From Armatimonadota bacterium (lineage in GTDB: Bacteria; Armatimonadota; Hebobacteria; CAIYQO01): a stretch of 64,000 nt of DNA. The translations under genes and the position numbers were made by a program. The stretch is taken from NCBI GenBank assembly GCA_020060775.1, contig JAGUZN010000220.1, forward strand, positions 984 to 64,983. The letters are read 5' to 3'. Numbering within the stretch: position 1 is the stretch's first letter; each line of letters opens with the position of its first letter. The notes below the pieces were generated by a model that was given only the letters and a program-made list of their open reading frames with translations, was not told the DNA's origin and made no database searches. Shown piece by piece: positions 1 through 64,000 of the stretch.

Positions 1-2
1 AC

Positions 3-101
3 CAGGTAAGTCAGGTCGTAACCGAGTTCCAACGCTTCCTTGAGGGGCAACTCACAACAGATGACCCGGATGCATTGCCGGTGCTGCAGATCGAGAGGTA
101 A
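3..101 (+). CDS. 3' end of an upstream gene cut by the window edge (product unknown)
   Basis: Frame is open from the window edge (..QRFLEGQLTTDDPDALPVLQIER*) to TAA 99-101, 5 nt before the next ATG. No motif recognised. Confidence 0.3.
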   Translation, partial: QVSQVVTEFQRFLEGQLTTDDPDALPVLQIER

Positions 102-106
102 CTCGG

Positions 107-3016
107 ATGATTCAAGCCTGGGTCTTTTCAAAACTGGAACCAGTCAAAGATGACCCGATGGTGGTCGTGCGTGACCCGTTGGGATTGACGGAAGGCATGG
201 AGAACGCATTACATGCCTGGGGTAAAACACACACCTACGCTGTGATCCCTTGTGCGACTAACCTGCTCTTCCGATATAAATATGAAGAAGCACGGGCGGA
301 TGAAACCATTAAGAAAATACTCATCCTTGATCGTACTCCTTTGAGTCGGCGCACACGTCCTGATTATCATCGAGCAGCGGCGCCGTTCTATCCAGATATA
401 TTGGCGCAAACGCGCCCCGAGGCGTGTATCGAACTGGATCTGCGGCAGTTCTTGCGTGAACAAACAAACGATGCGTATTGGCCACAGGAAGTGAATGAGC
501 CACGCCTGGCCCGCCTGCTCATGAAATATCTCGATGGAGCTCTGCGTGCCCATGAGAATCTACGGGCGGCAAGCCCTGATCGTTTCACCGACCAGGATTT
601 AAAAACGATCATCGCTTTTGCGGCTCTCGGTGTACCGGAAGCTGCTTTTAAGAATCTTTCCGCCAGTGAGTATTGGAAGATCGGTCTGCGTGGTCATCAT
701 GAATTGCGCGGGTTGGAGCAGCTCATGCCTGAGATCACCGAGACGATCACCGGCAAACTGAAGAAGGCACCAGCCCCGTTCTGTTGGCTTGCTGATAAAT
801 ATGACCCAGACACGGTGATCCGGGCTTTTTACCTTTCCGTTGTGTTGGCACAGCATGTGACGCACTGGCAAACGCTGCCGGCGAATGTTGATCCGATCTT
901 TGGGCGTATGGGCGGCATCGCCCCCGAGACCTTGCAGGATGCTGCCCCCAAGCTGGTGAGCCTTGATCCGGCACGAGCGCAAAGCGACATTCGCGCGATG
1001 GAAGATAAGTTGACCGTTAAGAATTTGCATTTTCTGCTACTCGAACAGATGCAAATTGAGGCACGGTTCGCTGAGGTGATCGAGAAAGAGCAATACTCGG
1101 AATTATTCCGTTCCCTCTCGCTCATTCTCGCCCTTGATAATCTCTGCTCAACACACCCGACCCAGGAAGCGCAAAAGCGGGTGAGTGAGGCGTTACTGGC
1201 TAAACGTTCACAACGCGCGCTGGTTGACCTTCGCCCTTCAGCGACCTGGAAAATATTACGACAGGCATATCTCCGTGCCGTACGACTTCTCGCCTTGCGT
1301 GGGCAACTTGGCAAATTCGTCAAGGAGCTTGACCAATTGCCGGAAACTACGCAGGTGCTCTATCTGGCGCCCGGTCAAGAAAAAACCGTTGCCTTTCATG
1401 TGAAGCCGGATATTTCACTAGCCACCAATAGTGAGAGAGCTTCAGGGGAGATGCCATGGGCACTTCGGGTGTGCCCGGTATGTTATGAGCGTGGCTTAAT
1501 AGAAGAAATTAGTACGCGATCTGAAAAATTCGGATCGATCCCCGTCTTGGTTAGTTACATATGCGAAAACGGTTGCCAACCACAGAGTGGCGAACGCCTA
1601 CACAACGATCCAGATGACAAAAAGAGAGAGTATTTTAAGAAATATGATGTCGGTAAATTGGCCGAGATAGAAGAAATGGAAATACCATATTGGTATCCGA
1701 GAAATCGCATGATGAATGCCCCTGAAGATCAGGAATGTTGGGGAGTAAAATGGCGCGCTGGAACTAGTAACTTTCGAACTGTCGACGAGTTGTTTACAAA
1801 ACGAAATTTGTGGGCTCTCGCTGTACTCTTCAATGCAGCTTCTCAAGAGCAGACCAGCGATGTGCTTAGGTTTAGACTGGAAGCCATTTTACTAAATTTG
1901 TCTCGTATGCAAGGTAACACTACTGATCCTCGCTTCCCCAATAACATTATTCGAGGGACTTATTATACACCTCAAATTATGCGTGAATACTCAGTTTTGC
2001 CGTGGTATGCCGGTAAGATACGAAATCTAATTGATGGTTATTCTAAATTATACCCTTCATACCAGGGCTTTGGAGAGGTTTGCATTTCTACACAATCTGC
2101 ATGTTCAATGGATGCCATTCCAGATAATTCACTTGATTACATATTCACTGATCCACCGTATGGGGACAAGGTTCAGTATGGAGAACTCAACTTTGTATGG
2201 GAATCATGGATGGGGTGGAATACACTTTGGCATGATGATGAGATCATAATTAATGACGTCCGGGGCAAGACCGAGCTTGATTGGTCTGAAATGATGGAGT
2301 GTGTAATTAAGGAGTGTTACAGAGTCTTAAAGCCTGGTAGATGGCTCACTTTATGCTATCACGACACTTCGGAGGGAACTTGGGCACTTGTCCAGGACCT
2401 GATGAAAAACGCTGGTTTTATAGTGGACGTTTCAGGCAGTACTCTATTTATCGAGACAGAGCAGAAATCGTTCAACCAGCTTACGGCTGATATCGAAGAA
2501 ATGTTCTTTATGGCGCACCGCATCTCAGCGCTAACACACCGGCATCCCAGGAGCCAGATGGCATGCGGTCTCTACTGCATAATGGCAAAAGGCTTGCTGT
2601 ATGGATTGACGCCCGGAGAGGCCTACCGGTTTATGGTCGAACAGGGGCATCGGTGCTACAACGTCACCCCGTTTCAGCAGGAGATGTCCCATTTCGCGCG
2701 CATCCTCTCTGGCGAACTAATCGGTATGCCTATTAACGAGATTGCCTCCAGCGGCTATGTCATACATACGCTGGAGGCCAGTCTGTGGTGCCTGCTCACA
2801 ACAGGCTCATTCGAGGATGCTGTATTGACGGCGGTGAACCTGGGCGACGATACCGATACGACGGGATGCGTTGCCGGCGGGCTTGCTGGCGTGAGTTACG
2901 GAGATCATGCAATTAATGCTACCTGGTTATCAGTTATTGTCCGGTCATCTGATATGCGAGCGCTGTCGCAGCACTTTCTGGCAGTGATACCGCAAGAGAT
3001 CGGTATAGGAGTGTAG
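107..3016 (+). CDS. Mosaic 969-aa protein: unassigned N-terminal region, then a Zn-ribbon/DPPY DNA-methyltransferase module, then the C-terminal half of an ADP-ribosylglycohydrolase
   Basis: Cys ribbon at CPVC (aa 456-459) and CENGC (aa 486-490). Motif IV LDYIFTDPPYGDKVQYGELNFVW has DPPY at aa 682-685, as in N6A/N4C methylases, but I see no FxGxG/DPFxGSG motif I. From aa ~803 (nt ~2510) the sequence becomes ARH-like (ALTHRHP, GDDTDTTGCVAGGLAG). GC falls at ~1400-2490 and rises again after. Confidence 0.6.
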   Translation: MIQAWVFSKLEPVKDDPMVVVRDPLGLTEGMENALHAWGKTHTYAVIPCATNLLFRYKYEEARADETIKKILILDRTPLSRRTRPDYHRAAAPFYPDILAQTRPEACIELDLRQFLREQTNDAYWPQEVNEPRLARLLMKYLDGALRAHENLRAASPDRFTDQDLKTIIAFAALGVPEAAFKNLSASEYWKIGLRGHHELRGLEQLMPEITETITGKLKKAPAPFCWLADKYDPDTVIRAFYLSVVLAQHVTHWQTLPANVDPIFGRMGGIAPETLQDAAPKLVSLDPARAQSDIRAMEDKLTVKNLHFLLLEQMQIEARFAEVIEKEQYSELFRSLSLILALDNLCSTHPTQEAQKRVSEALLAKRSQRALVDLRPSATWKILRQAYLRAVRLLALRGQLGKFVKELDQLPETTQVLYLAPGQEKTVAFHVKPDISLATNSERASGEMPWALRVCPVCYERGLIEEISTRSEKFGSIPVLVSYICENGCQPQSGERLHNDPDDKKREYFKKYDVGKLAEIEEMEIPYWYPRNRMMNAPEDQECWGVKWRAGTSNFRTVDELFTKRNLWALAVLFNAASQEQTSDVLRFRLEAILLNLSRMQGNTTDPRFPNNIIRGTYYTPQIMREYSVLPWYAGKIRNLIDGYSKLYPSYQGFGEVCISTQSACSMDAIPDNSLDYIFTDPPYGDKVQYGELNFVWESWMGWNTLWHDDEIIINDVRGKTELDWSEMMECVIKECYRVLKPGRWLTLCYHDTSEGTWALVQDLMKNAGFIVDVSGSTLFIETEQKSFNQLTADIEEMFFMAHRISALTHRHPRSQMACGLYCIMAKGLLYGLTPGEAYRFMVEQGHRCYNVTPFQQEMSHFARILSGELIGMPINEIASSGYVIHTLEASLWCLLTTGSFEDAVLTAVNLGDDTDTTGCVAGGLAGVSYGDHAINATWLSVIVRSSDMRALSQHFLAVIPQEIGIGV

Positions 3017-3314
3017 GTCTGCCTCCGTTGATGTGGAACACTCATCGCTCTTATAGCGACAGCTTGCCCTTATTTATCCGTAGGGGGACGTCAATATCAA
3101 TTACTCGCGCTCGAAGACACTGCTCTGCATATGGTTGAAGATAGGCACGAATCGGTCATTTAGCTAATCCGACAGGCACTATAAACGACGTATCCATTGA
3201 TATTGCGGAGTCTCACGAAATCATTGCTGGTTTTGGACCTTAGGCGTATACTTGCTCTGTTGGGCAAGTAGCGTTTGGGTGCAAGCCATAGTAATCGGCT
3301 AATGGCGCTATTCT

Positions 3315-4388
3315 TTGAAAGGCGTGGAGCAGACCGTGGCAAAGTTGTTCATGAACGGCCTACAGCTAATTCTATCTTCCGATAGCTTCACTGCATACGA
3401 GGCAGAAATGCCCGAAGATGGTAGCTTGCGGAAACTGCGCGACCGATATGGCGACGGGTGGTTTTTCCATCGTCAAGGTAATAAGGTATATGGTTTTCCA
3501 CAAGTCGATCGTCCTACCATCCCATTTGGCACGTCCGTAGCATTAAAATGCCAAGAAAACCTTTCTATGCTAGCTGCGGTAGTCGGTGATATTATAGGAC
3601 GACGTCGATTCGGAGGCCAGGTATTATTCCGTCATCGTGGTGCGGAGTTCATCAGTAGTACAAAGGAACTCATCAGTGATGTCGCCAAACAAATGCCGGA
3701 TCTTCCCGACATAGTCAAGTTATTCAAAGCTTATCCACGTTTTACTTTAGAGGCAAAAGTCCTTGAGCTACGCGATGGCGATGGTGGGATCGGGTTATTC
3801 GTTACGTTGGGAAGCAGGTGGCGTATCGAAGCACCTCTCCACGATCTGTTGAGTAAAGGTATTGACCTTCAAGGTATGTACGTCGTTCGAAGGTATCCCG
3901 AGAAAGGCCAGCGGAGGCTTGTTGGTAGAATCTCCTGCATTGATAAAGGAACCGTCAAATTGCTAGAGTCATTCGACGGTACGGCTGAGATTGCGTGCGA
4001 CGACGTGTGGCTTGAAGGGAATAGAGAAAATTTTGCCTATTGCTTGAAGCACTTACTGAAGGCGCGTTACCTATCATTTGAGACTAAGCGTAGGGAAATA
4101 GAAGACCAGTTATTGTCGGGGCCTAAATTTCAGACAACGATACAAAGCATTGCACAGTCATTTACAAATAAGCCTCCCATGCAACTCACTCCTGATCTCC
4201 AGTGCATTGTTGGCGATATGATTTCCGTGAAAAATTTCGGCGGATACTGCACTGTGCGTGCCGCTTCTCCAGTGCAATGTTGCTATGATGCTGCACGGAC
4301 GCAACGGATGGAGTATCCCTGGAAAGGGATCGAAAATTTGGTCCGTTTAGTCGTGACACCTTTACAAGAAAATCACCGACGATACTAG
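3315..4388 (+). CDS. Prokaryotic Argonaute, N-terminal half (N/L1/PAZ-like/L2 region), separated from MID-PIWI by a frame change
   Basis: 357-aa ORF ends 2 nt before the MID-PIWI ORF and lies in another frame. Its length fits the N-terminal half of a long pAgo. No motif is readable by eye. Start is uncertain (TTG 3315 or ATG 3351). Confidence 0.55.
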   Translation: MKGVEQTVAKLFMNGLQLILSSDSFTAYEAEMPEDGSLRKLRDRYGDGWFFHRQGNKVYGFPQVDRPTIPFGTSVALKCQENLSMLAAVVGDIIGRRRFGGQVLFRHRGAEFISSTKELISDVAKQMPDLPDIVKLFKAYPRFTLEAKVLELRDGDGGIGLFVTLGSRWRIEAPLHDLLSKGIDLQGMYVVRRYPEKGQRRLVGRISCIDKGTVKLLESFDGTAEIACDDVWLEGNRENFAYCLKHLLKARYLSFETKRREIEDQLLSGPKFQTTIQSIAQSFTNKPPMQLTPDLQCIVGDMISVKNFGGYCTVRAASPVQCCYDAARTQRMEYPWKGIENLVRLVVTPLQENHRRY

Positions 4389-4390
4389 TT

Positions 4391-5605
4391 GTGTTCCCCG
4401 ATAGTGAACAAGGACCTGTTGAACGATTCCTTCGTTCGTTTCGCGACGGGATATCGTCGTCAGCCTTTGCATCTGGCTTTGTCAGGAACTTTTCTCTCGT
4501 CAACTTAAAGATTGAAAAGGTGCGAGTACCCTGGCTGGGGAAAGGGAGTCAGGCTCCTGCGCAAGCGTATAGAAAGGCGATAGATGATTACTTGGCATCC
4601 GCAGATTCGGTGCCAGATGCTGGGATCGTCATTCTCCTAGACGAACATGCCAAACTTCCCGATGCGGTAAACCCGTATCTACATGCTAAATCATCATTGC
4701 TCACGGCAGGTGTCCCGGTCCAGGAACTACGGGTGCCGACTATCAAGCAAGCTGACACATCGCTTTCCTATACCCTGCGTAACATCGCTCTCGCTCTGTA
4801 TGCAAAAATGGGGGGAACCCCATGGACAGTCGACCAGGATATGACGATCAGCGATGAACTGGTGATTGGCATGGGGAGCTGCGCACTCGCAGAGAGCCGT
4901 TTTATAGAGCGTGAAAGATATGTTGGCATCACTACCGTCTTTCGAGGAGATGGCAGCTACCTACTGGGGAACATCTCCAAAGAATGTCCGTACCGTGAAT
5001 ATCCGCAAGTTCTGGAGAGCGAAACTATATCTGTATTGAATGAAATCAAATATCGGAACGGTTGGCGTCCCGGTGATACCGTGCGGATCATATTTCACAC
5101 CTACAAACCATTAAAAAATATCGAGGTAGAAGCGATTGCTGCCAAGTGTGTGCAAGCTATCAGCGGTGAGCAGAATATCGAGTTTGCATTCCTCACGATT
5201 TCTCATGATCACCCTTTTAGACTTTTTGATATCGACCAGCAAGGTATCAAGGGTACGAAAGGCATCTATGTTCCCCAGAGGGGAATTATTATGCAGCTTG
5301 GACGATACACTAGGTTGCTTTGTACAACAGGACCAGAGTTAGTCAAACGTGAAGGATTGCCTTTGCCAGCACCTCTGCTTGTTCATCTGCATCCTGCATC
5401 AACCTACCGTTCATTAGATTACCTAGCTGAACAAGTATTGAAATTTACTGCGCTCTCGTGGCGTTCGACATTGCCTGCGCCGAAACCAGTAACAATCTTT
5501 TACTCTGACCTGATTGCGCAATTCCTGGGTCGCTTACAGCGTATTCCTGATTGGTCTCCGGCAACTCTAAACGCAAAATTACGTGCGAGTCGGTGGTTTC
5601 TATGA
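4391..5605 (+). CDS. Prokaryotic Argonaute MID-PIWI half, predicted catalytically inactive
   Basis: MID-like ILVVFPD strand and NPYLHAKSSLL..VPVQEL (Y-x3-K..Q 5'-end pocket). PIWI hallmarks LRNIALALYAKMGGTPWTV and PVTIFYSDLIAQ. The positions expected for DEDX aspartates read VIGMG and IIFHTYK. This frame is already open from 4289. Confidence 0.8.
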   Translation: MFPDSEQGPVERFLRSFRDGISSSAFASGFVRNFSLVNLKIEKVRVPWLGKGSQAPAQAYRKAIDDYLASADSVPDAGIVILLDEHAKLPDAVNPYLHAKSSLLTAGVPVQELRVPTIKQADTSLSYTLRNIALALYAKMGGTPWTVDQDMTISDELVIGMGSCALAESRFIERERYVGITTVFRGDGSYLLGNISKECPYREYPQVLESETISVLNEIKYRNGWRPGDTVRIIFHTYKPLKNIEVEAIAAKCVQAISGEQNIEFAFLTISHDHPFRLFDIDQQGIKGTKGIYVPQRGIIMQLGRYTRLLCTTGPELVKREGLPLPAPLLVHLHPASTYRSLDYLAEQVLKFTALSWRSTLPAPKPVTIFYSDLIAQFLGRLQRIPDWSPATLNAKLRASRWFL

Positions 5606-6843
5606 CGACGTATTTGTCAGGAGTATATGCTCAGCAACTTAGTACCCTAGCGACACATATCGCTGATGATGCAGTGTGGCCATCTCCGTACGCCGGGTTT
5701 CTTTACTATCTGTGTAACAAATACGATCAGCAGTTTCTGGCACCTTTGATTAACCCTTCACCGCCATGTGTTGAGCTCGGGCGGCTTTACGAGGCACCGA
5801 TTCTTGCATCAGCAGGATATTTATTCGCGCTTAACCATCCTGTAGTTCGTGCAAGTTCCGAAGCTTGGCATATTGGGTTTCAACGGCTTGCTGGGCGCGA
5901 TCCCTTCCCAATTGACCGCCAGTCATTCGTATATCGTCCAATAGAACTGCTTGGTATTACACTTGGAGTGAAGCACTGCCCTAATACTACGCAGGCAGAG
6001 ATTGATTGGCTTATAAATGTGCTACAGAGTGCTGAAAGCCGGCTGAAGAGTGCGTCCTGTTGGCAGTACCTGCTTGGTATGTATGCTTCACGACTACTGG
6101 GTAATTCCTGGGCAAAGCGTTCCTGGGATATTGGGCAATTCCCTGTGGATGACTTGAGCATCGTGGTATGGCTGTGCGCCAATACTCCTGATTTAGCGTT
6201 TGAATTCGGTGTAGACCAATTATACAAGCAAGCAGAGGAATCATTACTGACCCAGTGTGCAAAAACGGAGGTTACCATCCCAGATCCCGCACGTGCTGCA
6301 ATACTCTACTCTAGTCTTGACCGAGCTGTGAGCCGGAGTATTGAATCAGAGCACGAGCGCAATTGGCAAATAGGCCGTGATCAAGCCGATGCCCTCTCAA
6401 TCGTTATCACGTTATGCCGTAGATTTGATTTGTGTGTAAGGCAACTCCAACGTAGGCAGCGAAGTCGCAATCCTTTCACTGTACAAGATGAGTATGATGT
6501 CCAAGACCTGATGCATGCTTTGTTGAAGTTACACTTTGATGATGTTCGTCCCGAGGAGTGGACACCGTCATATGCTGGCAACGCATCACGCGTCGATTTT
6601 TTGCTTAAACGAGAGATGATCGTTGTTGAGGTAAAGATGACTCGCGATAGCCTAGCTCAACGTGAGCTAGCGGACCAATTAATTATTGATAAAGAGCGGT
6701 ATCGATCACATTCTGACTGCCGTATACTGGTGTGTTTTGTTTATGATCCGGAGCATCGCTGCACGAACCCGGCAGCATTGGAGAATGACCTCAGCGAGCA
6801 GATCGGTCTATTTAGGGTTGAAGCAATCGTCTCACCTGCGTAG
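5602..6843 (+). CDS. pAgo-associated protein with a C-terminal PD-(D/E)xK nuclease-like domain
   Basis: Its ATG overlaps the pAgo stop (ATGA at 5602-5605). The C-terminal ~110 aa read DEYDVQDLMH..RVDFLLKREMIVVEVKMTR, giving an E..D..E-x-K core. The N-terminal ~300 aa are unassigned. Confidence 0.65.
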   Translation: MTTYLSGVYAQQLSTLATHIADDAVWPSPYAGFLYYLCNKYDQQFLAPLINPSPPCVELGRLYEAPILASAGYLFALNHPVVRASSEAWHIGFQRLAGRDPFPIDRQSFVYRPIELLGITLGVKHCPNTTQAEIDWLINVLQSAESRLKSASCWQYLLGMYASRLLGNSWAKRSWDIGQFPVDDLSIVVWLCANTPDLAFEFGVDQLYKQAEESLLTQCAKTEVTIPDPARAAILYSSLDRAVSRSIESEHERNWQIGRDQADALSIVITLCRRFDLCVRQLQRRQRSRNPFTVQDEYDVQDLMHALLKLHFDDVRPEEWTPSYAGNASRVDFLLKREMIVVEVKMTRDSLAQRELADQLIIDKERYRSHSDCRILVCFVYDPEHRCTNPAALENDLSEQIGLFRVEAIVSPA

Positions 6844-7290
6844 GTCTGCGGAGCAATGTTATGCAAATGCAATTCGTCGTACATCCGAGAACGTATGAGA
6901 TCAACGGCTATTTCTTTCAAGTGCTGTCATGTTGCGCGTTGACTGATGGGCAGGCAGCTAATGCTGCCATGCATTTTTATCAAACACATAAGCTAAAGAA
7001 GAAAGACAAAGGAAAATTAATTAAAGTCATAACGAGCCCTGATACGGATACTGCAGGAATCTTTGGGTAGCACGGCTACCTATGACTACAGATACGCCAA
7101 CCTAAGTTATGCAACGTGATCTGAAGGAAGCATTCAGCAGTATTACCAGGTTACTCCTACATGAGCGTGAGGAGTATTCATTAGGTCGGTCCAAAGACCG
7201 TGCTGATATTTTAAGCGCAGGGTCTCCAATTCCCTCATGGCAGCCCCTGCGACCATTACCTATGTGGATGGTCCTTCACTTATTTGATAC

Positions 7291-8298
7291 TTACAGATCA
7301 AGCAATGATGCCGAATTCTCTTGAAACAACACCCCCATGCGGATATACCGCTGCACCATCACATTCGACCGATGACCGGTCTGCTGCATGATAGATCGCT
7401 CGTTTGCACCTGCACGGGCGGCGGCGGTGCAGTGGCCGGCGCGCAGGGAGTGACCGCTGTAGCGTTTCGGATCAAGGCCGATCTCTTTCACCATCTTCTT
7501 GATGAGATTGGCGACGGCACGATCCGATAAGCGCTCACTGCAGAGTTTGTCATGACGGTTGATGCCGCGGAAGAGGGCGCCGCCGGTAATCCCGCTGGAT
7601 TCCAGCCAGGATTTCAAGGCACGCACTGGACAGGTTTCTTCATGAGTGCCAAATGGTATGGCGACCCAACGCCCTTCACCTTCTTGATCTGTTTTTGATC
7701 GGCGGAGGCAGATAACGACTCCTTCCTCCCTGAAGGTCAGGTCGGCGACATCAAAGGCGACCAACTCGGAGCGCCGGAAGGCGCCAGCGTATCCCAGGAG
7801 TAGCAGTGCGCGGTCCCGCCGGCCTTTCAATGTCTCTGGTAATACCGCCATGATGCGTCTCATGTCATCGGTCATCAAGGCATCGACCTGGCGGGCGGTG
7901 ACGCCGATCCGCCGGCGAATGCCGCGCATGACGGCCCGCACGGCGGCGTGTTGGGTGGGGGAGGGGTGGCCAGCGTGTTGGTGGATGGCGCTGATGGCGG
8001 CCATATAGCGCGAGAGCGTGCTGTACTTGTGGTCGGTCGTCGCCATCGCCGTCATGTAGCAGGCAATCGTCTCAGGGCTGGCCGGCATCGACGGCAAGTG
8101 GTATTGTTCGCACCAGGCCACGAACTGCTGCCAATCCCGCTCGTAGGCCTCCCGCGTGTGTTGCGAGATACCTTCCTCGATGAACTCCTGGACTTGCTCG
8201 ATCAGTGGAACGAGAAGGGTGTGATCGGGGTGCTGGTTGGCACTGGGCCCGATCCGGGCAGGCAGTGATGCTGGCTGGGTGATGGGAGCCTGATCCAT
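7291..8298 (-). CDS. Tyrosine recombinase / phage-type integrase (XerC/D-like)
   Basis: N-terminal SAM-like domain (TREAYERDWQQFVAWC). C-terminal catalytic signature RRSELVAF..HSLRAGHCT..TGHRSNVMVQRYIR (R..HxxR..H..Y). Confidence 0.85.
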   Translation of the reverse strand: MDQAPITQPASLPARIGPSANQHPDHTLLVPLIEQVQEFIEEGISQHTREAYERDWQQFVAWCEQYHLPSMPASPETIACYMTAMATTDHKYSTLSRYMAAISAIHQHAGHPSPTQHAAVRAVMRGIRRRIGVTARQVDALMTDDMRRIMAVLPETLKGRRDRALLLLGYAGAFRRSELVAFDVADLTFREEGVVICLRRSKTDQEGEGRWVAIPFGTHEETCPVRALKSWLESSGITGGALFRGINRHDKLCSERLSDRAVANLIKKMVKEIGLDPKRYSGHSLRAGHCTAAARAGANERSIMQQTGHRSNVMVQRYIRMGVLFQENSASLLDL

Positions 8299-8301
8299 TA
8301 A

Positions 8302-8519
8302 CTGAGTCTTATCGGAAGCTAGAATAGCTTCGAGCTCAGAATAGAGTCAAGTCGCGCCAGTTCAATCCTAAATGTGTTCCCCCTCGGGCTGTCCCCAGCC
8401 GTCATCCTCTGCATTTTCTACCCGAAATGCCTCTAGGCGAGTACGTTTGGCTACACATTTTGCCCTGGAGGTGCCATGTGTTCACGACAGATCGGTTTCT
8501 AGCTTCCGTTAAGACTCAG
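8302..8519. repeat. 23-bp inverted repeat pair enclosing a 172-bp segment (candidate invertible element or MITE)
   Basis: 8302-8324 is CTGAGTCTTATCGGAAGCTAGAA. The reverse complement of 8497-8519 is CTGAGTCTTAACGGAAGCTAGAA, 22/23 identical. The left repeat begins 4 nt from the recombinase start codon. Confidence 0.7.
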
Positions 8520-8561
8520 ATATGAGCTACAACGTGTCTGGTAACACCGGTAGGGGGCAGG

Positions 8562-8927
8562 GTGCGTAATACGTTACTTTTAGTTGGTGGCGGCGAATTA
8601 TCAACGCTCATCTACAAGCCTGCCCTGGAGGACGCCAATTTTCAGGTAATCCTTACGCCTGATGCACGGGTGGCAGTGCAAATGGTCATACAGTACCATG
8701 CTCAAAGTATTCTCATTGATGATTCGATTCAGCCCAGTCAAGCTGAGGAAATCATCACCAATATCCATCAACTCACCCCAACAGTTAAGAGCATTTTGCT
8801 CTGTGATGGCGATAATATCAGTGATAATGCTCTCCAGTACCTGTTTGATGGCATATATCAGAAAAGCTGGCCATTACCAGTTTTAGTCACACTGGTTCGT
8901 TTTCTTCTGTGTCAGCAGGAGTCCTAA
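8562..8927 (+). CDS. CheY-like receiver-domain protein, probably a pseudo-receiver
   Basis: 121 aa with a GTG start after GGGGGCAGG. REC-like layout LLLVGGG..ILIDDSI..SILLCDG..YQKSWP, but the N-terminal acidic DD pair is replaced by GG. The gene is AT-rich relative to its flanks. Confidence 0.4.
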   Translation: MRNTLLLVGGGELSTLIYKPALEDANFQVILTPDARVAVQMVIQYHAQSILIDDSIQPSQAEEIITNIHQLTPTVKSILLCDGDNISDNALQYLFDGIYQKSWPLPVLVTLVRFLLCQQES

Positions 8928-8964
8928 GCAACCCGGCGTTTGCTAGAGTGGAAGAATGGGAAGC

Positions 8965-9144
8965 TTGACAATCCAAGCTGAAGAGCGTATCGTTTCACCA
9001 TATTAATGCATACCTCAACTATGTCCGAGATGCATATCGCCGTCTGCATTACCTGGGAGACATAACCGTCGCATCCGGGCACGCTGCGCTTTTTTCACCT
9101 CTTCCCGGATGCCGGGAAGGGGTTTTCTTTTTCAGGGGGTCCGT
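8965..9144 (+). promoter_or_regulatory. Leader cassette X1: promoter, 19-codon uORF and intrinsic terminator upstream of a nucleotidyltransferase gene
   Basis: TTGACA 8965-8970, 17-nt spacer, TATCGT 8988-8993. uORF 9006-9065 encodes MHTSTMSEMHIAVCITWET*. Terminator at 9098-9132. Blocks CCGTCTG, TGGG, ATAACCGTCG, CCGGG and the terminator are shared with the cassette at 22590-22769. Confidence 0.55.
9098..9132 (+). terminator. Rho-independent terminator / attenuator hairpin
   Basis: CCTCTTCCCGG-ATG-CCGGGAAGGGG forms an 11-bp stem with one G-U pair, followed by TTTTCTTTTT. Confidence 0.7.
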
Positions 9145-9939
9145 TTGATTGCGCTTCGAGGCGATACCCGCTTGTTGCCTTTGGTCTCATGGTGGCAGAC
9201 AGAAATCCATACCGTGTTAAGCGACAAGCTGCAAGCGGTGGTGCTGGGCGGCAGCACGGTGCTTGGCGATTTCCAGCCGGGGTGGAGCGATGTCGATGTC
9301 TGCGTGGTGCTGCGTACGCCGATCACGGAAGCCGAAGGCGCTGTTATCGGACAGGTGCACGACGCCATGCGTGCCCACTTCATCGACGGTGGGCAAGATG
9401 GCTGGCGATCAGGTCAGGCCATTGAAGGTGCCTATATCACCGGCGAGATGTTGCAGTATGGACACGCTGGCACCTGTTACGTCGCCGGCGGTAGCACGCG
9501 CTGGTGGGGTGTGAAAGATCCTATTTCGCCGTTCGACCGCCTGATATATGCCCAACACGGTTGCTGGTTGTTTGGTGAAGAAGTGCCTATTGCCCTGCCA
9601 GATGGAAAGGCTTTGCGGGCACAATCTATCCGCGATTCGCAGGAATTCATAAACCCACCAGCCGGGTGCCTGGAATCCGCCATCTGGCTGGCCGGCATCA
9701 TGCACTGGTTGTCCCGCACGCTGGTCTTCTGGCGGGATGGGGAACTGGTATCCAAAACCGCCGCGCTGGAGCGCGAGGTCGCCGCTGGTAGACCGCTGGC
9801 GAGCGCCTTCATCCTGCCCCTGGCCTTGCGGCGGGAGGGGAGTGCAGCGTGCCGGCAGCATGTTGATGATCTTCGGTATAATTACCAGGCGAATCTTGAT
9901 ACGGCTGTGCAGTCATTGGTCGAAGTCGGACTGCTGTAA
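9145..9939 (+). CDS. Nucleotidyltransferase-domain protein (aminoglycoside/small-molecule adenylyltransferase-like)
   Basis: VVLGGSTVLGDFQPGWSDVDVCVVL matches the GS-x(n)-D-x-D polymerase-beta-type NTase motif. The ATG at 9109 lies inside the terminator hairpin, so I moved the start to TTG 9145, 5 nt after AGGGGG. Confidence 0.6.
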   Translation: MIALRGDTRLLPLVSWWQTEIHTVLSDKLQAVVLGGSTVLGDFQPGWSDVDVCVVLRTPITEAEGAVIGQVHDAMRAHFIDGGQDGWRSGQAIEGAYITGEMLQYGHAGTCYVAGGSTRWWGVKDPISPFDRLIYAQHGCWLFGEEVPIALPDGKALRAQSIRDSQEFINPPAGCLESAIWLAGIMHWLSRTLVFWRDGELVSKTAALEREVAAGRPLASAFILPLALRREGSAACRQHVDDLRYNYQANLDTAVQSLVEVGLL

Positions 9940-9951
9940 TAGGGAGGCTAT

Positions 9952-10497
9952 ATGTCCGGATGGATCGAGACTATGAGCAACGTGCAACTGCTACACCCGA
10001 CCACTGATATTGAGCCGGAATACCGGGCGTTCATCGCCGAATTTATCGAGCAGCAGGAGCCAGAGATGTTTTATCGTCTGCCGGGAGACGACTTCGCTGA
10101 ATTCGTGGCGCAGTTGCACCGAGAGGCGCGAGGCGAGGGGCTGCCGGACTGGGCCGTGCCGCAAAATACCCTCTGGGCGGTGCGCGACGCACGGCTGGTT
10201 GGCGTGTTGAAGCTGCGCCATCGCCTCACCCCGGCGCTAGAGAGCCGTGGCGGGCACATCGGCTACTTCGTGCGTCCCTCGGCGCGCGGGCGCGGAATTG
10301 CCACCCGCATGCTGGCGATGGCGCTCGACAAGGCACGAGCCCTTGGCCTCACCCGCGTGCTACTCACCTGCGACATTGACAACCATGCCTCAGCCCGCGT
10401 AATGGTGAAGAACGGCGGCGTGCGCACCACCGACAGCGCGGACCCCGGCACCGGGTTGCCGCTGGCGCGATATTGGATCGATTTGGAGACAAGATGA
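9952..10497 (+). CDS. GNAT-family N-acetyltransferase
   Basis: GHIGYFVRPSARGRGIATRMLAMALDKARALG matches the acetyl-CoA-binding motif A (R/Q-x-x-G-x-G/A). Confidence 0.75.
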   Translation: MSGWIETMSNVQLLHPTTDIEPEYRAFIAEFIEQQEPEMFYRLPGDDFAEFVAQLHREARGEGLPDWAVPQNTLWAVRDARLVGVLKLRHRLTPALESRGGHIGYFVRPSARGRGIATRMLAMALDKARALGLTRVLLTCDIDNHASARVMVKNGGVRTTDSADPGTGLPLARYWIDLETR

Positions 10498-11126
10498 CGC
10501 AGACCCACTCGGCCATCCGCTGCACCCTCTTCGACTTCGCCGGCACGCTCAGCCCCACGCCGTACTTCTGGCCGCTGGGGGCCGACTTTTGCGCGGTGGT
10601 GACGGAGGCCATCTTTACCGGGGAGAACAAGGTACGCTGGGCCAGCCAGTGGTGCCGCGGTCAGCTCACTTCGTTGGATATCGCGAATTATCTCTCCGGG
10701 TTGACCGGTCTGTCGCCGGAACGCATCCTTACCGCATTAGACGAGGGCTGTGCCAAACTGCAGTTGCATCCGGCTATCTGGCGTTTTGCACAGGCTCAGC
10801 GGGCGCAGGGACGGCGTACTGCGCTGGTGACAATCAACATGGACGTCTTCACCCGCGTCGTCGCCCCCGCGCACGGCTTTAACCGGGTGTTCGATGTGGT
10901 GGTGAACTCGGCGGACTACGGCACGGAGGAGAAGAACGCGCTGTGCGAGATTGCCTTCGGTCAGTTGGATGGCTGCACCTTCGAGAACAGCCTGCTTATC
11001 GATGATATGCCAAAGTGTCTGGACGCCTTTCGGGCATGCGGGGGGATGGCGTACCAGTATACGACGGATGAGGCGTTTGCAGAATGGGCGCAAACTCTGG
11101 AGGAGAGTGGATATGTCCTGGCCTAA
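10494..11126 (+). CDS. HAD-superfamily hydrolase
   Basis: ATGA overlap with the GNAT stop. N-terminal CTLFDFAGTL is a DxxxT-type motif I, and a late LLIDDMP motif is present. Confidence 0.55.
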   Translation: MTQTHSAIRCTLFDFAGTLSPTPYFWPLGADFCAVVTEAIFTGENKVRWASQWCRGQLTSLDIANYLSGLTGLSPERILTALDEGCAKLQLHPAIWRFAQAQRAQGRRTALVTINMDVFTRVVAPAHGFNRVFDVVVNSADYGTEEKNALCEIAFGQLDGCTFENSLLIDDMPKCLDAFRACGGMAYQYTTDEAFAEWAQTLEESGYVLA

Positions 11127-11805
11127 AGCACTATTGCTGGATTTCTACGGGACGGTGGTACTGGATGACGATGCAGCGTTGACCGCTATTTGTGAAAAAG
11201 TGGCCTTGGTTGCCGCGCAGGACGTGTCAGCCAAAGACGTCGCCTCCTACTGGTGGAGGCAGTTTACCGAACTCTTCCAACAAAGTCACGGTGACGAATT
11301 TCGAACGCAAGTGGAACTCGACATTCTCTCCCTCGAGCGGGTACTGGACCATTTCTGTGCACCACTTGATGCCAAGGCGCTAATCTCACCGCTCTTTACG
11401 TACTGGGAAACACCGGAAATGTGGCCGGAAGCGCGTGAAGTATTAGAGCAATGTGATCTGCCAATTTGCCTGGTCTCGAACATCGACAATGCAGAACTCG
11501 CTATCGCGCTACAGAGGAACAATCTCACCTTTCAGTATATCGTCACCAGCGAGGATTGCCGCGCCTACAAGCCGCATCCGGCGCCTTTTATGCGCGCGCT
11601 GGAATTACTCGGATTGGAGCCACACGAGTTATTGCATGTAGGCGATTCGTTGACCAGTGACGTGCGGGGCGCACAGGCGCTGGGCATTCCGACGTTATGG
11701 ATTAACCGGACGGGGCGAAAGCTTCCGGAAGATTGTTCGCCTGAATATGTTGCGACTGATCTATATGGCCTACTTTCGGTATGCGTAACGGCGGTAACGC
11801 CATGA
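11113..11805 (+). CDS. HAD-superfamily hydrolase (haloacid dehalogenase-like)
   Basis: LLDFYGTVV (motif I), VSNID, YKPHPAPF and HVGDSLTSDVRGAQALG (motifs III/IV). Start taken at the internal ATG 11113. Confidence 0.7.
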   Translation: MSWPKALLLDFYGTVVLDDDAALTAICEKVALVAAQDVSAKDVASYWWRQFTELFQQSHGDEFRTQVELDILSLERVLDHFCAPLDAKALISPLFTYWETPEMWPEAREVLEQCDLPICLVSNIDNAELAIALQRNNLTFQYIVTSEDCRAYKPHPAPFMRALELLGLEPHELLHVGDSLTSDVRGAQALGIPTLWINRTGRKLPEDCSPEYVATDLYGLLSVCVTAVTP

Positions 11806-12647
11806 AGGTTGAACGGTTTGATGATCCTCACGCCTTTTGCGACCGGGTGCTCCCCCTGTTGCTGCGGCATGAGGCCGAGAACAACCTGATGATCAGCGTC
11901 GCTCTGCGCCTGGCAGACGGCACCGGCACGTGGGGTGATGCCCCACCCGTGCTGTATGCGGTGGAAGATGCCGGACAGATGATAGCTGCAGCGCTGCAGA
12001 CACCGCCGCATTACCTGCAACTGACGCGGATGGGGGAAGATGCGCTTGCGTGTCTCGTTGATGCGTTACGGGCTGGCAATCATGCACTGCCGGGCGTGTT
12101 GGGGCCCGTCGGGGTGGTAGAGACATTCGCAAAGCGCTGGGCAGATGGCCGTGAGCTACAGGCACAGGTTGAGAAAGGTATGGGCATCTACCAGTTGGAG
12201 CGTGTGGTACCGCCGGCGCATCCTGGCGGGCTACAGGCGTTAGCAACCGAAGACGATATCCCCCTGCTGCTGGAATGGCTGCGAGATTTCTTCCACGACA
12301 CCGGGCTCCCGGAGCAGGAGAACGAAGCGCTCATACGCAAGGCGCTGTCTGATGAACGCTTTTTTCTCTGGCAAGCTCCTGCCCCCGTCTCGCTGGCGGC
12401 CTGCTGCGGCCCGACGCCGCACGGCATGCGCATCAACTCCGTCTATACCCCGCCGGAGCAGCGGGGCAAGGGCTATGCCTCCGCCAACGTCGCCGCGCTC
12501 AGCCAGCACCTGCTGGACAACGGCTGCCTGTTCTGTTATCTGTTTACTGATCTCGACAACCCGACCTCGAACAGCATCTACCAGAAGATCGGGTACCGGC
12601 GGGTGTGCGAGTTTACGTCGGTGCGGTTTACCGATGTGCAGGGGTAA
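11802..12647 (+). CDS. GNAT-family acetyltransferase (two-domain type)
   Basis: ATGA overlap with the upstream stop. C-terminal YTPPEQRGKGYASANVAALSQHLLDNG is motif A. Confidence 0.65.
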   Translation: MKVERFDDPHAFCDRVLPLLLRHEAENNLMISVALRLADGTGTWGDAPPVLYAVEDAGQMIAAALQTPPHYLQLTRMGEDALACLVDALRAGNHALPGVLGPVGVVETFAKRWADGRELQAQVEKGMGIYQLERVVPPAHPGGLQALATEDDIPLLLEWLRDFFHDTGLPEQENEALIRKALSDERFFLWQAPAPVSLAACCGPTPHGMRINSVYTPPEQRGKGYASANVAALSQHLLDNGCLFCYLFTDLDNPTSNSIYQKIGYRRVCEFTSVRFTDVQG

Positions 12648-12686
12648 CGGATATTGCTTATCCCATCACGGGAAAGAATGTGTGAT

Positions 12687-14564
12687 ATGGAACGCTTCGC
12701 CCCGTATACCGAGAACATCCTTCGCATTGACCCGGCGCATCATGCGAAAGCTGCCTTGATTACGACCGGGAACCTGGACAACGCGTACCAGGAATACCGC
12801 CGTGATATTCAGCGGCGGACGCTCTGGTTGTGCCAGCACGGCCAGTGCGAACCCCGGTTCTTCGCTGGGGATGACGCTCATGCGCCGGCATGGGCGCCGT
12901 CTGATCGGTGGGTCGCCTATCTCTGCCGGGCGTCCGGCACGACACAACTCTGGGTCGCCCAGTCTGATGGTACGCAACCTCGTCAAGTGACAGCCTGGAT
13001 GCCGGACGAGGATAATGCGTTTCAAGGGGCACTGATCCTATGGACCCCCGATGAGCGCAGCATGGTCTTCACATCATCTACAGGAGATGGCATCCGTATC
13101 ACGGGGGTGGCGGTATCTGGTCGCGATCCATTTGTCGTTGCCGAACTCCCGTCACCGCAAGGCCATTTGTTGGGATGGGACCTCGATGCCACGCGATGCC
13201 TGGTCTCGACGAGAACGAGTATCGTGTCTCTCGCAGTCAAAAGCGGCACCTGCGAGACACGGTGCGCAGAACAGCATGATCATGCCTGGCTCGATCATGC
13301 TGGTGATCTCTGGCTTACCCGGATCATGGATCATGAACTCCATGTTGGCCTGGTTGCCGATGCCGGAATATGCGCATGGCAATGGACATTGCCATTTGAT
13401 ACGGTGGTCGACAACATCTATGCGTTCGATGCGCAACGGCGCGTGGTCTACCTGCTGCGCCATGCAGGAATGATGCGTCAGTTACTGGCATGGCACTTAC
13501 CCACGGGAGTCGTACGTGATTGCACGCCACCTGACACCGTGGTTGCGGCAGAATGTGAACGAGTTCCATCGCCAGCGATATACAGCAACGCTTGCTGGTT
13601 TTTCGCATCGACCTCAGTGCATGCGGCGGAAGTCTACCGCGTGACCCCTGACAGTGTCCCCATGAGAATGACCAGCCGGGTACCACAGATTCAGCCCGCC
13701 ACTCTGCCGGAAAGTCGGCGCATCACCTGGCAGAGTGCGGGGTGGGAGATCGAAGGCATCCTCGTGCTGCCGACCACCCAGCAGGAAGCTGCACCACCGT
13801 ACCCCACTGTCGTGTATTTGCACGGGGGGCCGGAACTTGAGGTGCAATATGCCTTTGAGACGCTGGCCAATCGTCGCGGGCAAAGTGCTGCGTATGACCT
13901 GGCCGCCGCAGGATTTGCCGTACTGTTGCCAAACGTCCGGGGCAGCCGCGGATACGGACGGGCTTTCATGGCCGAACTGGGAGATTACCACCTGTTTGAT
14001 CAGCCGTTCGCCGATGTCATGGCGGGGGTCGATACCTTGGTCGCTTCCGGGATTGCCGACCCGGCACGGTTGGGCATTTATGGATTCAGCTACGGCGCGG
14101 AGCTGGCCCTCTGGGCTATCGGTCACACCTCGCGCTTTGCCGGGGCTGTGGGTATCTGTGGGCGGTATGATCAGGAGCATCTTGCGCGCTGTTCCGGTGC
14201 CCCGTTTCACACCCTGAACGCGACACGATTAGGGGCCGCGGACCCCCAGGAGGTCTGGCAGAAGCCAGAGCTCTGGCAGCACCTGTCACCAATGCACCAT
14301 ATCGATAAGATACAAACGCCCGTGTTGTTAGTGGAAACAGCGGCGGAACGGCGTCCTGGCACGGAAGCGCAACCGCTACTGTCGGCGCTCCTGCAGCAGG
14401 GGGTCGAGTCGCACCTGCGGTATTATCCCGAGGCGTTTCATGGTGGAGGATGGCATCTCGGTTATCAGGAAGACTACTCGCGACGGTTGGTCGCCTGGTT
14501 CCGGCATATCCTGCTGGGGGAAGCATTGCCCGCAAGGTTTAGCGTGCAACAAGAGGGTATGTAA
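12687..14564 (+). CDS. S9-family serine peptidase (prolyl oligopeptidase / acylaminoacyl-peptidase-like) with an N-terminal beta-propeller region
   Basis: Nucleophile elbow GIYGFSYGAELAL (GxSxG) lies in the C-terminal alpha/beta-hydrolase part. VVYLHGGPE is also present. Start is uncertain between 12654 and 12687. Confidence 0.7.
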   Translation: MERFAPYTENILRIDPAHHAKAALITTGNLDNAYQEYRRDIQRRTLWLCQHGQCEPRFFAGDDAHAPAWAPSDRWVAYLCRASGTTQLWVAQSDGTQPRQVTAWMPDEDNAFQGALILWTPDERSMVFTSSTGDGIRITGVAVSGRDPFVVAELPSPQGHLLGWDLDATRCLVSTRTSIVSLAVKSGTCETRCAEQHDHAWLDHAGDLWLTRIMDHELHVGLVADAGICAWQWTLPFDTVVDNIYAFDAQRRVVYLLRHAGMMRQLLAWHLPTGVVRDCTPPDTVVAAECERVPSPAIYSNACWFFASTSVHAAEVYRVTPDSVPMRMTSRVPQIQPATLPESRRITWQSAGWEIEGILVLPTTQQEAAPPYPTVVYLHGGPELEVQYAFETLANRRGQSAAYDLAAAGFAVLLPNVRGSRGYGRAFMAELGDYHLFDQPFADVMAGVDTLVASGIADPARLGIYGFSYGAELALWAIGHTSRFAGAVGICGRYDQEHLARCSGAPFHTLNATRLGAADPQEVWQKPELWQHLSPMHHIDKIQTPVLLVETAAERRPGTEAQPLLSALLQQGVESHLRYYPEAFHGGGWHLGYQEDYSRRLVAWFRHILLGEALPARFSVQQEGM

Positions 14565-14642
14565 TGGCCTAGATAAGCGGTATGGCTCTCACCACATCGT
14601 GACGGGCCGGGTACAAGCATACCCGGCCCCCCCGATGACAGG

Positions 14643-15896
14643 TTACACCATCCGCACCAGCTTCCGCTGCTGGTTATCCCAACGCCATTCGGCTTGAGTA
14701 CCGTACAGGTGGACACCACCGAGCCAACGGTCGATGCCGTTGAGGGTGATCCAATCGGCCTGACCACGCATGACAGCTTCACCGTCGGAGGTAAGGGTAT
14801 ATGTTGTCTGAGTAATTGGCCAATCGCAGCGCGGAAGATCATGCGCGTGTTCGAGTCCACTGATAGTCAGAAGCGGATATTCGCGCGAAGCTAGCGGCTC
14901 GAGTTGATCAAATAGGTAGGAGAGACCGAAATAGGCAGGTTGCTCGAGGTCTGAGAGCCGGTGGAATATCTGATCATAACGATGATACCCATTGGCGACC
15001 AGTTCGAGGATCTCCTGCTCCATGCGATTCACCCCGTTTAGCAACGTGGGAAAGCGTTCCAGATGCTTCAGCAGCGCTGGGGCTAGATACGGGAGTGCAG
15101 AAGTGTCACCAGCAAGCACATGCTCAATCGAGGTCGGGTCCGCCGAACGGTAAGCCTGCCATGCTGCGACACCCAGGGTTGTTTGCACAGCGGACACCGG
15201 CTGTCGCTGCGGCAGCAAGCCGGCCAACTGCTCGTTGGATAGCTCACCCAGGCCATGGAAGACAGGTTTGCCCGGGTACTCGCCAATGCAGATGAGGCTG
15301 AGGGTAGTTCTGCCAAGCGTCTGGCGAGAGAACCAATCGAGTTGGCGGCAGAGCACGACCTGGTCGTATAAGCATGCGTCAAACCAGAGCACCACTTCCT
15401 GATACTCGGGAAACTCGGCTAATCGCCGGTCCATGTTCTGCAATGCCTGGATCGCCTGTGCGGGTGTCGGGAAGATTTCGGTGAGTTGCTGGGCACGCAA
15501 TTCCAGCCACTGCTGCTCCGTAACCCCGGAGGGAGTCGGCCCCTCGATCAGCGGGTCCAGCCAAGTCATGACGGTGCCAGGCACTCGGCTCTCGCGCAGA
15601 ACCAAGGCGGGCAGTTCGATGCAGAAGACGTGGAGATATCGCCGGGGGTCTTCCTGTTCGACATACTGCTTCAACGCACGCCAACTGGTGAAACCATAAT
15701 CTTGTGCAAGCGCAAATTGCATCTCCGTGAGTGTGACATCGGCTGATAGGATCTCATCCGGTGAGGCTGATGTAAATCGATGGAGATGCCGCAACACCGT
15801 ACAGACGGTCTGATCGCCCTGCTGGTGCGCGCGGAGGAGTGACTTGGCCTGCTTTTTGAGGTTTTCCAAGCTAGGCCGTGAAGGTAAGCTGGTCAT
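14643..15896 (-). CDS. Hypothetical protein (DUF1835/DUF3658-like layout)
   Basis: I trimmed the start to ATG 15896, which is preceded by AAAGGAGGT. N-terminal SLENLKKQAKSLLRAHQQGD helix motif, then YLHVFCIE..DPLIEGP. The family assignment is tentative. Confidence 0.4.
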   Translation of the reverse strand: MTSLPSRPSLENLKKQAKSLLRAHQQGDQTVCTVLRHLHRFTSASPDEILSADVTLTEMQFALAQDYGFTSWRALKQYVEQEDPRRYLHVFCIELPALVLRESRVPGTVMTWLDPLIEGPTPSGVTEQQWLELRAQQLTEIFPTPAQAIQALQNMDRRLAEFPEYQEVVLWFDACLYDQVVLCRQLDWFSRQTLGRTTLSLICIGEYPGKPVFHGLGELSNEQLAGLLPQRQPVSAVQTTLGVAAWQAYRSADPTSIEHVLAGDTSALPYLAPALLKHLERFPTLLNGVNRMEQEILELVANGYHRYDQIFHRLSDLEQPAYFGLSYLFDQLEPLASREYPLLTISGLEHAHDLPRCDWPITQTTYTLTSDGEAVMRGQADWITLNGIDRWLGGVHLYGTQAEWRWDNQQRKLVRMV

Positions 15897-16095
15897 ATGA
15901 CCTCCTTTCAACATTTGCCTGGCGTCTGCAATCACAGGCTGAAAGAAGGTGTCTTCATTCAGGGAACACGCATGGCAGGCTTGGCCCTTTCCGCAGACTG
16001 GAGGTGCCCATGACACACCTCTGTGGAGTATAATCAGTTGAACAGGTGCTGTCAACGGCAAGCGACAGCCGACAGCCTTTTCGAGGGAAGACCCG

Positions 16096-16941
16096 ATGCA
16101 CGCAGTGACTTATCACATCGCTCCGCCAAGCTGGACACACGAAGACCCGAATCCCTTCACTGCCGACGGCAGCTACGGGCCGGGTTGGAGCTGCTTTCGC
16201 ATTCGTGAGGAGACAGATAGCCGTGGGTGGAATGGTCGAGGAACAAACGGCCTTTTTGCCTATGTGGTGGGTCGCGGATGGAAGCGCAATCTGGCCGCTG
16301 ATCTGGCTGACTTCATCCGCTATGAATCCATCTACGGGCGGCAGTGCATCATCAGCGTGCCGGCAGATATGGGGTGCACCTTCGTCGAGCGAGCATTGGC
16401 TGAGACGCCGGACTGGTCGGTGGTGCGCCCGGATGACCCGAAATGGCTGGTGCATTCCACCACCGTACAGGGGTGGGCGGCCATTCAAGCCTGCGGCGAG
16501 TTGCGTGCGCAGGCCCGCTTGCGCCGAGAAGGTGTCGTCATGCCCAACCTGGGCGGCGACTGGCTGGGAGAGCCGGCGGATTACGCCGACTACATCATCC
16601 TGGCGACCGCTGGCGCCATGGCTCCCGAGTTCGTAGTGGCTTCCCGCAACGCCAACCGACTGCACACCGAACCGGACACCCCCTACACGCCGGGAGCGCG
16701 TCTCTTCTTCGACGGGCACCAGATGATTCGCGACGGCTTGATCGTCCGCGACGGCCTGCATGGGGCCAAGGTATACGACCATCTGCCACTCGATCCCTAC
16801 TTGGTCGCTGCGGTGACGTCACACGACCTTGACCCCGAGGGGGAAGTCACCGCCTGGACGCCAAAGTCATTCTGCTTAGCGGCGCTGGAATATTTTTCGT
16901 CGGTTGTGGGGGAGCCAGTGCCGTATGAGCATTGGGCGTGA
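16096..16941 (+). CDS. Hypothetical protein
   Basis: 281-aa ORF with coding-like composition in a co-directional context. No confident motif. Confidence 0.45.
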   Translation: MHAVTYHIAPPSWTHEDPNPFTADGSYGPGWSCFRIREETDSRGWNGRGTNGLFAYVVGRGWKRNLAADLADFIRYESIYGRQCIISVPADMGCTFVERALAETPDWSVVRPDDPKWLVHSTTVQGWAAIQACGELRAQARLRREGVVMPNLGGDWLGEPADYADYIILATAGAMAPEFVVASRNANRLHTEPDTPYTPGARLFFDGHQMIRDGLIVRDGLHGAKVYDHLPLDPYLVAAVTSHDLDPEGEVTAWTPKSFCLAALEYFSSVVGEPVPYEHWA

Positions 16942-16962
16942 TATTGAAGGCGGAGAGATCGC

Positions 16963-18009
16963 ATGCGGCAGACACCCTTCACACAGGAACAATGGGCCGA
17001 CATCCTGCAGCGAGTGGTGGGATGGACCGATACCCGCGTGACAACGATTGACGTATTACGGGGGCAACACCCGCCGTATACGTGTCGGCTGTCGCTCGTC
17101 GGGAGTCAGGCACCATGTCCGATCATTGCCAAGGTCGCCGTTCCCTATGGCCCGCGACCGGCGGATGTGGAAGGCCTGCTCCATGCGTGGTTGCTCGCCG
17201 TAGGGGCGCCGTTGCCGCGGCTGTTGTGGCATGGCATGATTGCTAATGACATGGCGCTGGTGTTGCTCGACGATCTCGCCATAACGCACCGACTGCACAC
17301 CCACGAACACCTGTGGTCGCCGGACGAGATACGCGCCGTAATGTCGGCCACGGCGCAATTCCATGCCGCCGGGATGCGCTTGCCTCTTGCGCAGCTGCGC
17401 CACCGGCATCCCTGGCTCGTGCCGGCCTCCTCGATATGGAGCTCCTGGTTGCCGGATATTTGCGCGCGCGCATCACGGCCGCCGTTACGGGTCACCGACC
17501 CCCATTCCCTGGAAGCGTTGCAGCGGCTGCATGACTGGATGCAGCGGTATCGCACACCACTCACTGCATGGGAAACGATCATCCATGCGGACATCTTTTG
17601 GGGCAATGTGGCACTCTATGATACGGTTGATGGTGTGCAGGCCACCCTCCTCGATCTCGGTTCGGCATCGATTGGACTTCCTCAGTATGACGCCGTTTAT
17701 CTCAGGCTGCGTGGTGGTTTCCCCACTGATGCCGGCGATGACATCTGGCCACACAGTGATCGCTGGTATGAAGACGTGCTGCGTCCGCTGCTCCCAGCGC
17801 GACACACGGATGGGCCGTCCTGGGACGTGGCACAGGCTGTTGCCGAGGTGCAAATGAATCTGGAATGGCATGCCCATATTATCGCACTGCTCGATAAAGG
17901 CGATCAGGCCACCCTACAAGACCGGGATCTCCTCGCCAGGCAAGTGCGCGGCCCGTTATTCGGTGAGACATTCATACACCTGTGCCAGCGACTTTTTACA
18001 TTTGTATAA
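16963..18009 (+). CDS. Phosphotransferase-family (APH/choline-kinase-like) protein
   Basis: Brenner motif IIHADIFWGNVAL (HxDxxxxN) followed by LLDLGSASIG (Mg-binding D). Confidence 0.7.
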   Translation: MRQTPFTQEQWADILQRVVGWTDTRVTTIDVLRGQHPPYTCRLSLVGSQAPCPIIAKVAVPYGPRPADVEGLLHAWLLAVGAPLPRLLWHGMIANDMALVLLDDLAITHRLHTHEHLWSPDEIRAVMSATAQFHAAGMRLPLAQLRHRHPWLVPASSIWSSWLPDICARASRPPLRVTDPHSLEALQRLHDWMQRYRTPLTAWETIIHADIFWGNVALYDTVDGVQATLLDLGSASIGLPQYDAVYLRLRGGFPTDAGDDIWPHSDRWYEDVLRPLLPARHTDGPSWDVAQAVAEVQMNLEWHAHIIALLDKGDQATLQDRDLLARQVRGPLFGETFIHLCQRLFTFV

Positions 18010-18136
18010 TGCGAGATTGAGAGCATGATGTCGTGAATCTCACGCAGAGTTGCGGGAGACGAAGCGAGAGCGGGAACGATAAAGACTTGTGTCCTGCGTC
18101 ATGGTTATTACGCGATCATGCTCTCGAATGCCAGGG

Positions 18137-20668
18137 CTAAATCACCACATTCACCACTCTTCCCAATACTACAATGACCTTCGCCGGCTCTCTGTCTGCC
18201 AGTGAGTATTGCACCTTCGGGCTGGCCAGCGCCAGGACCCTCACCGTGTCTTCATCGGCATCCGCCGGCACGGTCAGGCGGTCACGGACTTTGCCGTTGA
18301 CCTGGATGACCAGTATCACCTCCTCAACGCTGGCGACCGTTGCGTCTGGTGTTGGCCAGGGGTGGCGGTACAGAAAGCCCATCTGCCTCAGGCCCTCCCA
18401 CATCTCGTCGGCGATATGCGGCGCGAAAGGGGAGAGCAGCACCACCAGGTGCTCGATGGCCTCATCCAAGGCGGCAGAGCGCTGTCTATCCGGCAGGCGT
18501 TGGGACACTTCATACATCGCGTTAACCCATTCCATCAACGCCGCCAAGGCGGTGTTAAAACGGAAACTCTCCAGGTCTTCGGTGACTTTGGCGATGGTCT
18601 GGTGGGTTTTTCGGCGCAATGCCATCTCATCACCCTGCGCTTGGGCAATGCTTGTGCGCCAGACGGTGGCGTCAAAGCCCTCCGCGTGCCGGGCGACTAG
18701 CCGCCACACGCGTGCCAGAAAGCGTGCCGCACCGCGGATGCCCTCCTCGCTCCACAGCACCGTCTCCTCGAAGGGCGCGACGAACAGCTCATAGATGCGC
18801 AGCGCGTCGGCGCCGTACTGCGCGGCCATCTCGTCGGGGGTGACCACGTTGCCGTAGCTCTTGCTCATCTTCACCCAGCGCCACACCCACTGCTCCTCGG
18901 GAATGGTCGCACGCTCCTCCGGGCGCAATACCTTCCAATTCTCGATGGCGTCTTCGCCGCCCACCGTGCGGCCTGGCGTGCGCGTCAGCATCATGCCCTG
19001 GTTGCGCAGGGTGGTGAAGGGCTCGGTGAAGCCCACCAGGCCGGCATCATACAGCACCTTGGTCCAGAAGCGCGCATACAGCAGATGCATCACCGCATGC
19101 TCGGCGCCGCCCACGTACAGATCCACCGGCAGCCAGGCATCCACCGCTTCTCGTGAGAATGGTGCCTCTGTATTGTGTGGGTCTGCGAAACGCAGAAAGT
19201 ACCATGAGGAGCAGGCGAAGCCACCCATGGTATCCGTCTCGCGCCGTGCCGGACCGCCGCAGGTGGGGCAGGTCGTCTCGACGAACTCCGGGATACCCGC
19301 CAACGGTGATTCTCCGGTGCCAGTCGGCTGATACTGCTCAACCTCGGGCAGCAGCACGGGTAACTGGTCTTCGGGTACCGGCACCTCGCCGCACTGCGGG
19401 CAATGGATGATCGGAATGGGCGCTCCCCAGTAGCGCTGCCGGGAGATCAGCCAGTCGCGTAATTTGTAGGTGACCACCCCGCGGCCCAGCCCGCGTTCGT
19501 CCAACCAGCGAATGCTCTGCTGCACCAGTGCGGATGCCTCCGGTTCACCGGAGAAAGGGCCGGCGACGGTCATGCCGTCAGCATACACCGGTATCATGGG
19601 TAGGCCATAGGTCTCTGCAAACGCTGCATCGCGTGCATCATGCGCCGGTACCGCCATGATGGCGCCAGTGCCGTAGCCCATCACCACGTAATCGGCGATC
19701 CAGATGGGGATGAGGTCGCCGGTGGCCGGGTTGACGGCAGACGCGCCGGTCCACACCCCCGTCTTCTGCCGACCTTCCGCCAGCCGGTCGATTTCGCTGT
19801 GGCCCCGGGCATGGGCGATGTAGGCATCGACTTCTCTACGCTGGGTATCCGTGGTGATCTCGGCGACCAGCGGGTGCTCGGGCGCCAGCACGACAAAGGT
19901 GGCGCCCCACAGCGTATCCGGGCGTGTGGTGAAGACGCGCAAGGGTTCCGAGCGACCGACCACCGGGAAGGCGATCTCCGCGCCCTCACTGCGCCCAATC
20001 CAGTTCCGCTGCATCGCCTTGATGCCCTCCGGCCAGTCCAGGGTCTCCAGGTCGGCTAGCAGCCGGTCGGCATAGGCGGTGATGCGGAAGAACCACTGGG
20101 GCAGTTGCCGCTGTTCGATAGGCGTGTCACAGCGCCAGCAGCGGCCGTTTACCACTTCTTCATTAGCCAGCACCGTGCGATCCTGCGGGCACCAGTTCAC
20201 CGGCGCCTGCGCGCGATACGCCAACCCCATCCGATATAACAGCAGGAAAATCCATTGCGTCCAGCGGTAATACGACGGGTCGCTGGAGTTGACTTCTCTC
20301 GACCAGTCGTACGCCAGGCCGATCAGGTCCATCTGGTGGCGATAATTTGCGGCGAACTCCTGCACCATCGGTTGTGGGTGGCGCTGCAGGCGGATGGCTT
20401 CATTCTCTGCCGGCTGACCAAAGGCATCCCAGCCCATCGGATGCAGCACGTTGAACCCGCACATCGCTTTGTAGCGCAGGAAGGCATCGGTGGGCACGTA
20501 GTTCTTGAAATGCCCCACGGAAAGCCCCGCCCCGCTGGGGTAGGGGAAGAACTCCAGCCCATAATACTTCGGTCGGTCGTGGCATAATTCGGCTTCGAAC
20601 AGCCGCGCCTCGCGCCAGCGCTGCTGCCATTTTCGTTCTATCACTTGAAATTCATATCTTTCCAGCAT
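18137..20668 (-). CDS. leuS: Leucyl-tRNA synthetase
   Basis: MLERYEFQVIERKWQQRW N-terminus, PYPSGAGLSVGH (HIGH region), KMSKSYGNVV (KMSKS), and a CP1 editing insertion. Start is ATG 20668 after GGAGGAGG. Confidence 0.95.
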   Translation of the reverse strand: MLERYEFQVIERKWQQRWREARLFEAELCHDRPKYYGLEFFPYPSGAGLSVGHFKNYVPTDAFLRYKAMCGFNVLHPMGWDAFGQPAENEAIRLQRHPQPMVQEFAANYRHQMDLIGLAYDWSREVNSSDPSYYRWTQWIFLLLYRMGLAYRAQAPVNWCPQDRTVLANEEVVNGRCWRCDTPIEQRQLPQWFFRITAYADRLLADLETLDWPEGIKAMQRNWIGRSEGAEIAFPVVGRSEPLRVFTTRPDTLWGATFVVLAPEHPLVAEITTDTQRREVDAYIAHARGHSEIDRLAEGRQKTGVWTGASAVNPATGDLIPIWIADYVVMGYGTGAIMAVPAHDARDAAFAETYGLPMIPVYADGMTVAGPFSGEPEASALVQQSIRWLDERGLGRGVVTYKLRDWLISRQRYWGAPIPIIHCPQCGEVPVPEDQLPVLLPEVEQYQPTGTGESPLAGIPEFVETTCPTCGGPARRETDTMGGFACSSWYFLRFADPHNTEAPFSREAVDAWLPVDLYVGGAEHAVMHLLYARFWTKVLYDAGLVGFTEPFTTLRNQGMMLTRTPGRTVGGEDAIENWKVLRPEERATIPEEQWVWRWVKMSKSYGNVVTPDEMAAQYGADALRIYELFVAPFEETVLWSEEGIRGAARFLARVWRLVARHAEGFDATVWRTSIAQAQGDEMALRRKTHQTIAKVTEDLESFRFNTALAALMEWVNAMYEVSQRLPDRQRSAALDEAIEHLVVLLSPFAPHIADEMWEGLRQMGFLYRHPWPTPDATVASVEEVILVIQVNGKVRDRLTVPADADEDTVRVLALASPKVQYSLADREPAKVIVVLGRVVNVVI

Positions 20669-20845
20669 ATCGCCTCCTCCAGATACAAAAAGCCCAGGGG
20701 CAAATGCCTCTGGGCCTGGTCGCTTCGCTATTGGGCTGTTTTCTCGCGTCACCCAGCAGCAAACCGCCCAGACCCCTTGGTAAGAAGGAGTCCGGTCGTC
20801 TGCAGGCTAAGCTGGATGAACAGGATGCGCATAGATTGCTCCGTT
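20669..20845 (-). promoter_or_regulatory. leuS 5' leader with a terminator/antiterminator alternative (T-box-like attenuator candidate)
   Basis: On the minus strand, a T-box-like GCUGGGUGACGCGAG (20743-20756) can pair with GCCCAG, the 5' arm of the terminator. A CUU-A (Leu codon plus purine) lies in an upstream stem region. The terminator sits immediately before the RBS. Confidence 0.45.
20685..20715 (-). terminator. Intrinsic terminator inside the leuS leader
   Basis: Minus-strand GCCCAGAGGC-AUUU-GCCCCUGGGC pairs at 9 of 10 positions and is followed by UUUUUGU. Confidence 0.65.
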
Positions 20846-20850
20846 GACCG

Positions 20851-20879
20851 ATTATAACGAAACAGGGGGAGACTGTCCA
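20851..20879 (-). promoter_or_regulatory. Sigma70-type promoter for the leuS leader
   Basis: Minus strand reads TGGACA, 17-nt spacer, TATAAT (-10 at 20851-20856, -35 at 20874-20879). Confidence 0.6.
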
Positions 20880-21034
20880 TCACTACATCGGCCAGGTCTG
20901 TGCACTTGCCATTCATTAACTATCATTACCACTATTTATCATTGATACTTACGAATGCCATTGACGGATACTTTTGGGAGGGATATCGTGTGAGTGGAGC
21001 ACCGGTGATACTCCGGTACAAGAGGAGGGCGATC

Positions 21035-22504
21035 ATGAGCACTGAGATGGTTACAGCGGAGCAGGAATTGCTCTCACTCGAAGACGCCGCCGAGTTCTTA
21101 TGTGTGAGCAAGTCGACGATGTATCGGTTGCTCGATCAACGCAAGCTGACCGGCATGAAGGCGGGGAAGCAGTGGCGGTTTCGCAAAGAAGACCTTCTTG
21201 CGTATATGCAGCGCGGGCCTGCCGCTCAGGCGCTGGCCAAAGTGCCCATGCCGGTGCTGGATACCGAACTGGATTTCCTTGGAACGGAGTTGGCAAAGGC
21301 GGGCACCGAACCCGCGGCCTGCGATTATCCGATGCTGGAAGATGAAGCGGGAAGAATCACCCAGTATCTCCGCCGGCTCGTCTGGCTGCTGCATACGCTG
21401 CGTGGAAGCGATATCCATCTGAACCCCATCTGGCAGGCTGATGGCGCGGCCGTGCAACTCGTCCTGCGCGTTGATGGCGCGCTACGAGAGATTCGTCGCT
21501 TGCCATTCGTCATGTACGACGCGCTAGTGCTGGAATGGAAACGTCAGGCAGAGCTGCCGATCGAGGATACGCATCACCCGCATGAGGGACGCTCACAATT
21601 CGTCTTCGGAGAGATCATGCTTTCTCACCGCGTCGCCACGGTGTCGACCATTTATGGTGAAAAGGTCTCGGTGCGTCCTCTCCCGACTACCATCCCCACG
21701 CTGCAGGTGCTGGGCATCGACGACACACCGTTAGTGGCGTTGAGCAAGCGCCAGCGTGGATTGCTCATCTTTGCCGGTCCCACCGGCTCGGGCAAAGCCA
21801 CCACCATGTCGGCGTTCGTGCAGGAGATTCTCACCCATGGCCCCCGCAACATCATGACCGTGGTTGATCCGGTCGAGTATATCTTCATGCACGGCGTCAC
21901 CCATCTGAATCTGGCGCAGATGACGCCGGTCGAGGGACTGCGCGCCGTGTTGTACCACGATCCGGATGTCGTCATGCTCGGCGAGCTGCGGGACGATCCT
22001 GAACTTGCACAGCAGGCGATATGGACGGCGGAAACCGGTCATCTCGTCCTCACCTGCCAGCATGCCAGCGATCCTGTCGAACTGCTATACGAGATGCTCG
22101 CTATGGGCGTGAAGCGCGCCCTTTTCGCCAACAATCTGATCGGCGTGGTCTATCAACAGCTTGCCCCCAAGCTTTGCGCGCAATGCCGTATACCGGCCAC
22201 GCCGGAACCGGACACTCTGGAGAAGATGCGCCAGGCAGCGCGAGCGGGTGGGTATACGCTGCCGGAGGACGCGGTGTTTTACCAGCAGACGGGTTGCCCA
22301 TCGTGCGGCGGCCGTGTCGCCTTGCATGAGTTCATCCTCTTTACCCCCGAGGTGCGCCAGGCCTTTCTGCAGTGCGCCTCGAAAGAGGAATTTACGAAAG
22401 AGCTACGCGCGCAAGGACTGCTATCCTTCTTCGCGGCGCAGGTGCAACAGGCTGTATCGGGTAAAATCTCGCTGGAGACGCTACAGCGCTATATGCCGTA
22501 CTGA
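21035..22504 (+). CDS. GspE/PilB-family secretion ATPase fused to an N-terminal excisionase/MerR-type HTH
   Basis: HTH is LSLEDAAEFLCVSKSTMYRLLDQRKLTGMKAGKQWRFRKEDL. Walker A is FAGPTGSGKATTM, Walker B is DPDVVMLGELRD, plus a CAQC..CPSCGG zinc motif. Start is ATG 21035 after GGAGGG. Confidence 0.8.
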   Translation: MSTEMVTAEQELLSLEDAAEFLCVSKSTMYRLLDQRKLTGMKAGKQWRFRKEDLLAYMQRGPAAQALAKVPMPVLDTELDFLGTELAKAGTEPAACDYPMLEDEAGRITQYLRRLVWLLHTLRGSDIHLNPIWQADGAAVQLVLRVDGALREIRRLPFVMYDALVLEWKRQAELPIEDTHHPHEGRSQFVFGEIMLSHRVATVSTIYGEKVSVRPLPTTIPTLQVLGIDDTPLVALSKRQRGLLIFAGPTGSGKATTMSAFVQEILTHGPRNIMTVVDPVEYIFMHGVTHLNLAQMTPVEGLRAVLYHDPDVVMLGELRDDPELAQQAIWTAETGHLVLTCQHASDPVELLYEMLAMGVKRALFANNLIGVVYQQLAPKLCAQCRIPATPEPDTLEKMRQAARAGGYTLPEDAVFYQQTGCPSCGGRVALHEFILFTPEVRQAFLQCASKEEFTKELRAQGLLSFFAAQVQQAVSGKISLETLQRYMPY

Positions 22505-22589
22505 GGTTGGCGCCTGCTATAGAGAACTATTGCCAATATGAGGAACCGGTATTGAGCCCGCTTGTGATGGCGATTGCTCGAGCCAAACG

Positions 22590-22769
22590 TTGACACCTGC
22601 CGCTTGCCTCACTATACTGCGCATATGCTGTTCATTAATCCGGTCATCGAACATACCTTCCGTCTGTACGCGTGGGCTCCATAGCCGTCGTGCCGGGATG
22701 TATTGTATTCGCTTTCTCACCCCTCCCGGTACTCGGGAGGGGTTTTCGCTTTACCAGGAGGGCAACGCC
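22590..22769 (+). promoter_or_regulatory. Leader cassette X2: consensus promoter, leaderless 19-codon uORF and intrinsic terminator upstream of a methyltransferase gene
   Basis: TTGACA 22590-22595, 17-nt spacer, TATACT 22613-22618. uORF 22625-22684 encodes MLFINPVIEHTFRLYAWAP*. Terminator at 22720-22752. Paralogous to 8965-9144. Confidence 0.6.
22720..22752 (+). terminator. Rho-independent terminator / attenuator hairpin
   Basis: CCCCTCCCG-GTACT-CGGGAGGGG forms a 9-bp stem, followed by TTTTCGCTTT. Confidence 0.7.
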
Positions 22770-23606
22770 ATGGCAACCATAAAATATGATCCCCAATGGG
22801 TGCGTGACTTCTACGATGCCTACGGCATGCAGGAGTGGGAACGGTTTGACCGTCATCCCATGCTGCGCATCGCCTTCGCCATCCATCAGCACTACCTGCG
22901 GCAGTATCTGCAGCCGGGACAGCATATATTGGAGATCGGCGCGGGCGCCGGGCGCTTTACCCAGGTGCTGGCAGAGATGGGCATGCGGGTGACCGTGGCC
23001 GATATCTCACCGATCCAATTGGCGTTGAACCGGCAGCAGGCCGACACGCATGGCTTTGCGTCGGCAGTTGACCAGTGGGTCGAGTGTGATGCCTGCGATC
23101 TGCGCGGACAGTTTGCCGACAAGGCTTTCGACGCGGTGGTCGCCTATGGCGGCCTGCTCAGCTACGTCTTCGATCAGGCCGGCTTGGTGCTGACCGAGTT
23201 GCAGCGCGTGGTGATGCCGGGTGGTCCCATCTTTCTGGAAGTAATGAGCCTGTGGGGGGCGATCCATTGCTATCTGCCGCCGGTGTTGTCCATCGACCCG
23301 GCGGTGAACCGCCAGATCGTCGCCCGCGGTGATCTGGACCGGGAGTTGGCGATTTCCACGCACTATTGCCACATGTATCGTGCCAAGGAGTTCCGGCAAC
23401 TGATTGAGGAGTGCGGACTGACCATCGAGGTCATGAGCGCCAGCAATGCGCTCTCCACCAACTGGGAAGAGCAACTTCGCACCATCCATGAAGACAGCCC
23501 TGCCTGGCAGCACCTGCTGGAAATGGAACTGGAAGCCTGCCGCGAGCCGGGGTGTCTGGACATGGGCACGCATTTGATTGCGGTGTGCCGGAGGAGCACG
23601 ACATGA
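22770..23606 (+). CDS. Class I SAM-dependent methyltransferase
   Basis: Motif I is ILEIGAGAGRFTQVLAEMGMRVTVADIS. Start is ATG 22770 after CAGGAGGG. Confidence 0.75.
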   Translation: MATIKYDPQWVRDFYDAYGMQEWERFDRHPMLRIAFAIHQHYLRQYLQPGQHILEIGAGAGRFTQVLAEMGMRVTVADISPIQLALNRQQADTHGFASAVDQWVECDACDLRGQFADKAFDAVVAYGGLLSYVFDQAGLVLTELQRVVMPGGPIFLEVMSLWGAIHCYLPPVLSIDPAVNRQIVARGDLDRELAISTHYCHMYRAKEFRQLIEECGLTIEVMSASNALSTNWEEQLRTIHEDSPAWQHLLEMELEACREPGCLDMGTHLIAVCRRSTT

Positions 23607-24004
23607 ATGAACAGACTATTCCTGTGCCAACCCTCGCAGAGATGCGCGCACTGGAAGAAAGCCTACTGAAGCCTGATCTGCGCTCGTCACCAGAGGTGCT
23701 TCAGCGGATGCTGGCAGATGATTTTCTGGAGTTTGGTGCGTCGGGCCGTTCCTATGATAAACAACAGGTGATTGCAGGCCTACTCAATCAGGTCGAAGAA
23801 GAGTTTGTTATCGATGACTTCTGCATACGGCACTTGGCTCCGGGGGTGATATTAACGACATATCGGGTGACGCGTCGGCGTAACCCGTCTCATGTAGCGC
23901 CATACTCTTTGCGCAGCTCGGTCTGGAAATACCTGCTGGGGCACTGGCAAATGCTCTTTCATCAAGGCACGCCAACTGATCTGTCTACCAATGAGCATGG
24001 ATAA
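23603..24004 (+). CDS. NTF2-fold protein (DUF4440/SnoaL-like)
   Basis: ATGA overlap with the upstream stop. LLKPDLRSSPEVLQRMLADDFLEFGASGRSYDKQQV is typical of DUF4440. Confidence 0.5.
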   Translation: MNEQTIPVPTLAEMRALEESLLKPDLRSSPEVLQRMLADDFLEFGASGRSYDKQQVIAGLLNQVEEEFVIDDFCIRHLAPGVILTTYRVTRRRNPSHVAPYSLRSSVWKYLLGHWQMLFHQGTPTDLSTNEHG

Positions 24005-24025
24005 CGACAGCATGGCACCTGCAGT

Positions 24026-24931
24026 ATGCCAGAAGGCAGGGTCGTAATGAAAGAGATGAAGACGTTACACTGCCAACATTGGTCCTCGCGTGCGCGCCTC
24101 GACGCTCTCCTCCAGCGGCTCATCGCCTGCTTGCCAGGAGTGCCGGGCTTTCGGACCTTGTCGCTCTTCGGCTCGGTGGCGGAAGGGCGGGCCGACGGCT
24201 ACTCGGATATCGATATGATCCTGACCACCGACGATTTGCCGGCGGCGCAGCATGCCGTGCTTGATGTGTTGGAAGCGGGTGTCGGGCCGGTGGAGAGTTG
24301 CTGGGCCATCGCGCTGCGCCCGGATGAGTGGAATCCGACGATCATCTTCTCGGAGGAGGGCTATTACCACAAGCTCGACCTCGGGCTGGTGGCATCGACC
24401 GCCGTCACCCCTACTATCCCACCGGAGCAAACCACCGTGTTGGTGACACAACCGGTGGGGCATCAACGCGCTTCGGCACCGGAGAGCACGGCCTATCTGC
24501 CGCCATACGGCTCGGTCGGACATTTCTTGCTCGGGCAATTGCTTGGCGGCAACCGCTATTGTAAAGCGCGCAAGCGCGGGCAGCCGCTCACCTGCTACCG
24601 CTTCGTCTCCGCCGCGGCGGACTGGTGCCTGCGTGCCCTGCATGTGCGCTTAACTGGCAAAGTAATGTGGCAGGGCAAGCTGTCCACGGAGGAATACGCC
24701 GTCCTGGGTGGCCTTGATACCGGTGGCCGGGGCCGCACCATCCTCGCCGCCTTGGACTACTCGACCCCGGAGAAGATGGATCAGTCGCTCTGCGGCATCT
24801 TCCGGCACCTGTACGAACTCTGCGGGGAGATATCTGCCATGCAGAGCGAAGTATTACCGGTCGGCATGTTCGAGCGCATGCTGGATTTTATGAGGACTGA
24901 GTTGGACATTGCAGAAGGACACCAACCATGA
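24026..24931 (+). CDS. Nucleotidyltransferase-domain protein
   Basis: LSLFGSVAEGRADGYSDIDMILTTDD matches the GS..DxD motif. Start could instead be ATG 24047. Confidence 0.6.
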   Translation: MPEGRVVMKEMKTLHCQHWSSRARLDALLQRLIACLPGVPGFRTLSLFGSVAEGRADGYSDIDMILTTDDLPAAQHAVLDVLEAGVGPVESCWAIALRPDEWNPTIIFSEEGYYHKLDLGLVASTAVTPTIPPEQTTVLVTQPVGHQRASAPESTAYLPPYGSVGHFLLGQLLGGNRYCKARKRGQPLTCYRFVSAAADWCLRALHVRLTGKVMWQGKLSTEEYAVLGGLDTGGRGRTILAALDYSTPEKMDQSLCGIFRHLYELCGEISAMQSEVLPVGMFERMLDFMRTELDIAEGHQP

Positions 24932-25749
24932 CGAATGTCGCCGACTTCTACACCCAGGGTGCCGCCCGTGAATGGGAACGTCTGGAGCAGGCACCGTATC
25001 AGCACCTGGAATTCCAGGTGACCCTGCACTTCCTGCGCAAGCACCTGCCGCCGGAGGGCGTGATCCTCGACGCCGGTGGCGGGCCGGGGCGGTATGCGCT
25101 GGCGCTTAGCCGCGAAGGGCGTGAGGTTGTGCTGTGCGACCTGGCGCCGGGCAATATCGCCCTGGCACGGGAGCAGTTCACTGGGGAACCTGAAGCGGTG
25201 CGTGCCCGGCTGCGCGAGGCACAGGTGGCGGATATTCGTGCCCTACCGTATGCGGACAGCACGTATACCGCCGTGCTCTGCCTGGGTGGGCCGCTGTCGC
25301 ATCTGCCTGATCCAATGGATCGCGAGCAGGCGGTGCGGGAACTGGTGCGCGTGGCCGCGCCCGGCGGGCTGGTGGTGCTGACCGGCATCGGCGCCCTGGC
25401 GGTGTTGCGCACCATCATCATGATCTGTCCGCACGAACTGGTCGACGGCTCGCTGGACACCTTTTCCAATGACGGCAACTCCCCCGGCCCAGGCGGCATG
25501 CTCTGGCACTGGTTCCGTGCGGCAGAGTTGCGAGAACTGGCGGAGTCGGCCGGTTTGACCACCCTGGAGATGGCCGGCTGCCAGGGACTCTCCACCGGCC
25601 TGGAGGAGGCAACAAACCGACTCGCGGCGAACGAAGAGCAATGGCAGCGCTGGCTCGATATCCTGCTGGCCACCGCCACCGAGCCGCCGGTGGTCGATAT
25701 GGCGGAGCATCTGCTGTATGTTGGGCGCAAGGAGGGGATACGTGAATGA
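24928..25749 (+). CDS. Class I SAM-dependent methyltransferase
   Basis: VILDAGGGPGRYALALSREGREVVLCDLAPGNI. ATGA overlap with the upstream gene. Confidence 0.75.
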   Translation: MTNVADFYTQGAAREWERLEQAPYQHLEFQVTLHFLRKHLPPEGVILDAGGGPGRYALALSREGREVVLCDLAPGNIALAREQFTGEPEAVRARLREAQVADIRALPYADSTYTAVLCLGGPLSHLPDPMDREQAVRELVRVAAPGGLVVLTGIGALAVLRTIIMICPHELVDGSLDTFSNDGNSPGPGGMLWHWFRAAELRELAESAGLTTLEMAGCQGLSTGLEEATNRLAANEEQWQRWLDILLATATEPPVVDMAEHLLYVGRKEGIRE

Positions 25750-26573
25750 CGCACCAGCAGACCCCGACGATGCTTCGCGCAGCCATGGTCAGTTATCCTG
25801 TCGCTCTCGGTGATGTCGATGCCAATCGGCGGGTGATTGAGACGACATTGGCCGCGCATGATGGCATCGACCTGTTCGTCTTCCCCGAACTCTGCCTGTG
25901 CGGAAACCTGCCGCCAACCATTGAGGCGATGAGCCGTGTTGCTGAGGCCGTGCCAGCCGGACCATCCGCCCAGCACATGATCGCACTGGCACAACGCTAT
26001 CAGACCGTGCTCTGTGCCGGTATTATCGAGGTGGAGGACGGTGCGTATTATGCCACGCACTTCCTCTGTGGGCCACAGGGCTATCTCGGGAAGCAACGGA
26101 AACTGTTTCCCTCGCGCGGGGTGCCGCATACCGGAGATCTCTCCGGCGGGCGAAATGTCACCCAGATAGAGCTCTTTGGCGTGGGGTGTGCTATCCTCGC
26201 CTGTGCAGACTGGATGCTGCCGGAAGGGCCTTACCTGGCGAGTCTACAGGACGTGGCACTCATCCTTGCCCCGACAGACAGGTATGAATCATCACGGATG
26301 GACCTGCTCTGCCAAATCGGTCAGGCGCGGGTATTCGACAGTCACGCCTGCCTGGCTGTCGCCTTCGGGCGTGACGCGTCCTGTCACGACGACGCGCCCA
26401 CTGGTCTGGTCGTCCATGCGGATAGCACCGTACAGATGGAAGCCTGTGCCGACTCCGCTGTGCAGGTCATGGTATCCGAGTTGTGCCTTCAGCCTCCCCT
26501 GCACCGGTGGGGGAGGCCTGTTGATCGGGTGACGACCGTTTGGGAGGTTATAGGAGGATCACATGATCGATGA
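25746..26573 (+). CDS. Carbon-nitrogen hydrolase (nitrilase-superfamily) protein
   Basis: An E-K-C triad can be assigned from FVFPELCLCG (E), GKQRKLFP (K) and AILACADW (C). ATGA overlap with the upstream gene. Confidence 0.65.
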   Translation: MTHQQTPTMLRAAMVSYPVALGDVDANRRVIETTLAAHDGIDLFVFPELCLCGNLPPTIEAMSRVAEAVPAGPSAQHMIALAQRYQTVLCAGIIEVEDGAYYATHFLCGPQGYLGKQRKLFPSRGVPHTGDLSGGRNVTQIELFGVGCAILACADWMLPEGPYLASLQDVALILAPTDRYESSRMDLLCQIGQARVFDSHACLAVAFGRDASCHDDAPTGLVVHADSTVQMEACADSAVQVMVSELCLQPPLHRWGRPVDRVTTVWEVIGGSHDR

Positions 26574-27351
26574 CATCGCTGCCGTGAACCGCGAACGCTG
26601 GAATGCCATGGCCAGCGCCAAGGTGATGTTCTCACGACCGTTCTTCGACTTCACCCGAGAAGAGGCGGCTGCCTACATCCACTGCGATACCATGCTCGGT
26701 GATGTGGCAGGCAAAGACGTGCTGTGCCTGGCGAGTGGGGGCGGACAGGATTCGGCGGCGTTCGGTTTGCTGGGGGCCAGTGTCACGGTATTCGATCTGT
26801 CCGACGTGCAATTGTCTCGTGATCAGGATGCCGCCCGATCTCATGGCTACACGGTGCAGACCGTGCAAGGCGACATGCGCGACCTGTCCGCCTTCACAGC
26901 GAACACCTTCGACATTGTCTGGCAGCCCTATTCCATCAATTACAGCCCGACGGTCGAGCCGGTGATCGCCGAAGTGGCCCGCGTGCTGAAGCCCGGCGGC
27001 ATCTATCACCTGGCCTTCGCCAATCCGTTCGCGCTGGCGATGGACAACGGTTGGGACGGTAACGGCTATCCCCTGCGCGACCTGTATCGAGACGGCGAGG
27101 ACATTACACGGTTCTTCCCCATCTGGGAACTGGAGCAGGAGGACGGTACGGTTGTGACCGTCGAGCGCCCGCACGAATTCCGCCATACGCTGAGCACCAT
27201 GTTCAATACGCTCGCCCGGCAGGGGTTCCAGTTCATGCAGATGTCAGAATGGGTGCGTCCGGATATCGACCCGGAGCAGGGCTCCTGGGCCCATTTCACC
27301 CAGTGTTGCCCGCCGTATCTGCAGACGTTCTGGCGGTGGGGTGGTTCGTAA
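26563..27351 (+). CDS. Class I SAM-dependent methyltransferase
   Basis: VLCLASGGGQDSAAFGLLGASVTVFDLSDVQL and VLKPGGIYHL. Overlaps the upstream gene by 11 nt. Confidence 0.75.
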   Translation: MIDDIAAVNRERWNAMASAKVMFSRPFFDFTREEAAAYIHCDTMLGDVAGKDVLCLASGGGQDSAAFGLLGASVTVFDLSDVQLSRDQDAARSHGYTVQTVQGDMRDLSAFTANTFDIVWQPYSINYSPTVEPVIAEVARVLKPGGIYHLAFANPFALAMDNGWDGNGYPLRDLYRDGEDITRFFPIWELEQEDGTVVTVERPHEFRHTLSTMFNTLARQGFQFMQMSEWVRPDIDPEQGSWAHFTQCCPPYLQTFWRWGGS

Positions 27352-27504
27352 GTGCACGTCTGCTGCAGGTCGAAGTCGTAACCGGGTGCTTCGATGTCGA
27401 TTGCGCATGTGGCTGAGCATGCTTGAATATTGAATCTACACATGATGTCCCTGCCGCGCAACGATGCCGGCATGTGCTGACCTGATGCCGTCAGCATCTT
27501 TCGT

Positions 27505-29088
27505 ATGGAGGTGGATGACATGATGACACGCATTACACTGGTGCTGCTCCTGCTGGTCAGTCTCGTCGTCACGGTGCAGGCACAGGCACCGTTGAAGACC
27601 GAGGTATTGCATTGGCCGGAGGGGAAAGCCGCGGCGGTGGCGTTGACGTTCGACGACAATGTGCTCAGTCAACTCACCACTGCGATTCCGGAGTTGGAGA
27701 AACACGGCTACCGCGGCACCTTTTTCATCGTGGCACAATGGCTGGATCTCCCGGCGTCCGAGGAAGGGCTGGCGGTACAATGGCAGCAGGTGGCCCGGCG
27801 CGGGCATGAGATCGGCTGCCATACCTACTCGCACGCCTTTTTGACATCACTGCCCGAGGAAGCCCTTCAACGGCAAATCCAGGACGCAAAAGGAATCATT
27901 GAGCACTGGATCGGCGAGGGAAACTGCCGGATGTTCCGCGCGCCTTCGGCTACGAGTCCTGCGGCAGAGAAGCTGATCCGCGAACTCTTCCCGCTGAACG
28001 CCGTGAACCTGGGGCGGGACGACAAGGTGATTTGTACCGTGCCGCGCACCTATGGGGACGTCAAACGACAGATCGACCAGACGATCGCCGACCGCGGCAT
28101 CTATCTGCCCATCTGGCACGGCGTCGGGGCTGATTTCACGAAGATCTCCACCGAAGATTTCCAGCACGTGCTGCAGTATCTGGACGAGCGGCGTGCGGTT
28201 GTGTGGGTGGCCACCATGAGCGAGGTGGCACGCTATGTCGGCTTGCGCCAGCAGGCCGTGGTCTCATCGGAGGGGGGCATCCACCTGGTGCTGCCGCCGG
28301 GGATGGACATCAAACGGTTCAATGTGCCGTTGTGGCTGCGCACGACGGTACCGGCCGAGTGGACAACGGTCTGCCTGCGGCGCGGGCTGTCATGTGCCGT
28401 GGTTCCGACGGTAGCCGCGCCAGGGGGGCGCATAATTGATTACCTGGTGGCACCGGGCGAGACCTGGTCCATCGAACGCTATACCCCCATTGACACGACG
28501 GCGCTTAAGCTGACAAATGTCGCAACCGCATCGTTCGACACCCCGGAAACGCTCAAGACATGGACGGTGATCAGCGGGAAGGCGCAGGTTGCGGATGGAG
28601 TGGTGCGCCTGGAGAATGGCAGTGGTCTGCTGCTCAACGATTTACAGTTGGCGGATGGGCAACTGCGCGGTCGGTTCCGGTTGACTGATGATCCCGCGCT
28701 GCGGAAATATGCCTGCTGGGCCGGCCTGCTCTTCCGCGTGCGCGCCGTCTGGCCGGCGAACGGCTATACGGGACTATTTTACGAACTGGCGAACCAACCC
28801 GAATACAGCGATTTCCGTCCCAATCGGGTGTTGCTCTGGCAGCAATTAGGCTACAAAGAGCCGACGTGGCCCAACCGGCTCTGCGGTTCGGGAGCATCGG
28901 AACAGCCTTCCGGCGCCTGGCACACCTTCGAAGTCACCATCCAGGGTGACCGGCTGCGCTATTTGGTTGACGGCAAGCTCGTCTTCCACCTCGCGGGCCT
29001 GGACCCGGCCGCGGGCCAAGTAGGCCTACGGGCGATGAACTCGGCAGTAGAATTCGACGATATTGTCGTCTCGCGCATCGAGCCATAA
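27505..29088 (+). CDS. Secreted polysaccharide deacetylase (NodB domain) with a C-terminal DUF1080/lectin-like domain
   Basis: Signal-like TRITLVLLLLVSLVVTVQAQA. NodB motifs ALTFDDN and CHTYSH. C-terminal WHTFEVTIQGDRLRYLVDGKLVF..VEFDDIVV resembles 3-keto-disaccharide-hydrolase/DUF1080. Confidence 0.65.
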   Translation: MEVDDMMTRITLVLLLLVSLVVTVQAQAPLKTEVLHWPEGKAAAVALTFDDNVLSQLTTAIPELEKHGYRGTFFIVAQWLDLPASEEGLAVQWQQVARRGHEIGCHTYSHAFLTSLPEEALQRQIQDAKGIIEHWIGEGNCRMFRAPSATSPAAEKLIRELFPLNAVNLGRDDKVICTVPRTYGDVKRQIDQTIADRGIYLPIWHGVGADFTKISTEDFQHVLQYLDERRAVVWVATMSEVARYVGLRQQAVVSSEGGIHLVLPPGMDIKRFNVPLWLRTTVPAEWTTVCLRRGLSCAVVPTVAAPGGRIIDYLVAPGETWSIERYTPIDTTALKLTNVATASFDTPETLKTWTVISGKAQVADGVVRLENGSGLLLNDLQLADGQLRGRFRLTDDPALRKYACWAGLLFRVRAVWPANGYTGLFYELANQPEYSDFRPNRVLLWQQLGYKEPTWPNRLCGSGASEQPSGAWHTFEVTIQGDRLRYLVDGKLVFHLAGLDPAAGQVGLRAMNSAVEFDDIVVSRIEP

Positions 29089-29201
29089 CATGCCTGGAGG
29101 ATGAATATCGCGCCAGCGCCGGAGTCGGCGATTACACGGGGTGATGATGTGTTATTTTTTCTCGATATGGCGGAGTGCAACAAGCAGCGGGGAGATCAGC
29201 A

Positions 29202-30008
29202 GTGACCGAACATATCAACGCCAACATCGACCGCTTCAGCGGCTTTGCCGATTGCTATGACCGGTATCGCCCGCAGCCGCCGGCGGTGATTCCGGAGATC
29301 CTCGCGCAACTGCTGGGTGATCCGATGCCGACGCTGGTGGTCGACCTGGGCAGCGGCACGGGGCTCTCGACGCGCATCTGGGCCGGCAAGGCGCGGGAGG
29401 TGATCGGCATTGAGCCGAATGCTGACATGCGCCGGGTGGCGAAGGCGCAGACGCCGCCGGATGCCGGCATCCGGTACCAAAATGGCCTCTCGACGCAGAT
29501 GCACGTGCCGGATGCGAGCGCCGACATCATCTGCTGCTCGCAGGCCTTCCACTGGATGGCGCCGGAACCCACCCTCGCCGAAGTGGCGCGCGTGCTGCAT
29601 CCAGGTGGGGTATTCGCCGCCATCGACTGCGATTGGCCGCCGACGCTGCATTGGCAGGCGGAACAGGCTTATCGCGCCCTGATGCACCAGGTGGGCATGC
29701 TTGAGCACCAGCACGGCATCTACCACACGGTGAAGAAGTGGCCGAAAGATCGCCACCTCGCCAATATCCAGGCCAGCGGCCATTTCCGGTATACGAACGA
29801 AGTGATCGTTCATCATGTCGAGTCCGGCAATACCGACCGCCTCATCGGCCTGGCACTCAGTCAGGGAGGGGTAGAAGGCTTGCTGAAGCTTGGCCTGACA
29901 GAAGAGGAGATCGGCCTGACCGCCTTCCGCGCTACGGTGTATGCCTTGTTAGGCGACACCCCCTGTCCCTGGTATTTCGGGTACCGTGTGCGGTTAGGGG
30001 TGAGGTAG
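29202..30008 (+). CDS. Class I SAM-dependent methyltransferase
   Basis: LVVDLGSGTGLSTRIWAGKAREVIGIEPNADM. I chose the start at GTG 29202, 7 nt after GGGGAG. The ORF is open from 29175. Confidence 0.7.
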   Translation: MTEHINANIDRFSGFADCYDRYRPQPPAVIPEILAQLLGDPMPTLVVDLGSGTGLSTRIWAGKAREVIGIEPNADMRRVAKAQTPPDAGIRYQNGLSTQMHVPDASADIICCSQAFHWMAPEPTLAEVARVLHPGGVFAAIDCDWPPTLHWQAEQAYRALMHQVGMLEHQHGIYHTVKKWPKDRHLANIQASGHFRYTNEVIVHHVESGNTDRLIGLALSQGGVEGLLKLGLTEEEIGLTAFRATVYALLGDTPCPWYFGYRVRLGVR

Positions 30009-30307
30009 AGATATCTGGCATGTTGAATCAGGCAGACGATAATCGAAGAGTGACGCTCGGAAATTTTCATCGCTACGGCCACTTCCCACGCCGTCAAGTG
30101 ACCGCGTGATTCACGCAGGAGTACGATAGTGATGAGACGGTAGCCATGTCGTGATATCCCAGGTGGCAGGGATACAATATATGTGCGGTATCGTGCACTT
30201 AACAGAAATTGAGCTCGTCTTGCCAACTCTCATGTCTCTATTGACAGATTGAGCTGCATGATGCAATATCATATGCGAAAGTCCCCGCTACACTGGGTTA
30301 TTTGCAT

Positions 30308-31093
30308 ATGAGAGTGTCAACTGCAAGTGAATATGTGCGCACACTCCTCCAACGTGGCCGCTATACCTTCAGCCGCGATGAAGCCGAAGCCGCGCTGGGG
30401 AGTCCGCGTGCGACGATGAAGGCGTTACACCGGCTCGAAAACCAGGGATGGCTGGTCTCACCGAGCCAGTGCTTCTACGTCATCCAGGACCCCCTGCATC
30501 AAGTTGCCGGGTTACCTGTCGAATGGTTCCTGGATGATTGGGCGCGACACCTCGGCGTGAAGTATTATGTCGGACTGCTCACCGCGGCGATGTATCATGG
30601 CGCCGCCCATCAAAAGCCGCAGCAGTTTCAGGTGATCGTCGACCGGCAACTCAGACCGGTGGTTCGCGGTCCGTATCATATTCACTTCTTTTATAAGAAG
30701 CGCATTGCTGATGCCGCCTGGGAGACGCGGCAGTCACCTGCCGGCTACTACCGGATCAGCACCCCGGAAATGACCGCCTACGATCTCCTGCGGTATCCGA
30801 AGGCGTGCCCGACCCGTGATATGGCGGCCACCATCCTTGCGGAACTCGGCGAGATGATCCTGGACGACCGTTTGGCAGATCTCCTGGAGCAGGAAGCAGA
30901 GATTGCCACCCTCCAACGGCTGGGGTGGATGCTGGATGCGGTCGGCTGGTCAGCGAAGACCGAGGCGTTGGCCAGTGCATTACACTCCCATCGTCGGCTC
31001 TGGCAACCCTTGCGGCCTGATCTTCCAGCCGATGGCCCTCGCGACCCACGCTGGCGCATCATCGTGAATGAAACGATTGAGGTTGAGATATGA
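30308..31093 (+). CDS. abiEi: AbiEi-family antitoxin / transcriptional regulator (type IV TA, abortive infection)
   Basis: Sits immediately upstream of, and overlaps by ATGA, an AbiEii-type nucleotidyltransferase. The N-terminal winged-helix-like RTLLQRGRYTFSRDEAEAALG and the size (~260 aa) fit AbiEi. Confidence 0.6.
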   Translation: MRVSTASEYVRTLLQRGRYTFSRDEAEAALGSPRATMKALHRLENQGWLVSPSQCFYVIQDPLHQVAGLPVEWFLDDWARHLGVKYYVGLLTAAMYHGAAHQKPQQFQVIVDRQLRPVVRGPYHIHFFYKKRIADAAWETRQSPAGYYRISTPEMTAYDLLRYPKACPTRDMAATILAELGEMILDDRLADLLEQEAEIATLQRLGWMLDAVGWSAKTEALASALHSHRRLWQPLRPDLPADGPRDPRWRIIVNETIEVEI

Positions 31094-31917
31094 TCCCCGA
31101 GGCATTTCTCGCCGAGTGGCGAGTCACCAGCGCACCATGGCAGCAACTGGCCATGGTCGAACAGGACCTGGTCATCAGCCGGGCACTCCTGAATATCTAC
31201 GACGATGACTACCTCCGGGACCGATTGGCCTTTCGTGGAGGGACCGCGCTCTACAAGCTCTACCTGGTGCCGCCGGCACGGTATTCCGAAGACATTGATC
31301 TGGTGCAAATCAACGCCGAGCCCATTCGCGAGACCGTCGTTCACCTGCAAGCGGCACTCGACCCCTGGCTGGGGCAGCCGCGGTATACCGCAACCGCACA
31401 ATCGGTCAAACTGCTCTATCGCTTCGCGGCAGAAGCGACGCCAGGTCTGCAGCAGCGCCTGAAGATCGAGATCAATACGCGGGAGCACCTTCCGGCATTT
31501 GGCTTGGTCAATAGACCGTTCACTGTGCAATCCCGATGGGTCGACGGCACGGTTATGATCCCCACTTATGCCATCGATGAACTACTGGGCACGAAGCTGC
31601 GCGCGCTCTATCAACGCAAGAAAGGCCGTGATCTCTTTGACGTGGATTATGCCATGCGGCAAGGGGAGGTCGATGGGCAACGGGTGCTCACAGCCTTCAT
31701 GCATTATGTGTCTCGGCAGGGATTGCGCATCACCACCGGGCAGTACCAGGCCAACCTGCGGGAGAAGATGACGGACCCCCGGTTCGGCGCCGACATTGCC
31801 CCACTGCTGCGTGATGGGATTGCCTTCTCACTCGATGAGGCATTAGCCCGAGTGGAGGAGCAGTTCCTGCGTCACCTTGACGCCGCCTGGTCACAGGTGG
31901 CGGAGCCTGTCCCGTAA
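31090..31917 (+). CDS. abiEii: AbiEii/AbiGii-family nucleotidyltransferase toxin (DUF1814)
   Basis: LAFRGGTALYKLYLVPPARYSEDIDLV (GG-T-x-L .. S-E-D-I-D NTase core) and KLRALYQRKKGRDLFD. Confidence 0.8.
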   Translation: MIPEAFLAEWRVTSAPWQQLAMVEQDLVISRALLNIYDDDYLRDRLAFRGGTALYKLYLVPPARYSEDIDLVQINAEPIRETVVHLQAALDPWLGQPRYTATAQSVKLLYRFAAEATPGLQQRLKIEINTREHLPAFGLVNRPFTVQSRWVDGTVMIPTYAIDELLGTKLRALYQRKKGRDLFDVDYAMRQGEVDGQRVLTAFMHYVSRQGLRITTGQYQANLREKMTDPRFGADIAPLLRDGIAFSLDEALARVEEQFLRHLDAAWSQVAEPVP

Positions 31918-31919
31918 GA

Positions 31920-32830
31920 TCAGCAGCCATGTTGTTGCTGGTAACAGCCACTTAACGGAAGCCAGCCATTAACACCACTGGGATCGAGCACGAAGGCGAC
32001 CGCGTCGGTGCTGGTAAATACCCAGAGCCACCAGCGCAATTTCGTCTTGTCGTTGAAGTGGAGCCACCACGTTTCATCCGCGTGCCAGTGGTCGGCCATA
32101 CGCAGATGGAGGAGGGTGGCATCATAGAGCGACGGAGCAGCGCGCCGACGGTGTCTTGCACCCTGAAGAGTGTGCTGGAGGCGAAGCGCACGCCGCAACA
32201 CAGGGTCAGTGCGTACAGTTAGCGGTAGACGGTTGGCCGTGGAGGAATTTGTTGACGACCAGGTGCGCAATGGCGCCGGTTCGGGATGAGTTTCGGCGGC
32301 GCAAGCGCGGGCAATTGCACCGTGGAGCCCGGCAGGTGGTACTTTCGCCGCATATGGATGACGCGCCGTATCCTGGCCTCCCCGTTTGAGGTTGGTGGCG
32401 TCTTTCGTGCCAGCGGTGGTGAGTAGTACTTCCCAAAGATGGGGCATTGGCGTGCCTCCTCGGGGAGGTTATGGAGCACCTCGCTGGGCGGCAACTATTG
32501 GTAGAGCCGACAGCCATGGCCGGGAGTGCCGTGCCGTTGCCCGCTCTGACCATGCGGCGCGTCGGTGGGCGCATCAGCCGACGGGATTGGCTGGAGTCGG
32601 GGGCGTCTGCGGCGGCACCGCGGAGGCTCTGCTCGGATTTTCGCCAAACAGCATCGTCTATTATTGCGGATGAGGGCATATTGCTTGGCGACCATCTCGC
32701 GCAAGGCGGCGTTGTCGGAGAGCAACTGTTCGACGGTCTCCTGCAGCGAGACGACGGTGGTCTCCAGCGTCTGGAGGCGCGCCAGCAGGGACGCGATGTC
32801 ATAGGCGGTGGGTGCAATGGACATTCCTCT
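31920..32830 (-). pseudogene. Decayed, 3'-truncated IS66-family transposase
   Basis: IS66 landmarks are spread over three minus-strand frames. These are an N-terminal coiled coil (LQTLETTVVSLQETVEQLLSDNAALREMV), a WRKSEQ box, the zinc-finger region LPEEARQCPIFGKYY..RRKYHLP, and HADETWW..WLWVF (first DDE Asp). The sequence ends before the rest of the DDE domain. Confidence 0.65.
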
Positions 32831-33086
32831 CCAGATTCACGAGAGGAGAGACACAGTCCTTTCAGAGAAGGCACCTTTCAGAGAAGGCGCTTGACGTGCA
32901 GGGGGGGGCAGTATTATGATGGTATCGGTGAACTCATCTGAAAGGGAAAGGGGTTCACCGAATACTTATCTTCACGAATTCACGGTCGACCTGTGTGGTG
33001 CGAAGGCTCATCTAGAATTCCCGTGATGCGACAACGTGCTCCTGCGTGGCAATATCCGCCTCACAGGTCTCGAGAACAGTTGGCGT

Positions 33087-33335
33087 TCACGGGCACTTGG
33101 GTAAGTGCGTAATCGGGTCGAATAGGACACGACCTTTCTTGCGTTGATACAAGGCGCGTAGTTTGCTCACAAGCAATTCTTCCAGTGAGAAGTTGATGAC
33201 GGAGACGTTATCCTGTACCCATCGCGAGTCGACGGCAAATGGTCTAGCAGCCTGTTGCACAACCACGGCCGATTTTCTGTCAACCGACAGAGCGCAAGCC
33301 GATGATTGCACTGAAATGGCTGTTAAGATGAACAT
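33087..33335 (-). pseudogene. Fragment of a second, inverted AbiEii-type gene
   Basis: RPFAVDSRWVQDNVSVINFSLEELLVSKLRALYQRKKGRVLFD aligns with RPFTVQSRWVDGTVMIPTYAIDELLGTKLRALYQRKKGRDLFD of 31090-31917. Only ~45 aa are retained. Confidence 0.7.
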
Positions 33336-33659
33336 CTCGGTTTGGTAAGGTTGGACCCTGTTACGTTATTGAGCTCGAATGCTTACCTGTAGACCAAGGG
33401 CACGTCCTTGCTCAACAGGCTGCTAGGCACCAGCACGGTCTGTTCAATATGCGCACGGGTAATCGTCCCCTTGGAGAAGTGACGGTATACCCATGCGCGC
33501 TTTTCATTCCCGCTCGGTCAGGTGAGTCACGGCGTCCAGCCGGCCCGGCACTATATGGGGGAGCCGAGCCTTATGGCTTATAATCGGTTGTGGACGTGGC
33601 AATGAGAATACGATCAGTACCGATACCACTATTTTGGGGGAAGGAAGGAATCCGCTGCT

Positions 33660-35342
33660 TTGCACCAAATACACTATTTGTGTGCCATCATGCCGATTAG
33701 GACTGATAATATGAGTTTGTCAACAAAAACTCCTCAAAATCCAGATCTGGCAAATCCTAGCAGTTGCCATTCCAGTTTAGGACCCCTTAGGCTGCCGCAG
33801 TCATTTTATGGCGATGCGTTCACGACGTTTCTATATGGAGCGGCGATATGCTGTATCGTTACGAAGGTCGATGCTGGTTATTCATGGTCTAATTTCGGTC
33901 TGTTGGCAATCATCTATATATTTTTTGATTGGGTTAGCAGAATTCTTTTACCATCATGTTTGCCCAATGACGACTTAGCTGTGAGAAATCGCATATACTT
34001 GAATGTGCTAAAAGCACTACTGGAAGCTGCAGGTTTATACTTGCTTACCGCTTTCCTTCTATCTGTTTTCACAACACCATTATACGGGTTATTTGCAGGA
34101 TTTTTGATCGTCAATTTATTGTGGAATTTGTTGTTGTTGTATATTATGGGTGGCCTTGGATGGAGGGACTTACAAGATGTTTGTTTTAAAGGTAATGGAA
34201 TGGATAACGAAGCTATAGCATTACATTCGTCGACCATTACGGAAATCGAAGCTCTAATAGAGAAGGCTGATATCTCTACTGACAATGCAAACACTAGTAG
34301 TCAAGTCATAAAAACGTATAATAATCACATAAAGCTTCGTAGTAGTATCAATTCAATAGGCGCAATCTACCGGATGCTCATACAATTGTTCGCATTTCAT
34401 GTTCGATATGGATATGTAGTTATTGTAATATTTGTTGCCAAGATGCTATTGGAGAGTACAACGAATACTTGGGGAAGTTTTCTGTTGAAAAAAACATATT
34501 TTTCTGTAGTGCTTGATTTCGCACAAGTCACAACAATGCACATAAGCATTTTTTGTGATAATGGCTATTTGGATGAGATATTTCTTACTGTATTAATATT
34601 AATACTTTGTGGTTTTGTTTTACGCTCTGTTAATATCAGTAATGTTTTTCAGAGTGATTGGTGGAAAAGTTACATTGCTAGTATTAAAGATAAAAACTAT
34701 GAAATGCTTGTCCCGTGGATGAAGATAATATGCAGTGTACCACTTTTCTTTGCTTGTTTGTACATATTATATATAATATGTTTTGTTGTATACACTTATT
34801 ACCCGCAGTTGTTCGCAGGTATTGATAGTGAAGGTGTAGGCATTGGCTTCCCAATCTTACTTTTTATTTATATTTTGTTGTTTTTCATACCTTTCTTATT
34901 TTTTAAATACGCACAACTTAATAAAATTATGAAAAAATCAATTGCTTCAAATGGAGATAACCATAAGAATCACGCCTCTATTTCTTGCTCATGCCCTCCT
35001 TCCAAAATCCAAGGAGAGGAGGAGAATAAAGCGATTGTCATTGAGAATTTACGATTTCAACAGGCTTGTAGAAATGGGTCATTATCACTTTATATCATTC
35101 TATTACTACTTTACTTCGCGTTGCCGATAAAAGACTTTGCAATATTTATTGCATTCCAGCAGGCCTGTGTTACGCTATTCCTATGTATCGCCGTATCTTG
35201 TCCACTTGAACAGAGAGATGAACCTATTGGCAACTTATGTCGAATGAACTCCCCGAGACCGACTTCGTGCCCTCCAAATATTAACGACGGGCTTGATGAT
35301 ACAACATCAGTGACGCCGAAAGAACAGGTAACAAGTTCATAG
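33660..35342 (+). CDS. Polytopic membrane protein of unknown function (about 11 hydrophobic segments)
   Basis: 560-aa ORF in an AT-rich segment (~36-40% GC). Repeated 18-25-residue hydrophobic stretches such as LYGLFAGFLIVNLLWNLLLLYIMGG and IGFPILLFIYILLFFIPFLFF. No family motif recognised and the start is uncertain. Confidence 0.6.
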   Translation: MHQIHYLCAIMPIRTDNMSLSTKTPQNPDLANPSSCHSSLGPLRLPQSFYGDAFTTFLYGAAICCIVTKVDAGYSWSNFGLLAIIYIFFDWVSRILLPSCLPNDDLAVRNRIYLNVLKALLEAAGLYLLTAFLLSVFTTPLYGLFAGFLIVNLLWNLLLLYIMGGLGWRDLQDVCFKGNGMDNEAIALHSSTITEIEALIEKADISTDNANTSSQVIKTYNNHIKLRSSINSIGAIYRMLIQLFAFHVRYGYVVIVIFVAKMLLESTTNTWGSFLLKKTYFSVVLDFAQVTTMHISIFCDNGYLDEIFLTVLILILCGFVLRSVNISNVFQSDWWKSYIASIKDKNYEMLVPWMKIICSVPLFFACLYILYIICFVVYTYYPQLFAGIDSEGVGIGFPILLFIYILLFFIPFLFFKYAQLNKIMKKSIASNGDNHKNHASISCSCPPSKIQGEEENKAIVIENLRFQQACRNGSLSLYIILLLLYFALPIKDFAIFIAFQQACVTLFLCIAVSCPLEQRDEPIGNLCRMNSPRPTSCPPNINDGLDDTTSVTPKEQVTSS

Positions 35343-35384
35343 TTAATGGTATATAAGTGATCATCAGATTGGAGTGACCAAGCG

Positions 35385-36842
35385 ATGTCTATGATTGATC
35401 TAGTCATAATAGGAGTTTATTTGATGGCGTTGTTCTGCTGGGCTATTTATATTGGCCTGCGAGAAAACGCCCAAGATTTTTTGGTTTTCTCGCGGCGTGC
35501 TCCTTTTGTGCTGGTATTGTTTTCTATTGTAGCTACCTGGGTTGGCGTTGGCACGACCGTAGTGACAGCGGCATCGGCATACGAATCCGGTATCTCACTA
35601 GGATTGATCGCCTGCCTTGGGGGCGTGTTGGGGTCTATCGGTGCCGCAATCTTTGCCCCTCGTCTGAAAGCGTTTGGAGACCGTTTCAACGCGCATACCA
35701 TCGGAGACTTCTTCCTGATCCGGTATTCAAACGGTGGACGCTTGATGGCTGGTGCACTGATAACAATCGTCTATTCACTGCTGACCGCCGCGCAACTCGT
35801 AGGGCTTGCAACGCTCTTGAAGGTTTGGACTGGGCTTCCTGTGGAGGTCGTCATCATTTTTGCTGCGTTTTCCACCGTAGCCTATACGGCGTTCGCTGGG
35901 ATCAAAAGCGATTTTTATACCGACATCATACATTTTATAGTTATGGCAATTGTTCTCTTTGTTATCCTATTGCCATTGACACTGGATAAAATTGGCGGAT
36001 TACATGGATTGCTGCGATTACCTCATACTTATTTCGATCCCTTCTCCTACGGAGGGCCAGCTCTATTCATCGCTGGAATGATCTTTGGCGCAGGCAGTGT
36101 TTTCGTGACCATGGAGCTTTGGCAACGCGTCTACGCATCAACAACCGGACGTGCCGCACGTATCTCGCTTGCAGTTGCCATCCTTCTTATCGTTCTCTTT
36201 TACGCGGTATCCACTGTGTTGGGTATGTCAGCAAAGCTACTATTACCGAATCTGCCGAATCGTGATTTTGCCTTGTTTGCGATGATGAAAGAGTATTTAC
36301 CTACAGGTATGCTGGGGCTAGGGATGTCAGGATTCATGGCGATTATTCTGTCTACCTTAAACTCAACACTGATGGTAACCTCTGCGACCTTCACCAAGGA
36401 TTTCTGGTGTGGAGCTCTTAATAAATCCGCTGATGACCAAAAGGCATTGTTATCTGTGGGCCGAATTTCTACATTTGTGAGCGGAGCTATTGGTCTGGGG
36501 ATTGCCTTGATACTACCTGATCTGGTTGCCTTAAGTGTCAATGGCATGTTCATGTTGCTGATCATCCTTCCAGCCATCGCTGGGGGATTCTTCTGGCGAC
36601 GTGCTACTGCCACGGCTGCAACGCTTTCCGTCTTCGCAGGAGCGCTTGTGACAGTGATTTTCTTGAAAATCGATGCTGGTATCGCGTTTGTGCCTGGTTT
36701 TCTCACAAGCCTTCTAGTTTTCGTTATTGGCTCTCTTGTCACTGAGCACTCTATAGAAGAAAATATTGGAGTTGTTTCTATGTGGCGAGGGAAAGCGGAA
36801 ATCCCGTCGATGCATGAAGGAGATGTTCATGACTTACGTTAA
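35385..36842 (+). CDS. Sodium:solute symporter family (SSF) transporter
   Basis: IIGVYLMALFCWAIYIGLRENAQDFLVFSRRAPFVLVLFSIVATWVGVGT is the typical SSF N-terminus. About 13 TM segments. Confidence 0.75.
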   Translation: MSMIDLVIIGVYLMALFCWAIYIGLRENAQDFLVFSRRAPFVLVLFSIVATWVGVGTTVVTAASAYESGISLGLIACLGGVLGSIGAAIFAPRLKAFGDRFNAHTIGDFFLIRYSNGGRLMAGALITIVYSLLTAAQLVGLATLLKVWTGLPVEVVIIFAAFSTVAYTAFAGIKSDFYTDIIHFIVMAIVLFVILLPLTLDKIGGLHGLLRLPHTYFDPFSYGGPALFIAGMIFGAGSVFVTMELWQRVYASTTGRAARISLAVAILLIVLFYAVSTVLGMSAKLLLPNLPNRDFALFAMMKEYLPTGMLGLGMSGFMAIILSTLNSTLMVTSATFTKDFWCGALNKSADDQKALLSVGRISTFVSGAIGLGIALILPDLVALSVNGMFMLLIILPAIAGGFFWRRATATAATLSVFAGALVTVIFLKIDAGIAFVPGFLTSLLVFVIGSLVTEHSIEENIGVVSMWRGKAEIPSMHEGDVHDLR

Positions 36843-37932
36843 TACTGTGGAGCAAGTAAGCGATAAGCTGATGGCTGCTACCGATTCTGCGAATTGTTCT
36901 GCGATGTCAGCCTTACTCCACCAGGTGTGCCAATCGCTTCAAGAGTCTGACGCATCATTCTTGCGTCATTGGTATAATAGTCGGCTTACACGCGCCTGCG
37001 AAAACCCTATGCTTGGCGAAAAAGCCGTTACCATCTTCGCAGATTTGCTAGGAATTACCGTCGAGACGGCACAATGCGTTGAGAAGCCATGGATGCTTCT
37101 ATACATCCATGCACTCTTATTAGATGACATGATTGATTATATCCCTAGAGAAGAATCAAAAAAAGTTCAATCATTATGCAGCGCTTTCGATAGGGAACAC
37201 AATAAAGTATGTGAGCTGCTATTGAATGAAAATTTTGTGGTGTATTCACATCACCATCAGCGCTTCAATGCTGAAGCATGGGCAGCTATAACTTACGAGA
37301 TTGAATGGTCAAAAGGAACTAGATTCACATCACATAATGAAGCGCCACGTCAGCAAGGCCTCAAAGCCGCTCTCGCAAAGTCGTGTGCTACCATGCTTAT
37401 GCTTGCTGAACGTGGTATACCTCTTTCATCAGAACAGGAAGAGGGCATTATTACATTATGCGAAGGTATTCAACTTCTAGACGATTTTGCTGATATGACA
37501 GAAGATTATATGCAAGGACGTATGAATAGGTTGTTGAATACAACATATCGATGGATAAGGAGAAATCTGCCATGCATAGATATAGCTTATCTGGGCAAAT
37601 ACCAGCTACTCGTCTCTGCGATTCTTTCTTCTGCGATTACCTGCACATGGATTGATGCGGCAAATCGATATGAGCAGACATTGCAGATATTTAAACCCTC
37701 TAGTGAGTGCTGGACTGCTCAATATTTTTTGCAACAATCAGTGGAATGTCGACTATGCAGCACTGCATTAACTGATTTACTCACGCAAAATCGTTGCCTG
37801 TTGGATCAACTCATCACAGCTCTGAGTGTGAACGAAGAAGAATTAGCGTGTAAGTTAACAACCGGATGCCTAGCCGGTTTATGGCAAGATATTCGCTATA
37901 TTATTGGGACAGGACCAAAAGCAAGTAATTGA
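36829..37932 (+). CDS. Isoprenoid-synthase-fold protein (polyprenyl synthetase/terpene-synthase-like) with two Asp-rich motifs
   Basis: IHALLLDDMIDY is a first DDxxD motif. CEGIQLLDDFADMTEDY matches the second G-x-x-Q-x-x-DDxxD motif. Start is ATG 36829, 6 nt after GAAGGAG, overlapping the symporter 3' end. Confidence 0.5.
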   Translation: MTYVNTVEQVSDKLMAATDSANCSAMSALLHQVCQSLQESDASFLRHWYNSRLTRACENPMLGEKAVTIFADLLGITVETAQCVEKPWMLLYIHALLLDDMIDYIPREESKKVQSLCSAFDREHNKVCELLLNENFVVYSHHHQRFNAEAWAAITYEIEWSKGTRFTSHNEAPRQQGLKAALAKSCATMLMLAERGIPLSSEQEEGIITLCEGIQLLDDFADMTEDYMQGRMNRLLNTTYRWIRRNLPCIDIAYLGKYQLLVSAILSSAITCTWIDAANRYEQTLQIFKPSSECWTAQYFLQQSVECRLCSTALTDLLTQNRCLLDQLITALSVNEEELACKLTTGCLAGLWQDIRYIIGTGPKASN

Positions 37933-38309
37933 CCGTGGGCAATTCCATCATCGCCTGGGCAATATAGACACTTTTTTCTGAATTAGGTGACAGTATGGGC
38001 AAACTGAAGTGTTCTCAGGAGGCGCGTTTTTTCTTCCGGCATTTTGCCCGGCGTCGTCGCATCTCCTCATAATCGGGTAACGCGTATGCCGGTTCTTCCC
38101 CCTGTGCCCTGGCAGCTTTAGCGACTTGGCACCTGAGTACCCCACGTGCGAAGATATCGACGAGTTCCGCCAGGCGGGCCTCGGGGGTCATCTTGGTCGG
38201 GTCGATGGTGGTATTGAACATGGGACACACCCCTTTCATGAACGTATGACGGACAATACCTCAACATCGGCTGACATGGGAAGGGGATGGCGGAAGATTG
38301 TTTTTGAGG

Positions 38310-39698
38310 ATAACGTAGGATATTTTTCGCACTTTCACCGAGGGGTTGCGGTGTAGCCCTTTCGCTGAGTAGAGTGTAAGCGCCAACTTACCATACTCAC
38401 GAAAGGGACTACACACGATGAACACTACGACAATCACTGGTGAGAGTCAAGCCCAAGCCGGGCTGGTGACGATCAATGAGGGGGAGCTGCGGGCGCATCT
38501 CGACCAGATCGTCACCGGCGCGGTGGAAGAGACGCTGAACCAATTGCTTGACGCGGAAGCGGAGGCGTTGTGCCAGGCGCGACGCTATGAGCGGACGGCG
38601 ACGCGGCAAGATACGCGGGCCGGGCATTACGCGCGTAAGCTCCAGACGCGGGCGGGCGAGGTGACGCTGAAGGTGCCGAAACTGCGGCAGCTGACCTTTG
38701 AGACGGCGATCATCGAGCGCTACCAGCGCCGGGAAGCCTCGGTGGAAGAGGCGCTGATCGAGATGTACCTCGCCGGGGTGAGCGTCCGGCGGGTGGAAGA
38801 CATCACCGAGGCGCTGTGGGGCACGAAGGTGAGCGCCTCGACGGTGAGTGACTTGAATCAGAAGCTCTACCTGCGCCTGGACGACTGGTTGGCCCGTCCG
38901 TTGACCGGGGACTTTGCCTACGTCTATCTGGACGGGCTCTGGCTGAAGAAGAGTTGGGGCGGCGAGGTGCAGACGGTCTCGGTGCTGGTGGCGGTGGGGG
39001 TGAGCGCCGACGGCTACCGGGAGATCCTGGGAGTCGCCGAAGGCATGAAGGAGGATACCGCAAGTTGGCGGGACTTCCTGCGGGGGATGAGGGCGCGGGG
39101 ATTGCAGGGTATCCGGCTGGTGGTCTCCGATTGCTGCCTGGGGCTGGTGGAGGCGCTGGGCGAGGTCTTCCCCGAGGCTGCTTGGCAGCGGTGCGTGGTG
39201 CACTTCTACCGCAATGTGCTGGGACAGGTGCCGCGGGGTAAGAGCCGGGAGGTGGCGACGATGCTGAAGGCGATTCATGCCCAGGAGGATCGCACGGCTG
39301 CCCTGCAGAAAGCAGAGGATGTCGCCGGGAAACTCCGGGGGCTGAAGCTGGAGAAGGCGGCCAAGGTGCTCCAAGCGGGCATCGCCGATACGCTGGCGTA
39401 CTATGCCTTCCCGAGTGAGCACTGGCGGAGTCTGCGTACGAATAATCCGTTGGAACGACTGAATCGAGAGATCCGTCGGCGGACCCGCGTGGTGGGCTGT
39501 TTCCCCGATGGCCGCTCGGCGGTGATGCTGGTGACCGCGCGCCTGCGGTATCTGGCCAGTAAAGACTGGGGGACCAAGCGGTATTTGAACATGCAACGCC
39601 TCTGGGACGCGGCGCCTTCCGGGGAGGAGGGCGCGTAGCGCGGAGGACAATCAGGCGCTCATACTCTACAAAAAGTGCGAAAAACTCTGGACACTACC
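38310..39698 (+). mobile_element. IS256-family insertion sequence (~1.39 kb) with a target-site duplication
   Basis: Single mutator-type transposase gene. Imperfect terminal inverted repeats share a perfect 13-bp core TTTTTCGCACTTT (38323-38335 and the reverse complement of 39672-39684). Flanked by the direct repeat TTTTTGAGG at 38301-38309 and 39699-39707. Confidence 0.85.
38418..39638 (+). CDS. IS256-family (mutator-type) transposase
   Basis: LNQLLDAEAEALCQARRYERT..RAGHYARKLQTRAGEVTLKVPKLR..IERYQRRE..MYLAGVSVRRVEDI..YLDGLWLK matches the canonical IS256 Tnp pattern. Confidence 0.9.
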   Translation: MNTTTITGESQAQAGLVTINEGELRAHLDQIVTGAVEETLNQLLDAEAEALCQARRYERTATRQDTRAGHYARKLQTRAGEVTLKVPKLRQLTFETAIIERYQRREASVEEALIEMYLAGVSVRRVEDITEALWGTKVSASTVSDLNQKLYLRLDDWLARPLTGDFAYVYLDGLWLKKSWGGEVQTVSVLVAVGVSADGYREILGVAEGMKEDTASWRDFLRGMRARGLQGIRLVVSDCCLGLVEALGEVFPEAAWQRCVVHFYRNVLGQVPRGKSREVATMLKAIHAQEDRTAALQKAEDVAGKLRGLKLEKAAKVLQAGIADTLAYYAFPSEHWRSLRTNNPLERLNREIRRRTRVVGCFPDGRSAVMLVTARLRYLASKDWGTKRYLNMQRLWDAAPSGEEGA

Positions 39699-39914
39699 TT
39701 TTTGAGGTGGTTTTCGCTGGTCGTGGGGGAGGGGGGAACGGAAATATAACCGAGAGAGGAACATGGCAAAGAACATGTACGGTAAACCCGGAACTGACCG
39801 CCAAAAGAGGAACAATTTTATACTCAGCGGCTTGATGTGTTAATCGGCGTTTCGGGGTTAGGCCCCTGCGGAGCCACACCCCTTTCGCCAGCCAACTGCT
39901 TATAGCATTAGGTT

Positions 39915-39947
39915 AACCGACCGTCGGAGATCATCCGGCGGTTTTTT
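39915..39947 (+). terminator. Possible orphan intrinsic terminator
   Basis: AACCG(A)CCG..CGGCGGTT forms an 8-bp stem with one bulge, followed by TTTTTT. No obvious upstream plus-strand gene apart from the IS. Confidence 0.3.
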
Positions 39948-40242
39948 CGTGTTTGTGAGCACGAATTCTCTCTCGGCGAGAGATTTCAGGTACTTACCTT
40001 AGCACTACACGCGCCCCCCATCGCCACCCCATCTCTCCGAAATTGCCCACTTCTCTCTGCCGCTCTGAGAGGTTCTCTCTGTCCGGTTAACAGCATGCGG
40101 AAATGATTTTCAAAATGCGGAAAAAGTGTATACCGGGGTGGAAAAGTTGTAAAACAAGGGTGGAGAAACTGCTGACTGTTGAGTCATCGACGATGTCTAC
40201 TGTCCTACTTAAGCATATGCGTATTTTGGGAGAAGGGGTGAC

Positions 40243-41010
40243 ATGGGATGGAAGCGAAAGTATAATGATCTTATCGTGAAATCACCTACCTTGTTGAGGT
40301 ATTATGCTTCATCGAAGGGTATATCAATGTCACCAACTATTGGGCATCATTCAGAATTACCGCTTACGACCGAGCAAGTATTAGCGCTGACGCGCATAGT
40401 GTTTCTCGATCCAGTCGACCCTGTGCCGTGCGACTTGATTTTCATTTTCGGTGGAACGCATCCTGGGGCGTGGGAGGCAGGAGCCGAAGCTTACTTTAAC
40501 GGATTAGGGCAGCAAATCTTTGTGGTTGGCGGTATTCCCCGAAATCCGAAAGCACCGCATGTTTCCTGGACGGGCGAGGACCGCTTCGTCCCTAATTGCC
40601 GGCGAATTGCGACTAATCTGATTCGCCTTGGTGTCCCAGAACATGTCATCAGTTGCGACGAGCGTCCATTGAATTCCTACGAAGAGGCAATGTGCCTCCG
40701 TGCATTCATTGGTACTCACCCGGAAATCGTCAGTGTGCTCTTTATCTCAAAAGGCTGGGGAATCGGTCGGCAATTTCGTACGTTACACCACAACCTGCCT
40801 GGTGACATTGTATTGGTGCCATACCCCTTTGAAACTAACCTTGGTGAGGGTGAAGCTGTCACACGGGAAAATTGGGCTGACAGCCCACAGGGTAGAGCGA
40901 TGGTTATTGCAGAATACAACCGCATACTAACTTATGGAAAACAGGGCGGTCTCACACCGTTGGCGTCTCCGGTTGTTGGGTTAGAAGACATAAGACTATC
41001 GCATCTGTAG
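40243..41010 (+). CDS. DUF218/YdcF-like (ElyC/SanA family) protein
   Basis: CDLIFIFGGTHPGAWEAGAEAYFNGLGQQIFVVGG resembles the DUF218 core. Start may be ATG 40327. Confidence 0.4.
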   Translation: MGWKRKYNDLIVKSPTLLRYYASSKGISMSPTIGHHSELPLTTEQVLALTRIVFLDPVDPVPCDLIFIFGGTHPGAWEAGAEAYFNGLGQQIFVVGGIPRNPKAPHVSWTGEDRFVPNCRRIATNLIRLGVPEHVISCDERPLNSYEEAMCLRAFIGTHPEIVSVLFISKGWGIGRQFRTLHHNLPGDIVLVPYPFETNLGEGEAVTRENWADSPQGRAMVIAEYNRILTYGKQGGLTPLASPVVGLEDIRLSHL

Positions 41011-41459
41011 ATACACCCCAATTCCGTACAGGTTAGATGGTGATAGAATGGTACAAGCTTGATACCTGATGCGATATGTTGCCACTGCTGCCGTTGCATT
41101 GCCCAGTCTGGGATCATGGCAATCCGTCGCAACTCCTTTTCGCTCATCGGGTCTTTCCCGTGCTGCATCGGTAGCTCTGTCAGTTGCTCCTGAATCTCCG
41201 GTGCCAGGAATTTCAGCGTGAGAATCTGCGCGACCCGTGCTCGCGACATCTGTGCCAGCCGGGCGATCTCCGCATAGTCCTTTACGGCGCCTTGCGCGAT
41301 CAAGTCATCAAAGTGATGCGCCAGCGCCAGCACGCGCGCTACGCGGGGTATGCGTCCGACGGGCTGGGGCTTCTCGCCTTGTCGCAATACCTTCCGTCCC
41401 TTTGCTTGTGTGGCGAAATGCACAGTGTATTCCATGCGGAGTGGGGTCTCGGTGCTCAT
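40932..41459 (-). CDS. HTH protein of the type found downstream of large serine recombinases
   Basis: IPRVARVLALAHHFDDLIAQGAVKDYAEIARLAQMSRARVAQILTLKFLAPEIQEQL. This is the pattern I recall from accessory genes that follow serine recombinases. The 3' end overlaps the convergent gene by 79 nt. Confidence 0.45.
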   Translation of the reverse strand: MSTETPLRMEYTVHFATQAKGRKVLRQGEKPQPVGRIPRVARVLALAHHFDDLIAQGAVKDYAEIARLAQMSRARVAQILTLKFLAPEIQEQLTELPMQHGKDPMSEKELRRIAMIPDWAMQRQQWQHIASGIKLVPFYHHLTCTELGCIYRCDSLMSSNPTTGDANGVRPPCFP

Positions 41460-41462
41460 AGC

Positions 41463-41657
41463 TTATGCCTCCTCAATGTGTTGTGCGGCCAGTTGTTGGG
41501 CGCTGGTCATCTCATCGTATAATGCGGCGATGCCGGTGGGGCGGAAGGTGATGCCGATCTTCCCGGTGCTCGCGGTGAAGTCGATCTGCTCAATGAGCAA
41601 ACGCAGGATGCGTGCGCGCTCGACGCGGTAGAGGACATCCCAGACCGGATCGAACAA
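41463..41657 (-). pseudogene. C-terminal remnant of a large serine recombinase
   Basis: FDPVWDVLYRVERARILRLLIEQIDFTASTGKIGITFRPTGIAALYDEM matches the conserved extreme C-terminus of recombinase-family proteins. The catalytic N-terminal part is absent, and the upstream sequence is replaced by the repeat array at 41680. Confidence 0.5.
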
Positions 41658-41679
41658 TTCCAGCGCGGCGCGGAAGTCC

Positions 41680-41798
41680 GTAATACGGTGACACGTAATA
41701 CGGTGACAGGTTAGTAATACTGTGACAGGTTATGTATTTCGCGTAATACGGTGACAGGTTATGTATTTCGCAATAATAGCTAACCTGTCATCGTATTC
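41680..41798. repeat. Iteron-like array: four direct copies and one inverted copy of GTAATACGGTGACAGGTTA
   Basis: Direct copies lie at 41680-41693 (14 bp), 41695-41713 (19 bp), 41714-41742 and 41743-41771. The last two are a 29-bp tandem pair with one mismatch. An inverted copy TAACCTGTCATCGTATTC lies at 41781-41798. Confidence 0.8.
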
Positions 41799-41952
41799 TA
41801 TGGCGACGCGAATTATGTAAGTTCTCGACCTTTAATGTTATGGTATGCCTCGACGATATAGAGATGATGGTTGACATGAGAGAAGAGAAAAGCGTATATC
41901 TTCTTGTTTGGCCGTGACCGAATCTATTCACACCATGAGGAGATTTCCCGAA

Positions 41953-42699
41953 ATGGACATTCCCCGGATCTTCAATATCACTGAAAGCGCTCACCGCATC
42001 CATAACCCGTTTACACCCGACAAGCTCGCTAGGCTCGGCGAGGCGCTGCGTCTGGAAAGGGGGACCCGCGTGCTCGACCTCGGCAGCGGTTCGGGGGAGA
42101 TGCTGTGCACCTGGGCACGTGATCACGGAGTCATCGGCACCGGCATCGACATGAGCCAATTGTTCACGGAGCACGCGAAAATCCGCGCTAAAGAACTCGG
42201 CGTCGCCGATCAAGTCCAGTTCATCCATGACGATGCTGCCGGCTACGTCGCCGACGAAAAGGTCGATGTGGCAGCCTGTGTCGGCGCCACGTGGATCGGC
42301 GGTGGAGTCCCCGGCACGATCGAGCTGCTGGCACAGAGCCTCAGCACCGGAGGGATCATCCTCATCGGCGAGCCCTACTGGCGGCAGTTACCGCCGACGG
42401 ACGATGTTGTCAAAGGGTGTCATGCCCATTCAATCTCCGACTATCTCATACTGCCTGAACTACTCGCGTCGTTCGGCCGCCTTGGCTATGATGTCGTGGA
42501 AATGGTGCTGGCTGACCAGGATGCCTGGGACAGATACGAGGCGGCCAAATGGCTCACCATGCGCCGATGGCTTGATGCCAATCCCGACGATGAGCTCGCG
42601 AACGATGTCCGAGTCCAACTGACCTCGGAACCTGAGCGCTACGCCACGTACACGCGTGAATATATGGGCTGGGGCGTGTTCGCACTGATGGCGCGGTGA
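41953..42699 (+). CDS. Class I SAM-dependent methyltransferase
   Basis: VLDLGSGSGEMLCTWARDHGVIGTGIDMS. Start chosen at ATG 41953, after GAGGAG. The ORF is open from 41908. Confidence 0.7.
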   Translation: MDIPRIFNITESAHRIHNPFTPDKLARLGEALRLERGTRVLDLGSGSGEMLCTWARDHGVIGTGIDMSQLFTEHAKIRAKELGVADQVQFIHDDAAGYVADEKVDVAACVGATWIGGGVPGTIELLAQSLSTGGIILIGEPYWRQLPPTDDVVKGCHAHSISDYLILPELLASFGRLGYDVVEMVLADQDAWDRYEAAKWLTMRRWLDANPDDELANDVRVQLTSEPERYATYTREYMGWGVFALMAR

Positions 42700-42762
42700 T
42701 GCGTTGTGGCATCCAGCGGGTTGTCACTGACACCGCGTCCTGACTATAACCGGAGGGTAGCT

Positions 42763-43404
42763 ATGCCGAACGTTGTCATTTTTGGAGCGAATGGGCTGAC
42801 TGGCCAGCAGCTCATCACACAGATGCTGGCCAAGGGGTGGAGCGTCACGGGAGCCGTACGTCGGCCGGAAACGCTGGAAGCCTTTGGCTCGCAGATTACT
42901 GTCAAGCAGATCGCTTTTAATAACGATGACAGTATTCGGAGTGCCGTCTCCGGACAGGATGTCGTCGTTTCTGCACTTGGATCTGGAGGACTCCGCGAGT
43001 CAGCGCGACCCACCAATCTATATAGCACGTCGATCAAAGCAATCACCAACGCCATGCTGGAGCAACGTATCTCTCGCGTGTATACGATCTCTTCCGGGGG
43101 CGTCGAGTATGATGCGGGTGCCCCCTGGTACTTCCGAGCTTTGCTTAGGCCGTACTTGATTAACAACTACCTCGACATGATGAAGATGGAGACGATCCTC
43201 GAAGAATCCCCATCGCTGATCGAGTGGACTATTGTCCGTCCAACTTATCTGCTGGATGGCCCGTCCAGACAGTATCTGGTGAGCGACCGGACACTTGGTA
43301 CAGGGTCATTCAAAATTCACCGGGTGGACGTGGCAGCCTTTATTATCCAGGATATCGAACGCGGGGAATGGATCCGTAAGCATCCCGTGCTTGGATACCC
43401 GTGA
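42763..43404 (+). CDS. NAD(P)H-binding (NmrA/atypical SDR-like) oxidoreductase
   Basis: MPNVVIFGANGLTGQQLITQMLAKGWSVTGAVRRPE is a Rossmann GxxGxxG. Start is ATG 42763 after GGAGGG. Confidence 0.7.
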   Translation: MPNVVIFGANGLTGQQLITQMLAKGWSVTGAVRRPETLEAFGSQITVKQIAFNNDDSIRSAVSGQDVVVSALGSGGLRESARPTNLYSTSIKAITNAMLEQRISRVYTISSGGVEYDAGAPWYFRALLRPYLINNYLDMMKMETILEESPSLIEWTIVRPTYLLDGPSRQYLVSDRTLGTGSFKIHRVDVAAFIIQDIERGEWIRKHPVLGYP

Positions 43405-43604
43405 TCTTCATTGGGAAATGCTTGCATCAGCGAGTGGCTGTGACAGCGGATGGTCGGAGCGTTTTCGCATGCATGCTCGATTAGGACCCTGATACCGTTG
43501 CCGCCAAGCGAGAGACCCTATTCTCTACAATCTGAATACTGATCAGGTTAACTGCCGACGCGGGCAAGGTGTGGAACGATGGTGGTTTTAGGTGACCCCA
43601 GTGT

Positions 43605-43776
43605 CCTAAAAACTGTTTTGAAAGTCTCTATCCGGTCTCGCTTGATCTTTTCGCGGCGGTCCCTGCCGGGCCTCCTCACCCTATCGGCCCTGGATAGTAC
43701 CTCGTCGTCCCGGCAGGGACCGCCGCGAACATCTACGGCGCGATCCGCGAACAGATCCTTTCAAAACAATTTCTAA
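43605..43776. repeat. 172-bp hairpin-forming, TIR-bounded repeat element, copy 1 (MITE-like or structured RNA)
   Basis: ~85% identical to 62200-62372. Terminal inverted repeats are (G)AAACTGTTTTGAAAG and CTTTCAAAACAATTTC. TAA is present on both flanks. The internal perfect 20-bp stem pairs 43651-43670 with 43709-43728. Confidence 0.8.
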
Positions 43777-44151
43777 GATATGCGAGAAGAGCCCCGAGCA
43801 GTTGGATGTCAAGACGATTTTCAGCGGCAGGTCTCTTGGACATGTTATCGGCAATGATGGGCGGCGAGTTGCGGCCGTGGAGATCTGGTCGAAATATGGC
43901 GATTTGGTCGGGAAGAGGTGCGAGAGATGCGCTCACGAGCCCGGCGCAATATGCCCCTTCCACTCTTTCGTGCAATCAATCATGTCATTTCATCGATGCC
44001 ACCTACTTGACAGGGAAGAGGGATCGTGATTCAATATAAGTGTAGTTTACACCTATGGGTGAGTAACATCACGTTCGACAAGACGTGAATGCCCTGCCCA
44101 GCCATGTAGAGCATTCCAGACGGATTCGGCTGGAATGGAAAGGAGCAGACA

Positions 44152-44484
44152 ATGCCAGGTGGAGATGGAACAGGCCCAGCGGGAGTGGGCCCGATGACGG
44201 GGCGAGGAGCCGGCTACTGCGCCGGCGCCGGTGTTGCGGGAAGCGCATCGCTGATCCCCGGTCGCGGACGCGGCATGGGGCTTGGCCGGGGTTTCGGTCG
44301 TGGCGTGTGTCGCGGTCTCGGATGGATTGGCGTCCTTGCGGCCGGCGGCTTGCTCGCTCGCACATTGTTCGGTTCGGCATCGAGAGCCGATGAAAAGGCC
44401 CTGTTGACCGAACAGGCCAGGAATATGGAAGGCGCGCTCGCCAATATCAAGCAGCGCCTGAGTGAACTTGACAAAGACGAGTGA
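44152..44484 (+). CDS. DUF5320-family protein
   Basis: MPGGDGTGPAGVGPMTGRGAGYCAG N-terminus, a Gly/Arg-rich middle, and a C-terminal coiled coil (LTEQARNMEGALANIKQRLSEL). Confidence 0.7.
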   Translation: MPGGDGTGPAGVGPMTGRGAGYCAGAGVAGSASLIPGRGRGMGLGRGFGRGVCRGLGWIGVLAAGGLLARTLFGSASRADEKALLTEQARNMEGALANIKQRLSELDKDE

Positions 44485-44547
44485 TCCCCGTGCTGCCTGA
44501 CCGGCAGTTCTGGCTGGTCAGGCAGCGTGACACCAGGAGTGCCAGTT

Positions 44548-45393
44548 ATGCGCATCGCCATCGCCAGCGGGAAAGGCGGCACCGGAAAGACCACGGTGGC
44601 CGTCAATCTTGCGCGCATCCTCTGCCGCCGGGAGGCGGTGCAATACGTGGATTGCGATGTCGAGGAACCTAATGGTCATCTTTTCCTCACGCCGTCGATC
44701 ACGCAGACGGCACCGGTGACGATCCCTGTCCCCGACGTGCGCGACGATCGCTGTACGCATTGTGGGGCGTGCAGTCAACTCTGCCAGTATCATGCCATCG
44801 CCGTGCTCAATCACATGACGCTGGTGTTCCCGGAGCTCTGTCACGGCTGCGGCGGGTGCGCCCGCGTCTGCCCGGAGCAGGCCATCAGCGAGGTGGGGCG
44901 TCCCATCGGGGTTGTCGAACGTGGGATGGCCGGCAGCGTGGCGTTTGTGCACGGGCGGCTGAATGTGGGCGAAGCGATGAGCCCGCCGCTGATACGGGCG
45001 GTGCAGGCGTTGGCGGACCCACAGGCGACCGTCATTCTCGATGCGCCGCCGGGTACCTCCTGTCCGGTCATCGCCGCGATTCGCCCGAGCGACGCGGTGG
45101 TGCTGGTCACCGAGCCGACCGCCTTCGGTCTGCATGACCTGACGCTGGCGGTGGAGATGGTGCGCGTGCTCTCTCGTCCCATGGGTGTGGTGCTCAACCG
45201 CGCGGATATGGGTGATGACCGTGTCGAGCAGTTTTGCGCGCGGGAAGGCATTCCCATTTGGGGGCGCATTCCGCATGACCGGCGGATTGCCGAGGCCTAC
45301 TCGCGAGGGGAGATCGCCGTTGATGTCCTTCCGGACACCATACCCTTTTTTGCGGCCGTTATCGATGCCATCCGAAGTGAGGTGCCGGCATGA
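44548..45393 (+). CDS. MinD/Mrp-like P-loop ATPase with a 4Fe-4S ferredoxin-type insert
   Basis: MRIAIASGKGGTGKTTVAVNLA is a deviant Walker A. CTHCGACSQLCQYHAI and CHGCGGCARVCPEQAI are Cys motifs. Confidence 0.8.
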   Translation: MRIAIASGKGGTGKTTVAVNLARILCRREAVQYVDCDVEEPNGHLFLTPSITQTAPVTIPVPDVRDDRCTHCGACSQLCQYHAIAVLNHMTLVFPELCHGCGGCARVCPEQAISEVGRPIGVVERGMAGSVAFVHGRLNVGEAMSPPLIRAVQALADPQATVILDAPPGTSCPVIAAIRPSDAVVLVTEPTAFGLHDLTLAVEMVRVLSRPMGVVLNRADMGDDRVEQFCAREGIPIWGRIPHDRRIAEAYSRGEIAVDVLPDTIPFFAAVIDAIRSEVPA

Positions 45394-46298
45394 GAGAGAT
45401 TGTGATCATCAGCGGCAAGGGGGGCACGGGGAAAACGAGCGTGACGGCAGCCTTTGCCAGTATAGCCCCACGTGCTGTGCTGGTGGACTGCGATGTCGAT
45501 GCCGCCGACCTGCACCTCATTCTCACCCCCACCGTGCAGGAGACGCATGAATTTTATGGCGGCAACACCGCACGCATCGCACAGGAGCGTTGCCGGCGGT
45601 GCGGGATATGCGTTGACGTGTGCCGCTTCGGCGCGGTCTTCACTGACTCTCGTGAGACTGACGATGATCGAGCTGCGGTGTACGCGATCGATCCGATCGC
45701 CTGTGAGGGGTGCGGTGTCTGTGCACATCTGTGTCCCCATCAGGCCATTGCCTTTACCGAGGCCCTCAACGGCCACTGGTTCCACTCTGACACCCGCATG
45801 GGCCCCATGGTGCATGCGCGGCTGGGCGTGGCGGAAGAGAACTCGGGAAAGCTGGTGACGCTCATTCGGCGTGAAGCGCGCGCCCTGGCCGAGGCCCAGG
45901 GGCATGATCTGATCCTGGTGGACGGCCCGCCGGGCATCGGGTGTCCGGTGATCGCTTCACTGTCAGGCGCCGATCACGTGGTGATTGTGACCGAGCCGAC
46001 GGTTTCCGGCAGTCACGATATGGCACGCGTGGTCTCGCTGGCTGCACACTTCAACGTGCCGGCCAGCGTCATCATCAATAAAGCGGATCTCAATCGGGAT
46101 AAAGCCGCGGAGATTGTGCACTATGCACTGGCGCACCGGATCGGCGTACTGGGTGAGATTCCGTATGATTCGGTGATCACGCGCGCGCAACTCGCCGGCC
46201 TCAGTGTGATCGAGTATGGCGATAATCCGGCGAGTGATGCATTGCGCACGATCTGGAGCCGGCTGCAGCAGCATATGGCAACAGAATGTGTTCGATGA
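45390..46298 (+). CDS. MinD/Mrp-like P-loop ATPase with a 4Fe-4S ferredoxin-type insert (paralogue)
   Basis: MREIVIISGKGGTGKTSVTAAFA. CRRCGICVDVCRFGAV and CEGCGVCAHLCPHQAI. ATGA overlap with the upstream gene. Confidence 0.8.
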   Translation: MREIVIISGKGGTGKTSVTAAFASIAPRAVLVDCDVDAADLHLILTPTVQETHEFYGGNTARIAQERCRRCGICVDVCRFGAVFTDSRETDDDRAAVYAIDPIACEGCGVCAHLCPHQAIAFTEALNGHWFHSDTRMGPMVHARLGVAEENSGKLVTLIRREARALAEAQGHDLILVDGPPGIGCPVIASLSGADHVVIVTEPTVSGSHDMARVVSLAAHFNVPASVIINKADLNRDKAAEIVHYALAHRIGVLGEIPYDSVITRAQLAGLSVIEYGDNPASDALRTIWSRLQQHMATECVR

Positions 46299-46386
46299 GG
46301 AATTTGCCGCACGGATTGGCATGCAGGCAGGGTATCTGACGTCGGTGATCGGGTAGTCCCTCTGGCCATCAGCCCTCTGGGTGGGC

Positions 46387-46773
46387 TTACTGCACCGCCC
46401 GCACATCATCGACAAACGCGGCCATGGCCTGGGAGAGCTTTTCGAGGACCACGCTCCACTCGCGGAGATGTTCGTCGCCACTCTCGGTCAATCGATAGAC
46501 ATGGCGCGCGGGACCACTGCCGCTCACATCCCACTCGGAAACCACATGGCCATTCATCTCGAGTTGTTTCAGCGTGCGGTAGAGCGCGGCCCGTTCGATC
46601 TCGGCGTCCGTGAGCGCATGCTCATTCAGCGCCGTCGCCAATTCGTAGCCATACGACGGACCATGTTTCTTGAGCAACAGGAGCACGACCGGCTCAACGA
46701 ACCGGTAGAGATTTCCCATCGCGCAGGTGCATGGACGATCGGCGCCATGACGATGACACTGGCCTCTTGGCAT
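46387..46773 (-). CDS. PadR-family transcriptional regulator with a Cys/His-rich N-terminal extension
   Basis: VVLLLLKKHGPSYGYELATAL..LYRTLKQLEMNGHVVSEW..RHVYRLTESG is a PadR winged helix. N-terminal CHRHGADRPCTC. Confidence 0.7.
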   Translation of the reverse strand: MPRGQCHRHGADRPCTCAMGNLYRFVEPVVLLLLKKHGPSYGYELATALNEHALTDAEIERAALYRTLKQLEMNGHVVSEWDVSGSGPARHVYRLTESGDEHLREWSVVLEKLSQAMAAFVDDVRAVQ

Positions 46774-46905
46774 AGAATAATTTCTCCCTATGTGTGAAAT
46801 GCGGATATAGACAATAATTATACCATGCCACGCCGGCCTTGTCGCATCGGGCGGTGGGTAGAGCTTGTTTGATTTCGCACCTGCAATCTGTCGTGTAGTA
46901 CCCGC

Positions 46906-47265
46906 CTACCAGTGCCCGGCAACATCCGCTGACGCAGCCGGTTGCAGCGTTCCAGCGTGATACGCCGCTAACGCATCTTCGGCGGTACCACTGGCGCCCA
47001 GGTAGACAGTCACTCCGGCTGCCTGCAAGACGCGAAAGGCTTTCGGGCCGCAATGGGGAGCCAGTACCGCCGATACTCCCTCGCGTACGAGCGTCTCTGA
47101 CGATTGAATGCCGGCACCCTGCACGGCCTGCAGGTTCGGGGTGTTCTCCACCGCCTGCCAGGCGCCGGTTTCCGTGTCAAACAGGAGAAACCAGGGAGCA
47201 CGGCCAAAACGGGCGTCAATCATGGCGGTGGGTGTATTACCAACGGTCGGGATGGCGATCTTCAC
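46906..47265 (-). CDS. NifB/NifX-family (dinitrogenase Fe-Mo cofactor-binding-like) domain protein
   Basis: KIAIPTVGNTPTAMIDARFGRAPWFLLFDTETG..GAGIQSSETLVREGVSAVLAPHCGPKAFRVLQAAGVTVY. Start is GTG 47265, 6 nt after GGAGGA. Confidence 0.7.
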   Translation of the reverse strand: MKIAIPTVGNTPTAMIDARFGRAPWFLLFDTETGAWQAVENTPNLQAVQGAGIQSSETLVREGVSAVLAPHCGPKAFRVLQAAGVTVYLGASGTAEDALAAYHAGTLQPAASADVAGHW

Positions 47266-47445
47266 GGTGTATCCTCCGTACGCAAATGCGTTGTGCATAT
47301 AGGTGTAAAGTACACCATATTCTCCGTGAAACAACCCGTTCTGTCAATAGACGTGCAACATGGCGGGAAAGAGCGCAGGGGGAGAAGGCAGCCTCTCCCC
47401 CTGCAGTGTGAGCATCGCGGCATCCGCGGACTCTGCCACCGGCCG

Positions 47446-47943
47446 TTATGCGGCTTTGCGGTTGATGCTCTCTTGGGCAAGGCTGGTCAGCAGTTCATCG
47501 GTCTGCGATTCTTGCTGCAGTGTCGTTTGCAGCAAATCGGCGACATCGTTGCGGCCGAGCGTGCGGGCATACGTGCGCAGCGTGCCATAGCTGGAGATCT
47601 CGTAATGTTCGACCTTTTGGGCTGCGGCGATCAGGGCGGCATCAATGGCGGCGGCGTTGCCCTTGGCCTTCAGCACTTTCTCGCCGTCACGCAGGATGCC
47701 CTTCATTCCTTTGCACTCTTCTTCCGTCGGCGTGATGCCGAGCATCGTAAAGACCTGGTGCAGGCGATTGATCTGATCGTGTGTTTGTTTCAGATGCGCC
47801 TCGAACTTGGCTTTCAGGCGCGGTGAGGAGGCGTGATCGATCATCTCCGGCATGACCTTCACGATCTGTTGCTCGGCGTCGAGTATATCATTGAGTTCCG
47901 TGACGAATACATCGTGCAGGGAATCGAGCGATTGGTGGCTCAT
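47446..47943 (-). CDS. Ferritin-like DUF892 (YciE/YciF-family) protein
   Basis: LHDVFVTELNDILDAEQQIVKVMPEMIDHASSPRLKAKFEAHLKQT..KVEHYEISSYGTL. Confidence 0.7.
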   Translation of the reverse strand: MSHQSLDSLHDVFVTELNDILDAEQQIVKVMPEMIDHASSPRLKAKFEAHLKQTHDQINRLHQVFTMLGITPTEEECKGMKGILRDGEKVLKAKGNAAAIDAALIAAAQKVEHYEISSYGTLRTYARTLGRNDVADLLQTTLQQESQTDELLTSLAQESINRKAA

Positions 47944-48111
47944 AGCGCATCACTCCTTTGCGTACATGCCATCCCGCAATTTCCCACAATTGGTAGCTGC
48001 GGCGATGTCTGCAGGTTCTGTACCCGGCCCGTCGCGACGTAAATTACGGGAGGTGTGCGCGCCACCTCACAGCCGTCGCCGGCACGCATCGTGTACAGCC
48101 GTGGAGTGATA

Positions 48112-49803
48112 TCAGCGTGACAACACGGCCTGTGTCGGGTTGATCGGTGGACGTACGACCCAATCCGTGTCAGGAACGACGTGAAAGAGCCGATTCAGTT
48201 CGCTGAAACCTTCGAGGCAAGCGGGCGTGGGTGCGCCCCCGTTGGTTTTTAACTCGCTGTCCATCATCGCCCGTATGTAGAGGATGCGCCAGCGCCATGA
48301 GGCGCGCACCGACTCCGACAGTAGGCGATCGATATGCTGCATTGCAGCGAAGGCATCCTCGGCTCCGGGGTCGGGCTGAGGCGCGAGGCCTTGCGAGGGG
48401 AACCAGGGAAGCTTCACACCATCCAATTTTCCCGGCCACCAGCGGAAATGATGATTCTGCTCAAGGGTGTATATAACTGAACGCACATCAGCAACAGCTT
48501 CCGGTGAGAAGTAGTATGCGATGTACTCTCCTAGAATCTCGTCCACGGTGGCGTCCGGGTTCCAGTAGAGTTGCGTCCAGAGCACCTTGTTGATATCTTC
48601 GAAGATGCCTTCCGAATAGGGGAACCCCCCGGCGAGGGCATCACTCACGCGAATCCATTCACGATGAAAACGCTTGGGCTGCGGATTGGCGCCAAAGCCG
48701 CCCCAGGGAAACATGCCCCACATGCTGATTTCGGGGAAGCCCACAACCGGCAACCCGAGGGCTGCCCCTTCATGAACGGGAACCTGCTGCTCATCAGGGA
48801 AGAAATGCTCCATAAGGAGCCCATCCACTAATTCCGGTCGCTCCTGCAGGATACGGGCCACGTCACGCCATTCTGCCTGGTTGAAATACCAGGTCGACAG
48901 GATGACCTTGACTCCGGGCAACTTGCGGCGAGCGAGACTGCTCACGGATTCGACACAGCGCATGAATCCGTTGGAACCCCAGGGACGGCACTGTTCGCAG
49001 CCGCATCCTCCCTGGTCGTACGGCCAAATGCCAATATGGCTCGGTTCGACCTCGCGCGCCCAATCGAATTCATCGCCGAGCACCTGCAGAATGTAGTCCA
49101 TGCCGCTGGGAGTGGATGGGCATACCGCCACATCGTAATAGCCGCCACGTTTCGCGGTGGCGTCAGCACGAAGCTCAAGCGGACTATTCGCATACGCCTC
49201 ATTGCCCACGGCGAGCAACATGGTGTCCAATCCGAGCCGTCTGGCTGCCGCCAGCATCTGCCGGAGGCGCTCGCGAAACGCGACGGCTTCGGGGTGATCG
49301 CTGTGCTCGAAATGGTGCATATCGTACCAGACGGCCAGCGTATTCATCCCCCACAGGGCGAGTTCTTCGATGTAACGAATAACCTCATCGATGGGCGCGG
49401 TCTGATAGAAGTTGTAGTAATGTGTCGCAAAGTAGATGCCCCGCAATTTTTTTACCGGTTTGGAAGCGCCGCGCCAGTCGCCCGGGGTGAAGACGCCGGG
49501 GGCAAAGCGCGATGTGCGAAGAAACTTGCCGATGCCGTACAGCACGCCGCGCGCGTCACCGCCAGCGATGCGAACCGTCTCGCATGGGCCATCCTCGATC
49601 GCATACCCCTCAGCATCCAGTTCGGGTAGGATGGATAACTCAATGGTGCAGCTGTGATTGTCAGCACAGCGCACGACTGTGCCGCAGCGTGCAGCGACCT
49701 GCCGGTGAAGCAGATCGGCAAGCGCCTGCAGCAACGGCGACGCATCTGCCGGGACGATGACCCGGATATCCGGTGCATCGGTTGAATATTCTTGCATACT
49801 CAT
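48112..49803 (-). CDS. Putative glycoside hydrolase-like TIM-barrel protein
   Basis: The N-terminal module EGYAIEDGPCETVRIAGGDARGVLYGIGKFLR is typical of GH N-terminal alpha/beta domains. A barrel-like region with NEAY and a CGCEQC motif follows. The start ATG overlaps the upstream stop (ATGA at 49800-49803). Family is uncertain. Confidence 0.35.
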   Translation of the reverse strand: MSMQEYSTDAPDIRVIVPADASPLLQALADLLHRQVAARCGTVVRCADNHSCTIELSILPELDAEGYAIEDGPCETVRIAGGDARGVLYGIGKFLRTSRFAPGVFTPGDWRGASKPVKKLRGIYFATHYYNFYQTAPIDEVIRYIEELALWGMNTLAVWYDMHHFEHSDHPEAVAFRERLRQMLAAARRLGLDTMLLAVGNEAYANSPLELRADATAKRGGYYDVAVCPSTPSGMDYILQVLGDEFDWAREVEPSHIGIWPYDQGGCGCEQCRPWGSNGFMRCVESVSSLARRKLPGVKVILSTWYFNQAEWRDVARILQERPELVDGLLMEHFFPDEQQVPVHEGAALGLPVVGFPEISMWGMFPWGGFGANPQPKRFHREWIRVSDALAGGFPYSEGIFEDINKVLWTQLYWNPDATVDEILGEYIAYYFSPEAVADVRSVIYTLEQNHHFRWWPGKLDGVKLPWFPSQGLAPQPDPGAEDAFAAMQHIDRLLSESVRASWRWRILYIRAMMDSELKTNGGAPTPACLEGFSELNRLFHVVPDTDWVVRPPINPTQAVLSR

Positions 49804-50894
49804 ACCACTCCTTGCGTGTATAGTTGCGATGTCCACTTCACGCAGTGATCCAGTAACTGTTCGCCCTCATCGCGGCTGGCGCACCAGACCTGCAGCATCA
49901 GCAATGCTGGATCCAGCGAACGCACCAGTGGCTCGACATTGGACAGCGGCACATCGATGTGGACAATTTTCCCCGCGGCCTGAATGTGCTGATACATCTC
50001 CAGGTGCGCTGGCCCATTCGGCGGTTCGCTCGGCGTGGGTATGTACTGGATCACCCTGAGATACGGCAACGACAACAGGCGGGGCAAGTGTTGCCGGGCA
50101 TCGCCGCCATCCAGGTGATACCACAATGCTGAAAACGCCTCGGCATACACCTCGAGTTCCGGTAACACAAACTGGTCGAACTGCTCTGGGGAGAGCATGC
50201 AGGAGACATCCGATTGCGTGACTTTGAATGGTTCGGGCGCCCAAAAACGCATCCATCCAGCATTGCCGTACCAGTAGTGGTGTCCTGCTTCGCGCATGAA
50301 CGCCTGCAACTCATGCTGCACTTGCGCTTGGTCCCGTGCTCCGGTAACCACGGCCTCAGCCATCCACTCGGGATGATCCATCAACCCGAGCATGAAGGCT
50401 TCTGTGCCCATATGCATCGACAACAAGTCGCTGGCAGGCAGCCCGACGGGTTGGCCGAGAAGAAAATTATCTTCGGCGGCCATGGCGCACAGCGCCCGCA
50501 ACAGCGTGCGGTATCGGTGCATCCAGGGGCTGTCCGGGTCGTGCCGAAACGGTGATGGCCGAGAGAAGTCGACCTCCTGCGTGGCAAACCAGATCGTATC
50601 CGGCGCGAATTGCGGCGTGCCGCCCAGGCAGGCCATCCAATTCGCCATCGTCAAACAGGACGGCGCGGCCTCGCCCCCCCACCAGGTCGTCTCCAATTTG
50701 TGGCGAAAGGCGGGGAGCAGGTACTCAGGATCAAGCCAGCGCGCTTCATCATCGGCCGGCTCAGGCACAGCCAATGGACGCATTGTCGGCTGTGGAGCCA
50801 TGACCGCCATGCATGGGCGGTCCAGCCGCTCGCCGTGCCAGAGGGCGGTCAACCGATACTGTGCCTCCGGCCAATCTGCTTTGTACTGCATCAC
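49800..50894 (-). CDS. Hypothetical protein, possibly uroporphyrinogen-decarboxylase-like fold
   Basis: N-terminal LTALWHGERLDRPCMAVMAP resembles URO-D-family proteins found in sugar-utilisation clusters. This is a weak call by eye. Confidence 0.3.
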   Translation of the reverse strand: MMQYKADWPEAQYRLTALWHGERLDRPCMAVMAPQPTMRPLAVPEPADDEARWLDPEYLLPAFRHKLETTWWGGEAAPSCLTMANWMACLGGTPQFAPDTIWFATQEVDFSRPSPFRHDPDSPWMHRYRTLLRALCAMAAEDNFLLGQPVGLPASDLLSMHMGTEAFMLGLMDHPEWMAEAVVTGARDQAQVQHELQAFMREAGHHYWYGNAGWMRFWAPEPFKVTQSDVSCMLSPEQFDQFVLPELEVYAEAFSALWYHLDGGDARQHLPRLLSLPYLRVIQYIPTPSEPPNGPAHLEMYQHIQAAGKIVHIDVPLSNVEPLVRSLDPALLMLQVWCASRDEGEQLLDHCVKWTSQLYTQGVV

Positions 50895-51096
50895 ATACCC
50901 TTTATCACAGCGGTAACTGTGAAGTGAGAATCACATTGCTACGTTGGTGAAATTCATCGCCGGCAACCTTGTGAAAATATCGCTACTCGTTTTACAGCAT
51001 GGAAATGAGTACGATGGGTGTGCGGCTATTGATCTCTACAGCCGAACAGGCGATAATCACGAACATCGTTCCCCCGGGCCTGGAAGGAGACCGCAG

Positions 51097-52389
51097 ATGG
51101 CCAACCTCCATATTCGTAATGTCACCGCCGTCATCATGGACGAGCACCATACCATCCTGGAACAGGCCGCCATCGTCACGGATGGGGCGCATATACATTT
51201 TGTCGGTCCACTGGCGCAAGCTCCCGACCCCGCTGCGGATGATGCCGTTATCGATGCCGATGGCATGGTGGCCATCCCCGGGCTGATCAATGCCCATACG
51301 CACCTGGCGATGACGCTCTTCCGGGGGGCGGCTGACGACCTCCCGCTGATGACCTGGCTGCAGGAGAAGATCTGGCCGGTCGAGGCGCATATCACCCGTG
51401 ACGATGTCTACTGGGCCTCGCTGCTGGGCATTGCCGAGATGCTGCGCGCCGGCGTCACCACCTTCAACGACATGTATTGGCATGTCGAAGCGGTGGCCGA
51501 TGCCGTGCGCGAAAGCGGCATCCGCGCCGGCCTGTCGGCCGTGGTCATCGGCGTGGTGCCGCACGCTGAGGCATTGCTGCACGAGGCCGAGGCGCGCGTG
51601 CAAGCGTTTATTGCTGAAGGCCATCCGCGCATCGTGCCCTTCTTTGGCCCGCATGCGCCCTATACGGTGCCGGAAGCGATGATGCGCAAGATTGTTGCGT
51701 TGGCGCACACGTACGGCGTGCGTATGCACACCCACCTGTCGGAAACTGCCGGAGAAGTGGAGTCGAGCCGGAATCTGAGCGGGATGACCCCCATTGCGCT
51801 CATGGACGCCTATGAACTGTTTACCAGGCCAACCACCGTGGCGCATGGCGTGCATGCCACCGACCACGACATTGCCGTGCTGGCGCATCGCGGCGTTGGG
51901 GTGGCGCACTGCCCCAGCAGCAACATGAAGCTCGGCTCGGGCATTGCTCCGGTGCCGGACATGTTGCGGGCCGGCATTGCCGTTGGCCTGGGCACCGACG
52001 GCGCCGGCAGCAATAACACCCTCGATGTGCTGCGCGAGGTGCGGCAGGCGGCGTTGCTGCACAAGGTTGGGGGTGATGCCACCGCCGTGCGTGCAGCAAC
52101 CGCGTTGGCCATGGCCACGCGGCAAGGTGCCGCCGCCATGCACCTGGAGCACCTTGGCATGCTGGCGCCCGGCTACCTCGCTGATATCGCCCTGCTCGAT
52201 TTCCAACAACCGCACCTCACGCCCGGCGGTCGCGTGGTGTCGCATCTGGCCTATGCCGCATACGCCGGCGATGTTGATACCGTGATTGTGCATGGGAAGG
52301 TGTTGATGCGTGGGCGGCAATTCGCTACGCTGGATATAGAGCGTATCCGGGCGCGCGTGCGCGAGAGTGCCGATCGATTGTTTTCGTGA
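51097..52389 (+). CDS. mtaD: Amidohydrolase: 5-methylthioadenosine/S-adenosylhomocysteine deaminase-like
   Basis: IDADGMVAIPGLINAHTHLAMTLFRGAADDLPLMTWLQEKIWPVE, HTHLSET and GLGTDGAGSNN. Start is ATG 51097 after GGAAGGAG. Confidence 0.75.
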   Translation: MANLHIRNVTAVIMDEHHTILEQAAIVTDGAHIHFVGPLAQAPDPAADDAVIDADGMVAIPGLINAHTHLAMTLFRGAADDLPLMTWLQEKIWPVEAHITRDDVYWASLLGIAEMLRAGVTTFNDMYWHVEAVADAVRESGIRAGLSAVVIGVVPHAEALLHEAEARVQAFIAEGHPRIVPFFGPHAPYTVPEAMMRKIVALAHTYGVRMHTHLSETAGEVESSRNLSGMTPIALMDAYELFTRPTTVAHGVHATDHDIAVLAHRGVGVAHCPSSNMKLGSGIAPVPDMLRAGIAVGLGTDGAGSNNTLDVLREVRQAALLHKVGGDATAVRAATALAMATRQGAAAMHLEHLGMLAPGYLADIALLDFQQPHLTPGGRVVSHLAYAAYAGDVDTVIVHGKVLMRGRQFATLDIERIRARVRESADRLFS

Positions 52390-52441
52390 GAGGTACAGCC
52401 AACACCGTGCTGCGCGCTGCGGACGGAAAGGAACCCCTGTC

Positions 52442-53278
52442 ATGAAGCTGGCCTTCAGCACCTTGGGTTGTCCAGCGTGGACGCTGGCGCAAGTCATCGA
52501 GGCGGCGCAGCGCGATGGCTACGACGGTGTCGAGTTTCGCGGGCTGCGGGAGACGATTGAACTCACCGAAGCTCCCGACTTTTCCCCTGCCCACATCGCT
52601 GATACGCGCGCTCGCCTGGCGGATGCCGGCGTGGCGGTGGCGTGTGTGTCCACCGGACTGCGCGTGGTGTCGGCGACGACCACGCGCATCGACCGCCATA
52701 CCCTGGTCGAGCATGCCCGCCGTTATGTCGACCTGGCGAAAGAGGTCAACGCGCCCTACATTCGCCTGTTTTGCGGCGAGGTGCCGGAGCATCACCCGCG
52801 CGCCATCGCCCTGGAACAGGCCGTGGATGCTCTGCAGCAGATCGGTGACTTTGCGCAGGGGCGTGAGGTCATCGCCCTGTTGGAGACGCACGACGCCTTT
52901 GTGAGCAGCGGCGAGCTCATGGACCTGCTTCGCCTCACCCATCATCCTGCGGTGCAGGTCCTCTGGGATATCCATCATCCCTACCGCCTGGCCGGTGAGA
53001 CGATTGCCCAGACCATGCGCAACCTGCACGGTCATATCCGCAGCACCCATGTGAAAGACTCGGTGTTGCATGAGGATGGGGAACAGTACACCTTTGTGCC
53101 GGTAGGGCAGGGGGATGTGCCGATCCCCGCGGCCCTGCGCGTGCTGCACGACACCGGATACGACGGTTACCTCACCTTCGAGTGGGAACAGCGCTGGCAC
53201 CCCCACCTCGCCGCGCCCGAGATCGTCTTCCCGCAGTATGTCCGGCAGATGCGCGCCTGGCTCGCGGAACTGCAGTAG
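52442..53278 (+). CDS. Sugar phosphate isomerase/epimerase (xylose-isomerase-like TIM barrel)
   Basis: MKLAFSTLGCPAWTLAQVIEAAQRDGYDGVEFRG, LLETHD and YDGYLTFEWE. Confidence 0.75.
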   Translation: MKLAFSTLGCPAWTLAQVIEAAQRDGYDGVEFRGLRETIELTEAPDFSPAHIADTRARLADAGVAVACVSTGLRVVSATTTRIDRHTLVEHARRYVDLAKEVNAPYIRLFCGEVPEHHPRAIALEQAVDALQQIGDFAQGREVIALLETHDAFVSSGELMDLLRLTHHPAVQVLWDIHHPYRLAGETIAQTMRNLHGHIRSTHVKDSVLHEDGEQYTFVPVGQGDVPIPAALRVLHDTGYDGYLTFEWEQRWHPHLAAPEIVFPQYVRQMRAWLAELQ

Positions 53279-53295
53279 ACCGGATGATGGCACAC

Positions 53296-53339
53296 GCCAG
53301 GCCCCGCGCTTTCCGCATCTCGGTGGGGCGGGGCCTGGC
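53296..53339 (+). terminator. Strong hairpin downstream of the isomerase gene (no U-tract)
   Basis: GCCAGGCCCCGC (53296-53307) pairs with GCGGGGCCTGGC (53328-53339), a 12-bp perfect stem with a 20-nt loop. Confidence 0.4.
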
Positions 53340-53407
53340 GGTTGCAGTCATCCGCCCCCAACTCCCCCTGCCTGCGGAATTTGCACAGCTTAACCGCCAT
53401 CCCCGCC

Positions 53408-53480
53408 GTTCTCAAGAAAAGTGTCGTAAAGCTGCACATATTCCCTTGACAAGAGGTGCAACACTGGAGGCGATCACTGT
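53408..53480 (+). promoter_or_regulatory. Conserved upstream block (promoter/operator candidate) of secreted-protein gene A
   Basis: Shares TCAAGAAAGTG, CTGCACATAT, CCTTGACAA and GGCGATCA blocks with 54795-54868. TTGACA lies at 53446-53451, 150 nt before the ATG. Confidence 0.5.
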
Positions 53481-53595
53481 CCACGCTGTCGTTTCGCCGG
53501 TCATGTACCTGGTCGCGCGGGGATCGGTTACACACAGCGTGCGCTCGGTGAACATACGAGAACACTGTCACAGGGAACAAAAGGAGGATCTCCCT

Positions 53596-54630
53596 ATGCT
53601 TAGGATGATGGCCGTTCTCGCGGTGGGGGGCGCGATGCTCATCAGCAGCCTCGCGTACGCTGCCCCGAGGGAGCTTTCGAGTGGTGACCTGGACACCGTC
53701 GCGGCTGGTGCGTACATCGACCAGTTCATTCCGACGATGCCGAATTCCGTGAATACCAATGCCGAATTCGCCTATGGCGACATTGCCGAAGCCGTGGGCG
53801 GCGCGGCGATCGTGGGTGATGCCAACGAAGTGACGTTGGCCGGCGCGACATGCGATGGCATTGCCGTGATTGGTAATGACAACATTACCGCTGACAACTC
53901 CAATGTGGTGGACGACGGCGCCGAGGTGGCGATCGCCGGCAATCACAACTCTGCCCTGCGCATCGATCAGGAAGATGCCGTGGCTGCGCTGGTGATTGGC
54001 CCCAATGCCACGTTCGATATCACCTTCAACGATGTTGAAGGCCTGATCGACGACGGTTCCGCCGTCGTCATCGGCGACAATAACCTGGTGGACGTGTACA
54101 TGGATGACACGGACGTCTATGGCACCATTGGCGGTAATTTCAGCCTTGTCGATACGAATACGGCAACTGCGACGATTGCGCAAACCAATACCGCCAACGC
54201 GAGTGGCGAAAGCAGTGCCGATATCACGCAGGCCAACATCGCCAACATCACCATCAACCAGAATGGCGATAACGACGATGCCTATGGCGTCATTGCGAAG
54301 GAAGCCAAGGTCGATCACGCCTTCAACGTGGATGAGCTCTACGTTGACGTGTCAGCGGATATCTGTGGTTCCTTCAACAAGGAAGACACCGCGATTAGCA
54401 TCTGCGGGCAGAATGGCGTATCCACCAATGTGAACGGCAATGCGGCCGGCCTGCAGGAAATCGGCTCATTGCTCAACACCACGAACGCCGCTGCCTCCGG
54501 CACCGGCGCGTTGGCCGATAACGGCTCGAGCATCTCGGCTGATGCCTTTGCGGACACCGCCGCCACCCAGATCGTGTTGAACGGCGTGTGCGTGGGGATC
54601 GGCATCTTCGTCGATGGTGGTGCTCGATAG
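53596..54630 (+). CDS. Secreted acidic repeat protein A (beta-solenoid-like) with a post-signal double-glycine-type propeptide
   Basis: AAGGAGGA RBS. Signal peptide MLRMMAVLAVGGAMLISSLAYA, then APRELSSGDLDTVAAG. Six repeats of the type hhhG(D/N)xN (AAIVGDAN, IAVIGNDN, VAIAGNHN, LVIGPNAT, AVVIGDNN, GTIGGNFS). Four Cys. C-terminal QIVLNGVCVGIGIFVDGG. Confidence 0.7.
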   Translation: MLRMMAVLAVGGAMLISSLAYAAPRELSSGDLDTVAAGAYIDQFIPTMPNSVNTNAEFAYGDIAEAVGGAAIVGDANEVTLAGATCDGIAVIGNDNITADNSNVVDDGAEVAIAGNHNSALRIDQEDAVAALVIGPNATFDITFNDVEGLIDDGSAVVIGDNNLVDVYMDDTDVYGTIGGNFSLVDTNTATATIAQTNTANASGESSADITQANIANITINQNGDNDDAYGVIAKEAKVDHAFNVDELYVDVSADICGSFNKEDTAISICGQNGVSTNVNGNAAGLQEIGSLLNTTNAAASGTGALADNGSSISADAFADTAATQIVLNGVCVGIGIFVDGGAR

Positions 54631-54663
54631 ACCATCGCGGCTGATAACAGGTGAAACCAGGTG

Positions 54664-54697
54664 TGCGCACCCCGGGCATGCAATGGCTCGGGGTGCG
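54664..54697 (+). terminator. Hairpin after gene A (weak U-tract)
   Basis: GCGCACCCCG (54664-54673) pairs with CGGGGTGCGT (54688-54697), followed by TGCTTAGTGTTG. Confidence 0.4.
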
Positions 54698-54794
54698 TTG
54701 CTTAGTGTTGATACCCTGCGGAGCCCCGGAAGAGGGAGTGGATGAGAAAGTTGACAGATGCTCGGTTTTGCACAGGTTCTCCACCAGACGGCTT

Positions 54795-54868
54795 GTTCGT
54801 CAAGAAAGTGACGCCACTCCTGCACATATCTCCTTGACAATCGGTGTGATACTGAGGGCGATCATCGT
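54795..54868 (+). promoter_or_regulatory. Conserved upstream block (promoter/operator candidate) of secreted-protein gene B
   Basis: Paralogous to 53408-53480. TTGACA lies at 54834-54839, 136 nt before the ATG. Confidence 0.5.
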
Positions 54869-54969
54869 ACCGCCAACCCGCATGGCTGGTCGGGGTACTT
54901 CCCGCGCGACGACCCAGACAGGGACGCCGGAACGGTGAGACTATCACTGGGAAGTAAGGAGGATCTCCC

Positions 54970-55857
54970 ATGAAGACGAATGTGGGCGCGTTGCTGGTGG
55001 CAGGGCTTTTCCTCTGCAGCAGCATCGCAATCGCCGCACCGAAAGCACTTTCGAGTGCCGAGCTGGATGGCGTGGCGGCCGGGTTTGGTAACTGGGCCCC
55101 CCCGTCGACGAACAATACCCCGCAAAACATCCCCTTTATGGTGACCGAGGATGTCGCGGTGGCTGAACTCGGTGGACTGGCGATTGACGGTAACGAGAAC
55201 GAATACAAAGAGGCCTTTGCATCTGAAGATGCTATTGCCGTGATCGGCAATGACAACGAGACGATCGATGGCAGCAATTTCGTTGATGGTGATGGTGACT
55301 GCGAGATTGCCATCGCCGGCGAGATGAACGAAGCCATCTCGATCGAGCAGGATGCCGACTTCGCGCTGGTGGCCGGTGAGAACCTGTCGCTGAACGCGAC
55401 CTATAACGAAATCGGCAGTGTGGACGAGTCGGCGGTCGTGCTCGGCACCAACAATCACGTGACGGTGACGCAGGACGACACCTATATCGATGGTTTCATC
55501 GGCAACGGTGGCTACGGTGTGATTGCCAAGGAAGCCTGTGTCGTAGATTCCTTCAACACCAGCATCGTCGAGACCTATGTCACGGTGACCATTGAAGATT
55601 CGTTCAACTGCATTTCCAACACCCTGGACATCTCCGGCCAGAACAACATGACCGCGCTGGTGAATGCCAATACGTTGGGCGATCAGTACATCGGCGTGGC
55701 CGTGAACGTGACTAACGCGGCTGCGACCTCGAGTGCGCCTGGTCCGTCGGCGCCGGTGGTGGCGACCGCGCAAACGGCGGTTACCCAGGTTGTGGTCAAC
55801 GGCTCCTGCTTCTTCGGCATCGGAGTCATTGATCTCTTCCCTGGTAATGGCGGTTAA
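54970..55857 (+). CDS. Secreted acidic repeat protein B (paralogue of A)
   Basis: Same RBS context (AAGGAGGATCTCCC-ATG). Signal MKTNVGALLVAGLFLCSSIAIA, then APKALSSAELDGVAAG. Repeats IAVIGNDN, IAIAGEMN, AVVLGTNN. The shared YGVIAKEA box, four Cys and C-terminal QVVVNGSCFFGIGVIDLF are all present. Confidence 0.7.
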   Translation: MKTNVGALLVAGLFLCSSIAIAAPKALSSAELDGVAAGFGNWAPPSTNNTPQNIPFMVTEDVAVAELGGLAIDGNENEYKEAFASEDAIAVIGNDNETIDGSNFVDGDGDCEIAIAGEMNEAISIEQDADFALVAGENLSLNATYNEIGSVDESAVVLGTNNHVTVTQDDTYIDGFIGNGGYGVIAKEACVVDSFNTSIVETYVTVTIEDSFNCISNTLDISGQNNMTALVNANTLGDQYIGVAVNVTNAAATSSAPGPSAPVVATAQTAVTQVVVNGSCFFGIGVIDLFPGNGG

Positions 55858-55910
55858 GTCGCCGCAGTCGGTTCGAACGCAAGGCGGAAGGCTTTGTCGT
55901 TCGTCTGCAC

Positions 55911-55934
55911 GGGGGCCGGGCTCACCCGGCCCCC
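55911..55934 (+). other. Intercistronic GC hairpin between genes B and C
   Basis: GGGGGCCGGG-CTCA-CCCGGCCCCC forms a perfect 10-bp stem with a 4-nt loop and no U-tract. It lies 20 nt before the start of gene C. Confidence 0.6.
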
Positions 55935-55953
55935 ACCGAGATAGGAGGGAGTG

Positions 55954-56484
55954 ATGACCACGAAGATTCTGCGATGGATGCTGCTCGGTGTCCTGAGCAT
56001 CCTGTGCATCAGCATCGTGGCTGCGGCGACTCCCCGCCCGTTGGCCGACCACCAGTTGGATGACGTGTACGCTGCGGGGTTCGATGTACAGGTCGATTTT
56101 AACATGGATGTTGCGGCGGAACGGCCGGAATCGGTCATTTTGCTATCCGGCGATCAACAAGCGTTGGAGTCGCTCGCCGGTCAGGGGATCACCCTGACGC
56201 GCACCATGGGCGGCGGGCGCAACACCGCCGGGCTCGACCCGAACGGCACCTATGTGCCGAATTTGCAAAACCTGACCAATAACACGATCAATCTCTCTGG
56301 AAACGCGTTGCAGAACGCGACGAGCCTGCTCAACATTTTTGCGTTGGAAGGCGATGTCGCGGTCGGTCTGAACCTGAACGTGGTGGTAAACCCGGTGAAC
56401 AGTCCGGTGAATGTGTCACAAATGAACCTAAACTGGGGCACACTCAATCTTTCGAATGCGTTGCCGACATTCGCTTCCCCGTGA
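55954..56484 (+). CDS. Secreted Asn/Leu-rich protein C with the same post-signal propeptide motif
   Basis: Signal MTTKILRWMLLGVLSILCISIVAA, then ATPRPLADHQLDDVYAAG. The C-terminal half is N-rich (NLQNLTNNTINLSGNALQNATSLLN..LNLNVVVNPVNSPVNVSQMNLNWG). Confidence 0.6.
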   Translation: MTTKILRWMLLGVLSILCISIVAAATPRPLADHQLDDVYAAGFDVQVDFNMDVAAERPESVILLSGDQQALESLAGQGITLTRTMGGGRNTAGLDPNGTYVPNLQNLTNNTINLSGNALQNATSLLNIFALEGDVAVGLNLNVVVNPVNSPVNVSQMNLNWGTLNLSNALPTFASP

Positions 56485-56524
56485 AACGAGTAGACTAGAG
56501 GAGAAGCGTAACCCCGGAGGACGT

Positions 56525-57247
56525 ATGCGAAAGTTGAACCATCTGGTCACGATGACCGTGTTGGTATGGTGGGTTCTACTGCGAACCTCACCCGCGCTCG
56601 CGGGTGAGGTTCGCGTCCCCACCTCATCGTTTGGCGCCGGCATTTCGGTGAGCGTTGAGGTGAAGAGCATCAAAGAGATGCGCGAGGACGAGATGGTGCT
56701 GCAGCGGCTGGACTACAGTTGCGGGTCAGCCGCCCTCTCCACGATGTTCACGTCCTACCTGCACCAGGCCTACACGGAGGAGGAGATCATCGACTTTCTC
56801 CTGCAGAGCGGCAATATGCAAAAGTTTCTGGCGCGCAAAGGGTTTTCCATGCTTGACCTGAAACGCTTTGCGGAAGCGCATGGGGTCAAGGCGATCGGCT
56901 ATGAACTGGACCTGGAGAGCCTGGCAGAACTGAACCAGCCGGTGCTCATCCCGCTCTTCCGCAAAGCACAGGATATGCGTCACTTTGTGATCTTCCGTGG
57001 CATGCATGATGGCCGTGTCTTCCTGGCAGACCCGGCGGTGGGGCGTACGGTTATTCCCGTTGCGCAGTTTGAAGAGGAATGGACGCCGCGCGTCGGCATG
57101 GTCTTCCAGCGCCCGGGCTGGCCGACATGCGACGTGCATGCGCTGGCGGTTGAGGATCGCGATCGCATTTATCTGGATACCGAGCAAGTACGCGCCTTGA
57201 TTACCAATACCGTGGCGGACGTCTTCCACCAGGCGAATGAGTTTTAA
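56525..57247 (+). CDS. Stand-alone, signal-peptide-bearing C39-family cysteine peptidase
   Basis: Signal MRKLNHLVTMTVLVWWVLLRTSPALAGE. Catalytic context is VLQRLDYSCGSAALSTMF (Q..C), HFVIFRG (H) and FLADPAVG (D). No ABC-transporter domains are attached. Confidence 0.75.
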   Translation: MRKLNHLVTMTVLVWWVLLRTSPALAGEVRVPTSSFGAGISVSVEVKSIKEMREDEMVLQRLDYSCGSAALSTMFTSYLHQAYTEEEIIDFLLQSGNMQKFLARKGFSMLDLKRFAEAHGVKAIGYELDLESLAELNQPVLIPLFRKAQDMRHFVIFRGMHDGRVFLADPAVGRTVIPVAQFEEEWTPRVGMVFQRPGWPTCDVHALAVEDRDRIYLDTEQVRALITNTVADVFHQANEF

Positions 57248-57363
57248 ATTTACCGTGTGAACCGTCAACATATACCGATGGCATCCCACTGTGATGGGAT
57301 CGGCAGTCGAGAGAAAACGATCGAAGAGTGATTAAAAACACGAGCTGAGAGGAGAAGATATCC

Positions 57364-58458
57364 GTGCGTATCACACCGGTTTTTGTTGCAGTGCTGGCAG
57401 CGCTGTGGTGCTGCCTGATGTCTGCCGCTACGGCACAGGTCACGCAATTACCCGGCATTCCTGCGGAAACCAGCCCGTTGCCCGTGGAAGACACGGCACC
57501 TGCCCCCCTACCCACCGGCGAGGGAGAGGACGAGGTGGCGCCACCGCCGGCCGAAGAGGCGGCGTTACCCTCGCAGGTACGGCGGGCGGACCTGATGATC
57601 AAGCGCGGCGAAGCTGAGTTGGAATGGCGCGTGTCCTACTCGCATTTCTCCTCCAACACCCTGTTTATCGATGGCGTGGCCATGTTGCCGATCATGGTTA
57701 TCGGCAATGTGGCGGTCGAACGCGTGCGGCGCGACCTGATCATCACGTCGGCGGCGGTGCGCTACGGGTTGCAGGACAATCTGGAGGGCGAGGTTCGCCT
57801 CCCCTTCCGCTACCAGTTCGAACGCCGGGCTGTTCCCGATGCCTCGCCCCCGCAGGAAGATACGCTCAACGGCTTCGGCCTGGGTGATATCGAAGGGGCA
57901 CTGTATTACCAACTTCCCAAGACACCGCAGAGCACCGTGCGGTGGATCGTCAGCGCCGGGGTGAAAACCGCTACCGGCAAGGATATCTTCGAAATCGATA
58001 CCAACGAGGAAGTCCCACTGGGCTCGGGGTTCTGGAGTTCGAAGTTCGGCATCACCGGCATGAAGATCGCCGATCCCGCCGCGATCTACTGGAACGCGGG
58101 CTTCACCTATAACTGGCTGCGGGAGAATATCCGCATCGTCTCGACAGATCAGACGACCGGCGACACCGTAGTCAGTTACGTCAATATCAAACCGGGCAAC
58201 ACTATCGATTTCGGCGGCGGCGTGGCCTATGCGCTGAATCCCAAACTCTCCCTCAACATGGGCGTGTCCGCCAGCTTTAGCGGTTCGACCACCTCAAACG
58301 ACCGGCGCGTGCCCAACACCGCGGTGACCAGCGCCACCCTCCGGTTAGGGGCGGTGTGGGTAGGGGAAGTCCTGCCGGTTGATCTCTCGCTCGGCATCGG
58401 GCTCACGGAAGACTCTCCGGACTTCACGCTCGAATTCCGTCAGAACTATCGATTTTGA
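57364..58458 (+). CDS. Outer-membrane beta-barrel protein (MetA-pathway/transporter-like family)
   Basis: Signal MRITPVFVAVLAALWCCLMSAATAQ, then a Pro/Glu/Ala-rich linker. Alternating beta-strand pattern with GFGLGDIEG and KTATGKD..PLGSGFWS motifs. The C-terminal LEFRQNYRF ends in an aromatic residue, a beta-signal. Confidence 0.7.
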   Translation: MRITPVFVAVLAALWCCLMSAATAQVTQLPGIPAETSPLPVEDTAPAPLPTGEGEDEVAPPPAEEAALPSQVRRADLMIKRGEAELEWRVSYSHFSSNTLFIDGVAMLPIMVIGNVAVERVRRDLIITSAAVRYGLQDNLEGEVRLPFRYQFERRAVPDASPPQEDTLNGFGLGDIEGALYYQLPKTPQSTVRWIVSAGVKTATGKDIFEIDTNEEVPLGSGFWSSKFGITGMKIADPAAIYWNAGFTYNWLRENIRIVSTDQTTGDTVVSYVNIKPGNTIDFGGGVAYALNPKLSLNMGVSASFSGSTTSNDRRVPNTAVTSATLRLGAVWVGEVLPVDLSLGIGLTEDSPDFTLEFRQNYRF

Positions 58459-58567
58459 GCATGCCGGCAGCAGCCCGGATATCAATGGTACGGTATGGTT
58501 GAGTGGGGGAGGGCATGCCATGCATCCTTCCCCCCGCATCTTCTGACCGCTCGAATCTCGCCTGACC

Positions 58568-58596
58568 TTGCCAGAACCGGCGTTGATCCGTATACT
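58568..58596 (+). promoter_or_regulatory. Sigma70-type promoter upstream of smc
   Basis: TTGCCA (58568-58573), 17-nt spacer, TATACT (58591-58596), 35 nt before the smc ATG. Confidence 0.55.
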
Positions 58597-58631
58597 GTGG
58601 GCATTCCGGCATCCCCGCCTGACGACCGCCC

Positions 58632-61600
58632 ATGTTTCTCAAACGATTAGAGTTGTACGGATTCAAAACCTTTGCCGACCGCACCGAGCTGGAACTGGGT
58701 CCCGGCATCACGGCGATCGTGGGCCCCAATGGCTCAGGCAAAAGCAATATCAGCGATGCCATCCTCTGGGTGCTCGGCGAGCAAAGCACCAAAGCCCTGC
58801 GCAGCGCGCGGTCGACCGATGTCATCTTCAAGGGGTCGGAGTCGCGCAAGGCGCTGGGCATGGCCGAGGTCAACCTCACGCTCGACAACGAGCACGGCGA
58901 TCTCCCCATCGATTATAACGAGGTCACCGTCACCCGCTGCGTCTTCCGCTCCGGCGAGTCCGAGTACCTGATCAACCGCACCCCGGTGCGCCTGCGCGAT
59001 GTCCATGAACTGTTTATGGACACCGGCATCGGCAAGCACTCGTATTCCATCATCAGCCAGGGTGAAGTGGATGCCGTGCTTTCTTCGCGCTCGGAAGACC
59101 GTCGCGCGCTCTTTGAAGAGGTGGCGGGCATCACGAAGTACAAGCACCGCAAAAAGGAAGCCCTGCGCAAGCTCGAGCAAACACAGCAGAACCTGTTGCG
59201 CGTGAGCGATATCATCAACGAACTGGAATCACAGCTCGAGCCCATGGCCGCGCAATCGGAAAAAGCCAGGCAGTATCAGGTGCTCAACGCCGAACTCACC
59301 GACCTCCACCTTTCGCTGGTCGTCGCACAGTACCAGGGGTTGCAGGGCAGCCTGGCGCGTTCGCGCGAACGGGAAGCCGAACTGCACCAGGAACTCGAGC
59401 AGTTGCGCCATACCCTGCAGCAGGCTGAAGTGAAAGAGACGACCTTGCGCGCCGCGTTGCAGCAACTCGAGGACGAGTTGGAGGAACGGCGCGGCGTGGA
59501 GAATCGCCTGGCGGCAGCCGTGCAGGGCACGGAGAGCAAGCTTGCGTTGCTCAAACAACAGGAAGATGTCGCGCGTAAAGAGTGTGAACGCATTGAGCGC
59601 GAACGCGGCGAGGGCGAGCAACAGGCCGAAGCGCTGCAGTGCGAAATTGACACCGCCGAGCAGGAGCAGGCGCGTTTGCAGGAGATCATCGCCGGCCTCG
59701 AGGGGGAAATCGCCGCGGCGGATGATACGCTGAAAGAGGCCACTGCCGCGGTGGAAGCGGTCGCGCAACAACTCCATGAGCGGCGCGGCGCTTACCTCGA
59801 CGCCCTTGACCAGGTGGCGAAAGTGCGCAATGAACTGGCGCGCCTGGATTCGATGCTGAAAACCTCAGACGGGCGTTTGACGCGCATTGCCGAGGAACGT
59901 CGTGAAGTCGACGGCAAACTCGCTGCCCGGCGAGCAGAGAAGCAGACCGCCGATGCCCGCGTCCACGCGTGTAAAACCGCGCGCGAGTCCCTCATCGCCA
60001 GGCGTAATGAAGTGAATGCTGCCCGCCAGGCTGCCGTGGAACAGCAGGCAGAAGCGCGACAGCAGGAACATCGCCTGCGCGAAGGATTGGCCGGCTTGCG
60101 CGAGCGCCAGCGCACCCTGCAGGAATTGGAAGATTCGCTGGAAGGTTACTTTCCCGGCGTACGCGCGGTGATGGCGGCCGCACAGTCGGGCACGTTGGCC
60201 GGCTGGTATGCGCCGGTTACCGAATTGATCAATGTGCCCGCCGAGCTGGAGACGGCCGCGGAAGTCGCGCTCGGCGCGAATTTACAAGACGTGGTGACCG
60301 ATGGCGAGCAATCCGCGAAAGCGGCGATTTCCCTGCTGAAGCGCGCCAACGCGGGGCGCGCGACGTTCCTGCCGATGGATCTGATCTCCCCCGCTCCCCG
60401 GGCGACCGTGCCGGACATGGATGGCGTACTCGGTCTGTTCATGGATTTAGTGGGCTACGACCACCAGCATGAGCGCGTGGTGCAGCATATTATGGGGCGC
60501 GTGATCGTCGCGCGTGATCTGGATGCCGCGCTCGCCGCCGCCAAATCGCCGCACGCCAGCGGGTGGAATCGCATCGTCACGCTGGAAGGCGAGGTTGTCC
60601 ATCCCTCGCGCGCCATGACCGGTGGTTCGAAGGGACGGGGCAGCGGGCTGCTCACGCGCAAACGCGAACTGCAGGAACTCACCGAGCAACTGGAGACGCT
60701 GGAGCGCAAAGCGCAACAGGCGCACACGCGATATCAGGAGATTACCGCCGAGCTGCAGCGCCTGGAGGGCGAGGTGGTCCGCGTTGCCAAGCAGAGCGAA
60801 CAGGCGGCAGCGCAGCAAGCGGAGGCCGAACGCGCGGTGGCGACCGTGCAGCGCGACGTGCAGGCGCTGGATGAACGCCTCGGCGCTCTCGATGAAGAGA
60901 CCGCGTGGATCACGCGGGAGGTGGAGGAAACCCGCGCCGACCATCAGCGCTTGCTCGAGTCGCTGGCCGAAACCGAGGGACGCCAACGCGAGGCCGAGCA
61001 GGCCATTGCCGAGGCGGAGGGGACACTGGCGGCAGAACAGCGCGAGCGCGATACGGTGACCGAGCGGTTTGCCGCGCTGCGCTTAACACTGACCGAAGTG
61101 CGCGGACAGTGGCAAACCCAGCAGGCGGCAGCACGTCGGGCATCGGAGCAACGCGAAGCCCTGCACCAGCGGCTGCAGCAGCATGACAGCACGACCGCGC
61201 GGTTAGCCGAGGAGATCGCCCAACTGTGCGCGAAGCACACCGACGCCGCGGCTGAACTCGAGCGCCAGCGCGCTGCCCTGCAGAAAAGCGGGACGGATCT
61301 GGAGGGGGCGCGGGGACGGCGCACCGCCATGCTCGAGGCCATCGCCGCCAGCCTGGAAGCGCAGAAGGCCCTGCGCGAACAGGTGGAGGGCTGCCAGGAC
61401 CGCGTGCACCGCACGGATTTGCGCACCACGCAGATCGAGACGGAGCTCGGCTTCCTGGAGACGCAGTTCTTCGAGGATTACCGCCTCACCACCGAACAGG
61501 CGATTGTCCGCGCGAAACCGGTGGAACACCGCGGCGTGGCCATCGCCCGCATGAAGGAATTGCAGGCCGCCGTCGATGAGTTGGGCACCGTCAATTTGGG

Positions 61601-62204
61601 GGCCATCGAGGAGTACGACCGCATCTGCGAGCGCTTATCCTTTCTCACCGCCCAGCGCACTGATCTGGAAGAAGGGCGCGCCAGCCTGCTGAAGGTGATT
61701 GTCGAGATCGACACGACGTGCAAGGAAAAATTCCTCGAGGCCTTTGCCGCGATCGCCCGCGAGTTTCAGGACCTGTTTGCGCAACTCTTCGGCGGCGGCA
61801 CGACGCAACTCACCCTGGAAGACCCGGCGAACGTGTTGGAGAGCGGCATCGAGATTCATGTCACCATCCCGGGAAAGCGCAATCAGCATCTCCTGCAGCT
61901 CTCCGGGGGGGAGCGGGCGCTCACTGCGCTGGCGTTGCTGTTTGCCATGTTGCGCGTGAAGCCCAGCCCCTTCGTGGTGCTCGACGAGATCGACGCGCCT
62001 CTCGACGAAGCCAATGTCGGGCGCTATTGCGATGTACTGCTCGGCTTCACCGACCGCACCCAGTTCCTGGTGGTGACCCACAACAAGGGCACCATGGAGG
62101 CTGCCGACGTCCTGTACGGCGTCACCATGGAAAAGGCCGGGGTGTCCAAGATCATCGGCGTCCGCCTGTCCGACGGCCAGCAGACCCTGCCCGTCACTGC
62201 CTAA
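58632..62204 (+). CDS. smc: Chromosome segregation protein SMC
   Basis: MFLKRLELYGFKTFADRTELELGPGITAIVGPNGSGKSNISDAILWVLGEQS is the Walker A head. Long coiled coils and a hinge (GWYAPVTELINV). C-terminal LSGGERALTALALLFA (signature motif) and FVVLDEIDAPLD (Walker B). Confidence 0.95.
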   Translation: MFLKRLELYGFKTFADRTELELGPGITAIVGPNGSGKSNISDAILWVLGEQSTKALRSARSTDVIFKGSESRKALGMAEVNLTLDNEHGDLPIDYNEVTVTRCVFRSGESEYLINRTPVRLRDVHELFMDTGIGKHSYSIISQGEVDAVLSSRSEDRRALFEEVAGITKYKHRKKEALRKLEQTQQNLLRVSDIINELESQLEPMAAQSEKARQYQVLNAELTDLHLSLVVAQYQGLQGSLARSREREAELHQELEQLRHTLQQAEVKETTLRAALQQLEDELEERRGVENRLAAAVQGTESKLALLKQQEDVARKECERIERERGEGEQQAEALQCEIDTAEQEQARLQEIIAGLEGEIAAADDTLKEATAAVEAVAQQLHERRGAYLDALDQVAKVRNELARLDSMLKTSDGRLTRIAEERREVDGKLAARRAEKQTADARVHACKTARESLIARRNEVNAARQAAVEQQAEARQQEHRLREGLAGLRERQRTLQELEDSLEGYFPGVRAVMAAAQSGTLAGWYAPVTELINVPAELETAAEVALGANLQDVVTDGEQSAKAAISLLKRANAGRATFLPMDLISPAPRATVPDMDGVLGLFMDLVGYDHQHERVVQHIMGRVIVARDLDAALAAAKSPHASGWNRIVTLEGEVVHPSRAMTGGSKGRGSGLLTRKRELQELTEQLETLERKAQQAHTRYQEITAELQRLEGEVVRVAKQSEQAAAQQAEAERAVATVQRDVQALDERLGALDEETAWITREVEETRADHQRLLESLAETEGRQREAEQAIAEAEGTLAAEQRERDTVTERFAALRLTLTEVRGQWQTQQAAARRASEQREALHQRLQQHDSTTARLAEEIAQLCAKHTDAAAELERQRAALQKSGTDLEGARGRRTAMLEAIAASLEAQKALREQVEGCQDRVHRTDLRTTQIETELGFLETQFFEDYRLTTEQAIVRAKPVEHRGVAIARMKELQAAVDELGTVNLGAIEEYDRICERLSFLTAQRTDLEEGRASLLKVIVEIDTTCKEKFLEAFAAIAREFQDLFAQLFGGGTTQLTLEDPANVLESGIEIHVTIPGKRNQHLLQLSGGERALTALALLFAMLRVKPSPFVVLDEIDAPLDEANVGRYCDVLLGFTDRTQFLVVTHNKGTMEAADVLYGVTMEKAGVSKIIGVRLSDGQQTLPVTA

Positions 62205-62372
62205 GAAACTGTTATGAACGTCTCTGTCCGGTCTCGCGTGATCTGTTCGCGCCAGTCCGTATCGGGACTCCTCACCCTATCGGTCTTGGAGAGTACCTCG
62301 GCGTCCCGATACGGACGGCTACGAACATCCACGGCGCGATCCGCGAACAGATCCTTTCACAACAATTTCTAA
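62200..62372. repeat. Hairpin-forming TIR-bounded repeat element, copy 2, abutting the smc stop codon
   Basis: Aligns end to end with 43605-43776. The left flanking TAA (62202-62204) is the smc stop codon, and TAA is repeated at 62370-62372. The central stem 62255-62266 / 62305-62316 differs from copy 1 by three compensated base pairs. Confidence 0.8.
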
Positions 62373-62427
62373 CACAGAGGCGCCGCTCAACGCGACGCCT
62401 CAGAATCATTCCGCCTGCCGCAGCGCC

Positions 62428-63282
62428 CTATACCCGCGCGCCAGCCACCCGCTCGTAGAGCGCCATGAAGCGCCGCCCGTACTCGAGGTAGCTGTCGAAG
62501 AGCAACTGCTCGCGCTCCTCGCCACCGATGTCGCCGGTATGCACCACTGCAGCGATATGCGGTTCGATCGAATACCCGCCGTCATAGCCGTGCTCGAGCA
62601 GGATGCGCACCGAGTCCTCTACGCGGCAACTGCCCTCGCCCGGGTAGGTGAAGATCGGCTTGTGGTCCTCACTCATGTAACCGTCCTTGATGTGGACATG
62701 CACGACGTGATCGATTACTTTACGCAGGTAGTCCTGGGCATCCTGTTGGTGGATGAAGGTATTTCCGGTATCGAACACCAGCTTCAGCGCCGGGCTGTCC
62801 ACCCGCTCCAGCAGTTCCAGCGTGTTCTCCGGCGATTCGCCACCCCAGCCGGTGCAGTTTTCGTGCAGCAGGGTGATGCCGCCATCTTCCGCCATTGTCG
62901 CCAGTTCGCGAATGCGGCGCACCGCTTCATCGCGCCAGGCCTCATCGGACAAGCCATCGTTCTCGAACGACATGATGCGGATGAATGACGTGCCGCTGCG
63001 CTGCATGCGCGGGATCGCCTGGCGCAACTCGTTGACATCCCGTGCGAAATCACCGCTGATCTTGCGGCTCCAGTTCGCCAGCGCTGAGGCAAAGCAGCAG
63101 ATGGTCATCCCGGCTTCCTCGATGGCCTCGAGCGCACGGTCGAAGGTGGCGTCATCGACCAGTGTCGCATTCGTGCCTTCGATCAAACGCAGTTCCAGTT
63201 GTTGCCAGCCCAGTGCCTTGTGCGCGGCGATTTGCTGCGCGACTTTACCGCCGGCTTCATCGGAAATCCCAGTGAAATACAT
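62428..63282 (-). CDS. Sugar phosphate isomerase/epimerase (xylose-isomerase-like TIM barrel)
   Basis: MYFTGISDEAGG..GWQQLELR..ITLLHENCTGWGG..VHVHIKDG..YDGGYSIEPH. Confidence 0.7.
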   Translation of the reverse strand: MYFTGISDEAGGKVAQQIAAHKALGWQQLELRLIEGTNATLVDDATFDRALEAIEEAGMTICCFASALANWSRKISGDFARDVNELRQAIPRMQRSGTSFIRIMSFENDGLSDEAWRDEAVRRIRELATMAEDGGITLLHENCTGWGGESPENTLELLERVDSPALKLVFDTGNTFIHQQDAQDYLRKVIDHVVHVHIKDGYMSEDHKPIFTYPGEGSCRVEDSVRILLEHGYDGGYSIEPHIAAVVHTGDIGGEEREQLLFDSYLEYGRRFMALYERVAGARV

Positions 63283-63382
63283 GGTTGCACTCCTTGAATG
63301 TGCGGGTGACAGTGTTATCCAGTGTGTATGGTTTGACGAGGCAGTAACGCATTCCTGCCCCAGATGGATAAAGTGGAATGCG

Positions 63383-63772
63383 TTAGTCGACCAATACGCT
63401 GATCAGCAGGATGATGCCGAGCATGACGACAATCATGCTCGACAGGACGACGGCGGTGACGATGCGGGTAAAGGTGCGCAACTGCTGTGCGATGGAGTCG
63501 GCGCGCTCGCGGCACTCGACCAATACGGCCGCCGGAACCATGCGCAACGCCAGCGCAATGCCCACGGGCACGATCACCAGGTCATCGAGGTAGCCGAGTA
63601 GGGGAAGCGAATCGGGGATGAGATCGATCGGACTGAGGAGGTAGGCGAGCACCAACAGCACTACCGCCCGGGCTTTCCATGGCGTCTGCTGATGCCGGAA
63701 CGCCAGGTACAACGTGGCGCTCTCACGATTCAGTCGGTGCGCCCAGGTGCGCCACCCTTTCCACGAGGCCAT
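63383..63772 (-). CDS. DUF1232 (YkvA-like) membrane protein
   Basis: YLLSPIDLIPDSLPLLGYLDDLVIVPVGIALA is the DUF1232 signature, followed by a C-terminal TM segment. Confidence 0.7.
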   Translation of the reverse strand: MASWKGWRTWAHRLNRESATLYLAFRHQQTPWKARAVVLLVLAYLLSPIDLIPDSLPLLGYLDDLVIVPVGIALALRMVPAAVLVECRERADSIAQQLRTFTRIVTAVVLSSMIVVMLGIILLISVLVD

Positions 63773-63775
63773 ACT

Positions 63776-64000
63776 TCAATACCCCAACGCTTGCAGGCGT
63801 TCCAACGTGAGCCCACCGGATGACTCCCGGGCGGTGAGCAGTCGGTCGATATAGCGGGCGAGGAGATCGACTTCGATATTCACACGGTCACCCACAGCAC
63901 GCAGGCTCAGCGTGGTCGCCTGCAAGGTGTGGCGGATCAGCGATACGGCGAAGGTCTCTGCGGTCACCGATACCACCGTCAAGCTGATGCCGTCCACGGC
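63776..64000 (-). CDS. ribE: Riboflavin synthase (alpha chain), 3' portion; the gene continues beyond the window
   Basis: VDGISLTVVSVTAETFAVSLIRHTLQATTLSLRAVGDRVNIEVDLLARYIDRLL is the second lumazine-binding repeat of riboflavin synthase. Confidence 0.8.
   Translation of the reverse strand, partial: AVDGISLTVVSVTAETFAVSLIRHTLQATTLSLRAVGDRVNIEVDLLARYIDRLLTARESSGGLTLERLQALGY

Follow-up and report, generated by a model that had tools for sequence, protein, structure and literature searches.

Many invertons are known in which a neighbouring tyrosine recombinase gene operates the switch, and the phase-variable ones of gut and pathogenic bacteria have been studied in detail, whereas those of environmental phyla have received hardly any attention. 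In the fim system of Escherichia coli (FimB/FimE, fimS), the tyrosine recombinase is encoded next to a short invertible promoter element, which is 314 bp long, has 9-bp repeats and depends on IHF and Lrp. Expression of the recombinase is set by the orientation of the element under fimE orientational control, which biases the population to one state, as passages of PMC9881135 describe. The locus reported here shares the arrangement of fim, whereas its recombinase belongs to a different subfamily (the FimB/E models score it at 12-20 bits against a cutoff of ~221), and its cassette, unlike fimS, carries a Shine-Dalgarno (SD) sequence and a start codon for the recombinase. Likewise, the RecV switches of Clostridioides difficile (cwpV, flgB, cmrRST and pdcB) are regulatory cassettes of 150-200 bp inverted by a tyrosine recombinase; unlike the enzyme considered here, RecV acts in trans on many distant switches, and its gene is neither adjacent nor altered. 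The cmr switch controls response-regulator genes according to passages of PMC8844915, as is proposed for the present locus. In the Xer-type inversions of Mycoplasma and Ureaplasma (vpma, mba), passages of PMC2268961 and PMC3047005 place the recombination site inside coding sequence and have the inversion re-assign a promoter together with a 5' coding end to alternative gene bodies, which is again similar to the arrangement below; the swapped 5' ends of vpma and mba serve surface-antigen genes, whereas the mobile 5' end would here be the recombinase's own. The invertible promoters of Bacteroides governed by Tsr/Mpi are comparable in format, with cassettes of ~170-200 bp and repeats of 19-25 nt that often lie beside a tyrosine recombinase, and they control surface or secreted proteins, a cargo also carried by several relatives of the present locus, although the recombinase families and the host phyla are different. 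To our knowledge, no recombinase translation signals have been reported in the Tsr/Mpi cassettes.

With respect to the enzyme, the comparison leads to Cre/loxP of phage P1 and its Cre-type kin (Dre/rox, Vika/vox), for which passages of PMC10250229 set out that exchange takes place within the spacer, that partner spacers must match, and that inversion or excision follows according to their orientation. Over the catalytic and N-terminal core, the recombinase can be aligned with Cre (E 6e-16) at an identity of ~25%, and its target, like lox, consists of two inverted half-sites around an asymmetric spacer, directly beside the gene and with identical partner spacers. In contrast with the 13-8-13 anatomy of loxP, the half-sites measure 11 nt (up to 13 with a frequent TA) and the spacer 7 nt; moreover, two inverted sites 204 bp apart bracket regulatory signals, whereas P1 uses a single site for cyclisation and dimer resolution, and the proximal site is translated within the recombinase ORF, unlike that of P1 Cre. 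The module half-site ...CGGAAGTTA also resembles the loxP arm, ...CGAAGTTAT. A full-text literature search, examined through titles, abstracts and passages, led to the classical systems and to large surveys, but yielded no cassette that carries the recombinase's own translation start and no native two-lox inverton of the Cre type. Herein, a probable switch of this kind is described in a 64-kb stretch of Armatimonadota DNA, which is referred to in its whole length as the window.

Recombinase, lox-like sites and cassette of the window

The earlier note on this DNA had recognised a tyrosine recombinase, an identity borne out by a Pfam Phage_integrase match (E 7e-22) that is accompanied by a SAM-like N-terminal domain. 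The best match among solved structures (PDB) is Cre of phage P1 (E 5.6e-16, residues 42-320), whereas the match to XerD (E 5e-8) is eight orders of magnitude weaker. The catalytic residues R175, K202, H283, R286, H309 and Y318, which represent the R-K-H-R-(H/W)-Y set of Cre-like tyrosine recombinases, are invariant in a 28-sequence family alignment. By homology, the enzyme is classed as Cre-type and not as FimB/E-type. Assignment as a FimB/FimE-type invertase (NF007371, 20.5 bits against a cutoff of 222; NF007370, 12.3 against 221), an integron integrase (TIGR02249, 24.4 against 265) or a XerC/XerD equivalog (~70 bits against cutoffs of ~330) was tried and rejected, and the NCBIfam assignment was generic only. 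The family comprises more than 8000 relatives, the best non-self matches being 57-60% identical, and is distributed over Armatimonadota, Acidobacteriota, Chloroflexota, Bacillota and other phyla as well as predicted viral contigs.

Two arms lie upstream of the recombinase gene, CTGAGTCTTATCGGAAGCTAGAA (8302-8324) and its inverted partner (8497-8519), which match at 22/23 positions with 172 nt between them, just as the earlier note had described. The recombinase ORF (7291-8298, minus strand) begins 3 nt past the left arm, and the right arm ends 42 nt 5' of the GTG of ORF 8562-8927. The repeat can be extended to 26 nt (8299-8324 and 8497-8522, 92% complementary, with 172 nt enclosed), giving the inverted pair around a short segment by which invertons are recognised. 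Further copies of the 23-mer, for which a search had been recommended, do not occur in the window besides the pair: with up to 3 mismatches allowed, only the two arm copies were found in the 64-kb window, where 0 were expected (100 shuffles).

Judged by its anatomy, each arm belongs to a lox-like core site of 29 bp (11-7-11) and is not a simple repeat (Table 1). In each site, two inverted half-sites surround an asymmetric spacer within the 6-8-bp range of Cre/lox targets, the outer half-sites of the window being degenerate. The recombinase ATG (8296-8298), which has no SD, lies inside the proximal outer half-site; the site-specific recombinase expected of an inverton is encoded alongside, with its ORF starting inside the proximal site itself. 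A scan for pairs with the site motif (PWM) revealed no further switches, either in ~1 Mb of locus sequence or in the remainder of the window. As a separate observation, a lone lox-like sequence, GTTGCTGGTAA-CAGCCAC-TTAACGGAAGC, is found at 31934-31962 of the window and includes an exact copy of the switch inner half-site. It is placed between the gene of an AbiEii toxin (31090-31917) and a fragment resembling IS66 (31920-32447) and is accompanied by no matching-spacer partner; 0 such sites occurred in shuffled windows.

Table 1. Coordinates of the features assigned around the putative switch of the window
Feature	Position	Strand	Description
Cre-type tyrosine recombinase gene	7291-8298	-	335 aa in the assembled state
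Proximal lox-like site	8291-8319		11-7-11 anatomy, common to all arms and all module loci
Proximal outer half-site	8291-8301		TGATCCATTAA; moderately degenerate
Proximal spacer	8302-8308		CTGAGTC, 7 nt
Proximal inner half-site	8309-8319		TTATCGGAAGC
Putative invertible cassette	8309-8512		204 bp between the two spacers, both inner half-sites included
Weak promoter-like site	8298-8325	+	TTAACT-16-TAGAAT; reads into the cassette; shares the symmetric -10 (TAnnnTA) with promoter P
Outward promoter P (consensus scan)	8321-8350	-	-35 TTGACT (8350-8345), 18-nt gap, -10 TATTCT (8326-8321)
SD and start codon	8467-8525	+	GGAGG (8467-8471) and GTG (8478-8480); opposite cassette end from P
Distal lox-like site	8502-8530		11-7-11 anatomy
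Distal inner half-site	8502-8512		GCTTCCGTTAA
Distal spacer	8513-8519		GACTCAG; exact reverse complement of the proximal spacer
Distal outer half-site	8520-8530		ATATGAGCTAC; degenerate
Cargo gene	8562-8927	+	121-aa protein, probably a diverged receiver domain (BLASTP, PDB matches)
Terminator-like hairpin	9097-9123	+	12 pairs, then a T-run; 3' of the cargo gene

Promoter and SD calls are consensus matches, made in phyla whose signals are little studied. An outward-reading promoter within the segment, a further mark of an inverton, is present as such a match (promoter P) and reads into the recombinase as assembled. A TTGACn-17/18-TAnnnT element that adjoins one inner half-site and reads outward is present in every module locus. 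The hexamers to which the earlier note had drawn attention (TAGAAT at 8320 and CAGAAT at 8337) do exist, but the promoter conserved in relatives is located on the opposite strand. In addition, the -10 beside the inner half-site is mostly TAnnnTA across the module loci (8320-8326 in the window) and provides a -10 hexamer on both strands, so that the promoter may be bidirectional. Relatives searched for an inward promoter that would serve the recombinase in the flipped state gave no consistent candidate.

As assembled, the SD-GTG at the other cassette end opens a dead-end ORF of 15 codons with its stop at 8523-8525. After a simulated flip, the same GTG is in frame with the recombinase, and the product reads MFTTDRFLASVKTQL-MDQAP... 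over 350 aa. At 9/9 loci subjected to this simulation, the SD-start comes to be in frame with the recombinase and open through the recombination site, for which chance would account with (1/3)^9, and in 7/9 of them it is located exactly at -42 from the spacer edge. The window GTG stands at -42, as do the starts of L001, L028, L007, L004, L001b, L165, L167, L237 and L238. In the assembled state of most loci, the SD-start opens an ORF of only 8-48 codons, and at L112 and L001b the recombinase is left without any usable start in the orientation in which the promoter faces it (state A). A variant was noticed in the L167 lineage (L167 1-210, also L239/L240), where the cassette ATG at -42 also shares the reading frame of the receiver gene when in state A, and the resulting fusion reads MSNDTSILTSTNYQIVEV...MSEKKTVLLVDDE; being in frame both ways, the same start codon could serve either gene by orientation, which is not so in the window or in L001.

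The gene on the distal side, here called the cargo, aligns by BLASTP over most of its length with the Response_reg cargo of L238 (E 2.7e-7), and it is also homologous to a second, non-cargo Response_reg of L001 (8405-8776; E 1.3e-5) and to the receiver cargo of L239; a BLASTP comparison with the cargo receiver of L001 gave no match. Its best PDB matches are the receiver domains of LuxO and HupR, and the JGI name is response regulator, while no Pfam match was obtained at E<=0.01. The full conserved set of a receiver (acidic pair, acceptor Asp, Thr/Ser and Lys) is not preserved, as the acidic DD pair is changed to GG and the Ser to Cys, a residue pattern consistent with a pseudo-receiver. That name, already used in the earlier note, is apt in part: the protein is a diverged homolog of canonical receiver cargos and has lost the DD pair, while the acceptor Asp and the Lys are retained. 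Past the cargo gene, the terminator-like hairpin overlaps the annotated-length start (9109) of a nucleotidyltransferase-domain ORF (9109-9939), whose actual start probably lies downstream of 9109.

A pAgo defence island adjoins the receiver-like gene. At its start, a 969-aa protein (107-3016) is encoded in which a DNA methyltransferase region of the PglX-like or type II kind (PADLOC PglXI, E 7e-55) is joined to an ADP-ribosylglycohydrolase domain at the C-terminus (E 1e-33), which is an unusual fusion. It is followed by a class II pAgo split over two adjacent ORFs, covering positions 2-314 and 334-724 of the PADLOC pAgo_II model, and then by an Aga helical-REase partner with a DpnII/MboI-type nuclease domain (coordinates 3315-4388, 4391-5605 and 5551-6843). 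The split could mean that the gene is a pseudogene, that the sequence contains an error, or that the pAgo truly consists of two parts. Moreover, the base composition is mosaic when 1400-9000 is compared with 9000 onward: the pAgo island and the receiver-like gene have 45-49% GC, and the recombinase ORF alone has 60-64%, like the remaining window (~60%), so that recombinase and cargo differ in composition.

The module and its orientation in relatives

The same module stands beside homologous recombinases in at least 13 independent loci, and its position is kept beside recombinases only 45-60% identical, with unrelated interior sequence. In the closest homolog with genomic context (P0005, 60% identity), a divergent Response_reg gene and a 268-bp spacer precede the recombinase, and a 33-nt inverted repeat encloses 161 nt, its proximal arm overlapping the start codon. 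A scan for inverted repeats was applied to 146 loci with enough upstream sequence, a proximal arm being required near the recombinase start; 7 loci reached a score >=16 at the recombinase 5' end, compared with 0 controls, and ten reached >=14, compared with 1 control. An earlier scan with strict scoring had detected the repeat in almost none of 80 genome loci, whereas this better-anchored one gave a clear subclade signal. Since the inverted pair is absent from most relatives at 45-52% identity, it is taken to belong to a subclade. Additional members (L165-L167, L169 and L237-L240) were added through protein look-ups and from viral contigs.

From its inner to its outer end, each arm is made up of an 11-nt inner half-site, a 7-nt spacer and an 11-nt outer half-site with the consensus TTnnCGGAAG(C/T), and the distance from spacer to spacer is 162-204 bp in 12 loci. 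Between the partner sites of these loci, 35/132 positions of the inner and 58/132 of the outer half-sites are mismatched, compared with 0/84 in the spacers, which are unrelated between loci. The spacers of L165-L167, which were found without any repeat scan, match at 21/21 positions, and three close lineages bear the alleles CTATCAA, CGATCAA and CAATCAA, each with its matching partner. Identical partner spacers, maintained through compensatory alleles, are what Cre/lox recombination demands.

In relatives that lack the pair, a single palindromic site of the same motif is present at the recombinase 5' end in 20/205 cases versus 0 controls, with no partner site within ~4 kb, which suggests that the motif is the recognition sequence of the family and that the inverted two-site arrangement is derived. 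Examples are L057 (1757-1785), L009 (3915-3943) and ~18 other loci, with sequences such as GCTTCCGATAA-GTGCCTC-TTTTCGGAAGT, a nearly perfect palindrome; these are candidate native recombinase/target pairs resembling cre/loxP.

The divergent gene begins 15-150 nt past the distal site in all module loci, and its identity varies among receiver domains, lipoprotein-like or secreted proteins, an MBL-fold protein and a GH42 glycosidase. Within the sublineage of the window (L001, L167 and L237-L240), it is a single-domain response regulator. L001 (3695-3892 and 5399-5627) and likewise L002 were seen to hold two recombinase-plus-switch modules side by side. The second module has as its cargo the Response_reg gene that the two recombinase genes enclose; the first is equipped with separate sites that have the spacer TGCCCGA, and its cargo on the far side encodes 418 aa in L001 and a 553-aa GH42-type glycosidase in L002. 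A recurrent block was also observed 3' of the recombinase (L001 8800-12630, L004 8076-12968 and L237 4100-6865). GATase_6, DUF5049 and Amidoligase_2 are found in all three blocks, DUF4815/beta-helix/Collar proteins in those of L001 and L004, and GGACT in that of L237, a GATase_6/DUF5049/Amidoligase_2 neighbourhood reminiscent of a phage or mobile element. A large serine recombinase takes this place in L239 and L240, and in L239 ParB/RepB genes come next.

State A is the assembled orientation of about 12 of the 15 distinct module loci, and free reversibility of the switch would not by itself produce so strong a bias. L165, L237 and L238 are assembled in the flipped orientation (state B). In L165, the contig of P0002 (350 aa, N-terminus MYAQPKALTSTKVHL-MAATSP), the SD-ATG at -42 is fused to the recombinase in a 350-codon ORF, and the promoter TTGACT-17-TAATCT is at the far end, facing the divergent gene; one protein cluster at 90% identity contains both N-terminal forms. 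When L237/L238 are aligned with L239/L240/L167, the proximal flank (95% identical) and the distal flank (72-77%) run in the same orientation, whereas the cassettes are 70-72% identical after reverse complementation and 54-58% otherwise, and the inner half-sites have moved with the cassette while the outer ones stayed. A reversed cassette with travelling inner half-sites is the product expected of strand exchange within the spacer. The long N-termini of P0132, P0007, P0012 and P0004 had also been considered as flipped-state fusions and were rejected, as the gene callers had started inside the state-A promoter region. Site anatomy, its conservation, the in-frame design and the two orientations in relatives are thereby visible in the sequences as they stand.

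Proposed inversion switch and competing explanations

On these comparisons, the locus is probably a complete switch in itself, in which the Cre-type tyrosine recombinase encoded alongside inverts the DNA. The suggestion made in the earlier note, that an inverton may switch the recombinase and/or the downstream gene, is strengthened by the architecture shared across at least 13 loci and by relatives in both orientations. If strands were exchanged within the two identical spacers (8302-8308 and 8513-8519), the result would be inversion of the 204-bp cassette 8309-8512, which appears to bear two outward signals, namely a promoter of the sigma-70 type and, at the opposite end, an SD with start codon, so that orientation would set both the transcription of the cargo and the manner in which the recombinase is expressed. 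In state A, which is the assembled one, the promoter would fire through the proximal site into the recombinase gene with its ATG devoid of an SD, while the SD-start would face the receiver-like gene, yielding the 15-codon ORF only, and the cargo would be without a cassette promoter. In state B, the promoter would face 8562-8927 across a leader of ~55 nt, for which reason the cargo is predicted to be ON, and the SD-start would be joined in frame to the recombinase gene, with the recombination site translated in between, to give a recombinase with a 15-residue extension. We infer these consequences for expression, together with activity in the window genome, from the arrangement of the signals.

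A higher output of recombinase in state B may drive the return to state A, and B to A would accordingly be the faster direction by analogy with fimE orientational control; such a return would account for most assemblies being in state A. The symmetric -10 (TAnnnTA) might moreover give weak inward transcription. It is conceivable, although on balance we lean against it, that the module is a portable self-timing inverton of the Cre type, in which cargo-ON drives its own reversal in rare transient pulses and which has been recruited to varied cargo repeatedly. Because the recombinase start is carried on the cassette, the cargo-ON state would equip the recombinase for efficient translation, and rare, transient ON pulses would explain the state-A bias in the assemblies.

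Several other explanations of the locus were weighed. The window may hold a decayed or locked relic of such a switch that is now a fixed divergent promoter region, which is unlikely but has to be taken seriously. Its outer half-sites, TTAATGGATCA and ATATGAGCTAC, are both degenerate and differ at 7/11 positions, so that this copy could be slow or locked; the pair scored below the full-site threshold and was missed by the motif-based pair scan, and the window assembly displays a single state. Decay is at odds, however, with inner half-sites and spacers that are intact (1 and 0 mismatches between partners), with a full-length recombinase ORF bearing all catalytic residues, and with an SD, an in-frame GTG at -42 and a promoter that have all been kept; degenerate distal outer half-sites are, furthermore, common in the family, naturally flipped L165 included. 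The sites might instead be static operators, at which the recombinase would bind, possibly with looping, to regulate its own promoter, and no inversion would occur. In favour of this, the promoter -10 abuts a half-site, so that bound recombinase would probably repress the promoter, and most assemblies display one orientation. We regard this as very improbable, as binding alone needs no identical partner spacers (0/84 mismatches, with compensatory alleles) and leaves unexplained both an SD-start whose frame agrees with that of the recombinase solely in the inverted state and the relatives with a reversed cassette. There is also just a slim prospect that the locus is an integron-like platform or the attachment site of an integrative element, undergoing integration and excision and not inversion: relatives without the repeat have just one lox-like site, placed at the 5' end of the recombinase gene, like mobile elements and P1, and some members of the family are encoded on viral contigs or have phage-like or plasmid-like genes as neighbours, but inversion is the sole outcome open to a pair of sites with inverted spacers at a distance of 204 bp, the integron-integrase model reaches 24 bits against a cutoff of 265, and the window contains neither tRNA nor direct repeats.

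The complementarity of the arms could equally be viewed at the RNA level, as pairing in the transcript that forms a 5' UTR hairpin of an attenuator- or riboswitch-like kind, in line with arms that co-vary between loci yet stay complementary. This has little chance of being correct, given that Rfam returned nothing on 6800-9300 other than one chance miRNA match, and that an RNA element would not explain the internal dyad of each arm, the outer half-sites beyond the inter-arm repeat, the Cre-type neighbour or the reversed cassettes of relatives. As for a 218-bp MITE or the end-pair remnant of an IS between two genes, the terminal inverted repeats of 23-26 nt and the small size are typical enough, but the probability is close to nil. 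The earlier note had doubted a MITE for want of a matching duplication, rightly so, as the flanks (TAA and ATA) differ and no target-site duplication is present; there is no second copy in the window, and the arm 21-mer has 0 matches in 185,579 species-representative genomes, a set that does not include the source genome. Besides, the position is conserved relative to homologous recombinases around unrelated interior sequence, and the arms are built from the half-site motif of the recombinase family, which is also found singly beside relatives without the repeat.

Meaning of the proposed switch for the family and its hosts

The inversion switch, as proposed, defines a family in which a Cre-type enzyme would run the switch, the sites can be read from sequence and the translation start of the recombinase would be rewired by inversion. 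The predicted built-in feedback offers a testable model of a switching bias hard-wired in DNA. Every locus supplies a recombinase together with its cognate lox-like pair (11-7-11, with diverse spacers), which are candidate orthogonal tools for genome engineering. Should the self-timing inverton prove true, it would furnish a collection of lox-like systems from nature, whose spacers measure 7 bp and whose paired sites are known, and it would extend over cargo types such as receiver proteins, lipoproteins and secreted hydrolases in Armatimonadota, other environmental phyla and phage-like elements. In the bacterium of the window, the switch would make the expression of an orphan, probably phosphorylation-independent receiver protein heterogeneous across the population.

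Follow-up and report, generated by a model that had tools for sequence, protein, structure and literature searches.

Two paralogous cassettes in the DNA of an Armatimonadota bacterium are very probably classical ribosome-dependent leader-peptide transcription attenuators, each sensing charged tRNA or translation speed. Both lie in the 64-kb stretch of DNA analysed here (64,000 nucleotides, hereafter the window), copy 1 in front of a nucleotidyltransferase gene and copy 2 in front of a methyltransferase gene. Judged by sequence comparison, they belong to a previously undescribed attenuator family with at least 36 distinct members. The evidence that carries this reading is comparative: the anatomy of the cassettes, the conservation of the uORF, the covariation of the antiterminator and the match between codons and genes in sister leaders. 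How the events follow one another, where the ribosome stalls and what induces the switch are inferred.

The original prediction had read a promoter, a 19-codon uORF, a CCGGG box, a terminator and a gene, in this order, and direct reading finds all of them in both copies (Table 1). It had also placed a second cassette at 22590-22769, where the order is indeed the same; both cassettes measure 180 nt, which is exactly the distance from the -35 box to the gene start in each, and the view that they are paralogous is supported. One position needs correction, as the letters at 9073-9077, given as CCGGG, read ATCCG, and the box lies at 9075-9079. In copy 1 the uORF stop is directly followed by CCGTCG. 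The downstream gene starts with an AGGGGG RBS and a TTG at 9145 in copy 1, and with an AGGAGGG RBS and an ATG at 22770 in copy 2. The database start of the nucleotidyltransferase falls within the terminator loop.

Table 1. Features of the two cassettes and of the genes that follow them (window coordinates)
Feature	Position	Strand	Description	Basis
Copy 1 promoter	8965-8993	+	TTGACA 8965-8970, 17-nt spacer, TATCGT 8988-8993	direct reading and scan
Copy 1 leader uORF	9006-9065	+	MHTSTMSEMHIAVCITWET; 19 codons, ATG 9006, TAA 9063-9065, Trp codon 17	
Copy 1 strand 1a	9022-9035	+	UGUCCG.GAUGCAU, codons 6-10; predicted anti-antiterminator with strand 2	MFE of leader 5' part
Copy 1 strand 1b	9052-9057	+	CCUGGG, the Thr16-Trp17 codons plus G; alternative partner of UCCGGG	family alignment
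Copy 1 strand 2	9071-9079	+	GCATCCGGG, predicted antiterminator 5' strand; begins 5 nt past the stop codon	
Copy 1 intrinsic terminator	9097-9132	+	stem-loop 9097-9123 (12 bp, 8 GC), T-run to 9132	
Copy 1 first gene	9145-9939	+	264-aa nucleotidyltransferase, AadA/ANT(3'')(9)-like fold, TTG start	Pfam NTP_transf_2
Rest of presumed copy 1 operon	9952-14564	+	GNAT, HAD, HAD, GNAT, S9 peptidase	Pfam; same strand, tight spacing
Copy 2 promoter	22590-22618	+	TTGACA 22590-22595, 17-nt spacer, TATACT 22613-22618	direct reading and scan
Copy 2 leader uORF	22625-22684	+	MLFINPVIEHTFRLYAWAP; 19 codons plus TAG	
Copy 2 strand 1	22648-22678	+	5' arm of predicted composite anti-antiterminator hairpin (UUCCG 22658-62, GUACG 22666-70, GGCU 22675-78)	
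Copy 2 strand 2	22690-22698	+	GTGCCGGGA, predicted antiterminator 5' strand	pairs with TCCCGGTAC
Copy 2 intrinsic terminator	22719-22752	+	stem-loop 22719-22743 (11 bp) and T-tract; strand 3 is 22724-22732	
Copy 2 first gene	22770-23606	+	class I SAM-dependent methyltransferase, 278 aa	generic Pfam/NCBIfam matches only
Genes after copy 2	23552-30008	+	DUF4440, unknown, MTase, CN-hydrolase, MTase, polysaccharide deacetylase, MTase; presumed operon extent	

Could such a recurrence be due to chance? It is not. The two cassettes are the only exact matches to TGGN6TARCCGTCG in the 64 kb, and when the window was scanned with a covariance model (R1) the copies scored 85 and 62.8 bits, values given by construction since both copies are within the 34 training sequences, and the next forward-strand match scored 11.7 bits. 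A scan of this kind had been proposed as a way to find more copies. It turned up neither a third copy in the window nor a second one at any family locus; the relatives came instead from pattern scans of genomes and metagenomes, which yielded 34 distinct loci from other organisms besides the window's two and brought the family to 36. Plain MAFFT pairwise alignment misaligned the two uORFs, so anchors were used instead. Rfam gives no matches at gathering thresholds over the whole window, and at E <= 10 only chance-level matches around both copies.

The search pattern held CCGGG, TCCCGG and GGGRRGGG fixed, so those pairs cannot covary. About two-thirds of its matches were false positives; among those rejected were tRNA 3' ends followed by terminators (L049, L079, L093, L105 and L144) and chance GC-rich ORFs (L024 and L148). 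The 36 members that remain are phylogenetically related to one another, and all those with a taxonomic name come from Armatimonadota MAGs. They share a promoter, a uORF of 15-22 codons, a gap of 4-10 nt between the stop and CCGGG, and a terminator. The promoter is a near-consensus one of the TTGACA-17-TATACT type and sits at the same place in every member. Between strand 2 and the terminator both sequence and length vary (27-44 nt from the start of CCGGG to the start of CCCGG).

Is the uORF translated? The comparison indicates that it is. A conserved uORF in further copies had been put forward as a check, and the uORF is kept in 36/36 members, with stop codons that turn over among TAG (16), TAA (11) and TGA (9); the only indel seen is a one-codon (3-nt) deletion in L005, which preserves the frame. 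Substitutions are spread over the codon positions as 17/14/16 with no third-position excess, a count that cannot separate coding from structure because RNA pairing also constrains the uORF 3' end, where ACC UGG GAG ACA hardly varies. The ATG lies 4-12 nt past the -10 box in 20 of the 36 members, making them leaderless or near-leaderless, and the others have a GGAG-type SD. In copy 1 the distance is 12 nt, which implies a near-leaderless mRNA with a 5' UTR of ~5-6 nt and no SD, and in copy 2 it is 6 nt, which implies a leaderless mRNA.

The original prediction had offered the CCGGG box as a possible antiterminator strand, and the pairing turns out to be stronger than claimed. CCGGG:CCCGG pairing is predicted in 35/36 members and extends to 9 bp in both window copies: in copy 1, GCATCCGGG is the exact reverse complement, over 9 nt, of strand 3 (CCCGGATGC, 9104-9112, terminator 5' arm and loop), and in copy 2, GTGCCGGGA (22690-22698) pairs with TCCCGGTAC (22724-22732) with one G-U. 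The adjoining pair, which the search pattern left free (the nucleotide 5' of CCGGG with the first nucleotide of the terminator loop), is U-A in 29 members, A-U in 5 and G-U in 2, and so paired in 36/36. The terminator helix is 97.6% paired across the family with three covarying pairs, and the stem-loops of copies 1 and 2 fold at -21.2 and -21.5 kcal/mol. CCGGG also pairs back into the uORF in 29/36 members, against 41% for shuffled uORFs. Most members carry NCC-NGG at codons -4 and -3 (with ACC at codon -4 in 22/36), and the two codons make up a CCYGG arm as partner for CCGGG; pairing in helix 1b:2 reaches 88.6% and drops to at most 60% if the partner is shifted along. Within the uORF, a CCYGG/UCCG element can pair with the CCGGG strand as an anti-antiterminator. 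In copy 2 the loop of the composite anti-antiterminator hairpin holds the last uORF codon and the stop. A pairing between the uORF 3' end (CCUGGGAGA) and the terminator 5' arm, with 8 of 9 pairs in copy 1, fails in the relatives and was dropped. Whole-leader MFE z-scores are unremarkable (-1.7 and -1.2), as expected of a switch.

What would a ribosome do to these helices? In a simulation, the ribosome footprint was masked on transcripts ending before strand 4, and the antiterminator was then scored. With the P site 6-8 codons before the stop, the antiterminator is predicted in 30-34 of the 36 members, compared with 12/36 without a ribosome and 9/36 with the stop in the A site; the model permits read-through over a broad span of ribosome positions. 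Copy 2 follows the simulation cleanly. For copy 1 without a ribosome, the equilibrium fold of the truncated leader already favours 2:3 (-22.9 kcal/mol), a value not like-for-like with the -20.7 kcal/mol of the 1a:2 fold, which was obtained on a shorter 5' part. If the footprint is set to +14 nt, 5 bp of 2:3 survive a terminating ribosome in copy 1, and these two properties would make its off state dependent on kinetics. The modelled anti-antiterminator is clear in copy 2 and energetically ambiguous in copy 1.

Sister copies match their genes. Ile-rich leaders stand before ileS and citramalate synthase, Thr-rich leaders thrS and asd, a Ser-rich leader serS, and Arg-rich leaders argD and an OTCase-like gene. 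Codons -9 to -4 match the downstream gene in 10/10 interpretable cases (IleRS twice, citramalate synthase, ThrRS three times, Asd, SerRS, ArgD and the OTCase-like gene), and the permutation test gives 0/20,000. Since these copies match their genes, the scaffold would be that of a classical ribosome-stalling attenuator, and the sister leaders are, on this comparison, classical amino-acid (charged-tRNA) attenuators. Ribosome-sensing attenuation, as originally predicted, is thus supported by the comparison of the 36 family members.

For the window copies the sequence of events would be as follows. A strong constitutive sigma-70-type promoter would give an mRNA that opens almost directly with the 19-codon uORF and could form three mutually exclusive helices. 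The last two-thirds of the uORF would provide strand 1, strand 2 (ending in CCGGG) would follow a few nucleotides past the stop, and strands 3 and 4 would be the arms of the GC-rich intrinsic terminator. Without a ribosome, 1:2 would form, 3:4 would terminate transcription and the operon would be off. A ribosome at the stop codon would place its footprint over the 5' part of strand 2, so that 3:4 would again form and the operon would stay off. Were the ribosome to stall with its A site ~4-8 codons before the stop, strand 1 would be melted or covered and strand 2 left free; 2:3 would then form before strand 4 is made, RNA polymerase would read through and the operon would be on. The signal would be slow decoding of the codons in the stall window.

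Which codons are these in the window copies? The proposed control codons are I11, A12, V13, C14 and I15 in copy 1 and F12, Y15 and W17 in copy 2, single and mixed, with long runs absent. By analogy, copy 1 may read Ile/Val (I-A-V-C-I) and copy 2 aromatic codons (F..Y.W). In Pfam and NCBIfam annotation, the downstream enzymes have no evident link to the metabolism of Ile/Val or of the aromatic amino acids, to which the two codon sets (Ile/Val; Phe/Tyr/Trp) would point. Among relatives, the composition of the control window is kept and its order permuted, both in class A (IAVCI, IVITV, IVVV, MVVVN, IVAVI, ILVLT) and in class B (FY, YF, HH, LY), which fits codon counting rather than a sequence-specific arrest peptide. 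As natural inducer we tentatively favour, with slightly less than even confidence, a shortage of charged tRNA for the control codons of the copies, whatever its cause, and give a smaller weight to a translation-targeting drug that acts through the nascent peptide.

The genes under control differ from those of the sister leaders. Most family members found, the window copies included, precede enzyme arrays rather than amino-acid genes, and the class A and B operons, in the window as in relatives, string together GNATs, methyltransferases, nucleotidyltransferases, AAA_18 kinase-like proteins and an MFS pump. The first gene of copy 1 had been called ANT-like, and this is borne out at the fold level: its predicted structure (pLDDT 95.6) has as its 13 best PDB matches in Foldseek only AadA, ANT(3'')(9) and AAD(9) proteins (TM 0.59-0.68), with 13-17% identity to AadA. 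It falls in no NCBIfam family, and neither it nor the methyltransferase matches an NCBIfam resistance model at E <= 1e-5. At homologue loci (L001 and L006/L007) the nucleotidyltransferase stands in other operons without such a leader. Searching the PDB by sequence with the two window GNATs gave nothing informative. Copy 1 adjoins an integrase and a defence island.

The most serious alternative to charged-tRNA sensing is antibiotic-specific nascent-peptide arrest of the erm, cat, cmlA, B. subtilis yxjB or E. coli ToiL type, in which a drug and the leader peptide together would stall the ribosome, form the antiterminator and turn on a resistance operon. We consider it unlikely, if far from negligible. 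The scaffold responds to any stall within the control codons and so could serve; the uORF is short and a stalled ribosome would remodel the leader RNA, as in drug-inducible leaders; and the downstream genes are of resistance type, with an AadA/ANT(3'')(9) aminoglycoside-adenylyltransferase fold first in line behind copy 1 and the methyltransferase, GNAT, kinase-like and pump arrays behind class A and B leaders. The I-A-V of copy 1 presumably resembles the IAVV motif of ErmAL1. Leaders of ermC/ermA and cat/cmlA act by translation attenuation, with the SD sequestered in erm and cat, whereas here that of the downstream gene is free. A leader peptide that responds to tylosin and controls a methyltransferase by transcription attenuation is documented for B. 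subtilis yxjB (PMC6851288), and a multi-drug-sensing uORF for E. coli ToiL (PMC12121999). But drug-inducible leaders encode sequence-specific arrest peptides, several of which free an SD or block Rho; here residue order is permuted even among close class A and B relatives, and the output is an intrinsic terminator. Sister leaders with the identical scaffold sense amino acids, and the low identity to AadA and the lack of resistance-model matches also count against a drug-specific switch. Antibiotic leaders of the erm/cat kind, originally invoked as an analogy, are not the closest model; nearer are the sister leaders with cognate codon runs before ileS, thrS, serS, asd, argD and citramalate synthase.

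Would codon identity matter at all? In a non-specific translation-capacity sensor it would not, as any lag of the first ribosome behind RNA polymerase would give read-through; low ribosome availability, poor leaderless initiation or general elongation stress could be the cause. The frequent leaderless or near-leaderless initiation, the tolerance of the footprint model for many ribosome positions and the mixed control codons of the window copies are in its favour. Still, the tight cognate match in 10/10 sister leaders speaks against it, and it leaves the class-specific Ile/Val or aromatic composition unexplained, so that we hold it to be improbable. As for the inducer, non-specific slowing takes the weight left after charged-tRNA shortage and a nascent-peptide drug.

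A mobile or duplicated promoter-terminator module, or a free-standing sRNA or small-protein gene, with no role in cis is very improbable. Strand 2 and the terminator are unusually similar between the paralogous copies and across species, an integrase and defence island adjoin copy 1, and sRNAs derived from attenuators and acting in trans are known (PMC6614838). However, pairwise comparison of the two copies finds neither repeats at their flanks nor similarity that extends past the -35 box. The mobile unit of the original prediction finds no support. The cassette is present once per locus, always on the same strand as the next gene and 19-125 nt 5' of its start, and some of the genes behind it are housekeeping genes to which the codons match.

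A tryptophan-specific sensor (trp-attenuator or TnaC-like) has perhaps a shade less in its favour. It is suggested by the Trp codon 17 that had been described as conserved; Trp does stand there in both window copies, and at codon -3 it is invariant in class B beside Phe/Tyr. Yet the conservation is mainly an RNA constraint, ACC-UGG being the hairpin 5' arm in copy 1, and UGG or CGG with a preceding ACC giving the same CCYGG arm: codon -3 is UGG in 20 of the 36 members, CGG in 6, AGG in 1 and GGG in 1. Leaders that sense Arg or Ile contain Trp as well, elsewhere its place is taken by Arg (CGG or AGG) or Thr, and trp genes are absent downstream. The TnaC-defining W12, D16 and P24 and Rho dependence are absent too: Trp is replaceable, the peptides end in Thr or Pro, and termination is intrinsic. 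In the footprint model a ribosome at the stop would favour termination, whereas TnaC-type stalling at the stop codon blocks Rho. The least probable reading is a riboswitch or protein-binding leader RNA that does not need uORF translation, an alternative raised at the outset that finds no support. In its favour is the terminator/antiterminator architecture common to riboswitch expression platforms, but it has no Rfam match even at permissive thresholds and lacks a conserved aptamer-like core (what lies from strand 2 to the terminator is variable), and it leaves the conserved uORF, the stop-codon turnover and the codon-gene matching unexplained.

Leader-peptide attenuation is textbook knowledge, documented mostly in Proteobacteria, Actinobacteria and Deinococcus. 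With the proteobacterial amino-acid attenuators (trp, thr, ilvGMEDA/ilvBN, his, leu, pheA and pheST leaders) the cassettes share a translated leader with control codons, helices 1:2, 2:3 and 3:4, the last an intrinsic terminator, and a stop codon sited so that a terminating ribosome would mask strand 2; in its wealth of Ile/Val/Thr, the control window of class A is like the ilv and thr leaders. Unlike them, they have no sequence or Rfam similarity, initiate (near-)leaderless, are short (15-22 codons with 2-5 control codons) and use one conserved switch module across many operons, and the targets of the window copies are non-biosynthetic enzymes. In Deinococcus deserti, tRNA-synthetase and amino-acid genes are preceded by leaderless leader peptides in which the cognate residue is frequent (PMC4007540). 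The AUG at or beside the transcription start, the short peptides enriched in the cognate residue and the aaRS and biosynthesis targets (here at sister loci L044, L059, L074, L081 and others) are common to both; the likeness is one of features, the phylum is another, and the Deinococcus set is not reported, in the parts covered here, to include methyltransferase, GNAT or nucleotidyltransferase operons (PMC4007540). Streptomyces has attenuators at trpS and leuS, within an actinobacterial set of trp, ilvB, trpS and leuS (PMC1262725), and mycobacteria have poly-Cys leaderless uORFs (bioRxiv 10.1101/834739). These systems likewise show aaRS and biosynthesis control by leader peptides outside Proteobacteria and leaderless sensor uORFs, but several lack clear terminators or act on translation, whereas here terminator and antiterminator are unambiguous.

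What the cassettes add is a family recognisable by its sequence and absent from Rfam. It comprises at least 36 distinct loci in Armatimonadota, a phylum little studied so far, and its codons and genes correspond consistently for Ile, Thr, Ser and Arg. It could help to annotate regulons and to place true gene starts in Armatimonadota MAGs, that of the nucleotidyltransferase being an example. Why would tRNA-charging sensors control enzyme arrays? One speculative answer, which we rate as unlikely, is that class A and B cassettes, which once served amino-acid and aaRS genes, were rewired to arrays of enzymes that modify small molecules and detect aaRS inhibitors or toxic amino-acid analogues. These would be sensed through the decoding of Ile/Val (copy 1) or Phe/Tyr/Trp (copy 2) codons, and enzymes that inactivate them would be switched on. 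The enzymes at hand are RimL/MccE-type Acetyltransf_3 GNATs, an AadA-fold nucleotidyltransferase, SAM methyltransferases, HAD phosphatases and an S9 peptidase. Mimics of aminoacyl adenylates that act as aaRS blockers are known to be detoxified by MccE/RimL-type GNATs (PMC4964394). If the rewired-sensor reading is true, a shared switch with exchangeable sensor codons would amount to a plug-and-play cassette spread through the genome. And if the operons are inducible defences against impaired tRNA charging or translation, they would represent a new wiring of an old switch and offer a route to the discovery of resistance or detoxification enzymes.

Direct reading and a consensus scan confirmed the order described for both cassettes: promoter, uORF, CCGGG box, intrinsic terminator and first gene (see table). 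Counted from the -35 box up to the gene start, each cassette measures exactly 180 nt. The CCGGG box of copy 1, originally placed at 9073-9077, lies two nucleotides further downstream, and its antiterminator pairing is stronger than claimed: the reverse complement of GCATCCGGG (9071-9079) is, base for base, CCCGGATGC (9104-9112), the 5' arm and loop of the terminator. In copy 2, GTGCCGGGA pairs with TCCCGGTAC, one G-U included. The exact motif TGGN6TARCCGTCG has two sites in the window, copy 1 and copy 2, and Rfam returned no match for the cassettes at gathering or permissive thresholds. We number the pairing segments as strand 1 (in the uORF), strand 2 (ending in CCGGG after the stop) and strands 3 and 4 (terminator arms), so that 1:2 is the anti-antiterminator, 2:3 the antiterminator and 3:4 the terminator.

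Features of the two cassettes and of the rest of the window
Feature	Position	Strand	Details
969-aa protein	107-3016	+	sole recognised domain a C-terminal ADP-ribosylglycohydrolase
Defence-island-like stretch	3315-6843; 7291-8298	+; -	just 5' of copy 1
Unannotated ORF	3315-4388	+	357 aa, flanks Argonaute
Piwi-domain protein	4391-5605	+	short prokaryotic Argonaute, 404 aa
DpnII/MboI-type restriction endonuclease domain protein	5551-6843	+	430 aa, flanks Argonaute
Tyrosine integrase	7291-8298	-	after defence genes
Copy 1 promoter	8965 (TTGACA)	+	17-nt spacer, TATCGT; read directly, consensus scan 10/12
Copy 1 uORF	9006-9065	+	19 codons, MHTSTMSEMHIAVCITWET
Copy 1 CCGGG	9075-9079	+	read directly
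Copy 1 terminator	9097-9123	+	12 bp; T-run to 9132
Copy 1 first gene	9145 (TTG)	+	preceded by AGGGGG RBS
leuS (leucyl-tRNA synthetase)	18137-20752	-	
leuS leader uORF	20749-20832	-	Leu-rich, MRILFIQLSLQTTGLLLTKGSGRFAAG then stop; behind TGGACA-17-TATAAT
Copy 2 promoter	22590 (TTGACA)	+	17-nt spacer, TATACT; consensus scan 11/12
Mechanical ORF	22590-23606		spans entire copy-2 leader
Copy 2 uORF	22625-22684	+	MLFINPVIEHTFRLYAWAP
Copy 2 CCGGG	22693-22697	+	
Copy 2 terminator	22719-22743	+	
Copy 2 first gene	22770 (ATG)	+	
Class I SAM methyltransferase genes	22770, 24928, 26563, 29175 (22770-30008); 41908 (41908-42699)		unusually dense, hydrolases interspersed
AbiEi antitoxin/AbiEii nucleotidyltransferase toxin pair	30302-31917	+	type IV toxin-antitoxin or abortive-infection module
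GC-rich palindromic hairpin	56584-56611	both	between convergent or divergent genes

How widespread is this leader? Homologues of the copy-1 nucleotidyltransferase sit in GNAT and methyltransferase operons, and the same leader heads three of these (L002, L003/L004 and L005). The strand 2-terminator pattern CCGGG-N12-40-YYYTCCCGG-N5-6-GGGARGGG-NTNT gave 56 matches in a scan of one genome per species and, with GGGARGGG loosened to GGGRRGGG, 91 in metagenomes. Some were tRNA 3' ends followed by terminators and were discarded as chance; with duplicates and chance matches taken out, 36 distinct members stand. All those with named taxonomy come from Armatimonadota MAGs (four loci in UR.bin144, two in JPAS_maxbin.148, one in SMAG_U4744), and the copy-2 methyltransferase and its JPAS_maxbin.148 counterpart are, by unquantified comparison, closely alike, which points to a probable Armatimonadota origin for the window. 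A covariance model, R1, trained on 34 members, recovered one copy in each related locus and, in the window, the known copies alone, at 85 and 62.8 bits (both were training sequences); after them the best forward-strand match reached 11.7 bits. The terminator part of R1 also matches the hairpin at 56584-56611 on both strands (13.5 and 11.7 bits), which is probably a bidirectional terminator.

The uORF is kept in the further copies: in 36/36 members a near-consensus promoter precedes an ORF that starts with ATG, is 15-22 codons long (19 in 16 members) and ends 4-10 nt before CCGGG. Stop codons vary (TAG 16, TAA 11, TGA 9), and the L005 uORF has lost one codon with its frame kept. The count of substitutions by codon position is uninformative, since RNA pairing constrains the 3' end of the uORF as well. 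In 20 members, including copy 1 (12 nt) and copy 2 (6 nt), the ATG lies 4-12 nt past the -10 hexamer, giving a leaderless or nearly leaderless mRNA; the others carry a GGAG-type SD before the uORF.

The family alignment also supports the RNA switch. The terminator helix has 97.6% of its alignment cells paired and three covarying pairs, and an antiterminator is predicted in 35/36 members. A single antiterminator pair was free of the search pattern, that between the nucleotide preceding CCGGG and the first nucleotide of the terminator loop; all members have it paired (U-A in 29, A-U in 5, G-U in 2), and antiterminator pairing would be the sole reason for a loop base to track that upstream base. 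Strand 2 pairs back into the uORF in 29/36 members, versus 41% for shuffled uORFs. Its partner in most classes is CCYGG at codons -4/-3 (counted back from the stop), with the stop codon in the hairpin loop; this hairpin is 88.6% paired, versus at most 60% with the partner slid. Predicted partners are UCCGAG at codons 7-8 and/or CCUGGG at Thr16-Trp17 in class A, the leader group of copy 1, and UCCCGU at codons -8/-7 plus inner helices in class B, that of copy 2. A special role for Trp17 is not borne out: codon -4 is ACC in 22 members and codon -3 varies (UGG 20, CGG 6, AGG 1, GGG 1), UGG to CGG replacing Trp by Arg with pairing kept. The Trp looks conserved because codons -4/-3 form the CCYGG arm.

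Where would a ribosome have to stall? In a footprint simulation (-12 to +14 nt around the P site masked, transcripts ending before the terminator 3' arm), placing the P site 6-8 codons upstream of the stop, at the cognate codons, gives an antiterminator in 30-34/36 members, against 12/36 without a ribosome and 9/36 with the A site on the stop codon. Copy 2 forms 8-9 bp for any P site between -10 and -2, and none either without a ribosome or at the stop. Copy 1 gives a more ambiguous picture: its truncated leader already favours 2:3 at equilibrium and 5 bp remain with a terminating ribosome, and therefore its off state has to depend on folding during transcription, in which 1:2 would form. The stall-position logic of classical attenuation, worked out in E. 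coli on the trp, thr and ilv leaders, is what the simulation shows for the family.

What the leaders sense is clearest in the sister loci. The first downstream gene is functionally identifiable in 11 members; 10 of these genes serve amino-acid biosynthesis or encode tRNA synthetases, each matching the codons immediately 5' of strand 1 in its leader: IIIGI before isoleucyl-tRNA synthetase (two members), AIIDI before citramalate synthase, VTTT or VTTP before threonyl-tRNA synthetase (three members) and aspartate-semialdehyde dehydrogenase, SVISSS before seryl-tRNA synthetase, and RR before acetylornithine aminotransferase and an ornithine-carbamoyltransferase-like gene. Positions -9 to -4 contain 30 cognate residues in all, a total reached by 0 of 20,000 random leader-gene assignments. 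The window's leuS is also preceded by a uORF, with LLL codons in the 5' arm of an 11-bp hairpin and a TGA overlapping the annotated leuS GTG start; it shows no clear T-run terminator and no R1 match, and may be a Leu-sensing leader of different build.

The two window copies head presumed operons of another kind. That of copy 1 encodes a 264-aa nucleotidyltransferase, GNAT, two HAD proteins, GNAT and an S9 peptidase; that of copy 2 a generic class I SAM methyltransferase, DUF4440, an unknown protein, methyltransferase, CN-hydrolase, methyltransferase, deacetylase and methyltransferase. The nucleotidyltransferase, predicted to be ANT-like, is so in fold only: by sequence it has no NCBIfam match and reaches AadA at only E = 0.01, and its predicted structure (pLDDT 95.6) matches AadA/ANT(3'')(9)/AAD(9) full-length, these making up all 13 best matches (TM 0.59-0.68) at 13-17% identity. 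The public protein P0001, of 276 aa, has its start at ATG 9109, inside the attenuator terminator loop; the RBS-preceded TTG 9145 and homologue N-termini suggest that the true product is the shorter, 264-aa one. Class A operons of other organisms hold methyltransferase and Acetyltransf_3-type GNAT arrays, some tandem, and panB follows one class A leader. No obvious tie links any of these enzymes to Ile/Val or aromatic amino-acid synthesis, which is the main unexplained point and keeps alive the alternative that the window copies sense antibiotics. The proposed erm/cat analogy is not supported, given the cognate codons of the sister leaders and the permuted class windows. Class A (15 members) has a control window that is 79% Val/Thr/Ile, with composition kept and order permuted (IAVCI, IVITV, IVVV, MVVVN, IVAVI, ILVLT); class B (7 members) has aromatic pairs (FY, YF, LY, once HH) before an invariant Ala-Trp. 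The permutation argues for codon counting and against a sequence-specific arrest peptide. Four leaders, L077 (MQFAKQVQMNISRHHAWVT), L030, L033 and L135, put other control windows (His-His, PLATGK, VRH, SST) on the same scaffold and precede methyltransferase or GNAT genes, not amino-acid genes; therefore the non-biosynthetic regulon extends beyond classes A and B.

Ribosome-dependent transcription attenuation is thus likely the mechanism class, well supported by comparison of sequences, and the leader-peptide attenuator is a known kind of element. The Streptomyces attenuators at trpS and leuS (PMC1262725) are of this kind, as are the leaderless leader peptides that Deinococcus deserti is reported to have upstream of genes for aminoacyl-tRNA synthetases and amino acids (PMC4007540). 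In the literature library searched, no paper joins Armatimonadetes with an attenuator. MccE/RimL-type GNATs inactivate aminoacyl-adenylate mimics that block aminoacyl-tRNA synthetases (PMC4964394), and, speculatively, operons such as those of the window could be induced when tRNA charging for the chosen codon set is inhibited. The family presents a single conserved switch module reused with differing sensor codons in many operons and recruited also by operons whose enzymes are of resistance or detoxification type.

What the first reader, a model, noticed from the sequence alone, without database searches (positions are those of the whole stretch)
22590..22769. Leader cassette copy 2: near-consensus promoter with a leaderless 19-codon uORF and terminator upstream of a SAM methyltransferase
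Seen directly: TTGACA (22590) -17 nt- TATACT (22613). The uORF ATG at 22625 lies 7 nt after the -10, where transcription is expected to start, so the uORF would be leaderless. The uORF is MLFINPVIEHTFRLYAWAP* and ends at TAG 22682-22684, followed by CCGTCG. CCGGG (22692-22696) is complementary to the terminator 5' arm. The terminator is at 22720-22752, with RBS CAGGAGGG and ATG 22770. Block-wise homology to 8965-9144 includes ATTAAT, CCGTCTG, TGGG, ATA(A/G)CCGTCG, CCGGG and the CACC..CCCGG-loop-CGGGA.GGGGTTTTC hairpin. This cassette heads a co-directional array of six modifying-enzyme genes.
Basis: partly seen in the sequence, partly recalled or inferred. Interest (0 to 1): 0.55.

Follow-up and report, generated by a model that had tools for sequence, protein, structure and literature searches.

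The report
Conserved leaderless-uORF transcription attenuator, Armatimonadota
The flagged 180 bases are a real gene switch conserved across related bacteria: a strong promoter, a tiny 19-codon reading frame that starts at the transcript's first base, and a terminator hairpin that a stalled ribosome can prevent from forming; the type of switch is well known, but this family, its phylum and the enzyme genes it controls are new.

Summary
The window comes from an Armatimonadota MAG. I collected 13 distinct versions of the leader: two in this window and 11 from relatives. All 13 share these features:
- a TTGACA-17-TATACT-like promoter;
- an 18-20 codon uORF, leaderless or nearly so in 11 of 13;
- a stop codon in the apical loop of a hairpin (P1) whose 5' strand is the end of the uORF;
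- an invariant CCGGG in the P1 3' strand;
- a GC-rich intrinsic terminator.

Evidence that the uORF is translated: every indel inside it is a multiple of 3, while indels after the stop are 1-2 nt, and synonymous changes occur. The CCGGG segment can instead pair with the terminator's 5' arm and loop. This antiterminator helix covaries between the two subtypes (A-U five times, U-A five times at one pair).

Best model: a ribosome-dependent transcription attenuator. A ribosome stalled at the conserved (Ala/Thr)-Trp codons melts P1 and frees the antiterminator. The trigger is unresolved; candidates are ribosome-targeting drugs or translation stress, or shortage of charged tRNA-Trp. Downstream lie arrays of methyltransferases, GNATs, a phosphotransferase, nucleotidyltransferases and HAD phosphatases.

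The leader matches no Rfam family. I class it as a new member of a known kind, of moderate interest.

The parts
22590..22618 (+). Sigma-70-type promoter: -35 TTGACA (22590-22595), 17-nt spacer, -10 TATACT (22613-22618).
   Evidence: 11/12 match. The same hexamers and spacing occur in orthologous leaders L001, L003, L006, L009, L053 and L065.
22625..22684 (+). Leaderless 19-codon uORF MLFINPVIEHTFRLYAWAP with TAG stop at 22682-22684. The conserved Ala-Trp codons GCG TGG are at 22670-22675.
   Evidence: An 18-20 codon uORF is present in 13/13 family members. All indels inside it are multiples of 3. The other two frames carry stops in 5/13 and 6/13 sequences. Trp sits at position -3 or -4 from the stop in 12/13.
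22648..22711 (+). P1 anti-antiterminator hairpin in four helical segments. Its 5' strand is uORF codons 9-18, the stop codon lies in the apical loop, and its 3' strand contains the antiterminator core CCGGG (22693-22697).
   Evidence: predicted -19.3 kcal/mol. The RNAalifold consensus of the seven type A leaders gives the same hairpin. In 13/13 leaders CCGGG is paired to uORF sequence before the terminator is made.
22690..22698 (+). Antiterminator 5' strand GUGCCGGGA. It pairs with UCCCGGUAC at 22724-22732, which is the terminator's 5' arm plus loop: 9 bp, predicted -13.2 kcal/mol.
   Evidence: In the family alignment this helix is 83.6% paired against 25-58% when the partner is slid. Pair 73:112 is A-U five times and U-A five times.
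22719..22752 (+). Intrinsic terminator: ACCCCUCCCGG-uac-UCGGGAGGGGU followed by UUUCGCUUU.
   Evidence: predicted -20.9 kcal/mol. It is 96.9% paired across the 13 leaders, with 3 pairs changed on both sides.
22756..23606 (+). Shine-Dalgarno AGGAGG (22756-22761) and the first regulated gene, a 278-aa class I SAM methyltransferase (ATG 22770).
   Evidence: No equivalog-level assignment was found, so the substrate is unknown.
23552..27351 (+). Rest of the tightly packed co-directional array: DUF4440, a protein with no Pfam hit, MTase, CN-hydrolase, MTase. A deacetylase (27505-29088) and a further MTase (29175-30008) follow after gaps.
   Evidence: Genes overlap or are spaced by 22 nt or less up to 27351.
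8965..9134 (+). Paralogous leader (copy 1, subtype B). Promoter TTGACA 8965-8970 and TATCGT 8988-8993. uORF 9006-9065 reads MHTSTMSEMHIAVCITWET with a TAA stop. Antiterminator strand GCAUCCGGG 9071-9079 pairs with CCCGGAUGC 9104-9112. Terminator 9097-9134. It heads an array of nucleotidyltransferase, GNAT, HAD, HAD, GNAT and S9 peptidase genes.

Best explanation
This is a ribosome-dependent (leader-peptide) transcription attenuator.

The steps:
1. Transcription starts at or next to the uORF's AUG, so the leader peptide is translated from a leaderless mRNA.
2. As the RNA emerges, the second half of the uORF pairs with the segment just after the stop codon. This forms hairpin P1, which locks up the CCGGG-containing antiterminator strand.
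3. The GC-rich terminator then folds and transcription stops before the methyltransferase operon. This is the default OFF state. It also applies when the ribosome finishes the uORF and is released quickly.
4. If a ribosome is held in the last third of the uORF, most favourably with the conserved (Ala/Thr)-Trp codons in its P and A sites, it melts the 5' strand of P1 but does not yet cover the segment after the stop.
5. That segment then pairs with the terminator's 5' arm and loop (9 bp in this copy). The terminator cannot form, and RNA polymerase reads into the operon.

What is shown: the sequence anatomy, its conservation, the coding behaviour of the uORF, and covariation of the antiterminator helix.
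What is inferred: the transcription start, translation itself, stalling, and conditional read-through.

Trigger: I think ribosome stalling caused by translation-targeting compounds or translation stress is the most likely signal, at about 0.4. The operons encode arrays of small-molecule-modifying enzyme families: methyltransferases, GNATs, an APH-type phosphotransferase, nucleotidyltransferases and HAD phosphatases.
For: - Conservation. The same leader lies upstream of orthologous MTases at 60-81% identity in independent Armatimonadota MAGs and metagenome contigs. There are 13 distinct sequences.
- Translation. All indels inside the uORF are multiples of 3, while those after the stop are mostly 1-2 nt. 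Synonymous changes occur in MLFINP-type N-termini. The start codon lies 6-12 nt after the -10 in 11/13 leaders. In L063, where the uORF start lies about 40 nt downstream of the predicted -10, a GAGGA Shine-Dalgarno-like sequence appears. The uORF frame is open in 13/13, against stops in 5/13 and 6/13 for the other frames.
- Structure. The terminator is 96.9% paired. The antiterminator is 83.6% paired against 25-58% for slid controls, with A-U/U-A compensation that reaches into the terminator loop. P1 is recovered by RNAalifold for both subtypes, with the stop codon in the apical loop.
- Order of folding. CCGGG is paired to uORF sequence in 13/13 pre-terminator transcripts.
- Ribosome effect. 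With a ribosome footprint placed on the Trp codon, the antiterminator is the predicted fold in 11/13.
- Precedent in the phylum. A Tyr-rich leader peptide plus terminator lies upstream of tyrS in L011.
- Gene content.
Against: - There are no experimental data. The transcription start is inferred from promoter spacing only.
- At equilibrium the terminator (-20.9 kcal/mol) always beats the antiterminator (-13.2 kcal/mol) in predictions, so the switch must be kinetic.
- In 8/13 truncated transcripts without a ribosome, the predicted minimum-energy fold already contains the antiterminator. The OFF state therefore depends on P1 forming first during transcription.
- None of the downstream enzymes reaches a curated resistance-gene or equivalog model.
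- One member (L057) has Arg in place of Trp and precedes panB.
- The very high nucleotide conservation of CAUAG(G)CCGUCG, including after the stop, is more than this model requires.
Confidence: 0.75

Rival explanations
1. Same attenuator hardware, but the signal is charged tRNA-Trp, or aromatic amino acids more broadly. The ribosome pauses at the single conserved UGG when Trp-tRNA is scarce. Scarcity could come from starvation or from a natural TrpRS inhibitor of the indolmycin type. An attenuator of this kind controlling a drug-resistant trpRS1 in Streptomyces coelicolor is something I recall from memory; it is not in the searched library.
For: - Trp is present in 12/13 leaders, 3-4 codons before the stop. 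In my reading of the footprint geometry, this is the 3'-most ribosome position that leaves the whole antiterminator free. From memory, E. coli trpL has the same layout (W-W-R-T-S-stop).
- Leaders in front of the MTase orthologs are rich in aromatic residues: 32 of 171, or 19%, against 9% in window genes.
- Homologs of this MTase lie inside an aromatic-amino-acid supraoperon (L067) and directly downstream of a tyrS that has a Tyr-rich leader (L011).
Against: - There is only one Trp codon, and no run of regulatory codons.
- None of the regulated genes is a Trp biosynthesis gene or an aminoacyl-tRNA synthetase.
- In subtype B the UGG pairs directly with the CCGGG core, so its conservation could be structural.
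- L057 replaces Trp with Arg.
- The trp operon leader region in L067 shows no obvious leader of this kind or terminator (read by eye).
Confidence: 0.25
2. The conserved P1 hairpin is a ligand- or protein-binding RNA (a riboswitch or a RAT-like element). Binding would stabilise or melt P1, and the uORF would be secondary or incidental.
For: - Nucleotide conservation of ACAUAG(G)CCGUCGCG(A)CCGGGA continues past the stop codon. It is shared by both subtypes even though their pairing partners differ.
- A conserved internal loop (UG/GU) is present in subtype A.
- L057 keeps the nucleotides but loses Trp.
Against: - Indels inside the uORF are multiples of 3, and the start codon is maintained next to the promoter or behind a Shine-Dalgarno-like sequence in 12 of 13; L013 has only a weak candidate.
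- Nothing in Rfam matches even at permissive thresholds.
- P1 differs in architecture between the subtypes, which is unlike a conserved aptamer.
Confidence: 0.1
3. There is no conditional control. The hairpin is a leaky constitutive terminator or an RNA-stability element, and the uORF encodes a small peptide with its own function.
For: - Some peptide-level conservation exists: MLFINP... in four subtype A leaders and HI(A/V)V..TWET in subtype B.
- Leader peptides acting in trans are known in Sinorhizobium (PMC7298713).
Against: - It does not explain covariation between the post-stop segment and the terminator loop.
- It does not explain the fixed placement of the stop codon in the P1 apical loop in both subtypes.
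Confidence: 0.05

Closest known systems
Classical amino-acid leader-peptide attenuators (E. coli trpL type; summarised in PMC4007540, which cites Yanofsky 1981)
   Same: - A short leader ORF.
- Three mutually exclusive helices: 1:2 anti-antiterminator, 2:3 antiterminator, 3:4 intrinsic terminator.
- A Trp codon 3-4 codons before the stop.
- The stop codon lies between segments 1 and 2.
   Different: - A single Trp codon rather than a run.
- The regulated genes are arrays of methyltransferases, GNATs, nucleotidyltransferases and HAD phosphatases, not biosynthetic or aminoacyl-tRNA synthetase genes.
- The uORF is leaderless.
- The phylum is different, and there is no Rfam leader family match.
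Leaderless leader peptides: 14 predicted in Deinococcus deserti (PMC4007540), polycysteine leaderless sORF attenuators in mycobacteria (bioRxiv 10.1101/834739), and leader peptides of trpE, leuA, ilvB and aroF in Corynebacterium glutamicum (PMC3890552)
   Same: The transcript starts at the AUG of a short regulatory ORF that precedes an operon.
   Different: - Those peptides are enriched in the cognate amino acid and control amino-acid or tRNA synthetase genes.
- This peptide has a conserved (A/T)-W-x-T-stop end, and its targets are modifying enzymes.
Antibiotic-sensing leader ORFs with transcription attenuation: BmrB-bmrCD in Bacillus subtilis (PMC4191407), the hflXr leader (PMC6310831), the msrD leader (PMC10314930) and toiL in E. 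coli (PMC12121999)
   Same: - Translation of a short uORF is required.
- Alternative stem-loops include an intrinsic terminator.
- Induction is by ribosome stalling.
- The downstream genes protect against xenobiotics.
   Different: - Here the downstream genes are putative drug-modifying enzymes of unknown substrate, not ABC-F proteins, ABC transporters or HflX.
- No known stalling motif is present.
- Induction has not been tested.
TnaC (from memory: a nascent peptide that senses free Trp)
   Same: A short leader peptide with one conserved Trp and Pro or Thr as the last residue before the stop.
   Different: - TnaC needs a 12-residue Trp-to-Pro spacing, stalls at the stop codon and blocks Rho-dependent termination.
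- Here Trp is 3-4 codons from the stop and the terminator is intrinsic.

Membership tests
Ribosome-mediated (leader-peptide) transcription attenuator, general class | A short ORF in the 5' leader that is translated. | tested here: met
   The evidence is comparative only. An 18-20 codon ORF is present in 13/13, its indels are multiples of 3, synonymous changes occur, and a Shine-Dalgarno-like sequence appears in L063, where the uORF start lies far downstream of the predicted -10. Translation itself has not been observed.
Ribosome-mediated (leader-peptide) transcription attenuator, general class | An intrinsic terminator between the leader ORF and the first structural gene. | tested here: met
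   Stem of 10-11 bp at -20.9 kcal/mol plus a T-tract. It is 96.9% paired across the 13 leaders.
Ribosome-mediated (leader-peptide) transcription attenuator, general class | An antiterminator helix that excludes the terminator. | tested here: met
   22690-22698 pairs with 22724-22732. The helix is 83.6% paired against 25-58% for slid controls, with 3 pairs changed on both sides.
Ribosome-mediated (leader-peptide) transcription attenuator, general class | An anti-antiterminator whose 5' strand lies within the translated ORF. | tested here: met
   P1 is found in 13/13 pre-terminator folds and in the RNAalifold consensus of both subtypes.
Ribosome-mediated (leader-peptide) transcription attenuator, general class | Read-through depends on ribosome position. 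| not testable with these tools
   Only a constrained-folding simulation was possible.
Amino-acid-sensing leader peptides (trpL, pheL, hisL type) | Several codons for the sensed amino acid, and a cognate biosynthetic or aminoacyl-tRNA synthetase operon downstream. | tested here: not met
   There is one Trp codon, and the downstream genes are MTases, GNATs, nucleotidyltransferases and the like. By contrast, L011 has a true Tyr-rich leader upstream of tyrS.
Antibiotic-inducible leader peptides (erm, cat, bmrB, msrD type) | The downstream gene is a demonstrated resistance determinant. | tested here: inconclusive
   Pfam families typical of drug-modifying enzymes are present: APH, Adenyl_transf, NTP_transf_2, GNAT and MTase. 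No NCBIfam curated model reaches its cut-off, and PDB sequence hits are uninformative.
Antibiotic-inducible leader peptides (erm, cat, bmrB, msrD type) | Drug-dependent ribosome stalling at a defined peptide motif. | not testable with these tools
   The residue before Trp is always Ala or Thr. From memory, Ala, Ser or Thr in the penultimate position favours stalling by chloramphenicol and linezolid. This is a lead, not a test.
Leaderless leader peptides (Deinococcus, Mycobacterium type) | The transcription start coincides with the start codon. | tested here: inconclusive
   The ATG lies 6-12 nt after the -10 in 11/13 leaders. No transcription-start data exist.
Any Rfam 15 family (riboswitches, leaders, sRNAs) | The covariance model scores at or above the gathering threshold. 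| tested here: not met
   There are no hits in the window at gathering thresholds. In the two leaders the best permissive hits are E=0.2-0.3 to unrelated families.

The most novel reading that the evidence does not exclude
The conserved C-terminal end (Ala/Thr)-Trp-x-(x)-Thr/Pro-stop is a new nascent-peptide sensor. Together with the ribosome, it would detect a specific small molecule: a peptidyl-transferase-centre antibiotic, a TrpRS inhibitor or an indole-type metabolite. It would switch on dedicated arrays of modifying enzymes, forming an inducible xenobiotic-inactivation regulon in Armatimonadota with at least two operons per genome.
Probability: 0.3. Interest if true: 0.7.

Novelty: new member of a known kind. 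Interest (0 to 1): 0.5.

Why it matters
Armatimonadota have few cultured members and, as far as I could find, no described cis-regulatory RNAs; a library search for Armatimonadetes plus attenuator returned nothing.

This leader family gives that phylum a compact, sequence-defined and testable switch. It also ties at least two operons per genome into a common response. These operons encode uncharacterised methyltransferases, acetyltransferases, nucleotidyltransferases, phosphotransferases and phosphatases.

Identifying the trigger would suggest what those enzymes act on. If it is an antibiotic, they are a reservoir of inducible inactivating enzymes. If it is charged tRNA-Trp, this would be an unusual output for amino-acid attenuation.

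The two subtypes also form a natural compensatory experiment. Their antiterminator and terminator-loop sequences have co-changed.

Tried and rejected
- **Integron attC sites or cassette array.** A tyrosine recombinase lies at 7291-8298 on the minus strand next to copy 1. Rejected: genes inside the arrays overlap or abut without repeats, and the covariance model finds only two copies, each between a promoter and a first gene.
- **Further copies in the window or in 19 related loci.** None found.
- **Programmed frameshift from the uORF into the MTase frame.** That frame is open from 22590. Rejected: the frame relation is 0, 1 or 2 in different members, and in-frame stops intervene in several.
- **Known RNA family.** Rfam gathering and permissive scans were negative.
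- **Genome-wide pattern scan of 185,579 species genomes.** It gave 39 hits, about my rough estimate of the chance number (~35). Only 4 were real, and all 4 were Armatimonadota. The metagenome scan gave 10 hits, 7 of them real. The family is therefore narrow, or its core varies beyond the pattern; win2 itself fails the pattern.
- **Looking for the same leader upstream of the trp operon that contains an MTase homolog (L067).** None seen by eye.
- **Looking for it upstream of an NTase ortholog (L068).** Absent.
- **Assigning a substrate to the MTase or the NTase.** NCBIfam, PDB sequence search and source names gave only generic class I MTase or nucleotidyltransferase labels.
- **Equilibrium folding with ribosome footprints on full-length leaders.** The terminator always wins, so only truncated, co-transcriptional folds are informative.

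Full report
**1. What is in the sequence**

One search shows the following elements, all on the + strand:
- TTGACA at 22590-22595, a 17-nt spacer, and TATACT at 22613-22618.
- ATG at 22625, the 7th base after the -10 hexamer.
- A 19-codon ORF, MLFINPVIEHTFRLYAWAP, ending at TAG 22682-22684.
- CCGTCG at 22685-22690 and CCGGG at 22693-22697.
- A hairpin ACCCCTCCCGG-TAC-TCGGGAGGGGT at 22719-22743, followed by TTTCGCTTT.
- AGGAGG at 22756-22761 and ATG at 22770.

The consensus scan of 20.5-30.5 kb rates the promoter 11/12. Only one other site in that stretch scores as high. The hairpin is the strongest terminator-like site there. Its predicted energy is -20.9 kcal/mol. ARAGORN finds no tRNA in the window and Rfam finds nothing at gathering thresholds.

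**2. Genes**

ATG 22770 opens a 278-aa class I SAM methyltransferase (Methyltransf_11/25). It is followed, with overlaps or gaps of 22 nt or less, by:
- a DUF4440 protein;
- a protein with no Pfam hit;
- a second MTase;
- a CN-hydrolase;
- a third MTase.

After a 154-nt gap comes a polysaccharide deacetylase, and after a further 87-nt gap another MTase.

The claimed copy 1 (8965-9144) precedes a nucleotidyltransferase (NTP_transf_2), GNAT, HAD, HAD, GNAT and S9 peptidase genes. No NCBIfam equivalog cut-off is reached. PDB sequence matches are generic for the MTase and absent for the nucleotidyltransferase.

**3. Origin and relatives**

The methyltransferase is 100% identical to a protein on a 65-kb NCBI contig. 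The named close homologs are from Armatimonadota MAGs.

I fetched the DNA around homologs at 60-81% identity. Nine orthologous loci have a 140-230 nt upstream region. The regions read, together with L053 from the pattern scan, carry the same leader.

Two pattern scans added more members:
- The scan of 185,579 species genomes gave 39 hits, about my rough estimate of the chance number (~35). Only four were real, and all four were Armatimonadota.
- The metagenome scan gave 10 hits, seven of them real.

In total there are 13 distinct leaders.
- Subtype A: win2, L001, L003, L006, L009, L053, L065. The end reads ...Y-A-W-(A/V)-(x)-T/P, stop, (G)CCGUCGCGACCGGGA.
- Subtype B: win1, L033, L041, L013, L057, L063. 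The end reads ...T-W-E-T, stop, CCGUCGCAUCCGGG.

**4. The two window copies are homologous**

BLAST sees only a shared 10-mer between them. nhmmer profiles built without any window sequence gave these hits:

| Profile | Copy 2 | Copy 1 |
|---|---|---|
| Subtype A | E=5.6e-29 | E=2.8e-7 |
| Subtype B | E=2e-10 | E=5e-34 |

No other hit in the 64 kb scored better than E=0.07. A covariance model of the 13 leaders (R1) finds no further copy in the window or in 19 related loci.

**5. The uORF behaves as coding sequence**

- In the MAFFT alignment A2 every indel inside the uORF is 3 nt long (columns 18-20, 39-41, 54-56). Indels after the stop are mostly 1-2 nt, up to 4 in the spacer.
- Four subtype A peptides share an N-terminus of the type MLFINP.V(I/V).(H/N)T, encoded with synonymous differences such as CTG/TTA/TTG and ATT/ATC.
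- The uORF frame is open in 13/13 leaders. The other two frames carry stops in 5/13 and 6/13.
- The ATG lies 6, 9 or 12 nt after the -10 in 11/13 leaders. In L063, where the uORF start lies about 40 nt downstream of the predicted -10, a GAGGA sequence sits 5 nt upstream of the ATG.
- Trp occupies position -3 or -4 from the stop in 12/13. L057 has AGG, Arg.
- The residue before Trp is always Ala or Thr, through four different codons: GCG, GCT, ACG and ACC.

**6. RNA structure**

RNAalifold on subtype A gives a four-segment hairpin, P1, whose 5' strand is the second half of the uORF. The stop codon lies in its apical loop. Its 3' strand contains GCGACCGGGA and the spacer after it. The terminator follows.

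Subtype B has a shorter P1: CCUGGG pairs with UCCGGG, and GAC with GUC, around the loop AUAACC, which holds the UAA stop. In this subtype the UGG codon pairs directly with the CCGGG core.

In all 13 leaders, a transcript cut just before the terminator has CCGGG paired to uORF sequence.

The post-stop segment can instead pair with the terminator's 5' arm plus loop. In copy 2 this is 22690-22698 with 22724-22732: 9 bp, -13.2 kcal/mol.

Measured on alignment A2:

| Helix | Cells paired | Slid controls | Other |
|---|---|---|---|
| Antiterminator | 83.6% | 25-58% | Pair 73:112 is A-U five times and U-A five times; pair 72:113 shows four pair types |
| Terminator | 96.9% | 51-74% | Three pairs changed on both sides |

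Because the covarying antiterminator positions lie in the terminator loop, the covariation is hard to explain except by selection for the antiterminator.

The caveats of the tool apply. There are 13 related sequences, so the shuffle counts are not probabilities.

**7. Effect of a ribosome (simulation)**

On full-length leaders the terminator is always in the minimum-energy fold, so any switch must be kinetic.

I then used transcripts that end at the terminator loop:
- With a 27-nt footprint placed so that Trp is in the A or P site, P1 is removed and the antiterminator becomes the predicted fold in 11/13.
- With the stop codon in the A site, the footprint covers the first 3-4 nt of the antiterminator strand.
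- Without a ribosome, 8/13 truncated transcripts already prefer the antiterminator.

The OFF state must therefore rely on P1 forming first during transcription. This is the weakest point of the model.

**8. Mechanism**

The architecture is that of a classical three-helix leader-peptide attenuator.
- No translation, or rapid completion of the uORF, gives P1 plus terminator: OFF.
- A ribosome held in the last third of the uORF gives the antiterminator: ON.

By the footprint geometry used, the conserved Trp is the 3'-most ribosome position that leaves the whole antiterminator free.

That this phylum uses leader-peptide attenuation is supported by L011. There a Tyr-rich uORF, MMAKTWLMVSYSYYYAYYSLMRPPGSWNR, and a terminator precede tyrS.

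**9. The trigger is unresolved**

*Option (a): drug or translation stress.* Every regulated array contains enzyme families typical of small-molecule modification: MTases, GNATs, APH, Adenyl_transf/NTP_transf_2, HAD and kinases. Two such operons per genome share the leader: this window, and L003 plus L041 from one MAG. Known analogues are BmrB-bmrCD (PMC4191407), hflXr (PMC6310831), msrD (PMC10314930) and toiL (PMC12121999). From memory, an Ala or Thr penultimate to the P-site residue favours chloramphenicol and linezolid stalling. That fits the invariant (A/T)-W but is only a lead.

*Option (b): charged tRNA-Trp.* The evidence for it:
- the near-invariant single UGG and its position;
- aromatic-rich leaders in front of the MTase orthologs (19% F+Y+W against 9% in window genes);
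- MTase homologs embedded in an aromatic supraoperon (L067) and in a tyrS operon (L011).

The evidence against it:
- there is a single Trp codon;
- the targets are not biosynthetic;
- UGG has a structural role in subtype B;
- L057 has Arg in place of Trp and precedes panB.

A unifying variant is that the leader senses natural TrpRS inhibitors. This rests on memory only.

*Option (c): a ligand- or protein-binding P1.* This is suggested by the strong conservation of CAUAG(G)CCGUCG past the stop codon. It is disfavoured by the coding signatures and by the different P1 architectures in the two subtypes.

**10. Comparison with known systems, and novelty**

Leaderless leader peptides are known: 14 are predicted in Deinococcus deserti (PMC4007540), mycobacteria have polycysteine leaderless sORFs (10.1101/834739), and Corynebacterium glutamicum has leader peptides in amino-acid operons (PMC3890552). 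Those peptides are rich in the cognate amino acid and control biosynthetic or tRNA synthetase genes.

This family differs in four respects: peptide composition, target genes, phylum, and its absence from Rfam 15. No paper in the library links Armatimonadetes with attenuators.

It is therefore a new family within a well-known mechanism, not a new mechanism.

**11. Verdict**

- Confidence is 0.75 for a ribosome-dependent attenuator, about 0.4 for drug or stress sensing, and about 0.25 for Trp-tRNA sensing.
- Interest is 0.5.

Noticed in passing
L011:3428-3578: An Armatimonadota MAG contig carries a classical-looking Tyr attenuator upstream of tyrS. The uORF is MMAKTWLMVSYSYYYAYYSLMRPPGSWNR (7 Tyr in a run of 9 residues) and is followed by a strong terminator at 3544-3578. 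A homolog of the window's methyltransferase lies 46 nt downstream of tyrS.
   Followed up: partly
L067:4977-20831: In a 4.5-Mb genome, an aromatic-amino-acid supraoperon (trpE, G, D, C, F, B, A, chorismate mutase, DAHP synthase, prephenate dehydrogenase, EPSP synthase, shikimate dehydrogenase) is interspersed with four class I methyltransferase genes, a 2'-5' RNA ligase-like gene and an NTP_transf_2/HEPN pair. One of the MTases is 59% identical to the window's MTase. I saw no leader of the present family upstream of trpE by eye.
   Followed up: partly
L057 (minus strand; leader at about 9126-9256): A variant leader has AGG (Arg) in place of the conserved TGG (Trp). Its peptide is MKHHYASEMLTVTALTREA, and it precedes panB (ketopantoate hydroxymethyltransferase) instead of a modifying-enzyme array.
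   Followed up: partly
window:7291-8298 (-) and 8562-8927 (+): A tyrosine recombinase (Phage_integrase) gene and a 121-aa ORF with no Pfam hit lie immediately upstream of leader copy 1. An integron-like reading was considered and rejected. Whether the region is a genomic island was not examined.
   Followed up: partly
window:8802-8813 and 22563-22574: The same 12-mer, TGTGATGGCGAT, occurs upstream of both leaders: 163 nt before the -35 of copy 1 and 27 nt before the -35 of copy 2. The BLAST E-value is 0.69, so it may be chance. L003 has a similar TGGTGGCGGCG upstream of its -35.
   Followed up: no
window:20900-22504 (+): A T2SSE-type secretion ATPase with an N-terminal HTH_17 domain lies upstream of the leader-MTase unit in this window and in L001. 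In L063 it is also upstream, but three small genes intervene. This places the unit in a syntenic core region rather than a mobile one.
   Followed up: no
window:30302-31093 (+): An AbiEi-type antitoxin gene lies just downstream of the methyltransferase array; its AbiEii partner was not checked.
   Followed up: no
L063:12503-12555 (+): An Acido-Lenti-1 RNA (RF01687) scores 40.9 bits, above its gathering score of 37, in an Armatimonadota MAG contig.
   Followed up: no
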